NCBI GenBank assembly: GCA_018992685.1
Contig: JACVGT010000004.1
Coordinates: 1 to 42,215, forward strand
Direction of reading: 5' to 3'
Length of the DNA: 42,215 bases
DNA from: Theionarchaea archaeon
Lineage (GTDB): Archaea > Methanobacteriota_B > Thermococci > Methanofastidiosales > SZ-28-30
In this document: piece after piece, positions 1 through 42,215 of the stretch
Position numbering within the stretch: the stretch's first letter is position 1
Layout: each line of letters begins with the position of its first letter
The notes under the pieces: generated by a model
Told to the model about the DNA's origin: nothing
Databases searched by the model: none
The model's input: the letters and a program-made list of their open reading frames with translations, nothing else
Made by a program: the position numbers and the translations under genes

Positions 1-177
1 GTCTGACGAACACGGGTAGGAGATGGTACGGCCTCATGGGCTCTGTGATCTTTCTGAATTAAGGGTCAGTACGGTACCCTACACAGCGTGGAGAAACGAA
101 CCAGGCTCACTGACCCTATGCTGAATTCTTCAACTGTATTCCAGAAAATACTTCGATGAGAGATTCAGTCAACCGAC

Positions 178-225
178 TTACTCTGTGCCATATCCTCCAC
201 CCCCTGGAGTTTGTATCTTGATAAT
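178..225 (-). pseudogene. Orphan C-terminal remnant of a hydantoinase B/oxoprolinase-family gene
   Basis: Reads IIKIQTPGGGGYGTE*, which contains the TPGGGGYG signature that ends hydantoinase B/oxoprolinase proteins. The upstream in-frame sequence does not resemble the family. Confidence 0.45.
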
Positions 226-395
226 GTGGTGCAGAGATTTCGCCAGTGAACCCAGACAGATTGCTGCTTTAAAGCAACCAAATCTTCTTATGAATTGACA
301 ACAATAGAAATGGAGAACACGGCCGAATAAACCGTGCAGTAGGGGATGAATGTCTATAGCGAGGACATATGCCATTGCTGCATGAGGTGGCACGA

Positions 396-770
396 ATGGT
401 TACAAAATCAAAGGTTGAAACCCTGGCCGCTATCCTGAAGGATCTGGAAGCTACTACTCCCGATATTGAGGCATCTGCTGTCGTATCAGTAGATGGGTTG
501 ATGATAGCTTCTGCATTACCTCGAGATGTTGAAGAAGACAGAGTAGCTGCGATGTCGGCTGCGATGCTATCTCTGGGAGAGAGGACAGCAAAGGAACTGG
601 CAAGGGGTGGACTATCAGAAGTGTATGTCAAAGGAACGAATGGATACGTCGTCCTCATGGCTTCAGGTGAAAGTGCAGTCCTGACTGCATTGGTCAGAGA
701 GGATGCAAAATTGGGTCTGGTCTTTCTGGATATGAAGAGGAAAGCAGAAGAAGTAGCCAGGCTGGTGTAG
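396..770 (+). CDS. Roadblock/LC7 (MglB-like) domain protein
   Basis: Motifs ASAVVSVDGLMIAS, DRVAAMSAAMLSLGER and KLGLVFLDMKR are typical of the family. Start placed at ATG 396 after GAGGTG (384-389). Confidence 0.92.
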   Translation: MVTKSKVETLAAILKDLEATTPDIEASAVVSVDGLMIASALPRDVEEDRVAAMSAAMLSLGERTAKELARGGLSEVYVKGTNGYVVLMASGESAVLTALVREDAKLGLVFLDMKRKAEEVARLV

Positions 771-793
771 CAGACAGGAGAAGGTGAATCACT

Positions 794-1420
794 ATGTGTG
801 AACAGATCAAAATTGCCAATGGTGTCATGAAAGCTTCGCTTGAAGGAATCCAGGATATAGTGGGGGAGAATGGGTTGAAATCGATTTTGAACTATGGGCA
901 CCTGGAAAAATACACGAGTACGCTCCCGCCTCAAAATGATGAGCTTGAGATTCCTTTAGAGGACCTTCAGGGCTTGTACTCGTCTCTCAGAGAGCTTTTT
1001 GGTGATAAGGGTGCAGATGGGATTCGGCTACGTGTGGGAAAGGAGAACGCACGGAGAGCTCTTGAAAATCGTCCCTTCATGGCCAAATCAATCAAGATGG
1101 CCACTCGCCTTATTCCAGAAAACAAGAAGATAGGTCTGGCCCTCCAGAAGTTTTCAGAGGATTTCCAAAAAAACGTCCCCTCCAGATCAGGCGCTGTGAA
1201 GGTTGAACTGCGCGAAGAGGATGATTGCTTTCTGCTGATCAATGGCGCCAATTTTGAAAGCGAAGACGTCAGCTCTAATACGCCCGTGTGCAAGATCACT
1301 TTAGGAATACTTCAGTATGTGGTGGAATGGATTTCTGGCAATCCACATGAAGTAAAAGAGATTGAATGCAGGGCAGCTGGTGGTTCTGCTGACGTTTTCA
1401 GGATCTCAAAGGCTCACTGA
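794..1420 (+). CDS. V4R (4-vinyl reductase) domain protein
   Basis: C-terminal PVC...G...WISG..HEVKEIECRAAGGSADVFRI pattern. RBS AGGTGA precedes the start. Confidence 0.85.
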   Translation: MCEQIKIANGVMKASLEGIQDIVGENGLKSILNYGHLEKYTSTLPPQNDELEIPLEDLQGLYSSLRELFGDKGADGIRLRVGKENARRALENRPFMAKSIKMATRLIPENKKIGLALQKFSEDFQKNVPSRSGAVKVELREEDDCFLLINGANFESEDVSSNTPVCKITLGILQYVVEWISGNPHEVKEIECRAAGGSADVFRISKAH

Positions 1421-1717
1421 GAGAGAAAAGAACTATTCAATGGACGTTGTGTGGAGGGATTCCTCCACTTCACCTCCTGTAGAGGATAGGTAGTGGAAAG
1501 GACCTCCTGCATGCACATGTTACTGCAGAAATGGTAGGGATAAAAGGTACGATAGGACCTTACAGAGGTCTCTTGGATTACTGCTGCCCTGAGAGGGACT
1601 ACATGTGACTCTCTACAGAGATACAGACAGCGACCTTCAGAGTCATATGCCCATGGACAGCAACCTTAAATAGTAACTACCTCTAATAGAGTCATCATAT
1701 CTTGTGAGGTACAGATC

Positions 1718-2074
1718 ATGATAATGAGACTGAGCAGAGAATTCACCTTCGATGCTGCCCACAGCCTACCGGACTATCCTGGCAAGTGTGCACACGTCCA
1801 TGGCCACACCTACACTCTCATCGTCACAGTAGAAGGAGAACTGGATCAGTCTGGCATGGTTATTGATTTTTTCAAGATACGAGAAATCGTTGAGGATGTG
1901 CTGGCTCCCCTGGATCATCATTATCTCAATGACTTCTATCAGCAACCAACAGTAGAAATGGTCGCCCGTGACCTTTCAGAAAAGATCGAGAAAGCCCTTC
2001 AGAACACCAGTGTGAGTCTTTACAGTGTCAAGTTGTATGAAGGAACAAAATCTGCGGTTGAGGTTTTTGTATGA
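1718..2074 (+). CDS. queD: 6-carboxy-5,6,7,8-tetrahydropterin synthase
   Basis: Motifs FDAAH, C..VHGHTY, LDHHYLND, PTVE and LYE. First gene of the que operon. Confidence 0.93.
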   Translation: MIMRLSREFTFDAAHSLPDYPGKCAHVHGHTYTLIVTVEGELDQSGMVIDFFKIREIVEDVLAPLDHHYLNDFYQQPTVEMVARDLSEKIEKALQNTSVSLYSVKLYEGTKSAVEVFV

Positions 2075-2715
2075 GCCTGGAAGTATCAGAAATATTCTTC
2101 TCTCTCAACGGAGAAGGACTCCTGATGGGAGTACCTACCCTCTTTGTTAGGTTATCCGGGTGCAATCTCCGGTGCACTTGGTGTGACACAACATATGCCT
2201 GGGATCCAGGCCGGTCCCTGTCTGTTGACCAGATAAAGAACCAGGTTCTGGAAAAGGACAATGGACACTGCCAGTGGGCATTACTCACCGGAGGAGAACC
2301 CTTGATTCAGGATGTCCGTCCTCTCGTTGATGCCCTGAAGCCCCACTACAAGATAGCCATTGAGACCAATGGTTCTCTGTACCGGGAGGTTCTGCACGAC
2401 ATGGATTTCATCAGTGCAGACATAAAGCCACCTAGCAGTGGAAACCCCACGACAGAGTATGGAACCCTCACCAAAATCATTGATGCTATCACCGAAAGAA
2501 GTGGCCAGCTCAAGGCAATCATTGCCAGCAGGGAGGATTATGCCTTCATCCGTGCCCTCACCCGAGAATGTGATATTACTGTCCCATTGGTGCTCCAGCC
2601 TTGCTGGGGCTCTGTGACCTATGACTTCTTGTGTAATCTTTACCTTGAATCTCCACTGCCTGTAGAGTCAATTCGTATTCTTACCCAGCTTCACAAAATA
2701 GGCAATATCAAATAA
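2071..2715 (+). CDS. queE: 7-carboxy-7-deazaguanine synthase (radical SAM)
   Basis: Motifs EIFFSLNGEG, FVRLSGCNLRCTWCDT, TGGEP and ETNG. ATGA overlap with queD. Confidence 0.93.
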   Translation: MSLEVSEIFFSLNGEGLLMGVPTLFVRLSGCNLRCTWCDTTYAWDPGRSLSVDQIKNQVLEKDNGHCQWALLTGGEPLIQDVRPLVDALKPHYKIAIETNGSLYREVLHDMDFISADIKPPSSGNPTTEYGTLTKIIDAITERSGQLKAIIASREDYAFIRALTRECDITVPLVLQPCWGSVTYDFLCNLYLESPLPVESIRILTQLHKIGNIK

Positions 2716-2723
2716 GTGATTCC

Positions 2724-3518
2724 ATGAAAGATACTCAAGATTTGCTCCCTGAGCATCCCATAACTCTTGAAAAGGTAGGGATTGTCAACCTGAAGACTCT
2801 CATAAGAATCGATCGCCACGGTCGGGAATTCAGACACATTCCCACCATTACTATCCACGTAGATTTAGATGAGCAGAGGAAAGGCATCCACATGAGCCGG
2901 CTCATCGAGAGTGTGACAGAACTGCTGGAAGAAGAAGTGGCAGAAAAACACCGCTCTCTGGAAGAAATTGGGAAAGATATCCTTGAAAAACTGAAATTAA
3001 AACACAAGTTTCAGAAATCAGGAATAACTATCGATTCTGAACTTCCTATTTACCAGAAGACTCCTGCCAGCAAGAAGGATACCATAGAAATCCATGGTAT
3101 CACCGTTGAGGTCTTGCATGATGGAGATGCATGGTCAAAGATACTGACTGTATCCGTCACTGGCAATACGGCATGTCCTCATGCCCTGTCCATGAACTCT
3201 GGGAAGACTCACATACAGAGAGCGCGGGGGATTTTACGTGTTGAAACGGACTTTGGCAGTGAGATACCTTTGGAAGACATGGTGGAAGTGGTGGAGAAGT
3301 CCTTTTCCTCGAGAGTGTACACACTTCTCAAGAGTGATGATGAATCATTTGTTGTATCCAGGATGTATGAGAATCCCCTTTTTGTTGAGGATGTGTGTAG
3401 AAATATGCTGGCTTTATCCAGGGATCGGTTTCTCGGCTGCACGATTCATGCCACCTGCATCAGTCATGAGAGTATTCACCGGCATGACGTGTACGCAGAG
3501 GGCAGGGTGGTCACGTGA
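2724..3518 (+). CDS. mptA: GTP cyclohydrolase, FolE2/MptA family
   Basis: Motifs DTQD, KGIHMSRL, TACP, HIQR, FVEDVCR and ESIHRHD. Lies inside the que operon. Confidence 0.88.
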   Translation: MKDTQDLLPEHPITLEKVGIVNLKTLIRIDRHGREFRHIPTITIHVDLDEQRKGIHMSRLIESVTELLEEEVAEKHRSLEEIGKDILEKLKLKHKFQKSGITIDSELPIYQKTPASKKDTIEIHGITVEVLHDGDAWSKILTVSVTGNTACPHALSMNSGKTHIQRARGILRVETDFGSEIPLEDMVEVVEKSFSSRVYTLLKSDDESFVVSRMYENPLFVEDVCRNMLALSRDRFLGCTIHATCISHESIHRHDVYAEGRVVT

Positions 3519-4180
3519 ATCATAGGACAGCTGTGGTCCTCCTCAGTGGAGGGATGGATTCTGCAGTGTGTGCATCTATCGCTCAGAACGAGGGGTTTAC
3601 ACTCTATGTGCTGCATGTGGGGTATGGACAGAGAACCAGCAAAAAAGAGAGAGAATGCGCAGAAGAACTGGCATCCTTCTATGACGCTCTGGACTTTAGG
3701 GTGATTCCACTGGATTTCTTGAAGGAGATCGGGGAAAGCGGGCTCACAGATGAGAGCATCACCCTCCCCGTGGAGGAGACAGAAGGAATACCTCCCAGCT
3801 ATGTCCCTTTCAGAAATTCTATTATCTTGTCACTGGCTACCGCATGGGCAGAAGTCGTGGGGGCGGAAGCCATATTCTACGGAGCGAATTTCATTGATTT
3901 TTCAGGCTATCCTGATTGCAGACCACAGTATTTTGAAGCATTTCAGAAGTTGATTGAAGCAGGCACCAAAGATGACACTGTCATTGTGCTGAGGACTCCC
4001 CTGGCTTCTCTGAGCAAGGCTGACATTGTAAAGAAAGGGCTTGAATTGGGTACACCTTTCGAATCTACCTGGAGCTGTTACACAGAAAATGAGAAAGCGT
4101 GTGGAGTGTGCGATTCGTGTCGGCTGCGATTAAAGGGATTCCGTGAGAACGGTGTCACAGATCCCATCTCATACAGGTAA
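3515..4180 (+). CDS. queC: 7-cyano-7-deazaguanine (preQ0) synthase
   Basis: Motifs LLSGGMDS, YGQR, YVPFRN, GYPDCR and TWSCY...CGVCDSC. GTGA overlap with the previous gene. Confidence 0.95.
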   Translation: MNHRTAVVLLSGGMDSAVCASIAQNEGFTLYVLHVGYGQRTSKKERECAEELASFYDALDFRVIPLDFLKEIGESGLTDESITLPVEETEGIPPSYVPFRNSIILSLATAWAEVVGAEAIFYGANFIDFSGYPDCRPQYFEAFQKLIEAGTKDDTVIVLRTPLASLSKADIVKKGLELGTPFESTWSCYTENEKACGVCDSCRLRLKGFRENGVTDPISYR

Positions 4181-4227
4181 CTGGAGCGGCTGAAAGGTGA
4201 CAAAAAAATTAACGTACTGGACTGCCA

Positions 4228-4686
4228 TCATGAGATTTCTACGAGTATTTCTCCCCTTTCTACACTGCTGCCTGCTGAAACATGAACTTTCTCGACTGTT
4301 CCTTCCTTGGGTGCCCTCAATTCATTTTCCATTTTCATGGCTTCCAGAACGCACACTACATCTCCTTCTTTGATTGACTCTCCTTCCTTTACTGCTACAG
4401 AAACAATCTTTCCCGGCATCATTGCTGAAATAGCTCCTTGGGCAGCTTTTGTCTTCTTTTCTGGCTGCTTCTTCTCCTCTTCCAGCCTGAAGGAATGAGG
4501 AATTCCATTGATGACCACCTGCTCTTTCTGCATGTCCACTGTGTAGGGTATTCCGTCAACATCAATGGAGTTCTCTTTCTCCTGCACTGTATGTTCTTTT
4601 CCATTGACTCTTACGCTACTCCCTTCTATTTCTACTGAGTAGCGAACATCATCCATGACCACGTGGAACTTCACCAAGGAGACCAC
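4228..4686 (-). CDS. Biotin carboxyl carrier protein (biotinyl domain)
   Basis: MPGKI and EAMKMEN biotinylation motif. The true start may be the GTG at 4674, overlapping the upstream stop. Confidence 0.9.
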   Translation of the reverse strand: MVSLVKFHVVMDDVRYSVEIEGSSVRVNGKEHTVQEKENSIDVDGIPYTVDMQKEQVVINGIPHSFRLEEEKKQPEKKTKAAQGAISAMMPGKIVSVAVKEGESIKEGDVVCVLEAMKMENELRAPKEGTVEKVHVSAGSSVERGEILVEIS

Positions 4687-6143
4687 CCACCTCTTGGTCT
4701 GAAAGCCATTTTCCAGGGAGATGCATACGTGGGACTTTCAATGCGCTCAGGCTTCTTTTTCATGGCCAGTATATATGCCAGAGCGGCTACGGCATCTTCC
4801 AAGCCTCCCCCCTTGGCTCTCCATTCGAAATACTCCTTGGCAACCTGAGGAAATAATGCATAGGACAGGACATCTTCCTCTGATCTGGCCAGATCACCAA
4901 TTTCCTCTCTTGCCTTTTCAAACCCAGGCTCAAGCAGATCCGCGGGACGACACGTAATGGGTTCTTCTTCTCCAATGACGAGCCGTTTGACTGTCTTGTC
5001 AATCTGTCCCGGGGGCCGACCATAGAACCCCTTGACGTACTGCTTGACTTCATTGGGAATCATTTTGTACCTCTCACCCAGAACCACATTCAGTGTGGCC
5101 TGAGTACCCACGATCTGACTGGAAGGAGTGACCAGCGGAGGGTATCCCAGTTCCTTTCTTACTCTGGGAACTTCCTGTATTACGTCCTCAAATCGGTCCT
5201 CCGCATTCTGCTCTCTGAGCTGGGACACTAGGTTTGACAACATCCCTCCAGGAATCTGGTAGGTGAGAACTCTTATGTCAACACCATGGAGCCCGCTTTC
5301 GAATGCACTGTATCTTTTACGAATATCAGCAAAATACAGTGCAATGTCAGCCAAAGTCCTCAGGTCAAGTCCTGTCTTCCTTGGAGATTCATCCAGTGAG
5401 GCTACCAGGCTCTCAGTGGGAGGCTGGGAAGTTTGGGACGCCAGAGAGGATATCGCAGTATCAATCACATCTACGCCAGCTTCTGCAGCTTTCAGACAGG
5501 CGCTGGAGGCCATTCCTGAGGTAGCATGAGTATGAAACTGTACAGGCACTGACAGAGCAGCTTTCAACTCGGTCACCAACTCATATGCTTGATATGGCGA
5601 TATGAGCCCACTCATGTCTTTTATGCACACAGAATCTGCCCCCATTTCTTCCAGTTTCACTCCCTTTTTCACAAAACCATCAATAGAGTCCAGAGGACTT
5701 AACGTATAACAAAAGGAAGCCTGGACGTGGCCTCCCTCACGGTTCACTATTTTCATGGCGAATTCCATGTTCCTGAAATCATTCAAAGCATCAAAGATGC
5801 GGAATATGTCTATACCATTTTCCTTGGCCCTGATAATGAACTTCTCCACAATGTCGTCAGGATAGTGCTTGTATCCAACGATATTCTGTCCCCTCAAAAG
5901 CATCTGCAGGGGAGTCTTTGGAAGTGCTTCTCTCAATTGTCGGAGTCTTTCCCATGGGTCTTCTTTCAAGTACCTCAGACAGCTATCAAAGGTGGCACCC
6001 CCCCAGACTTCTAGCGAATGATACCCGACAGTATCTAGCTTCTCAGCTATCGGCAACATATCCTCTGTTCGCATTCTGGTAGCCAGTAAGGACTGATGAG
6101 CGTCACGCAAGCAGGTTTCTGTTATTTTGACTGGTTGGGTCAT
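4671..6143 (-). CDS. oadA: Pyruvate carboxylase subunit B / oxaloacetate decarboxylase alpha-type carboxyltransferase, without a fused biotinyl domain
   Basis: Motifs LRDAHQSLLATR, EVWGGATFD, QMLLRGQN, IKDM, HTHATSG and PPLVTPSSQIVG. Confidence 0.9.
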   Translation of the reverse strand: MTQPVKITETCLRDAHQSLLATRMRTEDMLPIAEKLDTVGYHSLEVWGGATFDSCLRYLKEDPWERLRQLREALPKTPLQMLLRGQNIVGYKHYPDDIVEKFIIRAKENGIDIFRIFDALNDFRNMEFAMKIVNREGGHVQASFCYTLSPLDSIDGFVKKGVKLEEMGADSVCIKDMSGLISPYQAYELVTELKAALSVPVQFHTHATSGMASSACLKAAEAGVDVIDTAISSLASQTSQPPTESLVASLDESPRKTGLDLRTLADIALYFADIRKRYSAFESGLHGVDIRVLTYQIPGGMLSNLVSQLREQNAEDRFEDVIQEVPRVRKELGYPPLVTPSSQIVGTQATLNVVLGERYKMIPNEVKQYVKGFYGRPPGQIDKTVKRLVIGEEEPITCRPADLLEPGFEKAREEIGDLARSEEDVLSYALFPQVAKEYFEWRAKGGGLEDAVAALAYILAMKKKPERIESPTYASPWKMAFRPRGGWSPW

Positions 6144-6512
6144 ACGCTTTGTGGAATGTCCCTACCCTTAAATATATTGGCGTCAATCCAGAAAGAAGAT
6201 TGGATTGTGCGTACTGCACTACCCACATGAATCAAAAGTAGTCAAGACATGGGTTATGCCTTTTACCGGCAACTCCTGCCCACACTGACCGACACAAAGA
6301 ATAGGTATTCATCTCTTGAGACTGCGGTGGTATTGTGAAAGAAATTGCTTTGGCACCAGGCTCAGTACCAGCGTTGTGACCGCACTCTTTTTACGAAACC
6401 TTCACTACGTACCTTCATTGAAACAAGACTTGGAAAGAGATGCTCAGAAAAGATCCTCGGATCAGAGAGAAAGCATTTAAGGGAACCGTAACACTGGTGG
6501 TTGAGGATTAGC

Positions 6513-7256
6513 ATGATACTCGACGACTTGCATAAAGGGATTGTGGCCCAGCTGGAGAAGAGAGCTGACCCTGTGGCGGCATCCAGAAATACTGAGAGAG
6601 CTGAGCGATTCAATATCAATCACAAATACTATGGACTCACTGGAGACGTACTGAGAGATCTCATCGCGCAGCATGAGGGTCAATTCAGCAGATTGGAATT
6701 GACAGAACGATTTCATCTGGTACAGATGTTGTACAGTTCTGGGATGGCTGAACAGGTTGCCTTTGGAGATACCATCTTGGTCAACAGTCTGAATGAGATA
6801 GAGCCCTCGCACTTTGAGTACCTAGACGAGATTACGGATTGCCTTAGCAATTGGGGAGATACTGACTGGTTTGCCAGCCGGATTACCCAACCACTTCTTC
6901 TGAAATTCCCTAGAGAGACTCTATCATTTCTGAGGAGCCTCAACGATTCTGGCAACATGTGGAAACGAAGGCTGAGTGTTGTCACGTTCACAAGAAAGAT
7001 TGGGGAGAGCGGAGAATTCACTGAAGAAGCGCTGGGACTATGCAATAATCTGATCTGGAACACAGAGGATCTGGTTCGAAAAGGAGTCGGCTGGGCACTG
7101 AAGGATACAATGCGGGGGGACAAGAACAGAGTCCTGGGCTATGTGAGATCTTTGAGGGAAAAAGGTGTCTCTTCTGTGATCACGTTATATGCAATACGAG
7201 ACCTGAAGGGTGAAGAACGAAAAGAGATTCTAGCTGTAAAACAGAAAAAGGTTTAA
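6513..7256 (+). CDS. DNA alkylation repair protein (AlkD-like HEAT-repeat family)
   Basis: Motifs NWGDTD, SGNMWKRR and EDLVRKGVGWALK. Start uncertain (6501 TTG or 6513 ATG). Confidence 0.82.
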   Translation: MILDDLHKGIVAQLEKRADPVAASRNTERAERFNINHKYYGLTGDVLRDLIAQHEGQFSRLELTERFHLVQMLYSSGMAEQVAFGDTILVNSLNEIEPSHFEYLDEITDCLSNWGDTDWFASRITQPLLLKFPRETLSFLRSLNDSGNMWKRRLSVVTFTRKIGESGEFTEEALGLCNNLIWNTEDLVRKGVGWALKDTMRGDKNRVLGYVRSLREKGVSSVITLYAIRDLKGEERKEILAVKQKKV

Positions 7257-7380
7257 GAGACGAATTCAGAAAAGAATCCTGCAAGGAACAGTTAGCGAAA
7301 TGAACAGGTGTATAACAACAAATACTCAAGAACCATCACACTTGAAAGTCTTCTCGATTCAAGGAAACAGCCCTCTTAGG

Positions 7381-7998
7381 TTAGGACTGCCCCCCGTTCT
7401 TGGCGATGGCAAACCTGCAGGAAGGGTGACCCTGTGCCATACACTCCACTTCCTTGACTTCATGTTCTTTCCCTGTAATCCATGTCATCATACTGGTCCA
7501 GAACCCCACCGGCGGCCAGCAGATACAATTGTCAGAATGTAGATTACCACAGTAAAAGCAATCCTGTATCTCCACATAGAAATTGTTCTCATCCTCTGTC
7601 ATGAGATGTGGCACACTGTACAGGTTCTCAGATTCCTTGAGTACCCGTTTCAAGATGAACCTTGTCTTCCCTTCTTCACCCATAAAGGTCGTAACCAACC
7701 CCGCAAGTCCAAATAATGTGGGCTTGGTTCTGAGCGCATACTCGAACGTCAACTTCCCGCAGCGCAGTAACAGGGGTTTGGCAGCCTTTTCCCCAAATAA
7801 TTCAATGATTAGTTCAATACCTTTCTTAAACTTGCTCATTTCAAGAGAGGGTGAATCGTCATCGGGGAGTTCATTCTCAATATACTCTTCAAGGTCAGCG
7901 CGTTTTAGAAACACGTGAAGTCCGTTTTCACCAATATGTTCTTCCACACTTTTGAACACGATGCGAGCCAGCGAAGATGGTATTCTATGTTCCTCCAC
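7381..7998 (-). CDS. V4R domain protein, paralog of 794..1420
   Basis: Shared N-terminal GENGL motif. C-terminal CFYC...IC...WITGKEHEVKEVECMAQGHPSCRF. Confidence 0.85.
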   Translation of the reverse strand: MEEHRIPSSLARIVFKSVEEHIGENGLHVFLKRADLEEYIENELPDDDSPSLEMSKFKKGIELIIELFGEKAAKPLLLRCGKLTFEYALRTKPTLFGLAGLVTTFMGEEGKTRFILKRVLKESENLYSVPHLMTEDENNFYVEIQDCFYCGNLHSDNCICWPPVGFWTSMMTWITGKEHEVKEVECMAQGHPSCRFAIAKNGGQS

Positions 7999-8347
7999 AT
8001 ACTCACCGGTCTCTTGAGAATGTACATGTATATAAACTTTATTGACTCTAGACTGTACATTTTTTCTTTTTTTAATGAAATCTTTGGGAATGGAGCAGCA
8101 CTTTCAATTTGGCAGCTTCAATTGCCACTACCTGTGCATTCTACCTGGAATACCCACATAATGTTAGAGTTTAAACAATAGTTGTGGAGAGATTTCCCCT
8201 TCCCGGACACGTATCAGTCAGAGCTGAGAAAATCATGTCACGTAGTCTTTGGTGTTCTTTAAAAAAATCACTATCACACGATTTATCACGACGCGCTATC
8301 TGCCGCATATTCACTCGAATCACGAAAACTCCTCAAACCATTCCAGC

Positions 8348-8457
8348 AAAAAAAGGCAGGGGTGCTCCCTTCAGAACTCAAATCAGGTGGAGAGAACATA
8401 CCAGACGAACCACATGATTTGGATTTTCCTTAGGTAGGAGGCATAAGGAACACCCCT
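8348..8457 (-). ncRNA. Candidate ~110-nt structured small RNA
   Basis: Minus-strand BRE/TATA (AGAAAAG-CTTATAAG, 8492-8478). A 13-bp 5'/3' closing stem (8445-8457 with 8358-8370) includes two G-U pairs that form only on the minus strand. Inner 11/12-bp stem (8379-8390 with 8410-8421). Ends in a U7 tract (8354-8348). Confidence 0.5.
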
Positions 8458-8477
8458 AGTTATAACTCACCTATATC

Positions 8478-8556
8478 CTTATAAGCTTTTCTGACTAATC
8501 ATTAACTTTAACTAACATGTATAACCGAAAGCTTTATATAGTATTGATTATCAATA
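8478..8556. promoter_or_regulatory. Back-to-back archaeal promoters with a palindromic operator-like site
   Basis: Minus-strand AGAAAAGCTTATAAG (8492-8478), plus-strand CCGAAAGCTTTATATA (8525-8540), and a perfect 7-1-7 palindrome TATTGAT-T-ATCAATA (8542-8556). Confidence 0.55.
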
Positions 8557-8564
8557 ATGATTAG

Positions 8565-8755
8565 ATGGGATTTCCCCTTCCGCCATATTCTTTCCTCCTA
8601 TGAGTCTGCTTTTAGCACAAAACACGATCCGGGGTAATCCCATTAATACCTTTTGAGGTAGGAGAGAAATGCGGGGTCGAGTAAGGAGGCATAAGGGATC
8701 ACCCAAACGGGAAGGAGGGATCTTCCCTCCTCTTCCCCAGAATAGGTGCTTTTTT
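8565..8755 (+). ncRNA. Candidate structured RNA or small-ORF mRNA
   Basis: Begins about 25 nt after the TATA box with a 12/13-bp stem (8565-8577 with 8631-8643). Ends with a GC-rich hairpin (8709-8737) and a T6 run (8750-8755). Confidence 0.35.
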
Positions 8756-9769
8756 CTAAGGTGAAGGAGAGATTCTCTTGAAGTATTCAGTATAGATTTT
8801 TTCTGCTTTCTTGACCTGGTCAATATTCACGTATTCGTTCTTCTGGTGGGCCATTTCCTGTTCTCCAGGGCCGAAAATGACAACGGGGGCAGGAGGTGAG
8901 AATTTGATGGCCTCAGTGGCGAAGTAGCAGGTGCATGCTCCTGAAGCCAGTTCTAGAAGGATTTGAATCTCTTTTCTGGCACTATCAATAGAGATGGGAG
9001 GAAGATCGTACTTCACTGTTAAAGGCAACTCTGTCAGGATTTCCATGTTCTGGATTACATCCTCTTTTTTCATGGTAGGGGGGTACCTGACATCGAATTG
9101 GACCGTGCAGGTGTCTGCAGTGACGTTAATTTGTGAGCCACCTTCTATCAATCCGACATTGATGGTCATTCCTTCTTTTTGTGTGTAGGGAGTAACGGAA
9201 TTGAGGTGCTTCACCATGGAAAGTATAGCGTTATCACCTATCCAGGGCATACTCCCATGGGAGGGTTTTCCTTTGACTGTACCTTCGAGCCAGAGAACTC
9301 CCTTTTCTCCCGTTCCTACCTTAAGGCCTGTGGGCTCACCCACCAGAACAATGGGAGCTTTTCTTAGAGCGTCTGTTCTGGCCAGGTCTTCAGCTCCTTT
9401 CATTCCTATTTCTTCGTCTGTTGTAAAGGCTATACTGAAAGGGACATCATCTCTGAGTGTTTCAGCAGTTGCAATCATGGCGGCGCATCCTGATTTCATG
9501 TCAGTGCTTCCTCTGCCGTAAAGGTTACCATTGATGATCTGCCCCTGTTCATAGTCCCACTCGCCCATAACGACCGTATCCAGATGACCAGAGAAAACAG
9601 GGCCTCCAGCACCGAATTCAGCCAGAATTGCCGGTTTCTGTTCTGGACCGCATTGTGTGATGTGAGCACCAAGATCAGTGAGCATATCTGTGACATGAGA
9701 AATGATAGGTCTCCCGTCAGTGTGGCTTTCAATAGCGATGAGCTCCTTGAGTACATTAACGACATCCAT
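8756..9769 (-). CDS. M20 family metallopeptidase/deacylase (ArgE/DapE-like)
   Basis: Motifs SGHLDTV, GRGSTDMKSG, DEE, GEPT, HGSMPW and AHQKNE. Confidence 0.9.
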   Translation of the reverse strand: MDVVNVLKELIAIESHTDGRPIISHVTDMLTDLGAHITQCGPEQKPAILAEFGAGGPVFSGHLDTVVMGEWDYEQGQIINGNLYGRGSTDMKSGCAAMIATAETLRDDVPFSIAFTTDEEIGMKGAEDLARTDALRKAPIVLVGEPTGLKVGTGEKGVLWLEGTVKGKPSHGSMPWIGDNAILSMVKHLNSVTPYTQKEGMTINVGLIEGGSQINVTADTCTVQFDVRYPPTMKKEDVIQNMEILTELPLTVKYDLPPISIDSARKEIQILLELASGACTCYFATEAIKFSPPAPVVIFGPGEQEMAHQKNEYVNIDQVKKAEKIYTEYFKRISPSP

Positions 9770-9867
9770 AGGGCATACACTGATCTATAGAATATATGTC
9801 TTTTTCCATCTACCCAAGGGGAAGGTCCACCTGATGACCACACTCTCTCTGAAGAGTCTGAATAGGA

Positions 9868-10365
9868 TTAATGCTCGATCTTGTCATGGAGCAGCTTCTC
9901 GAATGCTGCAGCATCCTCGGGTGAAAAGGCTTTCTGGGATATGACAGTGAATGTTATAGCCGAGAAAGAGAGGAGATAGTAGCCTGAAACAACTCTGGAA
10001 GCGATAACGCCGTTCCACTTCATTTTGCTCAGGCCACGTTCTGTCTCCATGGAAATGTCACCATCATCGAAAGTGTACGAAGTAGGAAGAAAGAACGAAG
10101 AATTCTTGGAAGTATAGGCAAGATACACGGCACTCACAACGACAGTGAGTGTATGGAACAGCATCAGGCTCCAGATAACAAGAAGAAGGCACAAAGGGGC
10201 ATCTGTGACACGGAAGAGGTACGTTGCTATCACTAACATAGTCAGGGCGAAAGGAGTCCCCCAGGACTTGAAGGCTAGGATCAGGTTGATTTTCATATAT
10301 GCTGGTTTTGTCAATACGCTTTTTACTGTAATAGGCAGATCATGAGATGTCCGAATTTGATCCAT
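9868..10365 (-). CDS. YcxB-like membrane protein
   Basis: Two hydrophobic helices followed by a YTFDDGDISMETERGLSKMKW...ISQKAF beta domain. Confidence 0.6.
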   Translation of the reverse strand: MDQIRTSHDLPITVKSVLTKPAYMKINLILAFKSWGTPFALTMLVIATYLFRVTDAPLCLLLVIWSLMLFHTLTVVVSAVYLAYTSKNSSFFLPTSYTFDDGDISMETERGLSKMKWNGVIASRVVSGYYLLSFSAITFTVISQKAFSPEDAAAFEKLLHDKIEH

Positions 10366-10633
10366 GCCTTTGTTCGTACGTACCTCTCTTAAGGCTATGT
10401 CTTATTTCCTCGATATGGCAGCATATGTGGACATAATTTCAGGGCATGGGAAGAAGATGTACTCAGGGATTTCTGAGAGCGGTGGAAGAATATCTATTAG
10501 AAGAAAACGGAAATGTCAAGAATTCTTATATTTGAGCAGCAATACTCTTTATAATAACAAATAGGCAATGGGAGACAGATCAGGTGCCAGCCCTGGGTGC
10601 AACCTTTTAAAAGGGCACTTGATATTACTCCCC

Positions 10634-11812
10634 ATGCTGGATGAACTGCGCAGCTTCAGCAGAAATGCTGCACTGTTTCTCGTTTCAGTAAGCATATCTT
10701 CTGTAGGTACAGGTATATTCTACCTGGTATTCAATATCTATGTTACTGAAGGCCTCCATTATTCAGAATACTTTCTGGGGGTGCTCTTATCTGCCAGTTC
10801 TATCTCTGCAGCAGTGTTCTCGCTTCCCGGGGGCATCCTGGGAGACAGGGTTGGAAGGAAACGCTGCATAATCTTAGGGACAGCTATTGTGGCACTGTCC
10901 ATGGGCGGATTAATTCGGTTCACCTCACAGACTGTTCTGGTGGCAATGAATGCCCTCCTGGGATTTGGAAGCACTCTGAACTATGTGTCATTTGCTCCTT
11001 TCATGATGGAAAATGCGACCCAGAAGGGACGAGTGCATTTATTCAGTGTCCAGGCTGCCCTGAACATATTGGGGTATACCCTGGGTGCATATCTGGGCGG
11101 GACGTTCCCTTCCCTGCTCAACGGTGACCAGACAGGTGCTCTAAGGACTACCCTTTTGATAGGGATGCTCCTGTGTTGCACAGCAGTCTTTCCGCTCCTG
11201 ATGTTACAGGAGGAGAGGAAGAGAACCATGTTTTCCACGAGAATTGTGGTCAGCCGGGCCTTGTTGAAGCGATTCCTCATAACTAATGTACTCATCGGGT
11301 TTGGCGCAGGGCTCATCGTTCCTTTCTTCAACATCTTCTTCAGGGTGAGAATGCAGGCTAGCATGGAGGTAATTGGACTCATTTTTGCCATTGGCAATGT
11401 CACTATGGGCATAGCCACATTTGTCGCCGCTCCTCTGGCATCAAGGTGGGGAAAGGTTCGTTCAATCGTTTTGACAGAGCTGGGGTCACTGCCTTTCCTG
11501 TTGATGATTGCATATTCTCCCCGGCTCGAACTGGTCACCGTGGGATTCATTGCCCGAGGGGCTCTTATGAACATGGGAAATCCTATCAGTTCTGCTTTCT
11601 TAATGGAGAATATGAAGGAGGAAGAGAGAGCGACTGCCAATGGGATTGTCATGGCTGGATGGAACGGGTCCTGGGCTGTTTCGAACGTTGCAGCAGGCAA
11701 CCTCATGAGTCGGGGTATGTACGAACTGCCTTTTCTGATAACCAGTGCGCTGTACACCATTTCCAGTGTATTGTACTATGTGTTCTTCAGATCACTTGAA
11801 AAAACTCACTAG
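10634..11812 (+). CDS. MFS transporter
   Basis: About 12 hydrophobic segments and MFS motif A (GILGDRVGRK). Start placed at ATG 10634, about 25 nt after a TTTTAAAA box. Confidence 0.9.
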   Translation: MLDELRSFSRNAALFLVSVSISSVGTGIFYLVFNIYVTEGLHYSEYFLGVLLSASSISAAVFSLPGGILGDRVGRKRCIILGTAIVALSMGGLIRFTSQTVLVAMNALLGFGSTLNYVSFAPFMMENATQKGRVHLFSVQAALNILGYTLGAYLGGTFPSLLNGDQTGALRTTLLIGMLLCCTAVFPLLMLQEERKRTMFSTRIVVSRALLKRFLITNVLIGFGAGLIVPFFNIFFRVRMQASMEVIGLIFAIGNVTMGIATFVAAPLASRWGKVRSIVLTELGSLPFLLMIAYSPRLELVTVGFIARGALMNMGNPISSAFLMENMKEEERATANGIVMAGWNGSWAVSNVAAGNLMSRGMYELPFLITSALYTISSVLYYVFFRSLEKTH

Positions 11813-12019
11813 GCAGGCCTCCTGCAGATCTCGAGGCAGATTCCATGGGTGAATTTTTCGATCCCCATTGTGATTCATAGGTGGGTCTGCAAAAATATTG
11901 GATGGCTTAGAGTACTTCAATAATGGATATGCAAGATGATCACGCGGTCAGAAAGTAGCATGGTGAGAGCAAAGGTTATAAGATTGGAATCCAACACAAT
12001 GGTAACAGAGGTGAACTAA

Positions 12020-13372
12020 ATGAAGACTCTGATTGGTATGATCCTGGGCGTACTCATTATTGGGAATATATGGTTCTATCCTCTTGTGGCCACTGGAGAA
12101 AGATTTGAGGACAGCTATTATGTATGGAACTTCGATATTGATCAATCCGGAATGGTTCACGTGGAAGTGGAATTTCACATTTTTGCAGTCCCTTTCAGGA
12201 TGACGACATGGGAACTAAGCTACGATAGAAAATGGGGAGACAAAATGACAAATATCGAGGCACAAGAAAAGACTGGTGAGGATATAAAGGTAGAAATGAA
12301 GCAATACAGTGAGACAGTTCAGTATTCTTACCGATTCAGACCGAAAAGCGCAGGTGAAGACATAGAATTCACTGTCGAATATGATCTGGAAGACGGTCTC
12401 ATCGAGATTGTGGACGAGGTTTCATATTTTGAGTTCTGGTGGACATCTGGAGAAAATTTCATGCACTTTCTTACCGATGTCTATCTGCCTGCTGGCAGTG
12501 AAGTGCTGTTCATCAGTGAGCTGGAGCCCCAAGAGGTAAGCGGGAGGACCAAACCCATAGTTCACTTTGAGGGGAAGACAAAAGGCATGGGAGTACGAAA
12601 TGGGATTGGAGTAGCGTTCTCTGAAGTGGGTAAATCGAATTTGGAGGAAGGTGATGGGGCCTACAATGCCGAAGAGTATGTAGAAGCCAGGTCGTATTAT
12701 GAGGAAGCCCTGGCCTTTTATGAGGGTATAAATCCTTTTTATGGTATGGGGAGCGATGAGTACTTTGGAGAGTTATCAGAAGAGTTTGATGTACTGATAC
12801 AGCCCACGTACATGGGATTTTCCTCTGTGTCTGCCTACACACAGGTCTTGGAAAACCTCAGGGATAAGATAGAAATGTGCCAGGAAAAGGCGGAAGAGAA
12901 AACAAGAGAGGCAGATACGCTGTTTTCTGAAGGCAAGGCCTTGTTTGAAGAAAAGAAGTATGAGGGAGCCCTGGAGACCTTTCAGAAAGCCCAGGAATTA
13001 TATCGTTCTCAGGGGGAGAGCGAGAAGGCGGAATTATGTCAGCAATACAGTGACATGTGTTCTGGATTTATTGAGGAGCAAAGGAAGAGGGAGGAGGCCA
13101 ACAGGCTACTTGGGGAAGGGATTGCCTACTCTGAGCAGGGAGATTGTGGATTGGCCGTGGAGAAGTTAGAACAGGCTTTGTCTCTGTATGAGGAATTAGG
13201 TGATGAGGAGAAAGCGCAGGAATGTACGGACAGAATACAATCTTGTGAAGGCCAGGAAGAGGAGGAATCTGAAGACGGTGGATTCTGCTTGGGGAGTACG
13301 TTCATTCTGCTTGGGTTAGGACTACTCATGTTCAGTAAGAAGCGGACACAGGGCAGATCTGCTCACGACTAG
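12020..13372 (+). CDS. Secreted/surface TPR-repeat protein with a C-terminal membrane anchor
   Basis: N-terminal signal peptide, a beta-rich domain, TPR-like helices (EGKALFEEKKYEGALETFQKAQELY), an acidic linker, then GGFCLGS, a hydrophobic helix and KKR. RBS GAGGTGA. Confidence 0.85.
   Translation: MKTLIGMILGVLIIGNIWFYPLVATGERFEDSYYVWNFDIDQSGMVHVEVEFHIFAVPFRMTTWELSYDRKWGDKMTNIEAQEKTGEDIKVEMKQYSETVQYSYRFRPKSAGEDIEFTVEYDLEDGLIEIVDEVSYFEFWWTSGENFMHFLTDVYLPAGSEVLFISELEPQEVSGRTKPIVHFEGKTKGMGVRNGIGVAFSEVGKSNLEEGDGAYNAEEYVEARSYYEEALAFYEGINPFYGMGSDEYFGELSEEFDVLIQPTYMGFSSVSAYTQVLENLRDKIEMCQEKAEEKTREADTLFSEGKALFEEKKYEGALETFQKAQELYRSQGESEKAELCQQYSDMCSGFIEEQRKREEANRLLGEGIAYSEQGDCGLAVEKLEQALSLYEELGDEEKAQECTDRIQSCEGQEEEESEDGGFCLGSTFILLGLGLLMFSKKRTQGRSAHD
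13220..13335 (+). repeat. Direct repeat copy 1 (3' end of the TPR gene)
   Basis: Ungapped alignment with 23347..23462: 116 nt with 11 mismatches (hand count). Confidence 0.93.
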
Positions 13373-13854
13373 AGAGGAACCTTCATACTGGCACGCAGAT
13401 GGGCTTTTTTCTGCCCCGTGCTTTCCGAACACCTCGATAGGGCATTGATACTCTGCACCAAGAGAGTGACAGGACAGGAAAACAGGCGCCTAACGGTTTC
13501 GGGAGTTCTACAGAATTCTCTTGCATTTTTGAGATTAGCTACGAGTTGCCTCTTTATGGCTCGGTTTCGCCAATCGCACGGATCCTTCTGATTTTTGCAC
13601 ATGGAAGCTGCAAGAAATCAAATGGATCTACATGAGGGGAGTTCGTCCTATTTCTTCTTGTGCACCTCTCTTTCTTGGAAATGGCTCGAATGTGGAGTTT
13701 GGCCTGATATATATGCAGGTTTGGACTGTGAGGAGTCTGATTTCTCAAGAAGAATGAAATGACTGTAAACTGTGCACCCATGGATAGTGGAATTGCTTTC
13801 CCTTCGTTGAAAAATCATCCAGACAGAGAATCGTGCAATACCACAAGAAAAAGA

Positions 13855-13874
13855 TTAGCAAACATTTATAAATA
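13855..13874 (+). promoter_or_regulatory. TATA box upstream of the cluster 1 precursor
   Basis: TTTATAAA at 13865-13872 with an A-rich upstream element, about 90 nt before the ATG. Confidence 0.5.
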
Positions 13875-13961
13875 CTGGAACGATACAGATGGTGCTACTC
13901 AGAGATATTCCATCGATGAGGAAATACTGAATTGGCATAAACCACCAAGGAGGTGTTGTAC

Positions 13962-14156
13962 ATGAGAATGGAATCGTTGAATGAACCAAACCTTTTGGGA
14001 ATTGAATCAGTGGACACGCCCGGATGGGATGGCATAGCTGTGGAAGACATTTCTTCGCCCTCGGCAACACCCGTTATGGTAAATCCAACGGGAAAATGTG
14101 GGGGCTGTGCGTGCGGATGCTTCGTTGTCAATTGCATGGGCCTTTCCGCATGCTGA
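13962..14156 (+). CDS. Cys-rich RiPP precursor peptide, 64 aa (cluster 1)
   Basis: GGAGGTG RBS at 13949-13955. Acidic leader and core KCGGCACGCFVVNCMGLSAC with six Cys. Lies directly upstream of four rSAM/SPASM genes. Confidence 0.85.
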   Translation: MRMESLNEPNLLGIESVDTPGWDGIAVEDISSPSATPVMVNPTGKCGGCACGCFVVNCMGLSAC

Positions 14157-14202
14157 GGCGACTCCAGGATTTCTGCAACACTGCCGATAGGAGGGCTAAA
14201 AA

Positions 14203-15567
14203 GTGCACCAATCGCGACTTAACACACTCGTGAAGGTAGGTGCGGACGAGTATCTACTTTTTAATCAAGTGACGGGAAATCTTGCCCTTGTCGACAAGGA
14301 AGTTGTTGACTTCCTTGAAATCCCGGACAATGAGGGCAATCCCGTTTCTTTTCTTTTGAAAGAGAAGGGGTTTCTCATTGAAGATGACATCGTTGAGGAT
14401 GCAGACTACTTGTGTTCTGTTCCCAAGGAGAAAGGGGAATCTCTCTTGAGGCATATCATCGTTGTCACGTATCAATGCAATCTGAGATGCTCGTACTGCT
14501 ACCAGGATGATGTGCTTTCCACACATCCTGCTGGATGGGAAACACGGGTATTGACAAGGCACCTGGTAGACGACCTGTACGACGCGATACTCTCTGCAGA
14601 GAACATCCTGTCGCACACAGGAAGCCACATTGTACTGTATGGTGGTGAGCCTTTTCTATTTCAAAACAGAGAAATTGTGGAATACATATTGAAGAAAGGA
14701 AAGGACCTTGGTTACACATTTAGAGCGATAACCAACGGAACACAGGTGGAAGCATTTGTTGACATGTTCAGAGAATATGATGTACATTCTCTTTCCATAA
14801 CACTGGATGGTCCGAAAGATATTCATGATTCTCGTCGATCAAAAGCGAATGGTAAAGGTACATTTGATGATATTATAGCCAACATTGAGATTTTGCTGAA
14901 AAATGATATTCATACTAGAATTCGAACCAATATCGATGAACAGAACCTGAAACACCTGCCACAGCTCTTGAGATTCTTTGAAGAAAGAGAATGGGATGAT
15001 AATCCATATATTGACCTCTTGTTCGCCTTTACCAGGCAGAGGAATCAAAAAGAGGTGCAGAATATTCCACAGAGTTTTTCTGAATTCCTTGCACTTCTCG
15101 AGCGTATGGATGTTGGCAAAGACCCGTGGCTGCGAGATGTGATCCTGGATCTCCTCTCAGGAACCACGCTGGCGAAGGCTATCCTTGGAAGATCACAACC
15201 ATCTAAATCCACCTCCTGGCAGTGTCCAGCAGTTGGACATGACCTGGCATATGATCCATATGGAAACATCTACGTGTGCCAACAAGTTCTTGGAAATGAG
15301 GTTCACAGTGTGGGACGGTATTCTCCCACATTTGAGTTGACCAAGAACTTTGGACAGTGGCAAGACAGGACTCTTGTTAATTTACCACGGTGTCTGGAAT
15401 GTGAATATGCATCACTCTGTGGTGGTGGATGTCCTATTTCGGCATTCAACACGTCCGGGACAATAATGGAGCCCTCACAGTCCCAGTGCAAGAGTGTGGA
15501 AGCCTACGTACATGAAGTCATTCCGCAACTTTACAGGATGGTTAAGAGAGGGTTCTTCCATGAGTAA
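14203..15567 (+). CDS. Radical SAM/SPASM peptide maturase 1 with N-terminal RRE-like domain
   Basis: Motifs CNLRCSYC, YGGEP, TNG and TLDG. SPASM C..G....C / CLECEYASLCGGGC...C. N-terminal SRLN..YLLFN..TG segment. Confidence 0.92.
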   Translation: MHQSRLNTLVKVGADEYLLFNQVTGNLALVDKEVVDFLEIPDNEGNPVSFLLKEKGFLIEDDIVEDADYLCSVPKEKGESLLRHIIVVTYQCNLRCSYCYQDDVLSTHPAGWETRVLTRHLVDDLYDAILSAENILSHTGSHIVLYGGEPFLFQNREIVEYILKKGKDLGYTFRAITNGTQVEAFVDMFREYDVHSLSITLDGPKDIHDSRRSKANGKGTFDDIIANIEILLKNDIHTRIRTNIDEQNLKHLPQLLRFFEEREWDDNPYIDLLFAFTRQRNQKEVQNIPQSFSEFLALLERMDVGKDPWLRDVILDLLSGTTLAKAILGRSQPSKSTSWQCPAVGHDLAYDPYGNIYVCQQVLGNEVHSVGRYSPTFELTKNFGQWQDRTLVNLPRCLECEYASLCGGGCPISAFNTSGTIMEPSQSQCKSVEAYVHEVIPQLYRMVKRGFFHE

Positions 15568-16975
15568 GATGAGACCTAGCTTCTACAATGTGTCTGTCAA
15601 AGTTGATGAAGACGAGTATTTATTGATGAACCCTCTCTCAGGTTCAGTAGATGTTGTTGATAAGGACGTCATAGATTTCCTAGAATCTTTCAAAGACACT
15701 TTTCAGCGTGCAGAAGCCAAGCAAGACGTCACTCAAACCTTGAGAGCGAGGAACTACCTGACTCAGAACGATAAGGAAGAAGAAATTGAAATGATGTCCA
15801 GGAAGTGCAGAAATCTCAACCGCATCAAAAGACTCTATTCTCATCATTTCACTGTAACGTATGACTGCAATATGAGATGTGCCTATTGTTTTGAGAATCC
15901 AGTAAGACCCAGAGAAAGAACGTGCAGCAGGATACTCAGCAATAAGCAAGTGGACAAGATTTTCGACATCATTGTGAAGCTCGATTCTGATATTGAGAGG
16001 GATACTGGTGGAATCCTCTGTTTGTGGGGAGGAGAACCCTTCATGCCTGAGACAGAGGACATAGTCAGATACATCTTCAGGAAGGGAGCAGAATTGGGAT
16101 ACAAGTTTGGCTACATCAACACGAATGGGCTGGCACTCACGGAGTTTGTTGAACTGCTGGAGGAATACAAGGTTCCTCTCATCAAAGTGACGCTTGATGG
16201 TCCCCCTGACATCCATGACAGGAGAAGAAAAACAGTTGATGGCTCCGGGACCTTTGACAGAATCGTTAAAGGCATAGAAGCTCTGAGCACAACAGGGGTG
16301 AAGGTAGGTCTAAGGACCAATATTGATTCCACAAATCTAGACCATCTTCCAGCTCTCCTGGATTTTTACGAGTCTCAGGGATGGCACAAAGACTCACATT
16401 TCTCATTTGCCCTAATGCCCACATATAGTGCATGGTGGGGAGATAGAGAGCTGAGCTGGAGGGAATGCATCCAGAAAGTTGAGGCCATGACAGAAAACCA
16501 TCCGCTGATGAGTATTTTTGAGACAAAATGGGAAACCAGAATTTTTGGATACCCCCGACCTTATGTGAAGGATATCGTCTTTGGGGGGGAGTGTATTCTA
16601 CCCAATTCCCACTATTGTAACGGATTCATGGTGAATATGTTATATGATCCATACGGGGACATCTATACCTGTCTGAAACTTTCTGGTGAGCCCGAACATA
16701 AAGTAGGAGTGTACATGCCTGAGTTTCAACTGAACAAGAACTACAGGTTGTGGCAGGAACGATCAGTTTTCAACATTCCAAAATGCAGGAACTGCAGCTA
16801 TTCGCCACTGTGCCGGGGCGGAAGTGCGTATCGGGCTTATTTGAAGACAGGAGACCTCACGGAACCCCACTGTGATACATTCAAGGACTTTCTTGAAGTC
16901 TTTGTGCCCCAGCTCTACAGACAATTCAAAGAGAGACGTTCTCAAGGATCCCAGGGGGGTAAAGATGAAACCTAG
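15560..16975 (+). CDS. Radical SAM/SPASM peptide maturase 2
   Basis: Motifs CNMRCAYC, WGGEP and SPASM CRNCSYSPLCRGGS. Start placed at ATG 15560 (or 15569) by overlap with the upstream stop and by paralog alignment. Confidence 0.92.
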   Translation: MSKMRPSFYNVSVKVDEDEYLLMNPLSGSVDVVDKDVIDFLESFKDTFQRAEAKQDVTQTLRARNYLTQNDKEEEIEMMSRKCRNLNRIKRLYSHHFTVTYDCNMRCAYCFENPVRPRERTCSRILSNKQVDKIFDIIVKLDSDIERDTGGILCLWGGEPFMPETEDIVRYIFRKGAELGYKFGYINTNGLALTEFVELLEEYKVPLIKVTLDGPPDIHDRRRKTVDGSGTFDRIVKGIEALSTTGVKVGLRTNIDSTNLDHLPALLDFYESQGWHKDSHFSFALMPTYSAWWGDRELSWRECIQKVEAMTENHPLMSIFETKWETRIFGYPRPYVKDIVFGGECILPNSHYCNGFMVNMLYDPYGDIYTCLKLSGEPEHKVGVYMPEFQLNKNYRLWQERSVFNIPKCRNCSYSPLCRGGSAYRAYLKTGDLTEPHCDTFKDFLEVFVPQLYRQFKERRSQGSQGGKDET

Positions 16976-18347
16976 CTTCTACAATGTGTCAATGAGGGTT
17001 GATGAAGACAAGTACTTGTTGATGAATCCTCTTTTCGGGTCCCTGGACGAGGTCGACAAGGAAGTAATCGAGTTCTTGGATTCATGGGAGGAAACTAGGG
17101 ACATATATGATTCAAGAATAATGGAGCATCTGATAAAGAGGGGATATCTGACAGAAAGGTCCGATGATGAAGAGATGGCCCTAATGCAGAAGAAGTGCTG
17201 TGAGATCCATGAACGCTACAGGCATTGTAAGCATGCCATAATTGTGACCTACGACTGCAACATGAATTGCGCATATTGTTTTGAGAGTGGAGCGTGGAGT
17301 AGAGGACTAGCCTGGAGAAAGAAAGTCATCTCCAAGGAGCAGGTGATGAGAATTTTTGATTTAATTGGTGAGCTGAATTCAGAATTCCCCCACATCCGGG
17401 AAGAAAAAGTGTCACTTTATGGAGGAGAACCCTTGATGGCTGGGAACATGGGGATCATTGAATTCATTTTAGAAAAGGGAACAGAAGCAGGATATAGATT
17501 TGATGTAAACACCAACGGGCTTGACCTTAAGGAATTTGCGCCTCTTTTGGTGCATTATGGGCTTTCTCCCGTAAGGACTACCATAGATGGCCCCCCTGAA
17601 ATCCATGACAAGAGGAGAACTAATGGGAAAAAAGGGACTTTTCATGATATTGTTGAGGGAATTGAAGCGATTCAAGATAGTAAGATTGAGATTGGGATCA
17701 GAGTGAATGTTGACTTGGATACTATAAAATATCTGCCCGAGCTCGCTCATTTTATCCAGGAGAAAGGATGGTTTGATCATCCTCGTATGCGTTTCGCTCT
17801 GTGCGCAATTGTTGGCTGTGTCGGGAAGGACATTGCTGTACCATCGCTTAGCCGCATTATCAAGGAAGTCATTCACCTGTCTCAGGAGCACCCTCTTGTC
17901 CGCCGCTTTAGAGCAGACTGGGAAGGAACTGTGAGGGGCGTTCCAGAACCCAACCTCATTCGTGTCATGATGAACGGTGTTCCCCTGGTCCCTCGTTCTG
18001 TGTACTGTGAGGCCCATATTGGCCTGATGGGTTACGACCCGCATGGAGACGTTTACTCTTGCCCCCGATTTGTTGGACACCCTGAGCAAAAGATTGGCAC
18101 ATATATACCTCTGCTGAAGTTTACCGAGAACTATGAACGCTGGCAAAACAGATCGATTTTCACAATGCCAAAATGTACAGCGTGCAACAATTCTCCACTC
18201 TGTGGAGGTGGCTGTGCGCACAAGGCATTTCTGGAAACAGGTGACATAACAAATCCTTCGTGTAAAGCTTTTAACGCATTTACTAAACATTGTTTGCCAT
18301 ATGTGTACAAGAGATGGAAGGGACGGCAGCCAACTAATAGTGTTTGA
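16965..18347 (+). CDS. Radical SAM/SPASM peptide maturase 3
   Basis: Motifs CNMNCAYC, YGGEP and SPASM CTACNNSPLCGGGC. Start MKPSFYN at 16965, matching maturase 2. Confidence 0.92.
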   Translation: MKPSFYNVSMRVDEDKYLLMNPLFGSLDEVDKEVIEFLDSWEETRDIYDSRIMEHLIKRGYLTERSDDEEMALMQKKCCEIHERYRHCKHAIIVTYDCNMNCAYCFESGAWSRGLAWRKKVISKEQVMRIFDLIGELNSEFPHIREEKVSLYGGEPLMAGNMGIIEFILEKGTEAGYRFDVNTNGLDLKEFAPLLVHYGLSPVRTTIDGPPEIHDKRRTNGKKGTFHDIVEGIEAIQDSKIEIGIRVNVDLDTIKYLPELAHFIQEKGWFDHPRMRFALCAIVGCVGKDIAVPSLSRIIKEVIHLSQEHPLVRRFRADWEGTVRGVPEPNLIRVMMNGVPLVPRSVYCEAHIGLMGYDPHGDVYSCPRFVGHPEQKIGTYIPLLKFTENYERWQNRSIFTMPKCTACNNSPLCGGGCAHKAFLETGDITNPSCKAFNAFTKHCLPYVYKRWKGRQPTNSV

Positions 18348-18363
18348 AGACGTATTGAGAGTG

Positions 18364-20151
18364 ATGATCATGAACGAAACCCACATGTACATAAGGTGGA
18401 GTGAAGATTCCATCTGGGACGAACGTGATGGCAGGGTACTCATCTGTCGCTTACCAGAACTTGATTTTGCGGCTGATTTAAGGATAGGAAAGAATCTCAT
18501 ATGGCTCAATCGTGAAGGATCTCGTGTGTGGAACCTTTGTGATGGGACCCGTACTCTGGAGGGAATAATCTCCCTGCTTCTTGATGCTCATACTGTGGAA
18601 CACGCTGTTCTGGAAAAGGATGTCACAGACCTTGTTCACACCCTGTACCACAGAGGTCTTATCGAATTCAGAGAAGAAAAAGCATCCCCTCCTCACATGC
18701 AGTCCATAGACCGAGGACCTCTGGCGTGGAGCGAAAGCGTTGTGTGGAATGACATGGATGAGGAGGTTGGAATCCTGAACTGCAAAGACGGTAGCATGAT
18801 TGTCTTGGGGTCTTCAGAACGTGAACTGTGGAGAATGTGTGATGGAACTCGCACCGCGAAGGATATTATCGCTGGAATAAAAAGTGAGAAAAACCTGGCG
18901 GAAAACTACGCAATGCTGCTGGCAAGAATCCTCCACAAGCTGGGATTTTTGGTTATTGGACCGAGCGGCGAAGGTATGCAGGAAGCGAGTAGCAAATGGA
19001 GAAAAACGAAGACGGGGAAATACGCTTCGGAACAGGATGCTTCTTCTAGTCATAATCACTTTCTGGTGCAGTATCACATTACGGGGAAATGCAATTTGGG
19101 ATGCCGCCACTGTTACGAAGATGAAAGAATAAAAAAAGAGATTTCCACACGAGATACGATAGCAGTAATTGACAAGTGTTTCGAGACCTTGAATGCTTGG
19201 GGATATGTGGTTCATCTCATTCTCAGTGGGGGGGAACCGCTACTCAGGAATGACTTTTGGGAGATTATGGATCATGCACAGTCTTGTTACAGCCGCAGGT
19301 ACCCCAACACAGTGTCTCTCATGAGCAATGGCACATTACTGGATGAAAGAATAGCGGCGCGGTTATCTGACTACACCGCTTTTGGAGGAGTTCAGATCAG
19401 TCTGGATGGAACAAAAAAAGAAACACACGACAAAATCCGAGGAGAGGGGAGCTTCCAGAAAGCATTGAGAGCTCTAGCCTATTTGAGAGAGAAAAAGATT
19501 GTAACCTCGATTCACTTTGTCGTCCATAGGAAGAACTATGAAGATGCATTTGAGATAGCAGATTTGGCCAGACACTTAAACGTCAACCTCTGTGTTACGA
19601 GACTCGTCCCCTGCGGCAGAGGAAAAGAGATGGAATCCTTCATGTTAACACCACAAGAAGTGTTCGCGTTGTTCAGAAAGTTGAGCCACGACGAAGACGT
19701 TTTATCTGAAGCACGAGCTCGGCACGAGACCTCAACCTCTATTTCACGGTTTCGATGCGACTGGCCAGTCACCTATGCGGGACATGACCGAAAGACTGAT
19801 GAGCTCCGTTATCCATTTACGAAAAACGGTGGGAAGTGCCAGATTGGGAGAGGGCTTCTCACCATTATGCAGGATGGAACAGTCTATCCCTGCAGAAGAT
19901 TGCCCGTTCCTGTTGGAAATCTGCTGGAAGAGAAGTTCCCCGAAATCTGGAATAATGTTTTTTTCTGGAAAATGAGAAGAAAGAATCGTTATATGAAAGG
20001 AAAATGTGCAGAATGTGAATTCAACTGTGATGCGAGCCTTGATTTCTCATGCAGTGGAGGAGCTTCGTGTATTTCACATGGATTTTATGGTGACCCTTTC
20101 CACCCTGATCCTGGATGCCTGTACAACCCGGAGAAAGGCTCATTTGAATAG
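18364..20151 (+). CDS. Radical SAM/SPASM protein with two tandem N-terminal PqqD/RRE domains
   Basis: Two PqqD-type segments (LNREGSRVWNLCDGTRT...DV..LV..L...GLI and ERELWRMCDGTRT...LHKLGFL), then CNLGCRHC, SGGEP and SPASM ending PDPGC. Start uncertain (18340-18370). Confidence 0.9.
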   Translation: MIMNETHMYIRWSEDSIWDERDGRVLICRLPELDFAADLRIGKNLIWLNREGSRVWNLCDGTRTLEGIISLLLDAHTVEHAVLEKDVTDLVHTLYHRGLIEFREEKASPPHMQSIDRGPLAWSESVVWNDMDEEVGILNCKDGSMIVLGSSERELWRMCDGTRTAKDIIAGIKSEKNLAENYAMLLARILHKLGFLVIGPSGEGMQEASSKWRKTKTGKYASEQDASSSHNHFLVQYHITGKCNLGCRHCYEDERIKKEISTRDTIAVIDKCFETLNAWGYVVHLILSGGEPLLRNDFWEIMDHAQSCYSRRYPNTVSLMSNGTLLDERIAARLSDYTAFGGVQISLDGTKKETHDKIRGEGSFQKALRALAYLREKKIVTSIHFVVHRKNYEDAFEIADLARHLNVNLCVTRLVPCGRGKEMESFMLTPQEVFALFRKLSHDEDVLSEARARHETSTSISRFRCDWPVTYAGHDRKTDELRYPFTKNGGKCQIGRGLLTIMQDGTVYPCRRLPVPVGNLLEEKFPEIWNNVFFWKMRRKNRYMKGKCAECEFNCDASLDFSCSGGASCISHGFYGDPFHPDPGCLYNPEKGSFE

Positions 20152-20288
20152 CACGTACCGCTTGATACATCCATACAGATCAAGGAGTGGGCAGAACTGG
20201 CTGCTCCCTGATATAAGAGACCCGGGCAGTTAACCTGAACAGATGTGCATGACAAGAACGCCTCCCTCTACCTGGGCCTGACGCATTT

Positions 20289-21290
20289 TCAGGTCATCAT
20301 TTCATCTTTCCGGCTTTGGCAGGTCTGATTCTCACAGTATGCAAGCTCTTTCTCATAGACTATATCCTCTCTCAAGGTCTCAAACCCTAGTGAGCCATAG
20401 AGATCGAGCGCTTGAGGATTCTCTGCATCGACATTAAGGTGTATGGTTGCTATACCTTCCTGCGAAAGCCACTTCACGGCATGGGATATCAGAGCTCTGC
20501 CAATACCTTTTCCGCGGTACAATTTAGTGACACCGAGTAAGCGCACCATTCCTGTCTTCGTGTTATTTTCTCCATTTCTTGGAGGCTGTACACCGTACGC
20601 ACAAAAACCAATAGTCTTGAAACCATCTTTGGCAAAAGTGACTCTAGCTGATCCTGTGCTGGTATCCCTGGATCTGGCGAGTTGCTGTACTGTCATGGGG
20701 GAGAAATTGTAGTGCTCCGAAAAGGCGTCGTTGTAGGTCTCCACAAAGATCGTTAGCTCCTCATCAGTGACTTCCTGGATCATTTTATGTTCCAAGTAAA
20801 TGCTATCCGGGGGCCGATAGACATGTGGTTCCCCGTTCTTCTTCCATATCATCATGTATCCATGTCGAACATCTTTGAAGCCAAACTCTCGGGCGAGATC
20901 ATGTCTCCACCCCTTTGTGCCCATGCAGTACTGCTGAACAGTGTGTACTCTTTTTGAGACGAGATATTCCAGCGAAAGCAGCATCATGTGCTGCTCTATT
21001 CCTTTGCCTCTATGCTCTGGGACTACTTCCACACCTGCCCACGCATTGTTCAGTCCCATGTCTATGTGGGATTCATGGACATCTCCTCCCCCATATCCCA
21101 CTGCTTTGTTGTCTATTTCAGCCAGCCAATGGCTCTCTGGATCGTAATCTGTTTCTTCCAGGACGTGAAGGCAGAACTCCTGGGCAGTGACCTGCCTCTG
21201 CCGTGGGAAGTCCGCATTGGAGCGATTCAGAATATCGACAATAGCTGCTGCGTCGGCTTTGGTAGGATGTCGATACTCGATGTATGACAT
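20289..21290 (-). CDS. Tandem-GNAT acetyltransferase
   Basis: Two acetyl-CoA binding motifs (VVPEHRGKGI and LGVTKLYRGKGIG) and ENPQALDLYGSLGF. Confidence 0.88.
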   Translation of the reverse strand: MSYIEYRHPTKADAAAIVDILNRSNADFPRQRQVTAQEFCLHVLEETDYDPESHWLAEIDNKAVGYGGGDVHESHIDMGLNNAWAGVEVVPEHRGKGIEQHMMLLSLEYLVSKRVHTVQQYCMGTKGWRHDLAREFGFKDVRHGYMMIWKKNGEPHVYRPPDSIYLEHKMIQEVTDEELTIFVETYNDAFSEHYNFSPMTVQQLARSRDTSTGSARVTFAKDGFKTIGFCAYGVQPPRNGENNTKTGMVRLLGVTKLYRGKGIGRALISHAVKWLSQEGIATIHLNVDAENPQALDLYGSLGFETLREDIVYEKELAYCENQTCQSRKDEMMT

Positions 21291-21396
21291 GCATTGCAGA
21301 GAATAACACAGGTAATAAGCATTTCGGTGGGGCTGTGTAGCTCTTTTTGCCAGAAATCTTTATAAGCACAGCACGTAAGGGAAGTGAGGATTCTCA

Positions 21397-23286
21397 ATGA
21401 TGCTGCACTGTACACCGCCGTATTTATGGTATGTTCCGAATCCAGCAATAGGTTATCTAAAAGGATTTCTTGAAGCAAAAGGTATACAAGTAAGAAATAT
21501 CTATTGGAATCTGATCCTATATCCAGAAATTATGAAGTATGAAGAAAGAAGGAGGAATCCATTTACAGAGTTTAATGAATATAGTATGAGGAGAAACCTC
21601 AGGTCAGTGTCCCTGGAACTCGACTTCTATGAGATGGCTTCCTTGTATATCTGTAAACACTTGCTCACTCAGGTCAAAGGATGTCCTAAAGAAACACCGC
21701 TTGATAGGTTCTTTTCGTCAATTGCTTCCAAGGACGAGATCACTCAGTTAGTAAGGTCAGTCAGGGAGAGGATTGACAGTTATATTCTGGAGAACAATCT
21801 CAATGAGGCACATATTGCGGGATTCACCATGAAGTCTGATCAGTGGATGATGAGTTCATACATATTCTCCCGATTGAAAGAGATGAACCCAGACACTATC
21901 ATTGTCATCGGAGGGCTTGCCAATGAATCCCGGGCACGAGCATTCATGCAGGTTTTCAGCGATGTTGATTTTGCCATATGGGGAGAAGGTGAATATCCCC
22001 TGGTCCAGCTGATCACAACACTGGAAGAGGGTACAGCCCTGGAAAAGGTTCCACAGCTAATCTACAGAGACGGTGCAACCATCCAGTCTTCTGGAAAGAA
22101 AGCTGAATGTGTTGACCTGGATTCGCATCCTTTTGCGGATCATTCAGATTACTTCGATGCACTGAAAGCTCTCTCCCAGATCACAAGGATTCAGTGCACT
22201 GTTTCCATTCCCATTTGGGGAAGCAGGTCCTGTCCGTGGAACAAGTGCAGGTTCTGTGTCCTGAGCGAGGAGTACTCTTATCGTGCTAGGTCTCCGGAAA
22301 ATATTGTGGAAGAGGTACGGTTCCAGGTTGAAAAACACGATGTCAGTGCATTCTATTTTCTGGATAATGAACTTCCTGGAAACAAGAGAAGATTCAGGAC
22401 TCTCTTGAAACTTCTGGTGGCACTGTCAGCAGATCAGACTTCTCATTATGCCTTCTGTGGTGAGGTATCTCCCGTTTTTATAGATCCTGAAACAGCACAC
22501 TGCCTGCATGATGCGTCATTTAGCTCAGTTCAGATAGGGTTCGAGGCTGTGGCAGATTCTCTCCTGGAAAAAGTAGAAAAACGACATCGGTTTGCCCATA
22601 ACATTCAAGCTCTGAAGCTTGGCCGCCAGCATAACCTGAATCTTATTAGTCTCAATGTCTTGAGGGGAATTCCCACCGAGTCACCTGAAGATGTTCTAGA
22701 AAGCTGCGAAAATCTCGATTTTCTGAGATTTCTTCTTACTACGTATCCACTTATTCCCATTTCGCTTCTCTTATGTAAAGGGTCTACCTTCTATGAGGAA
22801 ATGTCGAAGGCCGAAAGAGAAGCCTGGAAATTGAATCGAAGCTACTTGGAAATTGCTTCAACAGGTCTTATTCCTCAGTCTGAGAGGTTCGAGTTCTTCG
22901 GCTTTTTCAGAGAATCCCATCATGAGCTATGGAACGATTTCGAAAAGAAAATGGAATCTTATATAAAAGAGAACCGTTCTTATACATGGACTGAATATGA
23001 GAATTGCTCTCTTGTCGAGGAGAAAGGCCCTGAATTTCACAGATACGTTCTAGATCGAGATGAAACTGATATACTCGTTTTCTGTGATCTGATCAAGCCA
23101 TTTAATAGGCTGGAAGAGGAATTTGACTATTTGGGTAAGACCCGTCTGATTGAGATATTAAGTCGGTTGAAAGAGGCTGGGCTGCTGTACTATGACAAAG
23201 ATATGCATACTATCATCTCTATACTTGAGACCTACAGAAGGGAGACTGTTTCTTCGAATTCATCCCCAGATAGTTATGATACATGA
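21397..23286 (+). CDS. Cobalamin-dependent (class B) radical SAM enzyme, RiPP C-methyltransferase-like
   Basis: B12-binding domain (PNPAIGYLKG...IVIGG...GEGE), SRSCPWNKCRFC cluster motif, QIGFE, and a C-terminal winged-helix-like segment. Confidence 0.85.
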   Translation: MMLHCTPPYLWYVPNPAIGYLKGFLEAKGIQVRNIYWNLILYPEIMKYEERRRNPFTEFNEYSMRRNLRSVSLELDFYEMASLYICKHLLTQVKGCPKETPLDRFFSSIASKDEITQLVRSVRERIDSYILENNLNEAHIAGFTMKSDQWMMSSYIFSRLKEMNPDTIIVIGGLANESRARAFMQVFSDVDFAIWGEGEYPLVQLITTLEEGTALEKVPQLIYRDGATIQSSGKKAECVDLDSHPFADHSDYFDALKALSQITRIQCTVSIPIWGSRSCPWNKCRFCVLSEEYSYRARSPENIVEEVRFQVEKHDVSAFYFLDNELPGNKRRFRTLLKLLVALSADQTSHYAFCGEVSPVFIDPETAHCLHDASFSSVQIGFEAVADSLLEKVEKRHRFAHNIQALKLGRQHNLNLISLNVLRGIPTESPEDVLESCENLDFLRFLLTTYPLIPISLLLCKGSTFYEEMSKAEREAWKLNRSYLEIASTGLIPQSERFEFFGFFRESHHELWNDFEKKMESYIKENRSYTWTEYENCSLVEEKGPEFHRYVLDRDETDILVFCDLIKPFNRLEEEFDYLGKTRLIEILSRLKEAGLLYYDKDMHTIISILETYRRETVSSNSSPDSYDT

Positions 23287-23346
23287 GGGCTTGTCCACAC
23301 CCAACAGAATGCAGTACTTTCTTTTGTCCCATATGCTGGATTTGCT

Positions 23347-23475
23347 GAGTGTAAGGACAGAATACAATCTTGTGAAAGCCAGGAAGAGGAGGAATCTGAA
23401 GAAGGCGGATTCTGCTTAGGGAGTTTTCTCATTCTGCTTGGGTTAGGATTACTCATGTTCAGAAGAAGGGGGTGA
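23347..23475 (+). repeat. Direct repeat copy 2: orphan 3' gene fragment encoding ECKDRIQSCESQEEEESEEGGFCLGSFLILLGLGLLMFRRRG*
   Basis: About 90% identical to 13220..13335. No in-frame start codon between the upstream TGA (23284-23286) and the fragment. Confidence 0.92.
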
Positions 23476-23650
23476 CATCGAGATCTCCTTGAGTTACACA
23501 GGGATTTCTCCTTTCAGTGAGGAGACGCATCTAGCTGGAGAGACACGTCATTCAGGAAAGGGATGGCGGATTTGGTTCTCGTGAAGAGAACTGCGTACTT
23601 ATGATATATTCTTGTGCATAGGTTTATAAAGCAGTAATTTCTGTTGATAT

Positions 23651-25891
23651 ATGGACGACAATGGATCAGGGTTGGAAGGAACTAGCGAAGCAGGCGAATT
23701 CGAGTTCTTAGAGGGCATACCTGCAGGTGCCTATGAGGTCGATAAGGAAGGGAATTTCTTGTACTGCAATCAGGAGGCAGCCCACCTGCTTGGATATGAT
23801 TCTGCAGAAGAGTTATCACAAAAGAATATCTATGATCTCTATTTTGATAGAAATGACCGAGAACGGGTATTAGAAAGGACGAGAACCCTTGGAGGTCGGA
23901 TGAAAAGTTACATCCGGTGGAAGCGGAAGAACGGATCTGAAGTGGTGGTCAATGATTTTGCTGAGTTTGTCTGCAACAAAAGGGGTGAAGAATCCGGAAT
24001 TCGTGGCATCTTCGTCGAGGCCACATATGAGCGGTTGTTTGATGATCTTAATGCAGGAATATACCGGGTGGGCCCCGATAACAAGACTATCGAGCTGGTC
24101 AACAAGGCAGTTGCCAGAATCTTTGGATTCAACTCGCCCGAAGAAATGAGAGGATATGACATCTCAAAACTCTACAGATATCCAAAGGATTATCGGGAAT
24201 TCATGGAGTATCTTGAGAAAAATCAGAAAGTAGAGAATTATCCCCTGGAGATGAAAAGAACAGACGGAGAGCCTGTCATTATATCAGTGAGTTGTCACGT
24301 ACTGCAAAATAAACAGGGAGAGATCGTTGGAAGAGAAGGTACATTTACGGATGTCACAGAGCAGCAGAGATATAGAGAATTGCTGGAAATACCATTGGGA
24401 GTCTACGAGGCCAAAATAAAGGATGGCAAGCCGATTATCATCTTCTGTAACGAGAAATTCATTGAGATGTTTGGCTATTCGTCGGAAAAGGAGTTGATTG
24501 GCAGGAATATTCATGAACTGTATGCTAACGAAAAGGACGTTGAACAGTTCGAAAAAGCTTTGAAGGAAGCTGACGAAGAGAACAAGCCTCTCGACTATTT
24601 ACTGAAGGTAAAAAGGAAAGCAAGTCAAAAGGAAGGGGGAGAAAGAGAGGAATTTTGGATCAAGATATATTGCTATCCAAGAGAAGATGAAGAAGGAAAT
24701 ATTATTGGCAGAATAGGAACTGCCATGGATGTTACCGATAGAATGGAACTGGAGAGGATTATCGAAACAAGAAAGGACATACAGAGGTTCATTCACGGAT
24801 TCATTGCGCCAATGATGAGCATTCATGCCACAAGCCAGGTTGTGGCCAGGGAAGTTGAACGTGGAATTGGCATCAGATATGGTCTTGAAGACATGGTGAG
24901 ACTTCAACGGAAAAAACGTAACACGATGCATCTTTTTGATGAGATGAGGACTACATCTGAGGCTCTGGCAGAAAAAATTGGAAACCTCATTACACTGGGT
25001 CGACTTGAACCGGCATTTGATGAAAGACACATCCATGAATTGACGAACATAAAGAACAGTGTGGAAAGAGAAATCACAGACATTGTGCGAAGGATCATTG
25101 AAGTGAGAAAACTACACAAGGATACTTACAGCAAATTGAACGACGTTCTTGCATTCATCAGAACTGAAAGAAGAATTGAAAATAGCAGAGAACTTTCAGA
25201 TCTAATCAAGTTGTGTTTCATTGATCTCGACGAATTAGATAGTACCTACTTACTGTATTTAACGCAGAGCATCCTGAATAAATCCAAAATTGCCTATCAT
25301 GACGTAGAAGGGCTTCGTCAGCTTATGATGAGGGTTGGGGACGAACACATCGAACAGCTCTTCGAATTCCAGCCTACAAACCTCTTAGATATGGTTGAAG
25401 ATACAATTGATATGTATCGGATTGATGCATCCCTTAAAGGCATTTTAATTCGTTCTCCCCGAGGGAAGATACCAGAGGTCGACGTTTCTCGGAGTCACCT
25501 GGAAAGAATGCTCTCGTATGTCATCCAGAATGCAGTAAAATACTCTTTCAAGAGGGATGGCTATATTCATGTTGATTTCAGGGTGGGAGGGGATTCTGTC
25601 CAAATCGATGTAGAAGATTATGGAGTTGGTATTCTTCACGAAGAAATCGAATCCGGCAAAATCTTCGAATACGGATATAGGGGAAAATTCTCCCGTGATC
25701 GTAACAGGACCGGATCAGGCATTGGACTTTCTGAAGCCAAGAGGATTTCTGAGGCCCACGGTGGACATATCAAAGTAGAAAGCGCGCCTGTGGGCGATCA
25801 TGGAGAGGTCATAACTCACAACACACCTCATAAGACGACAATTTCCATATTTCTGCCGATAAGGCAAGAAAAGGGTGATTTGAATGGTTAG
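23651..25891 (+). CDS. Soluble multi-PAS sensor histidine kinase
   Basis: Three PAS/PAC repeats, H-box-like FIHGFIAP, N box NAVKYS, G1 DYGVGI and G2 GSGIGL. TTTATAAA at 23623-23630 suggests a leaderless mRNA. Confidence 0.9.
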   Translation: MDDNGSGLEGTSEAGEFEFLEGIPAGAYEVDKEGNFLYCNQEAAHLLGYDSAEELSQKNIYDLYFDRNDRERVLERTRTLGGRMKSYIRWKRKNGSEVVVNDFAEFVCNKRGEESGIRGIFVEATYERLFDDLNAGIYRVGPDNKTIELVNKAVARIFGFNSPEEMRGYDISKLYRYPKDYREFMEYLEKNQKVENYPLEMKRTDGEPVIISVSCHVLQNKQGEIVGREGTFTDVTEQQRYRELLEIPLGVYEAKIKDGKPIIIFCNEKFIEMFGYSSEKELIGRNIHELYANEKDVEQFEKALKEADEENKPLDYLLKVKRKASQKEGGEREEFWIKIYCYPREDEEGNIIGRIGTAMDVTDRMELERIIETRKDIQRFIHGFIAPMMSIHATSQVVAREVERGIGIRYGLEDMVRLQRKKRNTMHLFDEMRTTSEALAEKIGNLITLGRLEPAFDERHIHELTNIKNSVEREITDIVRRIIEVRKLHKDTYSKLNDVLAFIRTERRIENSRELSDLIKLCFIDLDELDSTYLLYLTQSILNKSKIAYHDVEGLRQLMMRVGDEHIEQLFEFQPTNLLDMVEDTIDMYRIDASLKGILIRSPRGKIPEVDVSRSHLERMLSYVIQNAVKYSFKRDGYIHVDFRVGGDSVQIDVEDYGVGILHEEIESGKIFEYGYRGKFSRDRNRTGSGIGLSEAKRISEAHGGHIKVESAPVGDHGEVITHNTPHKTTISIFLPIRQEKGDLNG

Positions 25892-26288
25892 AATCCTGTG
25901 GATTGAGGATGAAGGAAATACTGATCTGATTCAGTATAAGCAGCCCCTGGTAGAGAAGGGACATGTAATAGATGTTGCTGAGACAGCCAAGGAAGCTTTC
26001 GACACAATGGATTGTATGAAATACGATCTCTACATTGTCGATCTGCTTCTGCCCCAGGAGGATGCGTTCGAAGAACACATTGAGCTCCCTGGTGTGGAAA
26101 TATTGAAGAAGATGATCCATCATTACAGGATAGACGCCAGCAAGATCGTTGTCTTCACCGTGGTCAATGATGAGGAGGTGCACAGGGACATTCGGCAGCT
26201 CGGTATCGGCCGAATTATCGTAAAGAGGTTGCAGGACATTGATTTTCTGAAAGTGGAAATCGACAAGATGATCGGAGGAGAGGGGTAA
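25884..26288 (+). CDS. Stand-alone response regulator receiver domain
   Basis: Motifs ILWIEDE, IVDLLLP, VVFT and IIVK. Overlaps the kinase stop. Confidence 0.88.
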   Translation: MVRILWIEDEGNTDLIQYKQPLVEKGHVIDVAETAKEAFDTMDCMKYDLYIVDLLLPQEDAFEEHIELPGVEILKKMIHHYRIDASKIVVFTVVNDEEVHRDIRQLGIGRIIVKRLQDIDFLKVEIDKMIGGEG

Positions 26289-26289
26289 T

Positions 26290-27666
26290 GTGGTAGTCAA
26301 GAGGTGGAATGCAACAATCTTTTTCTTCATTGTTCTTACCATAGGCCTTGTTATTGTGACAATGTTCAAGTGGGACGGGAGAATCCCGTACCAGACTGAT
26401 TTGATACTCATCGGGTTTATTGGATCGCTCGCCACTATATCGGCTCTCATTTTCACGATTCCTCTCTTTTTCAGAAGTTCACGAGAAGGAACCATCTACC
26501 CCGGGACAGACGAAAACCTGGTTATTTGTTACTTGTTGATGTTCATACTGGGCATTTTTTCAAGTCTTCTTACGCTCTTCATTGAAAAGAATACGGGGGT
26601 TTTTGTAGGTTTTTTGGGCAGGGACTTTGAGCTAGGATTATTCTTTTTCAAGTTGAGTGTGGTCATCTTTTTGATCTGTCTTGTCTGGCTAGTTCCCTAC
26701 CTTTTCATATTCCTCAGGAGAGATTCGTTGAAAGTGATAGCTCATCTCAGGAATTCCATTCTTGACAAGGTGAGTCATGTCTCCCAGAGGGATGCGAGAA
26801 GGACAGAAGAGGCCATAAAGAAAGAGATTAACCGGTTAGAAAGGGTCATACTGCAGGTACTGAGCAGTCACAACTACATAGCACTGGACTATGGTATTTC
26901 GAGTCTCATGGACATAACGGGCACGATCATCGGGAAACCCAGAAAGCGTAGTAGATTCATGAGGATTCTTGAAAAAGCTTTGAGAGAGTCTCCCGCAAAC
27001 AATACAGTCGGGAATACCCTTCTAAAAGAGATCATGAGATCATTTCGTGATGTGAGCATTGCTTGTATTGAATGCAGGTCTGATGAGTATTCGCGGCGAA
27101 TTGGAAAGTACATGAAGGAAGTCATTATGGACGGACTGAGAACGAGACAGAATCTTGAATATCCAAACCTCGTATTGAATATTGAACGACTGGGAGCTCA
27201 AGCTGCGAGGAACAACCTTGAAGAGACCACAGATGAAATCCTCAACAGTCTCGGTCAAATAGGTGATCAGAGCATTACAGTCGATTTGCTTCGTTCTCCA
27301 ATTAAGGCTGTTCTTAAGGGTCTTCAAGAGATCGCAATCGTGTGTACAGAGGAGAAAATGGTCTGTCAATGTGCTACAGCGAGAACCCGGATTCTGGGAA
27401 TTGCGCGACGAGGGGGCGCACCCATACAAGAGGAAGCATTGAGACGGTTCTGGGTGGTGACTGCCTTCATGTACAGGAATATTCCGGAAATTACAGAAGC
27501 CAGCTACGGGCTGGAGACTATGTTGGGAAGAGAATTTGGCAGTCTGTTTTTTGAACAGCTTAACGAGTCACTCGAAATGCTTCATAGGGAAAGCGAATGG
27601 GTAAGAAAACGAATAGTCAGGGTGTTCATGAACTCAGCAGAATTCTCCACGATTCGTGCAGAGTAG
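26290..27666 (+). CDS. Uncharacterised membrane protein (about 4 N-terminal TM helices and a helical cytoplasmic domain)
   Basis: Long ORF translationally coupled to the receiver gene, with a hydrophobic N-terminal third. Confidence 0.75.
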   Translation: MVVKRWNATIFFFIVLTIGLVIVTMFKWDGRIPYQTDLILIGFIGSLATISALIFTIPLFFRSSREGTIYPGTDENLVICYLLMFILGIFSSLLTLFIEKNTGVFVGFLGRDFELGLFFFKLSVVIFLICLVWLVPYLFIFLRRDSLKVIAHLRNSILDKVSHVSQRDARRTEEAIKKEINRLERVILQVLSSHNYIALDYGISSLMDITGTIIGKPRKRSRFMRILEKALRESPANNTVGNTLLKEIMRSFRDVSIACIECRSDEYSRRIGKYMKEVIMDGLRTRQNLEYPNLVLNIERLGAQAARNNLEETTDEILNSLGQIGDQSITVDLLRSPIKAVLKGLQEIAIVCTEEKMVCQCATARTRILGIARRGGAPIQEEALRRFWVVTAFMYRNIPEITEASYGLETMLGREFGSLFFEQLNESLEMLHRESEWVRKRIVRVFMNSAEFSTIRAE

Positions 27667-27833
27667 CTGAAGGAATCTGAATCGTGTGTGGGGTGCTGCA
27701 CTGAATTGTGTGATTACAACACCTACGTGGTCGGTTGATGAAAACCTGGACTACTCTCTTCTGCTCAGGCCCTCCCCGTGATGATCTCTATCGTTGTCCA
27801 AACATTTTTATAGACATCAGAACTGGGAAAACC

Positions 27834-28754
27834 ATGGACATAGAATATACATATCAGTGGAAGGAGGACTGCATGTCCCTTTTCAATCATCTCATCACTT
27901 CTGCTGAAGAGAAATTCGAGTTTGCTGAATGGTGGAGACTACGAAAGGAGTCGTTGGTGAATGGGGACATCGGGATAATAATGGCCAGCAGGGAGGGGAC
28001 TCCAGCAGGATTCATAACATATCTTGTTCAAGATGGTATTGGGAAACTTGAGGCGTGTCATGTTCTTGACGTACCTGAAAGGCAGGACATAGCTGTGGGG
28101 CTCCTTGAGCGAGGGATTGGACTCTTGAGGAAGCGAGACGATCTTATGGGTATTTCAGGTGAATTGTATTACATTGCAGGATCAATAGATCCCCTTGCTG
28201 AATACCTGAGAAAAGAAGGCGCCACTGTGTATATTCGCGTTGGCATGATCAGAGCACTTGATGATACGATACCTGTGCATGTGCTGCCCAAAGGGTACTC
28301 GCTACGAGAGTGGACATTCAATGACATACCTGAAGTAGCAGCGTTTTTTTGCCAGGCATTTGAGGATAGCATCGATCTGGTCTTCTGGGAGCACTTTGAC
28401 CACTTGGAAAAGGCTATCACTTATATTGAGAACGTTGCCAGCAGCACTGTATGGTCTCATGTACCCTTGACGAACGCGAGCATCTCCTATAATGGTCAGA
28501 TGTGCGCAGCAACATTGTGCGGTGTACCTGAGAAGAACAAAGGAGCAATCTACCTGGGTGTAATCCGTGAACACAGAAGAAAAAGATTAGGCAGCTTCTT
28601 GCTGGCGCAAGCACTCACAGCATTTAAGAATGCTTCTTTCAAGACAGTTGGCCTTGAAGTGACCCATCGCAATACGGCAGCATACCAGTTTTTCAGAAAC
28701 CACGGGTTCAGAGACAGTCATCGTCTTATCGGCTACACGTTTTTTTCACGATAG
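27834..28754 (+). CDS. Tandem-GNAT acetyltransferase
   Basis: Motifs LGVIREHRRKRLG and NTAAYQFFRNHGF, with a degenerate N-terminal GNAT. Start placed at ATG 27834, about 25 nt after TTTTTATA. Confidence 0.85.
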   Translation: MDIEYTYQWKEDCMSLFNHLITSAEEKFEFAEWWRLRKESLVNGDIGIIMASREGTPAGFITYLVQDGIGKLEACHVLDVPERQDIAVGLLERGIGLLRKRDDLMGISGELYYIAGSIDPLAEYLRKEGATVYIRVGMIRALDDTIPVHVLPKGYSLREWTFNDIPEVAAFFCQAFEDSIDLVFWEHFDHLEKAITYIENVASSTVWSHVPLTNASISYNGQMCAATLCGVPEKNKGAIYLGVIREHRRKRLGSFLLAQALTAFKNASFKTVGLEVTHRNTAAYQFFRNHGFRDSHRLIGYTFFSR

Positions 28755-29204
28755 GTTCTATTTCACATCACTTTGTCTTAAATCCTGCAGAGAAATAGGA
28801 AGCATCTACGGTTGTGGACTAAAGGGCATGTGGGGGTTCTACTGACCCAGACGTTCTCTTCATTCCGCAATGCAAGAATTGGAACAGGTGGCTTTAGGAA
28901 CATATCCCCGAACAGGATGATGTACTTTTCTTTTAATTTATATAGGTAGTGGGATATTTAAAGACTTTTTTCATATGCATTCTCACCTGAAATTACGACC
29001 CACTCTTGAGAATGATTTTAGAAGATGAACTGGATTCATTCAAAGGATATCTTGACCGAATTGTTCCAAATTTCTCTTAGATAGTGTGAAAGCTCAGTAT
29101 TCTGTCAGTATGAGCAATTAGAATACTTGCATGTGAAACCAGTTTTCTTTTGAATTAGAAATAATAAACATAAATATCTAAAAAGACATTAATTCATCAA
29201 AAGA

Positions 29205-29222
29205 GGGAAAAGCTTATAAATA
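29205..29222 (+). promoter_or_regulatory. BRE/TATA promoter of the cluster 2 precursor
   Basis: GGGAAAAG-CTTATAAATA, about 70 nt upstream of ATG 29291. Confidence 0.6.
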
Positions 29223-29290
29223 CTTAGGGTAATTCTAACAACGGAATCTAGGTCAGATTCTGTAGCACAAAATCAACGGAGGTGAAACCA

Positions 29291-29377
29291 ATGTATGCAA
29301 AACCCATGCTGGAAGAGATTACTGTTAGGATTACAGCTGACAAGTGGCTCATTAGTCTGCCTGCTTTACCCTACTAA
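29291..29377 (+). CDS. Unannotated 28-aa RiPP precursor MYAKPMLEEITVRITADKWLISLPALPY (cluster 2)
   Basis: Hand translation. GGAGGTGA RBS at 29278-29285, YxxPxL leader motif, its own promoter and T-rich terminator. Directly precedes the rSAM and PqqD genes. Confidence 0.85.
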   Translation: MYAKPMLEEITVRITADKWLISLPALPY

Positions 29378-29393
29378 GCCAACCAACGCTGTA

Positions 29394-29420
29394 TTTCTTT
29401 ACTTTCTATTTTTTTTATTT
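29394..29420 (+). terminator. T-rich archaeal terminator/attenuator after the precursor
   Basis: TTTCTTTACTTTCTATTTTTTTTATTT, beginning about 16 nt after the stop. Confidence 0.55.
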
Positions 29421-29473
29421 CCAATTAAAGAAATCTCTCTTAATCAGAATTCCTTGGATACTGGACGAGCCAG

Positions 29474-30613
29474 ATGAATGTACAGATGGCAGAAGAAAGT
29501 GGTGCAATGAACAAAGGTGGACTTAGTTTTGCGGACTGGGATGTCACCCCGCACTGTAACCTCAATTGCAGACACTGCTATGCAACATCTCTGTACAGAG
29601 GAAACCAGACAGAGCTGTCCACAGAGGAAATGATGTGCATTCTGGAGAATCTCTGTCGTCTGCCTGTTGCAAATATTGGGATGTTTGGAGGAGAACCTCT
29701 GCTCCGAAAAGACCTTGTACAGATAGTGCAGCAATGTGCCCATAAGAATTCGAATCCATATATCATAACCAATGGACTCCTTCTCACTCAGGACCGATTG
29801 GAATCGTTAATAGAAGCAGGACTCAAAGGCGTTGCAGTGAGTATTGACGGGGCCTCCGAAGAGACCTATTCATATATTCGTCGGGGAAGTGACTTTGGCG
29901 TGGTGACTCGGAATGTGTCAGTCATCAACACATATTCTCTTGAATCACTCGTGATGGACGTGGTCGTTTCAAAGATCAATGCCCACGAGATTGCAGCACT
30001 CATTGGGATGGCCAAGAACTTGGGGTTCACCCGGGTTATACTGGAAATGCTATCTTATCAGGGAAATGCAGCTACAATGGAACGCAGTGTTATCCTTTCT
30101 CCTCTGGAATTCATTCATCTCGCCGAGACTGTCGTTGAAACCCTTATTCAGCTTGACATGAGTTGTGAATTCGTTACCATGTTGTTCGCCATGCCCCCCT
30201 TGATTGACTACTTGAATGATAAGTATGATACTCATCTGCCAAGAGAGCCAAAGAAATGCGCCGCTACAATTTCAACTATATTCATCCGCGCTGACGGGAC
30301 TGCTTATCCCTGCAAAGGTGCAATCCCGGACATGACTCTCAAGGATCACGATGTATATGTCAGTCACGGCAGCAGTCTCCTCGAGAACAGTATTATCGAA
30401 ATCCTGGGCTCTGAGGATTTTGAGCGATTGTTTTATATGCAATCTCCAAATATGATAGCAGAATATCTCCCGAAATGCAGTGATTGTGATTTCTTCCCCA
30501 AAATATGCGTACCATGTCCGATTGCTGCCATGGACCCAGGGAAGGAATTTGCAGAGATCTGCGAGGACTATCCTGTAGGGAGGATTTGTGAAGAGATAAG
30601 GTGTATGAGGTGA
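29474..30613 (+). CDS. Radical SAM/SPASM enzyme without a fused RRE (PqqE/MftC-like architecture)
   Basis: Motifs CNLNCRHC, FGGEPLLR, ITNG, SIDG, CAA...IRADGTAYPC and CSDC..FPKICVPC. Start may be 29486 or 29507. Confidence 0.9.
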   Translation: MNVQMAEESGAMNKGGLSFADWDVTPHCNLNCRHCYATSLYRGNQTELSTEEMMCILENLCRLPVANIGMFGGEPLLRKDLVQIVQQCAHKNSNPYIITNGLLLTQDRLESLIEAGLKGVAVSIDGASEETYSYIRRGSDFGVVTRNVSVINTYSLESLVMDVVVSKINAHEIAALIGMAKNLGFTRVILEMLSYQGNAATMERSVILSPLEFIHLAETVVETLIQLDMSCEFVTMLFAMPPLIDYLNDKYDTHLPREPKKCAATISTIFIRADGTAYPCKGAIPDMTLKDHDVYVSHGSSLLENSIIEILGSEDFERLFYMQSPNMIAEYLPKCSDCDFFPKICVPCPIAAMDPGKEFAEICEDYPVGRICEEIRCMR

Positions 30614-30619
30614 AAAGAA

Positions 30620-30895
30620 ATGGAAGATACAGCTAGACCAAAAAAGGTTCCACACGTCCGGCCGCGTGAACAGGGGGACGATCTGGCCCTCTTTAATGTG
30701 ATGACTGCCCAGTACTTTGTGGTCAACGAAGTTGGACGTGAGATCTGGAACCTCTGTACAGGCGAGCTTACTGTCAAAGAGATTGCGCAGGAAATTCACA
30801 CCAGAATAGAGGGTGCTCCTTCATTTGAAGAAGTCCTGACTGACGCCAAGGAACTGATTGAGGATTTGAAGAACAACAATCTGGTGACAGTCTAA
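30620..30895 (+). CDS. Stand-alone PqqD-family RiPP recognition element (RRE)
   Basis: 91 aa with YFVVNEVGREIWNLCTGELTVKEIA...DAKELIEDLKNNNLV. Confidence 0.92.
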   Translation: MEDTARPKKVPHVRPREQGDDLALFNVMTAQYFVVNEVGREIWNLCTGELTVKEIAQEIHTRIEGAPSFEEVLTDAKELIEDLKNNNLVTV

Positions 30896-30916
30896 CCAAA
30901 GAAGGAGGAGATCTGA

Positions 30917-32254
30917 ATGACAGACATTACCCTCGTAAATGCAGTGATCGGTGCAAGCAGAGGGCAGCTGGGCATTGGCCTGCTGTATATAGTTGCATCT
31001 CTGGAAGAAGCAGGGTATTCCGTGGAGTTCACGGACTACCAAAATGAGGATGTGAAGAGAAAAGCAGATCCAAAGGTGCTTGCGCAGTTTATGAAATCTT
31101 CTGCATCAGTTATCGGTATTAGTGTTTTCTGCAATGCACTGCCCTCCGTGATAAAGGCTGTGAACCTCCTGAAAGAGAGACAGGACGTAACAGTTATCCT
31201 CGGGGGACCTGCTGCCTCTGTGAGTACAGAACGAATCCTTGAACTCTCTGAGGTTGACATCGCAGTCATTGGTGAAGGCGAAAGGGCTATTGTGGAGATC
31301 ATGGAGGCTCTGGATACGGGCAGGTCCCTCGATTCAGTAAGGGGCATCTGCTACAGAGACAACGGCCACGTTGTAACCACACCGGAGCGAGAACGAATTG
31401 CCGATCTGGATTCCGTCCCCTTTCCGGCTTATCACCACATCGATTTTGGAGAATACAGGAGGGAGGCGAATCTGATAACCGCCAGGGGATGCCCCTTCCG
31501 GTGTACCTTCTGTGTCAAATCTATTTGGAAAAGCAGGAAAACATTTCGTTCTATTGAGAATGTTATAGAGGAATTACTGCAAATCGAAGGGAGTATTGAC
31601 AGGATCAATTTATCTGATGACACCTTCGTTCTTGAAAGGGAGAGAGTACAGGAATTCTGCGAACACCTCAAGAAAGAAGGCATTGACAAGGACTGGTCTT
31701 GCACGGGCAGAGTCGGCATGTTGCCGGATTCGCTCATGGAATCCATGCACCGCGCGGGATGCGATACCATGTTTCTAGGAATAGAATCAGGGTCGAGCTC
31801 TATCCTCAAGAAGATAAAAAAGGATTTTACCCCGGAAGAGGCAAGGAGAGATATTGCGCGGGCGAGACAGCACTTCGACAGGATTTACACGTCCTACATG
31901 TGGGGATTTCCTGAAGAGTCTCTGGATGATTTCTATGATACCATGATGTTTCAGATGGAAGATGTCCAGATTCCAGGAGTCCAGCCAGTCATGACCCTCG
32001 TGACGCCATTTCAGTCCACGACACTGTACAGTGAATATTCCCACACCATCAAATTCATGACAGACAACACATATAATGGGTCCACATTACCACCACCTGA
32101 AAGGCTGAGAGGCTATCCTGAACTAGAGGATCTGGTAAGGAAGAATCCAGATGTGTTCAGCTCATTCTATTATTACGAGAATGAAGGATTTGAGGAAAAA
32201 TGCACACTAGTTGACAAGATAAGGGAAAGAGAGAAGAGTGAGGGATCTGCATGA
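30917..32254 (+). CDS. Cobalamin-dependent radical SAM enzyme (class B methyltransferase-like), paralog A
   Basis: B12 domain (ILGGP, GEGE), ARGCPFRCTFC, DDTF, GIESGS and WGFP. Confidence 0.9.
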   Translation: MTDITLVNAVIGASRGQLGIGLLYIVASLEEAGYSVEFTDYQNEDVKRKADPKVLAQFMKSSASVIGISVFCNALPSVIKAVNLLKERQDVTVILGGPAASVSTERILELSEVDIAVIGEGERAIVEIMEALDTGRSLDSVRGICYRDNGHVVTTPERERIADLDSVPFPAYHHIDFGEYRREANLITARGCPFRCTFCVKSIWKSRKTFRSIENVIEELLQIEGSIDRINLSDDTFVLERERVQEFCEHLKKEGIDKDWSCTGRVGMLPDSLMESMHRAGCDTMFLGIESGSSSILKKIKKDFTPEEARRDIARARQHFDRIYTSYMWGFPEESLDDFYDTMMFQMEDVQIPGVQPVMTLVTPFQSTTLYSEYSHTIKFMTDNTYNGSTLPPPERLRGYPELEDLVRKNPDVFSSFYYYENEGFEEKCTLVDKIREREKSEGSA

Positions 32255-33651
32255 GCGATATACTGATTGTAAACTCGGGATTTGGTGAATATAGACCGGG
32301 TCTTCCCATAGGCCCCTTGGAGATAGTCTCTGTTCTGGAAGAGAATGGATTCTCGGTGGATTTCAAAGACTATCAACTTCATGACCCCACACACCACCCG
32401 GACCCGGATGAATTCTACTCCTTCATGAATCCCACATCAGACATTGTGGGTATCAGCGTCATCTGCAATGCACTGCCAACAGTCCTGGGTGCTGTGGAAA
32501 AGCTGAAAGAAGAGCATCCGGATACGCTGGTGATTTTGGGAGGACCTGCTGCCACCGATGTGGGAGGAAGGATCTTGGAGTGCTATCCTGTTGATGTCAT
32601 CGTCATGGGAGAAGGCGAATACACGACGGTGGAATTGGTGGAAGCCCTGCAAGAGGGGACTCCGCTGGATCAGATCAAGGGCATCGTCTACAGGGAGGAT
32701 GGCCGAGTCATAATCAACCCGCTGCGGGAAAGAATCAAGAACCTGGATTCCCTACCGTTCCCTGCGTATCATCATGTCAACTTTGCTGACTATCAGAAGC
32801 TGGCCTGCATTATGAGTGCACGTGGATGCCCTTACGATTGTGGGTTCTGCAGTGCGCATTCCATCTGGCAGCGTCACATGGAGTACAGATCAGTGGAAAA
32901 CATAGTTGAGGAAGTCCTGCAGGTGGCGGACGATTCCATCATGCTCGGATTCCTCGATGACACGTTTGTCATACAGAAAAAACGCGCTATGGATATTATA
33001 GATGCAATCCGCGCTGAAGGTGTGGACCTCCCCTATACATGCAATGGAAAAATAACGTTAATGGATGATGAACTCCTGATGAAACTCTCTGAAACAGGAT
33101 GTTTCCAGCTCTTCTATGGTGTCGAGTCCGGATCCAATAGAGTCCTTCAGATGCTGCATAAAGGACACACGATAGAACAGGCACGAGAGGTTATACGAAA
33201 GACCGTGACCTACAACTTTGAACGGGTACGTACCTCGTACATCTGGGGGTTTCCCTTTGCGACCCTTGAGGAGTTTTATGACACACTGATGTCCATGGGA
33301 GAGGACATTCGCCTCAAGAAGGCAGTTACCCAGATGTCACTTCTCTCTCCATTGCCGAGTTCGCCAATTTTCCAGGGGCACAGCCACCTCCTGAACTTTG
33401 ACGCCACAATTCAGTCCAGAGCCGGTGGTCTCCCGATCAAACAGTCGTTAAAGAACTATCCTCGTGTCATTGAAATGATCAAGGAACATCCGCATGTTTT
33501 TTCGAGTTTCTATTATTATGATCATCCAGAATTCAGAAAGAAACTGGAGACAATTTCCAAGATAGACTGGAAGATCTGGGAAGTTGAGAGTGAGGAGGAA
33601 CTCCTTAAAAAGAAACAGAATCCTGAGGCAAGAGGGGGATCAGAGGAATGA
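32251..33651 (+). CDS. Cobalamin-dependent radical SAM enzyme, paralog B
   Basis: Motifs ILGGP, GEGE, ARGCPYDCGFC, DDTF, GVESGS and WGFP. ATGA overlap with paralog A. Confidence 0.9.
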   Translation: MSDILIVNSGFGEYRPGLPIGPLEIVSVLEENGFSVDFKDYQLHDPTHHPDPDEFYSFMNPTSDIVGISVICNALPTVLGAVEKLKEEHPDTLVILGGPAATDVGGRILECYPVDVIVMGEGEYTTVELVEALQEGTPLDQIKGIVYREDGRVIINPLRERIKNLDSLPFPAYHHVNFADYQKLACIMSARGCPYDCGFCSAHSIWQRHMEYRSVENIVEEVLQVADDSIMLGFLDDTFVIQKKRAMDIIDAIRAEGVDLPYTCNGKITLMDDELLMKLSETGCFQLFYGVESGSNRVLQMLHKGHTIEQAREVIRKTVTYNFERVRTSYIWGFPFATLEEFYDTLMSMGEDIRLKKAVTQMSLLSPLPSSPIFQGHSHLLNFDATIQSRAGGLPIKQSLKNYPRVIEMIKEHPHVFSSFYYYDHPEFRKKLETISKIDWKIWEVESEEELLKKKQNPEARGGSEE

Positions 33652-34526
33652 GATACTCAGCAGAAAAGTATCCCCTCCAGGTCCGGATAATGACGCTCGT
33701 GGCCTCCGTTCTTTCTCATCCCATCTGTGGTAAGGTAACAGGAGTGCTTCTGATGGCTATCCCTCTCAGCGTCATACTCTTTCAAATTGCATCCTCTTTC
33801 TCAATACCCCGCATGTCCACTGTGTTGCTGGTGATACCCCTGACCTACGGTGGTCTTTTTCTGGCGGCATTCCTCCATGAGATGGGACATGTTGCTGTCC
33901 TGCGATCTCTGGGGTGCAGGACAAGAACACAGGTCCTGTACAACTACCACAATCCCCTGCTCCTCTTCAACATGCGTACAGAAATGACAGAAGATCATCC
34001 CATACATTCCTCCACAATCTTTCTACTGAAACGAGGACTTTCAGGTATCTCGGTGAATATTTTGCTGAATGTAGTGTTTCTTGCACTGTCTATTCACTAC
34101 CATAATGTATTCTTTGGTTATCTTGCGTTTCTTCAGGGATTTGGCTCTCAAGGGGCTACGTCTCTGTCTCCCACCACAGGAGATTCAGACGTACGCACAC
34201 TGGTCACTGCAATCGAAGTCCGTGATGAACTGACCGCCACTTTAGAGGAGAAGGATGATCTTGTTTTGGATATTAAGGTAGGGATATTTCTTAGAAACGT
34301 GATCGAGACTACCTACTGGATTCTGGTTGAAGGATTGGACATTTCACATGCAGAACACAAGAATTTTTTGGCATTTGACGTACCGGGTGGCATTATGTTC
34401 TTACTGCGCTGTCTTGAGCAGGATTCTCTCACTCTTACTATACATGGAACCTCTTCAAGGGACATAACCATATATACGAGGGGAGGCAGAATTCTCTCAA
34501 TTCCTGCCAGTTCAAAGGAGGTGTAG
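33648..34526 (+). CDS. M50/site-2-like intramembrane zinc peptidase, candidate leader peptidase
   Basis: HEMGH (HExxH) at the end of a TM helix. SGISVN resembles AGPxxN and SLSPTTGDSD resembles NxxPxxxxDG. Confidence 0.65.
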   Translation: MRYSAEKYPLQVRIMTLVASVLSHPICGKVTGVLLMAIPLSVILFQIASSFSIPRMSTVLLVIPLTYGGLFLAAFLHEMGHVAVLRSLGCRTRTQVLYNYHNPLLLFNMRTEMTEDHPIHSSTIFLLKRGLSGISVNILLNVVFLALSIHYHNVFFGYLAFLQGFGSQGATSLSPTTGDSDVRTLVTAIEVRDELTATLEEKDDLVLDIKVGIFLRNVIETTYWILVEGLDISHAEHKNFLAFDVPGGIMFLLRCLEQDSLTLTIHGTSSRDITIYTRGGRILSIPASSKEV

Positions 34527-34528
34527 TT

Positions 34529-35773
34529 GTGACTACTAAAGTAGAAAATCCAAACCAAAAAGGAACAGAAGAGAAGAAGAAATCCACGATCCTCAGGGAC
34601 AAGAATTTCTTATTGCTATGGGCTGGGCAAGGAGTATCTCAGGCAGGAGATTGGATTTATCTCCTTGCTATGGTTTCTTTTGTTATTGCCCTGACAGGCT
34701 CCGCTGCAGTAACGGGGACCGTCTTGATGGTGATGGTGATCCCACAGATTTTCTTGGGTCCGATAGCAGGAAGCTATGCTGATAGGTGGAGCCGCAAGAA
34801 ACTCATTGTGTGGATGGATGCAGTGAGAGGAGTGGTTACCCTGTATCTTGGATGGCTCGTGGTGAATGATAGCTTGACACTTCCTGTTCTCTACGTGGGG
34901 ACAGCTATCATGTCAGTGGCTCAAGTTTTCTTCAACCCTGCATTGAGGGCATCTATTCCAACTATTGTTCCCGAAGACGAATTGAATCGTGCAAACAGCC
35001 TGATAGGAATGACATCGAAGATTTCTGGCGTCATAGGACCCGCAGTTGGTGGTGTTCTGGTGATAACCCTGGGCATTCCTTTGGCTTTCATTATCAACGG
35101 GCTATCGTTTTTGTTCTCTGCTTTTTCAGAGTCTTTCATCACAATACCCCTGGTCAGACGCGAAGGCCCGGAAAAGCATATCCTGGCGGACATGAGGGAA
35201 GGGTTCCAATTCATCAAAGAAAAAAAGGCCATTCTGGGTATTATCATAATCCTGGGAGCAATGACGTTCTTTGCAGCACCCCTGGTGATCGTTTTCAAGA
35301 TTCTATCTCAGACCTACTATCACATGGGTGATATAGGATACGGATTTCTGATTAGCGCAGATTCCCTGGGTATTCTGGTGTCAACGTTCATCCTTGCTGT
35401 CAAACCGACGATAGAAAACAAATCCAGAGTTCTCATCTTGTTCCCCATTGTGGCTGGGTTGACGTTGCTGGGAATTGGCACAGTGATAAACTTCTACTTT
35501 GCCGTGGCTCTCATGGCTATTCAGGGAATTATCAGCGGATTTGGTGAGATCGTCATAATCACTCTTCTTCAAACGCTGACTCCGAATGAAAAACGTGGCA
35601 AGGTGTTTGGCGTCTATGTTACGATGACCATGGCACTGGTTCCCATATCCTATGCTATCCTGGGTGCTCTCATTGACATGACATCTGTCCTCACCATGCT
35701 ACTCATCTCGGGGAGTGCGCTCATTATTGGAGGAATTTGTATCTCCTTCGTCCCGGGTATCAGAGAACTTTAG
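34529..35773 (+). CDS. MFS exporter (macrolide-efflux/DHA3-like)
   Basis: Motifs NFLLLWAGQGVS, GSYADRWSRKK, FNPA and GPAVGG, with 12 TM. RBS GGAGGTG. Confidence 0.9.
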   Translation: MTTKVENPNQKGTEEKKKSTILRDKNFLLLWAGQGVSQAGDWIYLLAMVSFVIALTGSAAVTGTVLMVMVIPQIFLGPIAGSYADRWSRKKLIVWMDAVRGVVTLYLGWLVVNDSLTLPVLYVGTAIMSVAQVFFNPALRASIPTIVPEDELNRANSLIGMTSKISGVIGPAVGGVLVITLGIPLAFIINGLSFLFSAFSESFITIPLVRREGPEKHILADMREGFQFIKEKKAILGIIIILGAMTFFAAPLVIVFKILSQTYYHMGDIGYGFLISADSLGILVSTFILAVKPTIENKSRVLILFPIVAGLTLLGIGTVINFYFAVALMAIQGIISGFGEIVIITLLQTLTPNEKRGKVFGVYVTMTMALVPISYAILGALIDMTSVLTMLLISGSALIIGGICISFVPGIREL

Positions 35774-35913
35774 GAGAAATCTTTCGACTTCATTTTTCCT
35801 CTTTTTTACTTCGTGGAGATTATGAGCGTGCACAGCAGGGCTTTGTGAGAAGACGTGGGCTGCCACCTGGTATCCATCAACCTGCTGCTGGATTCAAGCA
35901 AGGAATCGGAAAA

Positions 35914-37266
35914 TCAGGATTCTTGGGCTCTTAACATATTCTGCTCCATGTTCTTGAACAGTTCCAGTTTCTGTTGGAGCAAATCGTGAGAAAAGTAGTA
36001 GAAGGATGGGAAGAGTTCAGGATATTTCTTGACCAGTGCAACCACTTCGGAGTATTGAAGGAGTTTTTCCCTGCCCAGCAGAAATCCGAGCCGATGGGCA
36101 ATTTCAGGGTCATTGGGAAATTTGATGTGGGCCTTGTATTCCATGTAGATGGTGGACTTTGGCAAGGGGGAAAGCAAAGCGAGCCGAGGTTTCACATGAG
36201 GCATGTTGGCTTGTTGAAAGACGGCCATCAGTGTGTCGTAGAAATCTTCAAGCGTCTCAAAGGGGTATCCCCAGATATACGATGTCTCCACATCTGTGTA
36301 GTGCGTCGTCTTCTCTATGACTCTTGAAGCTTCCTCAATTGTGAATTTTTTGTTGACCTTTTTCAAAACATTATTGGAGCCAGATTCTATTCCATACAAT
36401 ATCTCCCTGCACCCATTCTTGCCCATGACTTCCAGCAATTCCGGAGTCATCAAATTAATTCTTCCGTAACAGGTCCATGGAATGTCTATACGTTCTTCAT
36501 GAAGCTGTTCTGCAAAGTGAACAACTCGTTTCGGGTCAATCACGAAGGTATCATCATAGATGAACATGTTCTTGACTTTCTTTTCTTTCAGGATCTGGAG
36601 TTCTCCAATGACATTTCCCACACTTCTTTGAGTTATCTCTCTTTCCCACACAGAATGAGCGCTGCAAAAAGTACACCGATAGGGACATCCGCGGATCGTC
36701 ATCACCCCACCAACATAGTCGTAATCTCTGAATTCGATTTTGTCATATGCTGGGAACGGCAGGGAGTCAAGGTCTTGGATGCGCCTCCTCCGTGGAGTAA
36801 GGATAGTGTGATCATGCTCTCTATATGCAATGCCATCGATTTTCTCAAGGCTCCTGCCTGTGTCAAGGGCCTGCATTACGTCCAGTATTGTCTCCTCTCC
36901 TTCACCCACGACAACAATGTCTACAGGAAAGTGCTCCAGTATCTCTACAGGAATATCTGTAGGACCAGGTCCTCCCAGGATGATGATCTTATCTGGATGT
37001 TCGTTCTTCAGTTGCGCGACTGCTCCAAGCGTGGTAGGCAAGTCACTGCTAATGGCACTTATTCCTACGATTCTTTCAGGGACCTCTATGAACCCATGGA
37101 ACGTGTCAAAACCGAGTTTCTTCTGGGCTTGGTACGTCTGGTAGTCCTTGAATCGAACACTGTATCCATTAGCCTCAAGGACAGCAGTAATGAGCAGGGG
37201 GCCCACGGGAATGGCACCCTGACTGTGCTCGACCTGTGACGCATTGATGATGCTTATGTCACTCAT
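35914..37266 (-). CDS. Cobalamin-dependent radical SAM enzyme, paralog C
   Basis: Motifs ILGGP, GEGE, IRGCPYRCTFC, GIESGS and WGYP. Start placed at MSDISIIN (37266) after GGAGG, matching paralogs A and B. Confidence 0.9.
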   Translation of the reverse strand: MSDISIINASQVEHSQGAIPVGPLLITAVLEANGYSVRFKDYQTYQAQKKLGFDTFHGFIEVPERIVGISAISSDLPTTLGAVAQLKNEHPDKIIILGGPGPTDIPVEILEHFPVDIVVVGEGEETILDVMQALDTGRSLEKIDGIAYREHDHTILTPRRRRIQDLDSLPFPAYDKIEFRDYDYVGGVMTIRGCPYRCTFCSAHSVWEREITQRSVGNVIGELQILKEKKVKNMFIYDDTFVIDPKRVVHFAEQLHEERIDIPWTCYGRINLMTPELLEVMGKNGCREILYGIESGSNNVLKKVNKKFTIEEASRVIEKTTHYTDVETSYIWGYPFETLEDFYDTLMAVFQQANMPHVKPRLALLSPLPKSTIYMEYKAHIKFPNDPEIAHRLGFLLGREKLLQYSEVVALVKKYPELFPSFYYFSHDLLQQKLELFKNMEQNMLRAQES

Positions 37267-37824
37267 AATGTTCTCCTCCGTCTTTGTTATTCGGGTAGCT
37301 GTGAGGGGAGCCTGAACAAGGTAAATCCTCTCTCTGTGGTATTTTGCTGTAAGCCTTTTAAGTTTTTGCTCACGTACTATTCCCATCAAGAATATGGAAA
37401 TAGTCAACTGAGTCCTTCAGGAAATCTTAATGTATGTTACATGAAGAGCGACTTTGGTTACAGAGTGAAACAGAACGAAAGAAGGTATGATGGTAGGATT
37501 TCTTTCTCTACAATCTCAGCAATTCTAATATCTTCCAGTTGAAACTATTAGAAAGTGATCCTTTGTCCAGAACAGGAAGAAAATACACTGTGGGAAAAGA
37601 AATCTGAGGATTCTCTATCCCCTTAGGAAAAATCAAGCTGTGAAAATGTACATAATGCATCAAAAAGAACGCAGCATCCGCCCCACAGTTCTGGAGCAAT
37701 ATTCGTGGACTCTTCTCAAGGGTAAAACGGTGGAAAACCTTATATATAGAAGGGAGTATCTTGAGTAAGAACTTACATCATAAATATGCAAGTTCTTATA
37801 TAAAAAGTTAAGGAGGTGAAAATA

Positions 37825-39384
37825 ATGAGGATAAGTCGAAAGGTTTTATTTCTAGCCACGCTACTCTTACTGCTTTTTTCCTTCGCTGCAGCTGGCCAAG
37901 GATCCCGGAAAATAACTCTTCATGTACAGACAATGGGATACAAGGGAAGAGATCTTCTGGTAGTACAGGCTGAAATCACGGGGGAAGACCACGACTCATT
38001 CTTGGTGACCATCAGCAGAGACACCTTGTGCAAGATAGAAAAGGAGATCAACATTGAGAGATTGCCTGTTGTGAGAGTCAGTGAAACCACAGTGAAGGTT
38101 CCCAAGGATTACCTTGTTGAGATCAGCCCATCTGAATTTGTGGCTACGGTCCCCAATGATGTGGCCAGAATCAGGTGGAACCTCAGAGACAGAATGATCA
38201 ACACAAGCCCTGATGAAAAACTGCGTGTCATTGTCATGTTCAAAAATGGAAAGAATGTTTCGTTGCTCAGGAAATATGGTACTATTGTCTATGAATTTGC
38301 CAGTGGATTGGGAGCTACCGTCGATATCCCTGCTTCTCGCGTCAATTTGCTCTCTGAAGACCGTGCAGTGCTTTTCCTGGAAGATGATTTTGACGTACAG
38401 GTCATGTTGTCACAGAGCGTACCCTTGATTAATGCAGACGATGTATGGAACATGGGTTATGATGGCTCAGGTGTCAAGATCTGCCTCATCGATACGGGCA
38501 TTGATCCTAACCATTGTGATTTTCCCAGTGGAAAAATCATAGCCTGGAGAGATGTTGTGAACTCCAGCACGACCCCCTACGATGACCATGGTCACGGTAC
38601 ACATGTTGCGTCCATTGCTGCGGGAGAGACCTCGCCAAAGGGTGTGGCGCCTGGGGCTTCTCTCATGTGCTTCAAGGCAGTGAATTCCAGCGGATCATCT
38701 ACTGCAACCCAGGTCATTCAAGGTGTTGACTGGGGCGTGTACAATGGAGCTGATATCGAGAGCCTTTCCATTGCCACGTCCACAGGCTGCAATGATGGGA
38801 CCAGTTCGATGTCTCAGGAGTGCAACTGGGCCGTTGACCAAGGTGTCGTGCTGGTGGTGGCTGTTGGAAACGGCGGAAACGTGTGTACTATCGGTATACC
38901 TGGAGATGCGGAAAAGGTTATTACAGTGAGTGCCTGTGACAATTCTAAGAATCTGGCATCTTTCTGTTCAAGAGGGCCAACCTGTGATGACAGGGCTAAA
39001 CCAGATGTCGTGGCACCCGGAGTATCTGTGTATGCTGCTGATGCTGGAACGTCCTGCAGTAACGTTGCCATGTCTGGAACGTCCATGTCGACGCCTCATG
39101 TTTCAGGGATTGTTGCTCTCATGCTTGATGCACGACCTGGCTTGACCCCTCTGCAGGTCAAGAACGTACTGGGATTCACTGCAACAGACATGGGAACTGA
39201 AGGAAAGGATCTCAGCTGGGGCTGGGGTATCGTTGATGCATACAATGCTGTGAATCAGGCGCTTTACAACCCGAATGTAACTCCTCCAGCCCGTACTGAA
39301 TGGTGTGCTGGCTGCTGCGGGTGTCTAGGAACGGTGTTGATCGTATTCATGGTTCTCGTGGGAAGTGCAGTCACACTACGTTAG
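37825..39384 (+). CDS. S8 subtilisin-like serine protease with signal peptide, prodomain and C-terminal membrane anchor
   Basis: Catalytic triad motifs IDTG, HGTHVA and SGTSMS. GGAGGTGA RBS. Ends GCLGT plus a hydrophobic helix. Confidence 0.92.
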   Translation: MRISRKVLFLATLLLLLFSFAAAGQGSRKITLHVQTMGYKGRDLLVVQAEITGEDHDSFLVTISRDTLCKIEKEINIERLPVVRVSETTVKVPKDYLVEISPSEFVATVPNDVARIRWNLRDRMINTSPDEKLRVIVMFKNGKNVSLLRKYGTIVYEFASGLGATVDIPASRVNLLSEDRAVLFLEDDFDVQVMLSQSVPLINADDVWNMGYDGSGVKICLIDTGIDPNHCDFPSGKIIAWRDVVNSSTTPYDDHGHGTHVASIAAGETSPKGVAPGASLMCFKAVNSSGSSTATQVIQGVDWGVYNGADIESLSIATSTGCNDGTSSMSQECNWAVDQGVVLVVAVGNGGNVCTIGIPGDAEKVITVSACDNSKNLASFCSRGPTCDDRAKPDVVAPGVSVYAADAGTSCSNVAMSGTSMSTPHVSGIVALMLDARPGLTPLQVKNVLGFTATDMGTEGKDLSWGWGIVDAYNAVNQALYNPNVTPPARTEWCAGCCGCLGTVLIVFMVLVGSAVTLR

Positions 39385-39535
39385 AACTCTATTCTTTCTT
39401 TTTTTTGATTGGGCTATTTTTTCTTTCTTCTAGCACAGATGGTCATGTAAGAAAGAATGGGAAAGGAGAAATCGCCAATCCCAAGAGATTACTGACAGGA
39501 AGATCATATTGTGCCAAAAAAATAAAAAAATGAGA

Positions 39536-40714
39536 TTAGAGAGCTTTCTCAACAATCTCCACAATGTCTGCCATCTTCATCCTGGAGTTGATGGATTTGA
39601 TGGCAGTGTCAATGTTCTGGTAGCAAAATGGACAGGCAGAAACCAGGGTGTCTACTCCGGTGGATTCGGCCTCCTTTACTCGTTCGGCTGCCGACTCCGT
39701 GGCCCAGTCTAGGAATGCTGTCCTCACACCACCACCAGCACCACAGCACCAGGAATCAACGCCGTGTCTCTTCATTTCCACCAGTTCTACGCCGGGGATT
39801 GCCTTCAACACATTGCGGGGCGCATCTACTACTTCATTGTGTTTTCCTAGGTGACAGGGGTCATGGTAAGTTACCCGTAGGTTAACCTCTTTGGTAAATT
39901 CCAGACTGCCTTCCTTGATCAACCGATCCAGATACTGGACGGTGTGCAAGACTTCTGGCTTCAACTCCGAAATTTCAGGGTAGTCCTGGGAAATGGTCTT
40001 GAAGCATCCCGCACATGAGGTGACAATGGTACTCACTCCCAGATCATTGAAGGATTTAATGTTATCCTGTGCCAATGCCAGGCCAAAGTCACGTTCACCC
40101 ATCCTCAACAGCGTAGATCCACAGCAGCGTTCATCCTTTCCCAGAATGCCGAATTTGGTCCCCGCTTTGCTGAAGATTCTTGATGTGTTCTCTGCCAGTA
40201 TTTTGAGATTGGGATCATATGAGGCGGTACACCCCACATAGTACAGGACATCCCCGCCTTTCTTGATGTCAGGCACTTCCACATCGAGTTTCTTCGCCCA
40301 TCGGGCGCGTCCAGATCTGGGCTGCTGCCAGGGGTTATCATAATTCTTGATTGAGGTAACCAGTGGCTTGTGAGCGGGGAGACTTCCCAACCCTTTCTCC
40401 ACCAATCGGGCTCGCATGGCTTCATAGATATCCACAGTGGGTATGTCATTTTCACACTGCACCTTGCAGTTCCCGCAACAGGAGCACTTGTACAGAATAT
40501 CTGCCAGCTCTTGATCAGGTTCCAGGTTCCCATCCAGGTATGCCCTGATAATTTGCATTCTTCCTGAGCCGTAGAAGGCTTCCCACTCAAACTTCTTACC
40601 GGCAGGGCATCCTTCTGGGAATCCCTTCTCCGGTTCGTCCGTCCAGGTTGACTGGCAGAACTTACAGTGGATGCAGGTGTACACGAAGGGGGCGAAATCT
40701 TCAATTTGCTTCAT
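39536..40714 (-). CDS. Fe-S oxidoreductase with CCG domains (GlcF/HdrD-like)
   Basis: Ferredoxin-type motifs CIHCKFC and CSCCGNCKVQC, plus two CCG motifs, YHDPCHL and SACPFC. Confidence 0.9.
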   Translation of the reverse strand: MKQIEDFAPFVYTCIHCKFCQSTWTDEPEKGFPEGCPAGKKFEWEAFYGSGRMQIIRAYLDGNLEPDQELADILYKCSCCGNCKVQCENDIPTVDIYEAMRARLVEKGLGSLPAHKPLVTSIKNYDNPWQQPRSGRARWAKKLDVEVPDIKKGGDVLYYVGCTASYDPNLKILAENTSRIFSKAGTKFGILGKDERCCGSTLLRMGERDFGLALAQDNIKSFNDLGVSTIVTSCAGCFKTISQDYPEISELKPEVLHTVQYLDRLIKEGSLEFTKEVNLRVTYHDPCHLGKHNEVVDAPRNVLKAIPGVELVEMKRHGVDSWCCGAGGGVRTAFLDWATESAAERVKEAESTGVDTLVSACPFCYQNIDTAIKSINSRMKMADIVEIVEKAL

Positions 40715-42210
40715 GGGTATCCCTCCAGGAAATTCATGTCGAGACTCCCCGGGTGCATGATACCGTTGGGATCAAGCAGTTTCTTGAACCGCACCAGCAT
40801 GTTGTAATATTCGGGTGCCCTCTCATACATCATGGGGGCGTGAACAAATTTTCTGGGGCGGTAATTCAGCCATCCTTTGTCCAGGAATATCTCAGAGGTA
40901 GCCTTGTCAAACTCGTTCACCGCCTTCACTGATTCCGGGTCCTGAGCGCTGTAGCAGACAATGGGCATGCCAATGCAGTCTCTGCCATTCTTGATAGATG
41001 CCACCCAGTAGATGGGGTCGAACCCATATGCGGGCATCTCTTTCTCGCATATCTGACAGAATTCAGCTGTGTCTTTCCAGGGCAGGTACCAGGTGATGAA
41101 CAGGAATCCTCCGCCCTTTTCACCTGTCCTCTCATAGGACGCATAGGGGATGGCAATCTTATTGGGTTTCTTCAGCCGGGTTGCCTTTGCTTTGGGATGG
41201 ATGGGCAGTATCTCAGCTTTGGCTCCCTTGGCCTGCCATTCTTCTACAATTGCCTTTATAGTCTGTTTCTGTTCTTGCAGTTCTGCTTCGGTTTTTGCCC
41301 AGATTTCAAAGTTCATCATGTAATTGGGAACGTAGTACTTTTTCTGTCTCCAGGCGTTGATGTCCAGCAACCCCTGTTTTTCAAGTTCTTCTCTCTGTCT
41401 GACACCAGGTACCAGCCACCAGGGACCGCCCTGAACCATGACACCGATTTCCTGTTTCAATATGTCAAGTGAGATGTCCTGCAGTTCCTGAGCTGTTTCG
41501 AATCCTAGGAGTTCCAGATCAATATACGACATGTGGGGAACAATCTGCGTGGCCAGTTTGGTTATGACCCCCATAGTTCCCTGGGCGCCCAGGAATAGCC
41601 CTGTCATGTCAGGCCCGATGCCCCACCGGTAGAAAGGCTTGGCCCCGGGAAGGGCCCACGACCCTGTCTTCAGGACCTCTCCTGTGGGCAAAACAACCTC
41701 TAGCCCAAGACACAAATCTGCCTGTGGTCCATACTTGCTGGTGACAACAGAGAATCCTCTGTCCAGCGTATTTCCTACCACACTTCCTTCAGAAGGGGCT
41801 CCATCAGGTATGGGAGGTACCCACTCAGGATACTTCTCTCTGAAGTATCCCCAGATCTGGCCATTGGTGACACCGGGCTCCACCACCATGTATCGGGAGT
41901 CAGTGTCCACCTCGATGATCTTATTCATTCTGGACAGATCAAGCAATATCCCCCCAGGAACAGTGGGGGTTGCGGTACCGCCGCTGAGCCCTTTTGACTG
42001 GGGAGTTACGGGTATCTTATGTTCATTAGCATATTTGAGGATTTCTTGAATTTCTTCTACAGACTGCGGTCGAACAACGACATCTGCGGTCTCAGAATCA
42101 ATATCCATAATAGATTTTGCAATATAACTGATTCTAATAGGTTTTGAAGTGGTCACAAAGTTCTCTCCTACCAAGGTTTTCAGTACATTGACGTGCTTTT
42201 CCTCTATCAT
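40711..42210 (-). CDS. FAD-binding oxidoreductase (GlcD/VAO family)
   Basis: Motifs VVRPQSVEEI, LDLSRMNKI, VEPGV, GLEVVLPTGE, GAQGTMGVIT and KKLLDPNGIMHPG. Confidence 0.9.
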   Translation of the reverse strand: MIEEKHVNVLKTLVGENFVTTSKPIRISYIAKSIMDIDSETADVVVRPQSVEEIQEILKYANEHKIPVTPQSKGLSGGTATPTVPGGILLDLSRMNKIIEVDTDSRYMVVEPGVTNGQIWGYFREKYPEWVPPIPDGAPSEGSVVGNTLDRGFSVVTSKYGPQADLCLGLEVVLPTGEVLKTGSWALPGAKPFYRWGIGPDMTGLFLGAQGTMGVITKLATQIVPHMSYIDLELLGFETAQELQDISLDILKQEIGVMVQGGPWWLVPGVRQREELEKQGLLDINAWRQKKYYVPNYMMNFEIWAKTEAELQEQKQTIKAIVEEWQAKGAKAEILPIHPKAKATRLKKPNKIAIPYASYERTGEKGGGFLFITWYLPWKDTAEFCQICEKEMPAYGFDPIYWVASIKNGRDCIGMPIVCYSAQDPESVKAVNEFDKATSEIFLDKGWLNYRPRKFVHAPMMYERAPEYYNMLVRFKKLLDPNGIMHPGSLDMNFLEGYP

Positions 42211-42215
42211 AAATC

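Follow-up and report, generated by a model that had tools for sequence, protein, structure and literature searches.

A six-cysteine peptide with four radical SAM enzymes: a putative peptide-maturation operon in a Theionarchaea genome

The window analyzed here (a 42,215-nt stretch of a Theionarchaea contig, from an uncultured archaeon of sediment) very probably contains a real radical SAM (rSAM) peptide-maturation operon, with the small gene at 13962–14156 encoding its precursor. With four rSAM enzymes for one small six-Cys peptide, it is an unusually enzyme-rich member of an unnamed peptide family. A genuine leader-dependent operon is supported by several lines of evidence given below; the full explanation, a leader-guided, multi-enzyme RiPP-type operon with thioether chemistry included, is favored with less assurance. 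The thioether (sacti- or ranthi-) assignment is suggested by analogy with characterized relatives.

Gene layout and the precursor family

A check of the sequence and its ORFs found all seven genes of the original prediction within 13962–23286, at the positions it gave. They and their surroundings are as follows.

13220–13350, + strand: direct repeat, copy 1 (131 nt, 86% identical to 23347–23477, spacing 10127)
13865–13874, + strand: TATA-box-like TTTATAAATA upstream of the precursor gene, a putative archaeal promoter
13962–14156, + strand: precursor, 64 aa, with a leader (residues 1–44/45) and a six-Cys core (45–64)
14203–15567, + strand: A, 454-aa rSAM/SPASM protein with a putative N-terminal RRE-like domain, of the "first-position" clade
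15560–16975, + strand: B, 471-aa rSAM/SPASM protein with one SPASM Cys replaced by Ser
16965–18347, + strand: C, 460-aa rSAM/SPASM protein, sister of B, with a complete SPASM motif
18364–20151, + strand: D, 595 aa, with a tandem RRE/PqqD-like region (about 1–200) fused to rSAM/SPASM (about 233–592)
20289–21290, − strand: GNAT, two-domain, with two stretches matching Acetyltransf_1 (PF00583; 88.2 bits, cut-off 20.7)
21397–23286, + strand: B12-type rSAM, class-B-like (Radical_SAM 54.6 bits), TIGR03975-like
23347–23477, + strand: direct repeat, copy 2, a remnant of the coding end of a C-terminal membrane anchor

The first repeat copy is the 3′ end of a TPR/membrane-anchor gene (12020–13372), and the second lies in frame just beyond the TGA that ends the B12-type gene. 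Between them lie the precursor, A–D, GNAT and B12-type rSAM genes and no others. As had been noted earlier, neither ORFs nor Pfam matches indicate a peptidase or transporter in 13962–23286. The seven genes have no orthologs in the sister genomes G001–G003 and may therefore have arrived together; two JGI metagenome scans yielded no orthologous cassette.

The six Cys of the precursor are residues 46, 49, 51, 53, 58 and 64. That this 64-codon frame should be no real gene, or should encode something other than the substrate, is very improbable. The point in favor of that view is that no library model matches it: Pfam and NCBIfam gave no family, SCIFF and other curated Cys-rich precursor models included, and ten members of its family had no credible NCBIfam match even at E ≤ 10. 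Against it, a strong ribosome binding site (GGAGGTG, 13949–13955) stands at an ideal spacing of six bases ahead of the ATG, and the gene lies directly ahead of the first maturase gene, A. Homologs also exist. A search of 5.8 billion sequences found 15 family proteins of 46–64 aa, and one of 1.84 billion representatives found 20, among them P0029, which is identical to the window precursor at 42 of 64 residues (66%) and keeps all six Cys. A paralog on contig C18 of the window's own genome has an ortholog in G001, one sister genome has five further members, and at least 19 further short proteins share the leader and Cys-rich tail; wherever the context of family members can be viewed, they adjoin A-type genes. 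The precursor is therefore conserved, where the original prediction had named lack of conservation as a point that would tell against it.

The motifs shared by the leaders are, in order, an LNE block at the N-terminus, a block centred on Trp, an SPS block and a junction of the form Pro-x-Gly. All named members come from Theionarchaea/Methanofastidiosia. The family is restricted to this little-studied lineage, and with no Pfam or NCBIfam match it would be missed by model-based annotation.

Maturases A to D

The three genes following the precursor had been described as tightly coupled paralogs, and their arrangement bears this out: A and B share 8 nt, from the ATG of B to the end of A, B and C share 11 nt, and the proteins are 33–41% identical (A–B 35%, A–C 33%, B–C 41%). 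All match Radical_SAM (56.6–70.9 bits, cut-off 29.5) as well as Fer4_12 in Pfam; taken over A–D and the B12-type protein, Radical_SAM scores span 54.6–91.7 bits. CxxxCxxC and GGEP are kept in A, B and C, the former being invariant in seven of seven aligned A-type sequences, and C matches the SPASM model TIGR04085 at 50.1 bits (cut-off 27). The best NCBIfam matches of the three are CefB, TIGR04463, geopeptide maturase and PapB. Membership in any characterized or named equivalog was rejected: the best scores, 85–168 bits, fall far short of every cut-off (in bits, PapB 340, SCIFF maturase 425, TIGR04463 525, CefB 600).

Among solved structures, the best sequence match of A is CteB (E 1.4e-18), with anSME second (E 6.8e-15). 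A Foldseek search with a model of A also placed CteB first (6e-13), followed by TigE, anSME and SuiB. The model is modest (mean pLDDT 64.5, from a seven-row alignment), and its TM-score to CteB is 0.43–0.48. Its N-terminus, with block-mean pLDDT of 67–87 over residues 1–60, has strands at 7–11, 16–21 and 26–31 and helices at 32–39, 47–54 and 63–76. This modeled arrangement of three strands and three helices resembles an RRE. Pfam PqqD gave no match at the front of any of the three enzymes. The description of A, B and C as CteB-like enzymes is supported.

The three differ in their SPASM domains. The seven-Cys motif (CX9-15GX4C, CX2CX5CX3C, C) is complete in A and C, whereas B has a Ser at the final Cys position of CX2CX5CX3C; all four aligned relatives keep the Cys. 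Judged by this residue, B may not be a full catalyst, and a TrnC/TrnD-like complex is for this reason a live rival: A, B and C would assemble into a hetero-oligomeric maturase with just one or two catalytic members, the rest, and B in particular, serving as scaffold or peptide chaperone. The start/stop overlaps, which suggest stoichiometric co-production, fit such a complex, as does the requirement of CrpC for its AuxI cluster described in the available part of PMC13692751. On the other side, each of the three retains the N-terminal domain, the conserved CxxxCxxC and GGEP suggest that probably all cleave SAM, and identities of 33–41% are equally compatible with different specificities. We regard the complex as possible but rather doubtful.

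Separate roles for the enzymes, as first proposed, fit their phylogeny. B and C are sisters (99/92), A falls in a different subclade, and none of 200 bootstrap trees unites A, B and C in a single clade. The accompanying expectation of usually one maturase per peptide agrees with related loci elsewhere, 69 of 79 of which carry a single A-type enzyme. Within the lineage, several A-type enzymes per peptide are the local norm, and multi-enzyme cassettes are lineage-wide and present in many copies: the genome itself has at least 15 A-type genes, and the unit in G001 loci consists of a precursor, about two A-type enzymes, a D-type enzyme and a separate tandem-PqqD protein.

D, whose frame is open from 18301, matches PqqD (59.3 bits), Radical_SAM (91.7) and SPASM (PF13186; 45.8, cut-off 21.5). 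The tandem PqqD reading holds, with its second copy weak by sequence and backed by motif and model. The first copy scores 45.8–59.3 bits against the PF05402 cut-off of 23.4 and the second 20.1, under that cut-off; the two match each other by internal BLASTP (E 1e-5), and a duplicated W-x-L/M-C-D/x-G motif is found in all six aligned homologs. An AlphaFold model of the N-terminus has two strand-strand-strand-helix-helix-helix repeats, and Foldseek matched it to the leader-bound RRE of TbiB1 (target TM 0.83–0.85), ThcOx, PbtF, lasso B1 and PqqD. The ThcOx match extends over 220–226 alignment columns; ThcOx carries two RRE-like domains. The closest solved relatives of D are SkfB (E 2.2e-12) and PqqE (E 2.3e-9), and its nearest NCBIfam families include AhbD, NirJ, MftC (135 bits) and PqqE, all with cut-offs missed. 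The two halves of D are separate genes in G001 and on contig C1 of the window's own genome, so that D joins by fusion what other loci encode as two genes. Fused orthologs are P0030 and P0031. Of 133 genomes of the class, three have D-type proteins at E ≤ 1e-60, and these belong to one genus.

The acetyltransferase and B12-type radical SAM genes

Both remaining genes are transcription units apart from precursor-A–D, and it is a serious, if less favored, possibility that the cassette is a five-gene operon only, with GNAT and possibly the class-B-like rSAM as neighbors acting on other substrates. GNAT is encoded on the opposite strand, a separate TATA-like site (about 21349–21358) precedes the B12-type gene, and searches of 15 related archaeal loci and of 79 genome loci turned up no GNAT. 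Relatives of GNAT at 40–50% identity are numerous, some labeled mycothiol synthase or from Thermoplasmatota, and the two GNATs of the window are unrelated to each other (E 0.29). As for the mycothiol synthase label, MshD (TIGR03448) is the best NCBIfam match of GNAT but was rejected as an identification, scoring 82.7 against a cut-off of 163.1.

Against a five-gene limit stand the 131-nt repeats, which enclose just these seven genes, and the shared lack of orthologs in G001–G003. For GNAT there is in addition the ortholog P0033 (74%), which, like the fused-D ortholog P0030, lists a 283403-nt longest contig of another Theionarchaea MAG. Its link to the pathway is nevertheless only hinted at, and its membership is uncertain.

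The B12-type enzyme appears more closely connected. It has four paralogs in the genome, of which one (C13:52595–54379) lies in a single strand run downstream of two A-type genes and a Cys-rich peptide of 38 aa, and those on C7 and C3 adjoin other RiPP-type rSAM genes; these paralogous cassettes tie the enzyme to this system. Of the original designation as a B12-rSAM, the rSAM part is borne out by its Pfam match, while the B12-binding domain (PF02310) reaches 23.7 bits, under its cut-off of 32.1. The protein resembles the RiPP rSAM C-methyltransferases of TIGR03975 over their full length (profile positions 12–601 of 606), at a sub-threshold score (178.2 bits, cut-off 281.85). The suggestion that the product is methylated and acetylated accordingly divides: methylation by the class-B-like rSAM has moderate support from the paralogs on C13, C7 and C3, and acetylation by GNAT, missing as it is from related cassettes, is a weak proposal.

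Proposed maturation and comparison with known systems

The analysis itself establishes the gene anatomy, a conserved precursor family, a recurring module and the resemblances in fold and family; in the preferred explanation, binding, order of action, product fate and every chemical step are our inferences. The precursor and A–D would be expressed from one promoter with translational coupling, and RRE-type winged-helix domains, one at the front of each of A, B and C and a tandem pair in D, would hold the leader. A, B and C would most probably remove hydrogen from residues of the core and link the six Cys sulfurs to carbons of neighboring residues, closing thioether rings of the sactionine or ranthionine type. 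Since the core contains no Asp, Glu, Thr or Gln and almost no polar acceptor residues, the partners would be carbons, alpha or side-chain, of Gly, Ala, Val, Phe, Asn, Leu, Ser or Met. The SkfB/PqqE-like D would add a further radical modification of unspecified type, the separately transcribed class-B-like rSAM would probably methylate the peptide, and GNAT may acetylate it.

Acceptors such as Asp, Glu, Thr and Gln are typical of ranthipeptides, and their absence counts against the thioether reading. Family cores have up to 11–12 Cys in about 24 residues, the rest being only Gly and hydrophobic residues, and relatives that are up to about half Cys make a carbon partner for every Cys impossible. 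Perhaps no thioethers form, and the core stays a thiol-rich metal or iron-sulfur binder or undergoes other radical chemistry (C–C cross-links, Cys-to-formylglycine-type oxidation, C-terminal Cys processing), the product being intracellular and not a secreted antibiotic. The lack of a protease or exporter in the cassette agrees with this, as do the enzymes near A and D: anSME, second among solved relatives of A, is a Cys/Ser oxidase, and none of AhbD, NirJ, MftC and PqqE forms thioethers. A metal-related role is also suspected for CrpA by its authors, in the part of PMC13692751 available. We nonetheless consider an outcome without thioethers unlikely. The characterized enzymes nearest by sequence and by fold (CteB, PapB and the family of CrpC) form thioethers in Cys-rich cores, and A and C, with three AuxI Cys, match the open-site arrangement that, as predicted in the same part of PMC13692751, could bind a substrate Cys.

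A larger joint reading can be proposed as speculation, and is improbable taken as a whole. The "LNKKLW...SP...CGGC" peptides of Theionarchaea/Methanofastidiosia would be a new RiPP class with hyper-Cys/Gly cores as poly-thioether cages (for example with Cys-to-Gly alpha-carbon links), made by obligate sets of phylogenetically distinct CteB-like enzymes and a tandem-RRE-guided SkfB/PqqE-like enzyme. The many cassettes would be a diversifying arsenal, or would encode metal- or sulfur-handling peptides, and the window would hold the most elaborate, with four SPASM enzymes (one with an altered auxiliary cluster) and methylation.

Archaeal rSAM-RiPP products are described as essentially unknown in the part of PMC12144867 available. 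With its core of 20 residues and four SPASM enzymes that can be separated from one another, the operon offers a compact test case for the sharing of one short Cys-rich substrate among several radical enzymes, for the role of a tandem RRE, and for the question whether a SPASM domain has a catalytic or a structural part when an AuxI ligand is missing. If the chemistry proves to be ordinary thioether formation, the ranthi- and sactipeptide families would gain an interesting member, but an incremental one.

Of characterized systems, CteB/thermocellin (SCIFF; PDB 5WGG/5WHY) is like A in its rSAM core and seven-Cys SPASM; its N-terminal RRE-like domain and its action on a Cys-rich core behind a leader correspond to what is predicted for A. 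The differences are considerable: Foldseek identity is only 16–18%, the SCIFF-maturase model TIGR03974 gives 85–91 bits against 425, and SCIFF systems have one SPASM enzyme per peptide, whereas the window has four and a core without Thr/Asp-type acceptors. CefB (NF038107) is the top NCBIfam model for A, B and C (129–168 bits against 600, best over about the first 270 residues), but the Cys spacing in the window is not the "Cys-every-fifth" of the family name; that name is NCBIfam's, and the literature search found no experimental work on the family. D is like PqqE and MftC in that D-type enzymes elsewhere are paired with a separate PqqD-type protein, and unlike PqqE/PqqD and MftC/MftB in that the PqqD module is tandemly duplicated and here fused to the enzyme.

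More than one SPASM rSAM enzyme is found in the thuricin CD cluster, where TrnC and TrnD act together on a Cys-containing precursor, as described in the available part of PMC12093266. That system differs in having two enzymes for two peptides and in being bacterial. The only archaeal rSAM thioether synthase found in the literature search is CrpC, a TIGR04463 member that makes ranthionine cross-links in Methanococcus voltae (2026; PMC13692751, as far as available). CrpC is an archaeal RRE-rSAM-SPASM enzyme, the architecture predicted for A, B and C, with a Cys-rich substrate that has a leader-like N-terminus. TIGR04463 ranks second or third among the NCBIfam matches of A, B and C, which are non-members at 119–132 bits against 525. 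Its substrate CrpA is a 28.8-kDa protein with C-X-X-Q/D repeats, modified by a single enzyme; the window, in contrast, has a 64-aa peptide without C-X-X-Q/D motifs and several enzymes.

Gene order, boundaries and surroundings

The genes present between 13962 and 23286 are exactly those named in the original prediction, and the region is very probably a real multi-enzyme radical SAM (rSAM) peptide-maturation operon:

13962-14156, precursor frame, which reads MRMESLNEPNLLGIESVDTPGWDGIAVEDISSPSATPVMVNPTGKCGGCACGCFVVNCMGLSAC
14203-15567, enzyme A, rSAM/SPASM
15560-16975, enzyme B, rSAM/SPASM paralog of A
16965-18347, enzyme C, rSAM/SPASM paralog of A and B
18364-20151, enzyme D, tandem RRE/PqqD-like region joined to rSAM/SPASM
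20289-21290, minus strand, GNAT
21397-23286, plus strand, B12-type (class-B-like) rSAM

A GGAGGTG lies six bases 5' of the precursor ATG and a TATA-like TTTATAAATA about 90 bases upstream. The precursor stop is 46 nt from the start of A; A and B overlap by 8 nt, B and C by 11 nt, and C and D are separated by 16 nt. Pfam identifies Radical_SAM domains in enzymes A to D and in the B12-type gene, which also gives a below-threshold B12-binding match. D additionally matches PqqD and SPASM, and the minus-strand gene matches GNAT in two stretches. Upstream of the precursor, some 590 nt (13373-13961) contain no convincing gene and no Rfam match; Rfam returned zero matches across the whole window.

Just these seven genes are bracketed by a direct repeat:

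13220-13350 and 23347-23477, direct repeat of 131 nt, 86% identity

The first copy is the 3' end of a TPR/membrane-anchor gene, and the second, a remnant of a membrane-anchor gene end, continues the reading frame of the last gene past its TGA stop. The remnant stretch (23287-23477) encodes an acidic linker, GGFCLGS, a hydrophobic helix and a basic tail; that it shares the frame of the B12-type rSAM gene is probably a matter of chance, one in three. Because of the bracketing repeats, and because other cassettes have close orthologs in the sister genome G001 while no ortholog of this one was found there, the cassette looks like a lineage-specific insertion, with the qualification that no empty site was seen in the sister genomes and that G001 is 88% complete, with a contig ending at the TPR gene. 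On that contig (L107, G001:C151) only 17 nt follow the TPR ortholog (77% identity), so the G001 assembly stops at the point expected for the start of the repeat and cassette. The histidine-kinase gene was likewise not found in G001. Contigs from four runs over 11500-25500 were short pieces only; none spans the stretch, and none contains a joint that omits what lies between the repeats.

As the original prediction had it, neither a peptidase nor a transporter lies inside the cassette. Genes of these and other kinds are found on either side:

8756-9769, M20 peptidase
10568-11812, MFS gene
23651-25891, PAS histidine-kinase gene
26290-39384, separate RiPP-like cluster, behind the PAS histidine-kinase gene

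The downstream cluster encodes two proteins without assignment (458 and 292 aa), a GNAT, an rSAM/SPASM enzyme and three B12-type rSAM enzymes. An S8 subtilase and an MFS transporter are encoded there too; the cluster may provide proteolysis or export in trans. The two GNATs of the window were considered as possible paralogs and rejected (E 0.29). An unrelated 7-deazaguanine (queuosine/archaeosine precursor) set at 1718-4180 comprises a small rSAM protein, a FolE2-type GTP cyclohydrolase and QueC.

The precursor family

Conservation of the precursor was borne out by genome and profile searches, which found a paralog, an ortholog and further family members. The paralog, on contig C18 of the source genome, is 52 aa long and is followed by two genes related to enzyme A (A-type). 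Directly 3' of this cassette is a gene for an 1882-aa RHS-repeat protein (L017, G000:C18, 1995-7643, minus strand). G001 carries an ortholog of the C18 precursor locus and at least five further family members adjoining A-type genes. Among 5.8 billion proteins searched by profile, 15 were members (46-64 aa), all annotated "hypothetical" and none with a Pfam domain. A full HMMER search of 1.84 billion representatives gave 20 at E <= 0.001; 19 of these are short, and the other, of 953 aa (P0023), matches the profile in six stretches. None of ten members tested (10/10) had a credible NCBIfam match. Source names of family members are Theionarchaea or Candidatus Methanofastidiosia. Among JGI metagenomes, a scan with the precursor pair gave 73 pattern matches and 0 relatives, and one with enzyme A a single fragment, 28% identical. 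The sequencing runs listed as containing the sequence comprise 13 DNA runs from five studies, five of these runs being possible sources of the genome, and no RNA run.

Leaders have three elements in common: (L/V)N-x-x-(L)W, SP(S/D) and a Pro-x-Gly junction. Those of the window type carry 12 more residues at the N-terminus, a block with an LNE motif of its own that resembles the SLN(D/E) leader start of the bacterial relatives. This block is also kept in P0029 (63 aa, from contigs of at most 2040 nt), which is identical to the window peptide at 42 of 64 positions and retains all six Cys, with a seventh where the window peptide has Leu61.

Recurrence and history of the cassette

Related units occur elsewhere with a different gene arrangement. 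Those in G001 comprise a precursor, roughly two A-type genes and an rSAM/SPASM gene related to D (D-type), which is 40-44% identical to D over approximately residues 203-595; D residues 3-212 have their counterpart in a separate protein, at 24-28% identity. The split form is also found on contig C1 of the source genome, with a D-type gene 47% identical to D; no precursor was identified upstream of the tandem-PqqD gene in this cassette or its G001 ortholog. Fused forms are P0030 (607 aa, 65% identical over the N-terminal part), from another Theionarchaea MAG, and P0031 (59%), from a Logan contig. D fuses what are two separate genes in other cassettes. Within the class, D-type genes (E <= 1e-60) occur in three of 133 genomes, which belong to one genus. 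Among 79 A-related loci in species-representative genomes, 69 have one A-type gene and ten have two or more (five Theionarchaea, two of them overlapping; two Thermococcaceae; three bacterial); D-type or tandem-PqqD genes were seen in six, from Theionarchaea only. A-type matches in the source genome are found in 15 places on seven contigs.

A tree was built from 53 A-type rows, omitting hits with fewer than 300 aligned residues, after sequences over 520 aa were cut to 480 and two duplicate rows dropped. In this tree B is sister to C (99/92), and the pair clusters with the enzymes in second position in the C18 cassette and its G001 ortholog (93/89). A, on a long branch, falls in another subclade with the first-position enzymes of the same two cassettes (88/93), and none of 200 bootstrap trees unites A, B and C as one clade. 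A recent tandem triplication therefore does not account for the three genes. The predicted division of labour among the maturases fits this split, in that A and B/C could have different roles, but the tree is no proof of it.

A main alternative for the extent of the cassette is a five-gene unit, the GNAT and perhaps also the B12-type gene being unrelated neighbours. The B12-type gene has its own TATA-like site. No GNAT counterpart was found in any related cassette searched, and in G001-G003 its best matches reach no more than 28-29% identity. A GNAT ortholog (P0033, 74%) and the fused-D ortholog P0030 both list a longest contig of 283403, which hints at co-location without implying adjacency. 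The B12-type rSAM has four paralogs in the source genome (35-56% identity): that on contig C7 is 2 kb from a D-type gene, that on C3 follows two other rSAM/SPASM genes, and that on C13 (49.5%) belongs to a cassette encoded on one strand:

L100 (G000:C13:50000-59000), 2536-7225, 38-aa Cys-rich peptide, two A-type rSAM and B12-type rSAM

This cassette is inserted between ABC-transporter genes, separating a Bmp/PnrA-like substrate-binding gene from those for the ATPase and permease, which suggests that cassettes of this type move as units.

Comparison with known maturases

The best solved relatives of D are SkfB and PqqE. Its NCBIfam matches (AhbD, TIGR04053, NirJ, MftC and ACGX-system rSAM) are all below cut-off, the last at 130.8 bits against 400. 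ACGX-repeat peptides form a peptide family; a literature search joining ACGX with radical SAM found nothing. Of the tandem PqqD pair originally proposed, the first copy is clear but the second, at 20.1 bits, is under the 23.4 cut-off. The two halves match each other (E 1e-5), and a duplicated W-x-L/M-C-D/x-G motif is present in six of six homologs. The model of this region (mean pLDDT 73.5) has two strand-helix repeats, and Foldseek matched it to the leader-bound RRE TbiB1 (target TM 0.83-0.85), ThcOx, PbtF, lasso B1 and PqqD. A predicted complex of D residues 1-215 with the precursor scored 0.51 (best of three controls 0.02), with runs agreeing in at least 57% of contacts and a partner pLDDT of at least 43. 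Of 80 solved complexes 58 pass the mark for such scores, as do two of 110 mismatched pairs; passes at 0.60 or lower include only seven of the 80 solved complexes and both passing mismatches. Since RRE-leader complexes have already been solved, the pass may reflect structures already known to the predictor, and the prediction lends weak support to precursor binding by this part of D.

Pairwise identities among the three paralogs are 35% for A and B, 33% for A and C, and 41% for B and C. Their best NCBIfam models include CefB (129-168 bits, cut-off 600), TIGR04463 (119-132, cut-off 525), geopeptide maturase and PapB, all far below cut-off. CteB is the best solved relative of A (E 1.4e-18), with anSME next. 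The AlphaFold model of A (mean pLDDT 64.5, from an alignment of seven rows) begins with three strands then three helices, the RRE topology; Foldseek ranked CteB first (6e-13), followed by TigE, anSME, SuiB and ChlB, at TM values of only 0.43-0.48. One main rival to thioether formation is another kind of chemistry, or a peptide that binds metal.

CxxxCxxC and GGEP are kept in all three enzymes, and the seven-Cys SPASM motif is full in A and C. In B, Ser replaces the last Cys of CX2CX5CX3C, a position that is Cys in four of four aligned relatives. Another main rival is accordingly a complex like TrnC/TrnD (PMC12093266) in which B would be present without being catalytic. The most likely chemistry, with moderate confidence, is that A, B and C cross-link the six Cys through thioethers. 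The TIGR04463 family includes CrpC of Methanococcus voltae, which, according to a 2026 report (PMC13692751), forms ranthionine links on a Cys-rich protein.

Follow-up and report, generated by a model that had tools for sequence, protein, structure and literature searches.

The window, a 42,215-nt stretch of a Theionarchaea archaeon genome (contig JACVGT010000004.1), holds a 28-codon open reading frame on the forward strand (29291..29377; MYAKPMLEEITVRITADKWLISLPALPY). Directly 3′ of it lies a tight operon on the same strand, encoding a radical SAM (rSAM)/SPASM enzyme (29474..30613; 379 aa), a stand-alone PqqD-type RiPP recognition element (RRE) (30620..30895; 91 aa), two B12-binding rSAM enzymes, B1 (30917..32254; 445 aa) and B2 (32251..33651; 466 aa; 4-nt overlap with B1), an HExGH membrane protein (33648..34526; 292 aa), and an MFS transporter (34529..35773; 414 aa). 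A third B12-binding rSAM gene, B3, is found on the reverse strand, convergent with the operon (35914..37281; domains called on the frame 35914..37407); the ATG at 37266 (MSDISI...), where a preliminary description of this DNA had placed it, is its probable start. The true start of the rSAM/SPASM gene may be the ATG at 29507, the start site of most homologues.

The small reading frame is preceded by a Shine-Dalgarno octamer, GGAGGTGA (29278..29285, forward strand), that ends 5 nt before its ATG. The same octamer precedes the peptide homologues of L102, L103, and L024, and in L023 the ribosome-binding site is AGGAGGTG. Approximately 70 nt upstream of the ATG lies a TATA-like element, GAAAAGCTTATAAATAC (29205..29224, forward strand; core letters GCTTATAAATAC at about 29211-29223), contained within a block that shows no change in the same-genus genome G001, the adjoining intergenic DNA having diverged; it would serve as the promoter of the precursor gene. 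Likewise, a T-rich tract between the precursor and the rSAM gene (29394..29422, forward strand) is unchanged in G001, with the bases downstream of it diverged, and is a candidate archaeal oligo-T terminator or attenuator. A scan of this region for sigma-70 promoters and hairpin terminators gave no match, a negative that any archaeon would be expected to give and that has no bearing on the gene. The preliminary description had proposed this 28-aa frame, its ribosome-binding site, the TATA-like element, the T-rich tract, and the operon layout, all of which we confirm.

A frame this short, below the normal gene-calling length, could be a chance open frame within a promoter region, and in one relative (G002) the aligned start codon is not an ATG. 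Compared with G001, the precursor codons carry 10 synonymous sense changes plus a TAA-to-TAG exchange of the stop and 2 nonsynonymous changes, whereas the other two frames differ at 12/27 and 13/27 residues and contain stops. Together with the conserved promoter, ribosome-binding site, and T-rich tract, these broken alternative frames and mostly synonymous changes indicate, on comparative grounds, that the 28-codon frame is a real gene under purifying selection, as had been suggested. The peptide also recurs in seven gene contexts as nine distinct sequences, each with a strong ribosome-binding site, and is recovered by a peptide profile once per genome in 5/5 genomes (E values from 2.4e-17 to 9e-9 per genome). 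A chance origin is thus vanishingly improbable, being refuted as far as sequence evidence reaches.

In a six-frame search of 181 loci (2.03 Mb) with the motif [YF]..P.[LIVM].E[IVL].[IVL].[IVL], in which only matches in frames shorter than 120 aa were listed, 9/181 loci matched, representing six clusters (the window, G001, G002, L023, L102, and L103); under the same limits no comparable peptide was found in the remaining 172. Genome G227, reached independently via the HExGH protein, encodes the same peptide and cluster, and its peptide was recovered with an E value of 9e-9 per genome by a profile built without it. A peptide homologue accompanies each rSAM homologue of at least 32% identity to the window enzyme (G001, 82%; L024, 48%; L103, 47%; L102, 42%; L023, 32%), and two of the gene contexts belong to genomes of the order Tissierellales. 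The peptide lies immediately upstream of the rSAM gene in all cases except L102, where it sits ahead of the operon, before PqqD and four B12-rSAM genes. Annotated homologues exist (P0059-P0063) without names, and searches of the precursor peptides against Pfam and NCBIfam matched no family. The G002 copy may be decaying, since it has ATA in place of the others’ ATG and its frame continues through the T-rich tract.

Family precursors are 27 to 30 aa long, and Y2, P5, E9, and S22 are invariant in all seven aligned peptides. The YxxPxL leader motif claimed for the window peptide is retained in the family as YxxPx(L/I), with Y and P invariant. Free variation is limited to the last 3 to 6 residues, which differ even among near-identical peptides (PALPY/PAVPY, SAVCA/SVVCA, and HVC/HVAE). 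As the conserved block extends almost to the C terminus, no ordinary hypervariable core is visible; the core proposed earlier, DKWLISLPALPY, falls mostly within that block, and any leader/core boundary can be placed only provisionally. The peptide had also been described as Cys-free, which does not hold as a family trait, given the tails HVC, SAVCA, and SVVCA. The “aromatic” position following D-K may be W, I, or F, which leaves no one cross-link partner common to the family.

The rSAM/SPASM enzyme matches Pfam Radical_SAM (83.6 bits), Fer4_12, and SPASM (25.7 bits; cut-off, 21.5), and carries the motif CNLNCRHC as well as conserved C-terminal cysteines. All NCBIfam equivalog models scored far under their cut-offs, and no close characterized relative was found. 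Its nearest solved folds are SkfB, PqqE, BlsE, MoaA, and SuiB, and its best solved match by sequence is the lipid enzyme GDGT-MAS (5.6e-24).

B1, B2, and B3 all match the Pfam B12-binding and Radical_SAM models above the cut-offs, and the CX3CX2C motif is kept in 13/13 B12-rSAM enzymes of the clusters, which encode two to five copies each. B1 groups in one clade with G001_B1 and Tis_B1 (support 100/99), and B2 with G001_B2 and Tis_B2 (support 92/91; long bacterial branch), by which B1 and B2 are judged positional orthologues across the archaeal and bacterial clusters. The convergent arrangement of B3 is repeated in G001, and B3 is absent from the two bacterial clusters. Its previously noted paralogy is borne out: within the genome it is closest to B2 (46%, 2.2e-128) and B1 (43%, 3.5e-112), and the next paralogues reach 32% or less. 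The best NCBIfam model for the B12-rSAM enzymes, below cut-off, is ApyD, reported as a peptide C-beta-methyltransferase (10.1101/2023.10.30.564719). These enzymes may hence C-methylate the peptide.

Similar sub-cut-off scores are obtained with lipid and cofactor models (HpnJ, BchE, and the lipid B12/rSAM model), among them hopanoid and lipid methylase models, which, along with the GDGT-MAS match, would fit enzymes acting on an archaeal or bacterial lipid or a cofactor, the small frame then encoding a leader peptide with a regulatory function or having no part in the chemistry. We regard this as quite improbable: by fold, the RiPP maturases SkfB, PqqE, and SuiB rank level with or above GDGT-MAS, 5/5 complete clusters encode a PqqD peptide-binding protein, the protease-like protein and the exporter are fixed in the cluster, and the peptide sequence itself is kept between Archaea and Clostridia though the rSAM enzymes are just 32% identical.

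The stand-alone RRE scores 45.5 bits against Pfam PqqD (cut-off, 23.4) and has orthologues in G001, L023, L187, and L102. Co-folded with the peptide, it scored 0.33, compared with 0.02 for the best of three controls; contact agreement between runs was at least 78%, with a partner pLDDT of 51 or more. This passes a mark reached by 58/80 solved complexes and 2/110 mismatched pairs, but support is weak, as passing scores of 0.60 or lower comprise only 7/80 solved complexes plus both passing mismatches. RRE-leader complexes have already been solved, so the pass may also mirror likeness to known structures. The model is consistent with a possible binding of the precursor peptide by the RRE.

For the HExGH protein, an M50/site-2-protease-like core (about residues 56-192) is followed by a C-terminal beta-sandwich (about residues 190-290), and H77, E78, G80, H81, N137, and D181 are invariant. 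The window protein has no Pfam hit, and Pfam M50 matches are sub-threshold in 9/14 family members. Its AF2 model (pLDDT 91.8) aligns in VIA-align with RseP (Z 9.7), SpoIVFB (Z 9.0), and MjS2P (Z 8.0), a range where helical proteins may match by arrangement alone. It looks like a distant site-2-protease-like (M50) enzyme, in keeping with the membrane peptidase first proposed, and has only 18 representatives among 1.84 billion proteins. M50 proteases are reported to function in epipeptide and pearlin pathways (PMC10885120). The EntS-like MFS transporter (MFS_1/MFS_3; MFS_1, 114.7 bits) occupies an identical position in G001, L023, L187, and L102.

The peptide, rSAM/SPASM, PqqD, at least two B12-rSAMs, the HExGH protein, and the MFS transporter are all present in 5/5 fully readable clusters (the window, G001, G133/L023, G227/L187, and L102), with the precursor placed before this gene set. 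The operon is common to sediment archaea and a few Clostridia, the same genes occurring in the same order in the two Tissierellales genomes; the gene-level reading in the preliminary description thus stands, and its notion of an archaea-specific cluster does not, nor does the Cys-free trait. A literature search found no description of this cluster. All components fall below the cut-offs of named NCBIfam systems, which upholds the view that no named RiPP class fits. With a probability of roughly 0.7, we read the locus as an intact operon encoding RRE-dependent ribosomal peptides that are modified by radical SAM enzymes and form an undescribed family, best explained as having spread by cross-domain transfer. 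The probable task of this rare and unnamed operon is to methylate a small hydrophobic peptide, modify it further, trim it, and export it.

The sequences themselves show the gene and its conservation, the fixed gene set, the domain identities, and the rarity of the cluster. The pathway that follows is a proposal throughout, from RRE binding and methylation, with the position and nature of each modification, to the point of cleavage, export, and the role of the product. The precursor would be made in excess through its own promoter, a strong ribosome-binding site, and a leaky T-rich stop ahead of the enzyme genes. The PqqD protein would bind the N-terminal Yxx-P-x-(L/I)-x-E-(I/V) stretch and hand the peptide to the SPASM enzyme for one radical modification, e.g., a cross-link or epimerization, and to the two orthologous B12-rSAM enzymes, joined in this archaeon by B3, which would place methyl groups on unactivated carbons of aliphatic side chains, either within the conserved hydrophobic segment that follows the [DS][KR] pair, or in its tail, or in both. 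The HExGH enzyme may then cut off the leader at the membrane, and the short hydrophobic product may be pumped out by the MFS transporter.

Alternatively, residues 1 to 22 could act as a conserved carrier on which only the last 3 to 6 residues are modified, cut off by the M50-like protease as a very small molecule, and exported by the MFS pump, much as pearlins, mycofactocin, and PQQ are small products assembled on the terminus of a carrier. Free variation is confined to the tail and is seen even where peptides are otherwise nearly the same; rSAM/SPASM with a stand-alone PqqD is the PQQ/mycofactocin arrangement; EntS-type MFS pumps transport small molecules; and the membrane M50 proteases TglG and TmoG are described as freeing modified amino acids from the C-terminal end of scaffold peptides (PMC10885120). 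On the other hand, B1, B2, and the rSAM are orthologous between clusters, while the tails have no common residue or length to recognize; the cluster has no PEARL, MftD/E/F, or PqqB/C-type genes; and scores fall well short of the equivalog cut-offs for PqqE, MftC, and PqqD (103.8 versus 381, 85.5 versus 265, and 21.6 versus 46 bits, respectively). We consider a carrier role unlikely.

The proposed peptide family has parallels in known systems. In polytheonamide-type proteusins and bottromycins, a single ribosomal peptide is C-methylated by several B12-rSAM enzymes, which in proteusins work alongside another radical SAM enzyme. Unlike proteusins, the window family has no NHLP/Nif11-type leader by Pfam and is 27 to 30 rather than about 100 aa long; unlike bottromycins, the cluster has no YcaO or other bottromycin gene. 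YxxPxL near the N terminus and a stand-alone PqqD-like RRE (B1 of lasso clusters) recall lasso peptides, where this motif binds the RRE, yet the cluster lacks a B2 protease and a lasso cyclase, and the NCBIfam models for lasso PqqD give 24 to 25 bits, with cut-offs of 70 to 80. PQQ and mycofactocin share the very short conserved precursor, with B12-rSAMs, a protease, and an exporter here replacing their pathway-specific downstream genes. Compared by description, pearlin TglG/TmoG, membrane-bound M50-type proteases that act on a modified peptide C terminus in a RiPP-like pathway (PMC10885120), parallel the putative role of the HExGH protein, but PEARL and other pearlin enzymes are absent from the cluster. 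Epipeptides (yydFGHIJ/epe) combine a small precursor and an exporter with one radical SAM enzyme that targets aliphatic residues and with release by an intramembrane M50 protease; their clusters have an ABC rather than MFS transporter and neither RRE nor B12-rSAMs (PMC7026026, PMC10885120), and the window rSAM did not match the YydG family model at an E value of 1e-3 or better. Finally, the Streptomyces clavusporin (mpc) clusters encode one CX7CX2C B12-rSAM with a DUF5825 partner, an MFS transporter, and a dedicated peptidase of the S9 type, without PqqD or SPASM, in contrast to the two to five CX3CX2C enzymes, PqqD, rSAM/SPASM, and M50-like protease seen here. Their single B12-rSAM installs 7 to 8 C-methylations in a leader-dependent manner on unactivated carbons of a short, hydrophobic, Val/Ile/Thr/Pro-rich ribosomal peptide with the core KPSVGITITVPFR, whose alternating I/V-x-I/V pattern resembles the ITVRIT segment of the window peptide (10.1101/2024.01.23.576971).

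The substrate of this unstudied radical SAM (rSAM) operon is, on the sequence evidence, now identified, and nine natural variants of the peptide are known. The precursor ORF at 29291-29377 (+), MYAKPMLEEITVRITADKWLISLPALPY, is read directly in the sequence, with a ribosome-binding site, GGAGGTGA (29278-29285, +), 5 bases before its ATG, a TATA-like element, GCTTATAAATAC, about 70 nt upstream on the same strand, and a T-rich tract (approximately 29394-29422, +) after the stop codon. The ORF, the signals and the gene set of the preliminary description were all found in place, and the domain calls of the downstream genes exceed the Pfam cut-offs. A scan for sigma-70 promoters and hairpin terminators, which is uninformative for an archaeon, returned nothing near the precursor ORF. 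The complete cluster, with gene order unchanged, is also present in a genome of the same genus (G001), where the precursor homologue reads MYAKPRLEEITVRITADKWLISLPAVPY. Between the two genomes the precursor codons show 10 synonymous sense changes, a TAA-to-TAG change and 2 nonsynonymous changes, while the other two frames carry stops and differ in 12 and 13 of 27 residues. Conservation extends to the promoter block and the T-tract, and the adjoining spacer diverges. That the precursor is a chance open frame is excluded at the level of sequence evidence by the codon changes, the homologues found beside rSAM genes and the profile matches.

Loci were collected by scanning genome and metagenome contigs with an alignment of the rSAM. 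The preliminary description had suggested looking for conserved short YxxPxL-type ORFs upstream in rSAM neighborhoods, and a homologous small ORF indeed lies upstream of the rSAM at every locus with an rSAM identity of at least 32%. The homologues include those of a Tissierellales bacterium MAG (L023; rSAM identity, 32%; peptide MEYKKPEINEISISISTDKWLVSLAPVAAK), metagenome locus L102 (42%; VTYERPTLNEVEINIKADKILMSIHVC as annotated, with a GTG start), metagenome locus L103 (47%, at a contig end; MKYRTPALEEVEVTVKADKIVMSTSAVCA) and a further locus, L024 in genome G002 (48%, at a contig end), whose peptide copy has ATA where the others have ATG. At this last locus (L024 9837-9992, G002:C31) the frame of the homologue continues across the T-rich tract and ends shortly before the start of the rSAM, and the copy may be decaying or degenerate, or else a long-tailed variant; the genome is 84% complete and contains only the beginning of the cluster, where a contig ends. 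A six-frame search of 181 loci (2.03 Mb), reporting ORFs of <120 aa, gave matches to the motif [YF]..P.[LIVM].E[IVL].[IVL].[IVL] only within the loci of six clusters. A seventh cluster, in a genome (G227) from the taxonomic order to which the Tissierellales MAG belongs, was reached independently via the HExGH membrane protein of the operon. Its gene order is unchanged, with a GTG codon in front of its peptide, KYVKPSIKEISVCITADKWLLSLKQLAD, and this peptide was recovered at an E value of 9e-9 per genome by a peptide profile built without it. The peptide profile finds exactly one strong copy in each of the five genomes tested. In addition, a profile search of a 5.8-billion protein set, with the natural 51-aa ORF of L024 as the first sequence of the query alignment, matched five annotated but unnamed peptides of 27 to 30 aa, two of which have new tails (...STSVVCA and ...SIHVAE).

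Alignment of the peptides needs no internal gaps. Four residues (Y2, P5, E9, and S22) do not vary; position 7 is L/I, and positions 10, 12, and 14 are I/V, followed by A/T at 16, D/S at 17, K/R at 18, W/I/F at 19, L/V at 20, I/L/V/M at 21 and L/I/T at 23. Free variation is limited to the last 3 to 6 residues, which differ even where the peptides are otherwise nearly identical (PALPY versus PAVPY, SAVCA versus SVVCA, HVC versus HVAE). The core proposed in the preliminary description (DKWLISLPALPY) falls mostly within the conserved block and is not upheld. Its characterization of the product as Cys-free suits the peptide of the window but not the family, in which tails such as SAVCA, SVVCA, and HVC contain Cys. 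None of the six peptides searched against Pfam and NCBIfam has a family match at an E value of ≤10.

The operon genes downstream of the precursor are separated by gaps of 2 to 21 nt or overlap by 4 nt. Five clusters are readable in full (the window, G001, the two Tissierellales-order clusters G133/L023 and G227/L187, and L102), and all five comprise the peptide, an rSAM/SPASM enzyme, a stand-alone PqqD protein, at least two B12-binding rSAMs, the HExGH protein and a major facilitator superfamily (MFS) protein. The bacterial clusters each have two B12-binding rSAMs, those of the window and G001, from the archaeal class Theionarchaea, have three, and five are found in L102 (4053-14617), a GC-rich metagenome cluster with a different gene order: peptide, PqqD, four B12-binding rSAMs, rSAM, a fifth B12-binding rSAM, HExGH protein and MFS. 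A GNAT acetyltransferase (27735-28754, +), a 458-aa ORF (26290-27666) and an S8 subtilase (37816-39384, +), the last divergent from the third B12-binding rSAM, were considered as members and left out, since none of the three accompanies the bacterial clusters and the contig of G001 stops short of them. Upstream of the precursor and the GNAT gene there is also a PAS histidine kinase (23651-25891, +), which is not found next to the bacterial clusters.

The distribution of the cluster, as far as sequenced genomes reveal it, is rare and patchy. Within the archaeal class/phylum set, the HExGH family is confined to the genomes of the window and G001 (2 of 133); it has 2 true matches among 401 genomes of the Tissierellales-level order, and is present in 1 of 399 genomes scored in the class containing Tissierellales. 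A third order-level match (G315; E value, 3.7e-6) was rejected as a relative, being a 193-aa HExxH protein without radical SAM neighbors. Sequencing runs containing DNA of the window are marine, estuarine, and mangrove sediment metagenomes. Gene order is the same in Archaea and Clostridia, and the peptide is recognizably conserved, despite an rSAM identity of 32%, which points to horizontal transfer of the cluster across domains. The GC content of the cluster matches its surroundings, with no sign of recent import into the window.

The rSAM/SPASM enzyme is annotated at 29474-30613 (+), with most homologues starting at the position of ATG 29507. It shows the features expected of its superfamily: Pfam Radical_SAM (83.6 bits) and SPASM (25.7 bits; cut-off, 21.5) domains, the CX3CX2C motif as CNLNCRHC, and invariant C280, C335, C338, C345, C348, C363, and C372. 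Relatives are very few, with 36 matches at an E value of ≤1e-10 in the 5.8-billion set, only eight of them at ≥31% identity. NCBIfam models of named families all score far below their cut-offs. The best solved matches are general ones, both by sequence (GDGT-MAS, SkfB, MoaA, and PqqE) and by fold (SkfB, PqqE, BlsE, MoaA, and SuiB). The predicted structure (pLDDT 73.8, with the SPASM part below 50) likewise gives just general SPASM/twitch matches, and an ESM Atlas look-up led to generic rSAM/SPASM clusters.

The stand-alone PqqD protein (30620-30895, +; Pfam PqqD, 45.5 bits; cut-off, 23.4) is the putative RiPP recognition element (RRE) and would bind the YxxPx(L/I)xE(I/V) segment of the precursor. 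Motifs of the YxxPx(L/I) type are the RRE-binding element of lasso peptide leaders. When the peptide, in a 31-residue in-frame version, was co-folded with the RRE, the score was 0.33, which supports binding weakly, against 0.02 for the best of three controls; runs agree in at least 78% of contacts, and partner pLDDT is at least 51. Of 80 solved complexes, 58 reach the co-fold mark, as do 2 of 110 mismatched pairs; at scores of ≤0.60, only 7 of the 80 solved complexes do so, along with both passing mismatches. Because RRE-leader complexes have already been solved, the pass may also reflect likeness to known structures.

Three B12-binding rSAMs accompany these genes: two operon copies, B1 (30917-32254, +) and B2 (32251-33651, +), and a convergent third copy, B3 (35914 to about 37266/37281, -). 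All three exceed the Pfam cut-offs for both B12-binding (PF02310) and Radical_SAM (PF04055), and CX3CX2C is kept in 13 of 13 paralogues from the clusters. In a tree of these 13, the first operon copy groups across domains with 100/99 support and the second at 92/91, with the two bacterial branches being long and their placement flagged as unsure by the tool. B3 is 46% and 43% identical to the operon copies (E values, 2e-128 and 3.5e-112), compared with at most 32% for other B12-binding rSAMs of the genome, and occupies the same position in G001. We therefore consider this close paralogue a member of the cluster in this lineage.

The best NCBIfam model for the B12-binding rSAMs is ApyD, at 168 to 176 bits against a cut-off of 750. 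By analogy with characterized enzymes, they are most likely C-methyltransferases. Work on ApyD describes beta-methylation of a Tyr in a RiPP (10.1101/2023.10.30.564719), and that on clavusporins describes one B12-binding rSAM placing 7 to 8 methyl groups on an I/T/V-rich 13-mer before peptidase cleavage and MFS-mediated export (10.1101/2024.01.23.576971). Modification would fall on either of two stretches, the conserved hydrophobic one that follows [DS][KR] or the I/V-x-I/V-x-I/V one. A rival explanation, which we keep alive, is that only the short C-terminal tail becomes product; it has a precedent in pearlins, where M50 proteases cut off modified C-terminal residues (PMC10885120). However, the clusters share orthologous B1, B2, and SPASM enzymes, whereas the peptide tails have nothing in common, and the targets are therefore more likely to lie in the conserved stretches than in the tail alone.

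The HExGH protein (292 aa; 33648-34526, +) has no Pfam hit. Across 14 family members, the HExGH motif, N137, and D181 do not vary. Pfam M50 gives subthreshold matches in 9 of these 14, the best at an E value of 3.1e-4, and the protein of the window reaches 12 bits against a cut-off of 27.2. In its AF2 model (pLDDT, 91.8), Foldseek matched only the C-terminal beta-sandwich (best E value, 1e-3). VIA-align of the model against 48,161 chains places an RseP orthologue at rank 1 (Z 9.7; 133 aligned residues; rmsd, 3.6; identity, 20%), with further matches to SpoIVFB (Z 9.0; 120 aligned), Aquifex RseP (Z 8.5) and the site-2 protease of M. jannaschii (MjS2P; Z 8.0; 118 aligned; identity, 20%), the site-2 protease matches covering residues ~54 to 192. 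Z values below about 13 can arise from helix arrangement alone, and this range is not decisive for helical proteins. We read the protein as a putative, distant M50-like intramembrane metalloprotease. M50 proteases are described in PMC10885120 as releasing epipeptides, in addition to their action on pearlin scaffolds. In database searches the family is very small and has a sharp edge: among 1.84 billion proteins there are 18 representatives, every one with an E value of ≤1e-10 and no weaker match beyond them, and its named members, e.g., from Clostridium sp. 19966 and a Bacillota MAG, are annotated as "hypothetical protein." The MFS gene (34529-35773, +), with its Pfam domain above the cut-off, follows directly.

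The cluster belongs to none of the named systems with which it was compared. The peptides share the YxxPx(L/I) leader motif with lasso peptides, but no ORF of any cluster has domains of the lasso B2 leader peptidase or the ATP-dependent lasso cyclase C, and lasso PqqD models score below cut-off. The models for PQQ (PqqE, TIGR02109, 103.8 versus a cut-off of 381.35; PqqD, TIGR03859, 21.6 versus 46), mycofactocin (MftC, TIGR03962, 85.5 versus 265), daptides (NF041824, an HExxH intramembrane metalloprotease, 15.6 versus 300 bits) and SynChlorMet (ScmD, 30.2 versus 100; ScmE, 73.1 versus 400; ScmF, 69 versus 400) all stay below their cut-offs. The model for the epipeptide radical SAM epimerase YydG (TIGR04078) has 15 sub-cut-off matches across the genome of the window, none of them at the cluster rSAM at an E value of ≤1e-3. 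Proteusin leaders of the Nif11/NHLP type are likewise absent from the six peptides, which are 27 to 30 aa long. The clavusporin (mpc) cluster of Streptomyces is described as having an MpcB-type B12-binding rSAM with CX7CX2C, a DUF5825 partner and an S9 peptidase (10.1101/2024.01.23.576971); here CX7CX2C occurs in 0 of 13 paralogues, and the cluster has no DUF5825 or S9 domain. The cluster brings together features of C-methylation of the clavusporin/proteusin type, RRE-guided SPASM chemistry and M50 release of the epipeptide type. The main texts of the openly accessible papers searched do not describe the cluster, although a genome-mining table may already mention it, and the literature searched does not report a stand-alone RRE, a SPASM enzyme, several B12-binding rSAMs, an M50-like intramembrane protease and an MFS together.

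It is not unusual to find undescribed radical-SAM peptide cassettes in metagenomes, and modified-peptide pathways of Archaea are, to our knowledge, little known. The finding here is genuine and clearly bounded; it adds a solid new family whose archaeal-clostridial distribution is unusual. The cluster probably works like a radical-SAM RiPP pathway and probably represents a new RiPP class. To a fuller reading we give a probability of roughly 40%: the class would be exchanged between Theionarchaea and Clostridia, its lasso-like YxxPxL leader and small RRE would recruit a SPASM rSAM of new chemistry and two to five B12-dependent C-methyltransferases, and a hydrophobic segment of 8 to 12 residues would be turned into a heavily C-methylated, possibly epimerized or cross-linked, membrane-active peptide, released in the membrane by a previously unrecognized site-2-protease-like family. 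If true, no radical-SAM/B12 RiPP pathway would have been defined in Archaea before it. The presence of one and the same cluster in Theionarchaea and Clostridia is a clear case of a natural-product pathway crossing domains in anoxic sediments. The cluster is also a potential source of new C-methyltransferases and of an uncharacterized SPASM reaction, and the identified substrate and its nine variants open the pathway to direct testing.

The genome of the window holds many other radical SAM genes, as the 15 matches to the YydG model alone illustrate. Four more B12-binding rSAM paralogues, 31 to 32% identical to B3, are clustered on another contig (G000:C18:31404-37363), and two tandem rSAM/SPASM genes, 27 to 29% identical to the cluster rSAM, lie on a further one (G000:C3:84586-86824, locus L018). 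Within the window itself, a second radical-SAM-rich block is found upstream (10568-23286, +), comprising an MFS (10568-11812), a TPR protein (12020-13372), two rSAMs (14203-15567 and 15494-16975), an ORF (16872-18347), a fused PqqD-rSAM-SPASM protein (18301-20151) and a 629-aa rSAM (21397-23286), all on the plus strand. A 67-aa ORF directly before the rSAM at 14203 (13953-14156) has a Cys-rich C-terminal tail (…GKCGGCACGCFVVNCMGLSAC), and the block looks like a separate RiPP cluster of the thioether type.
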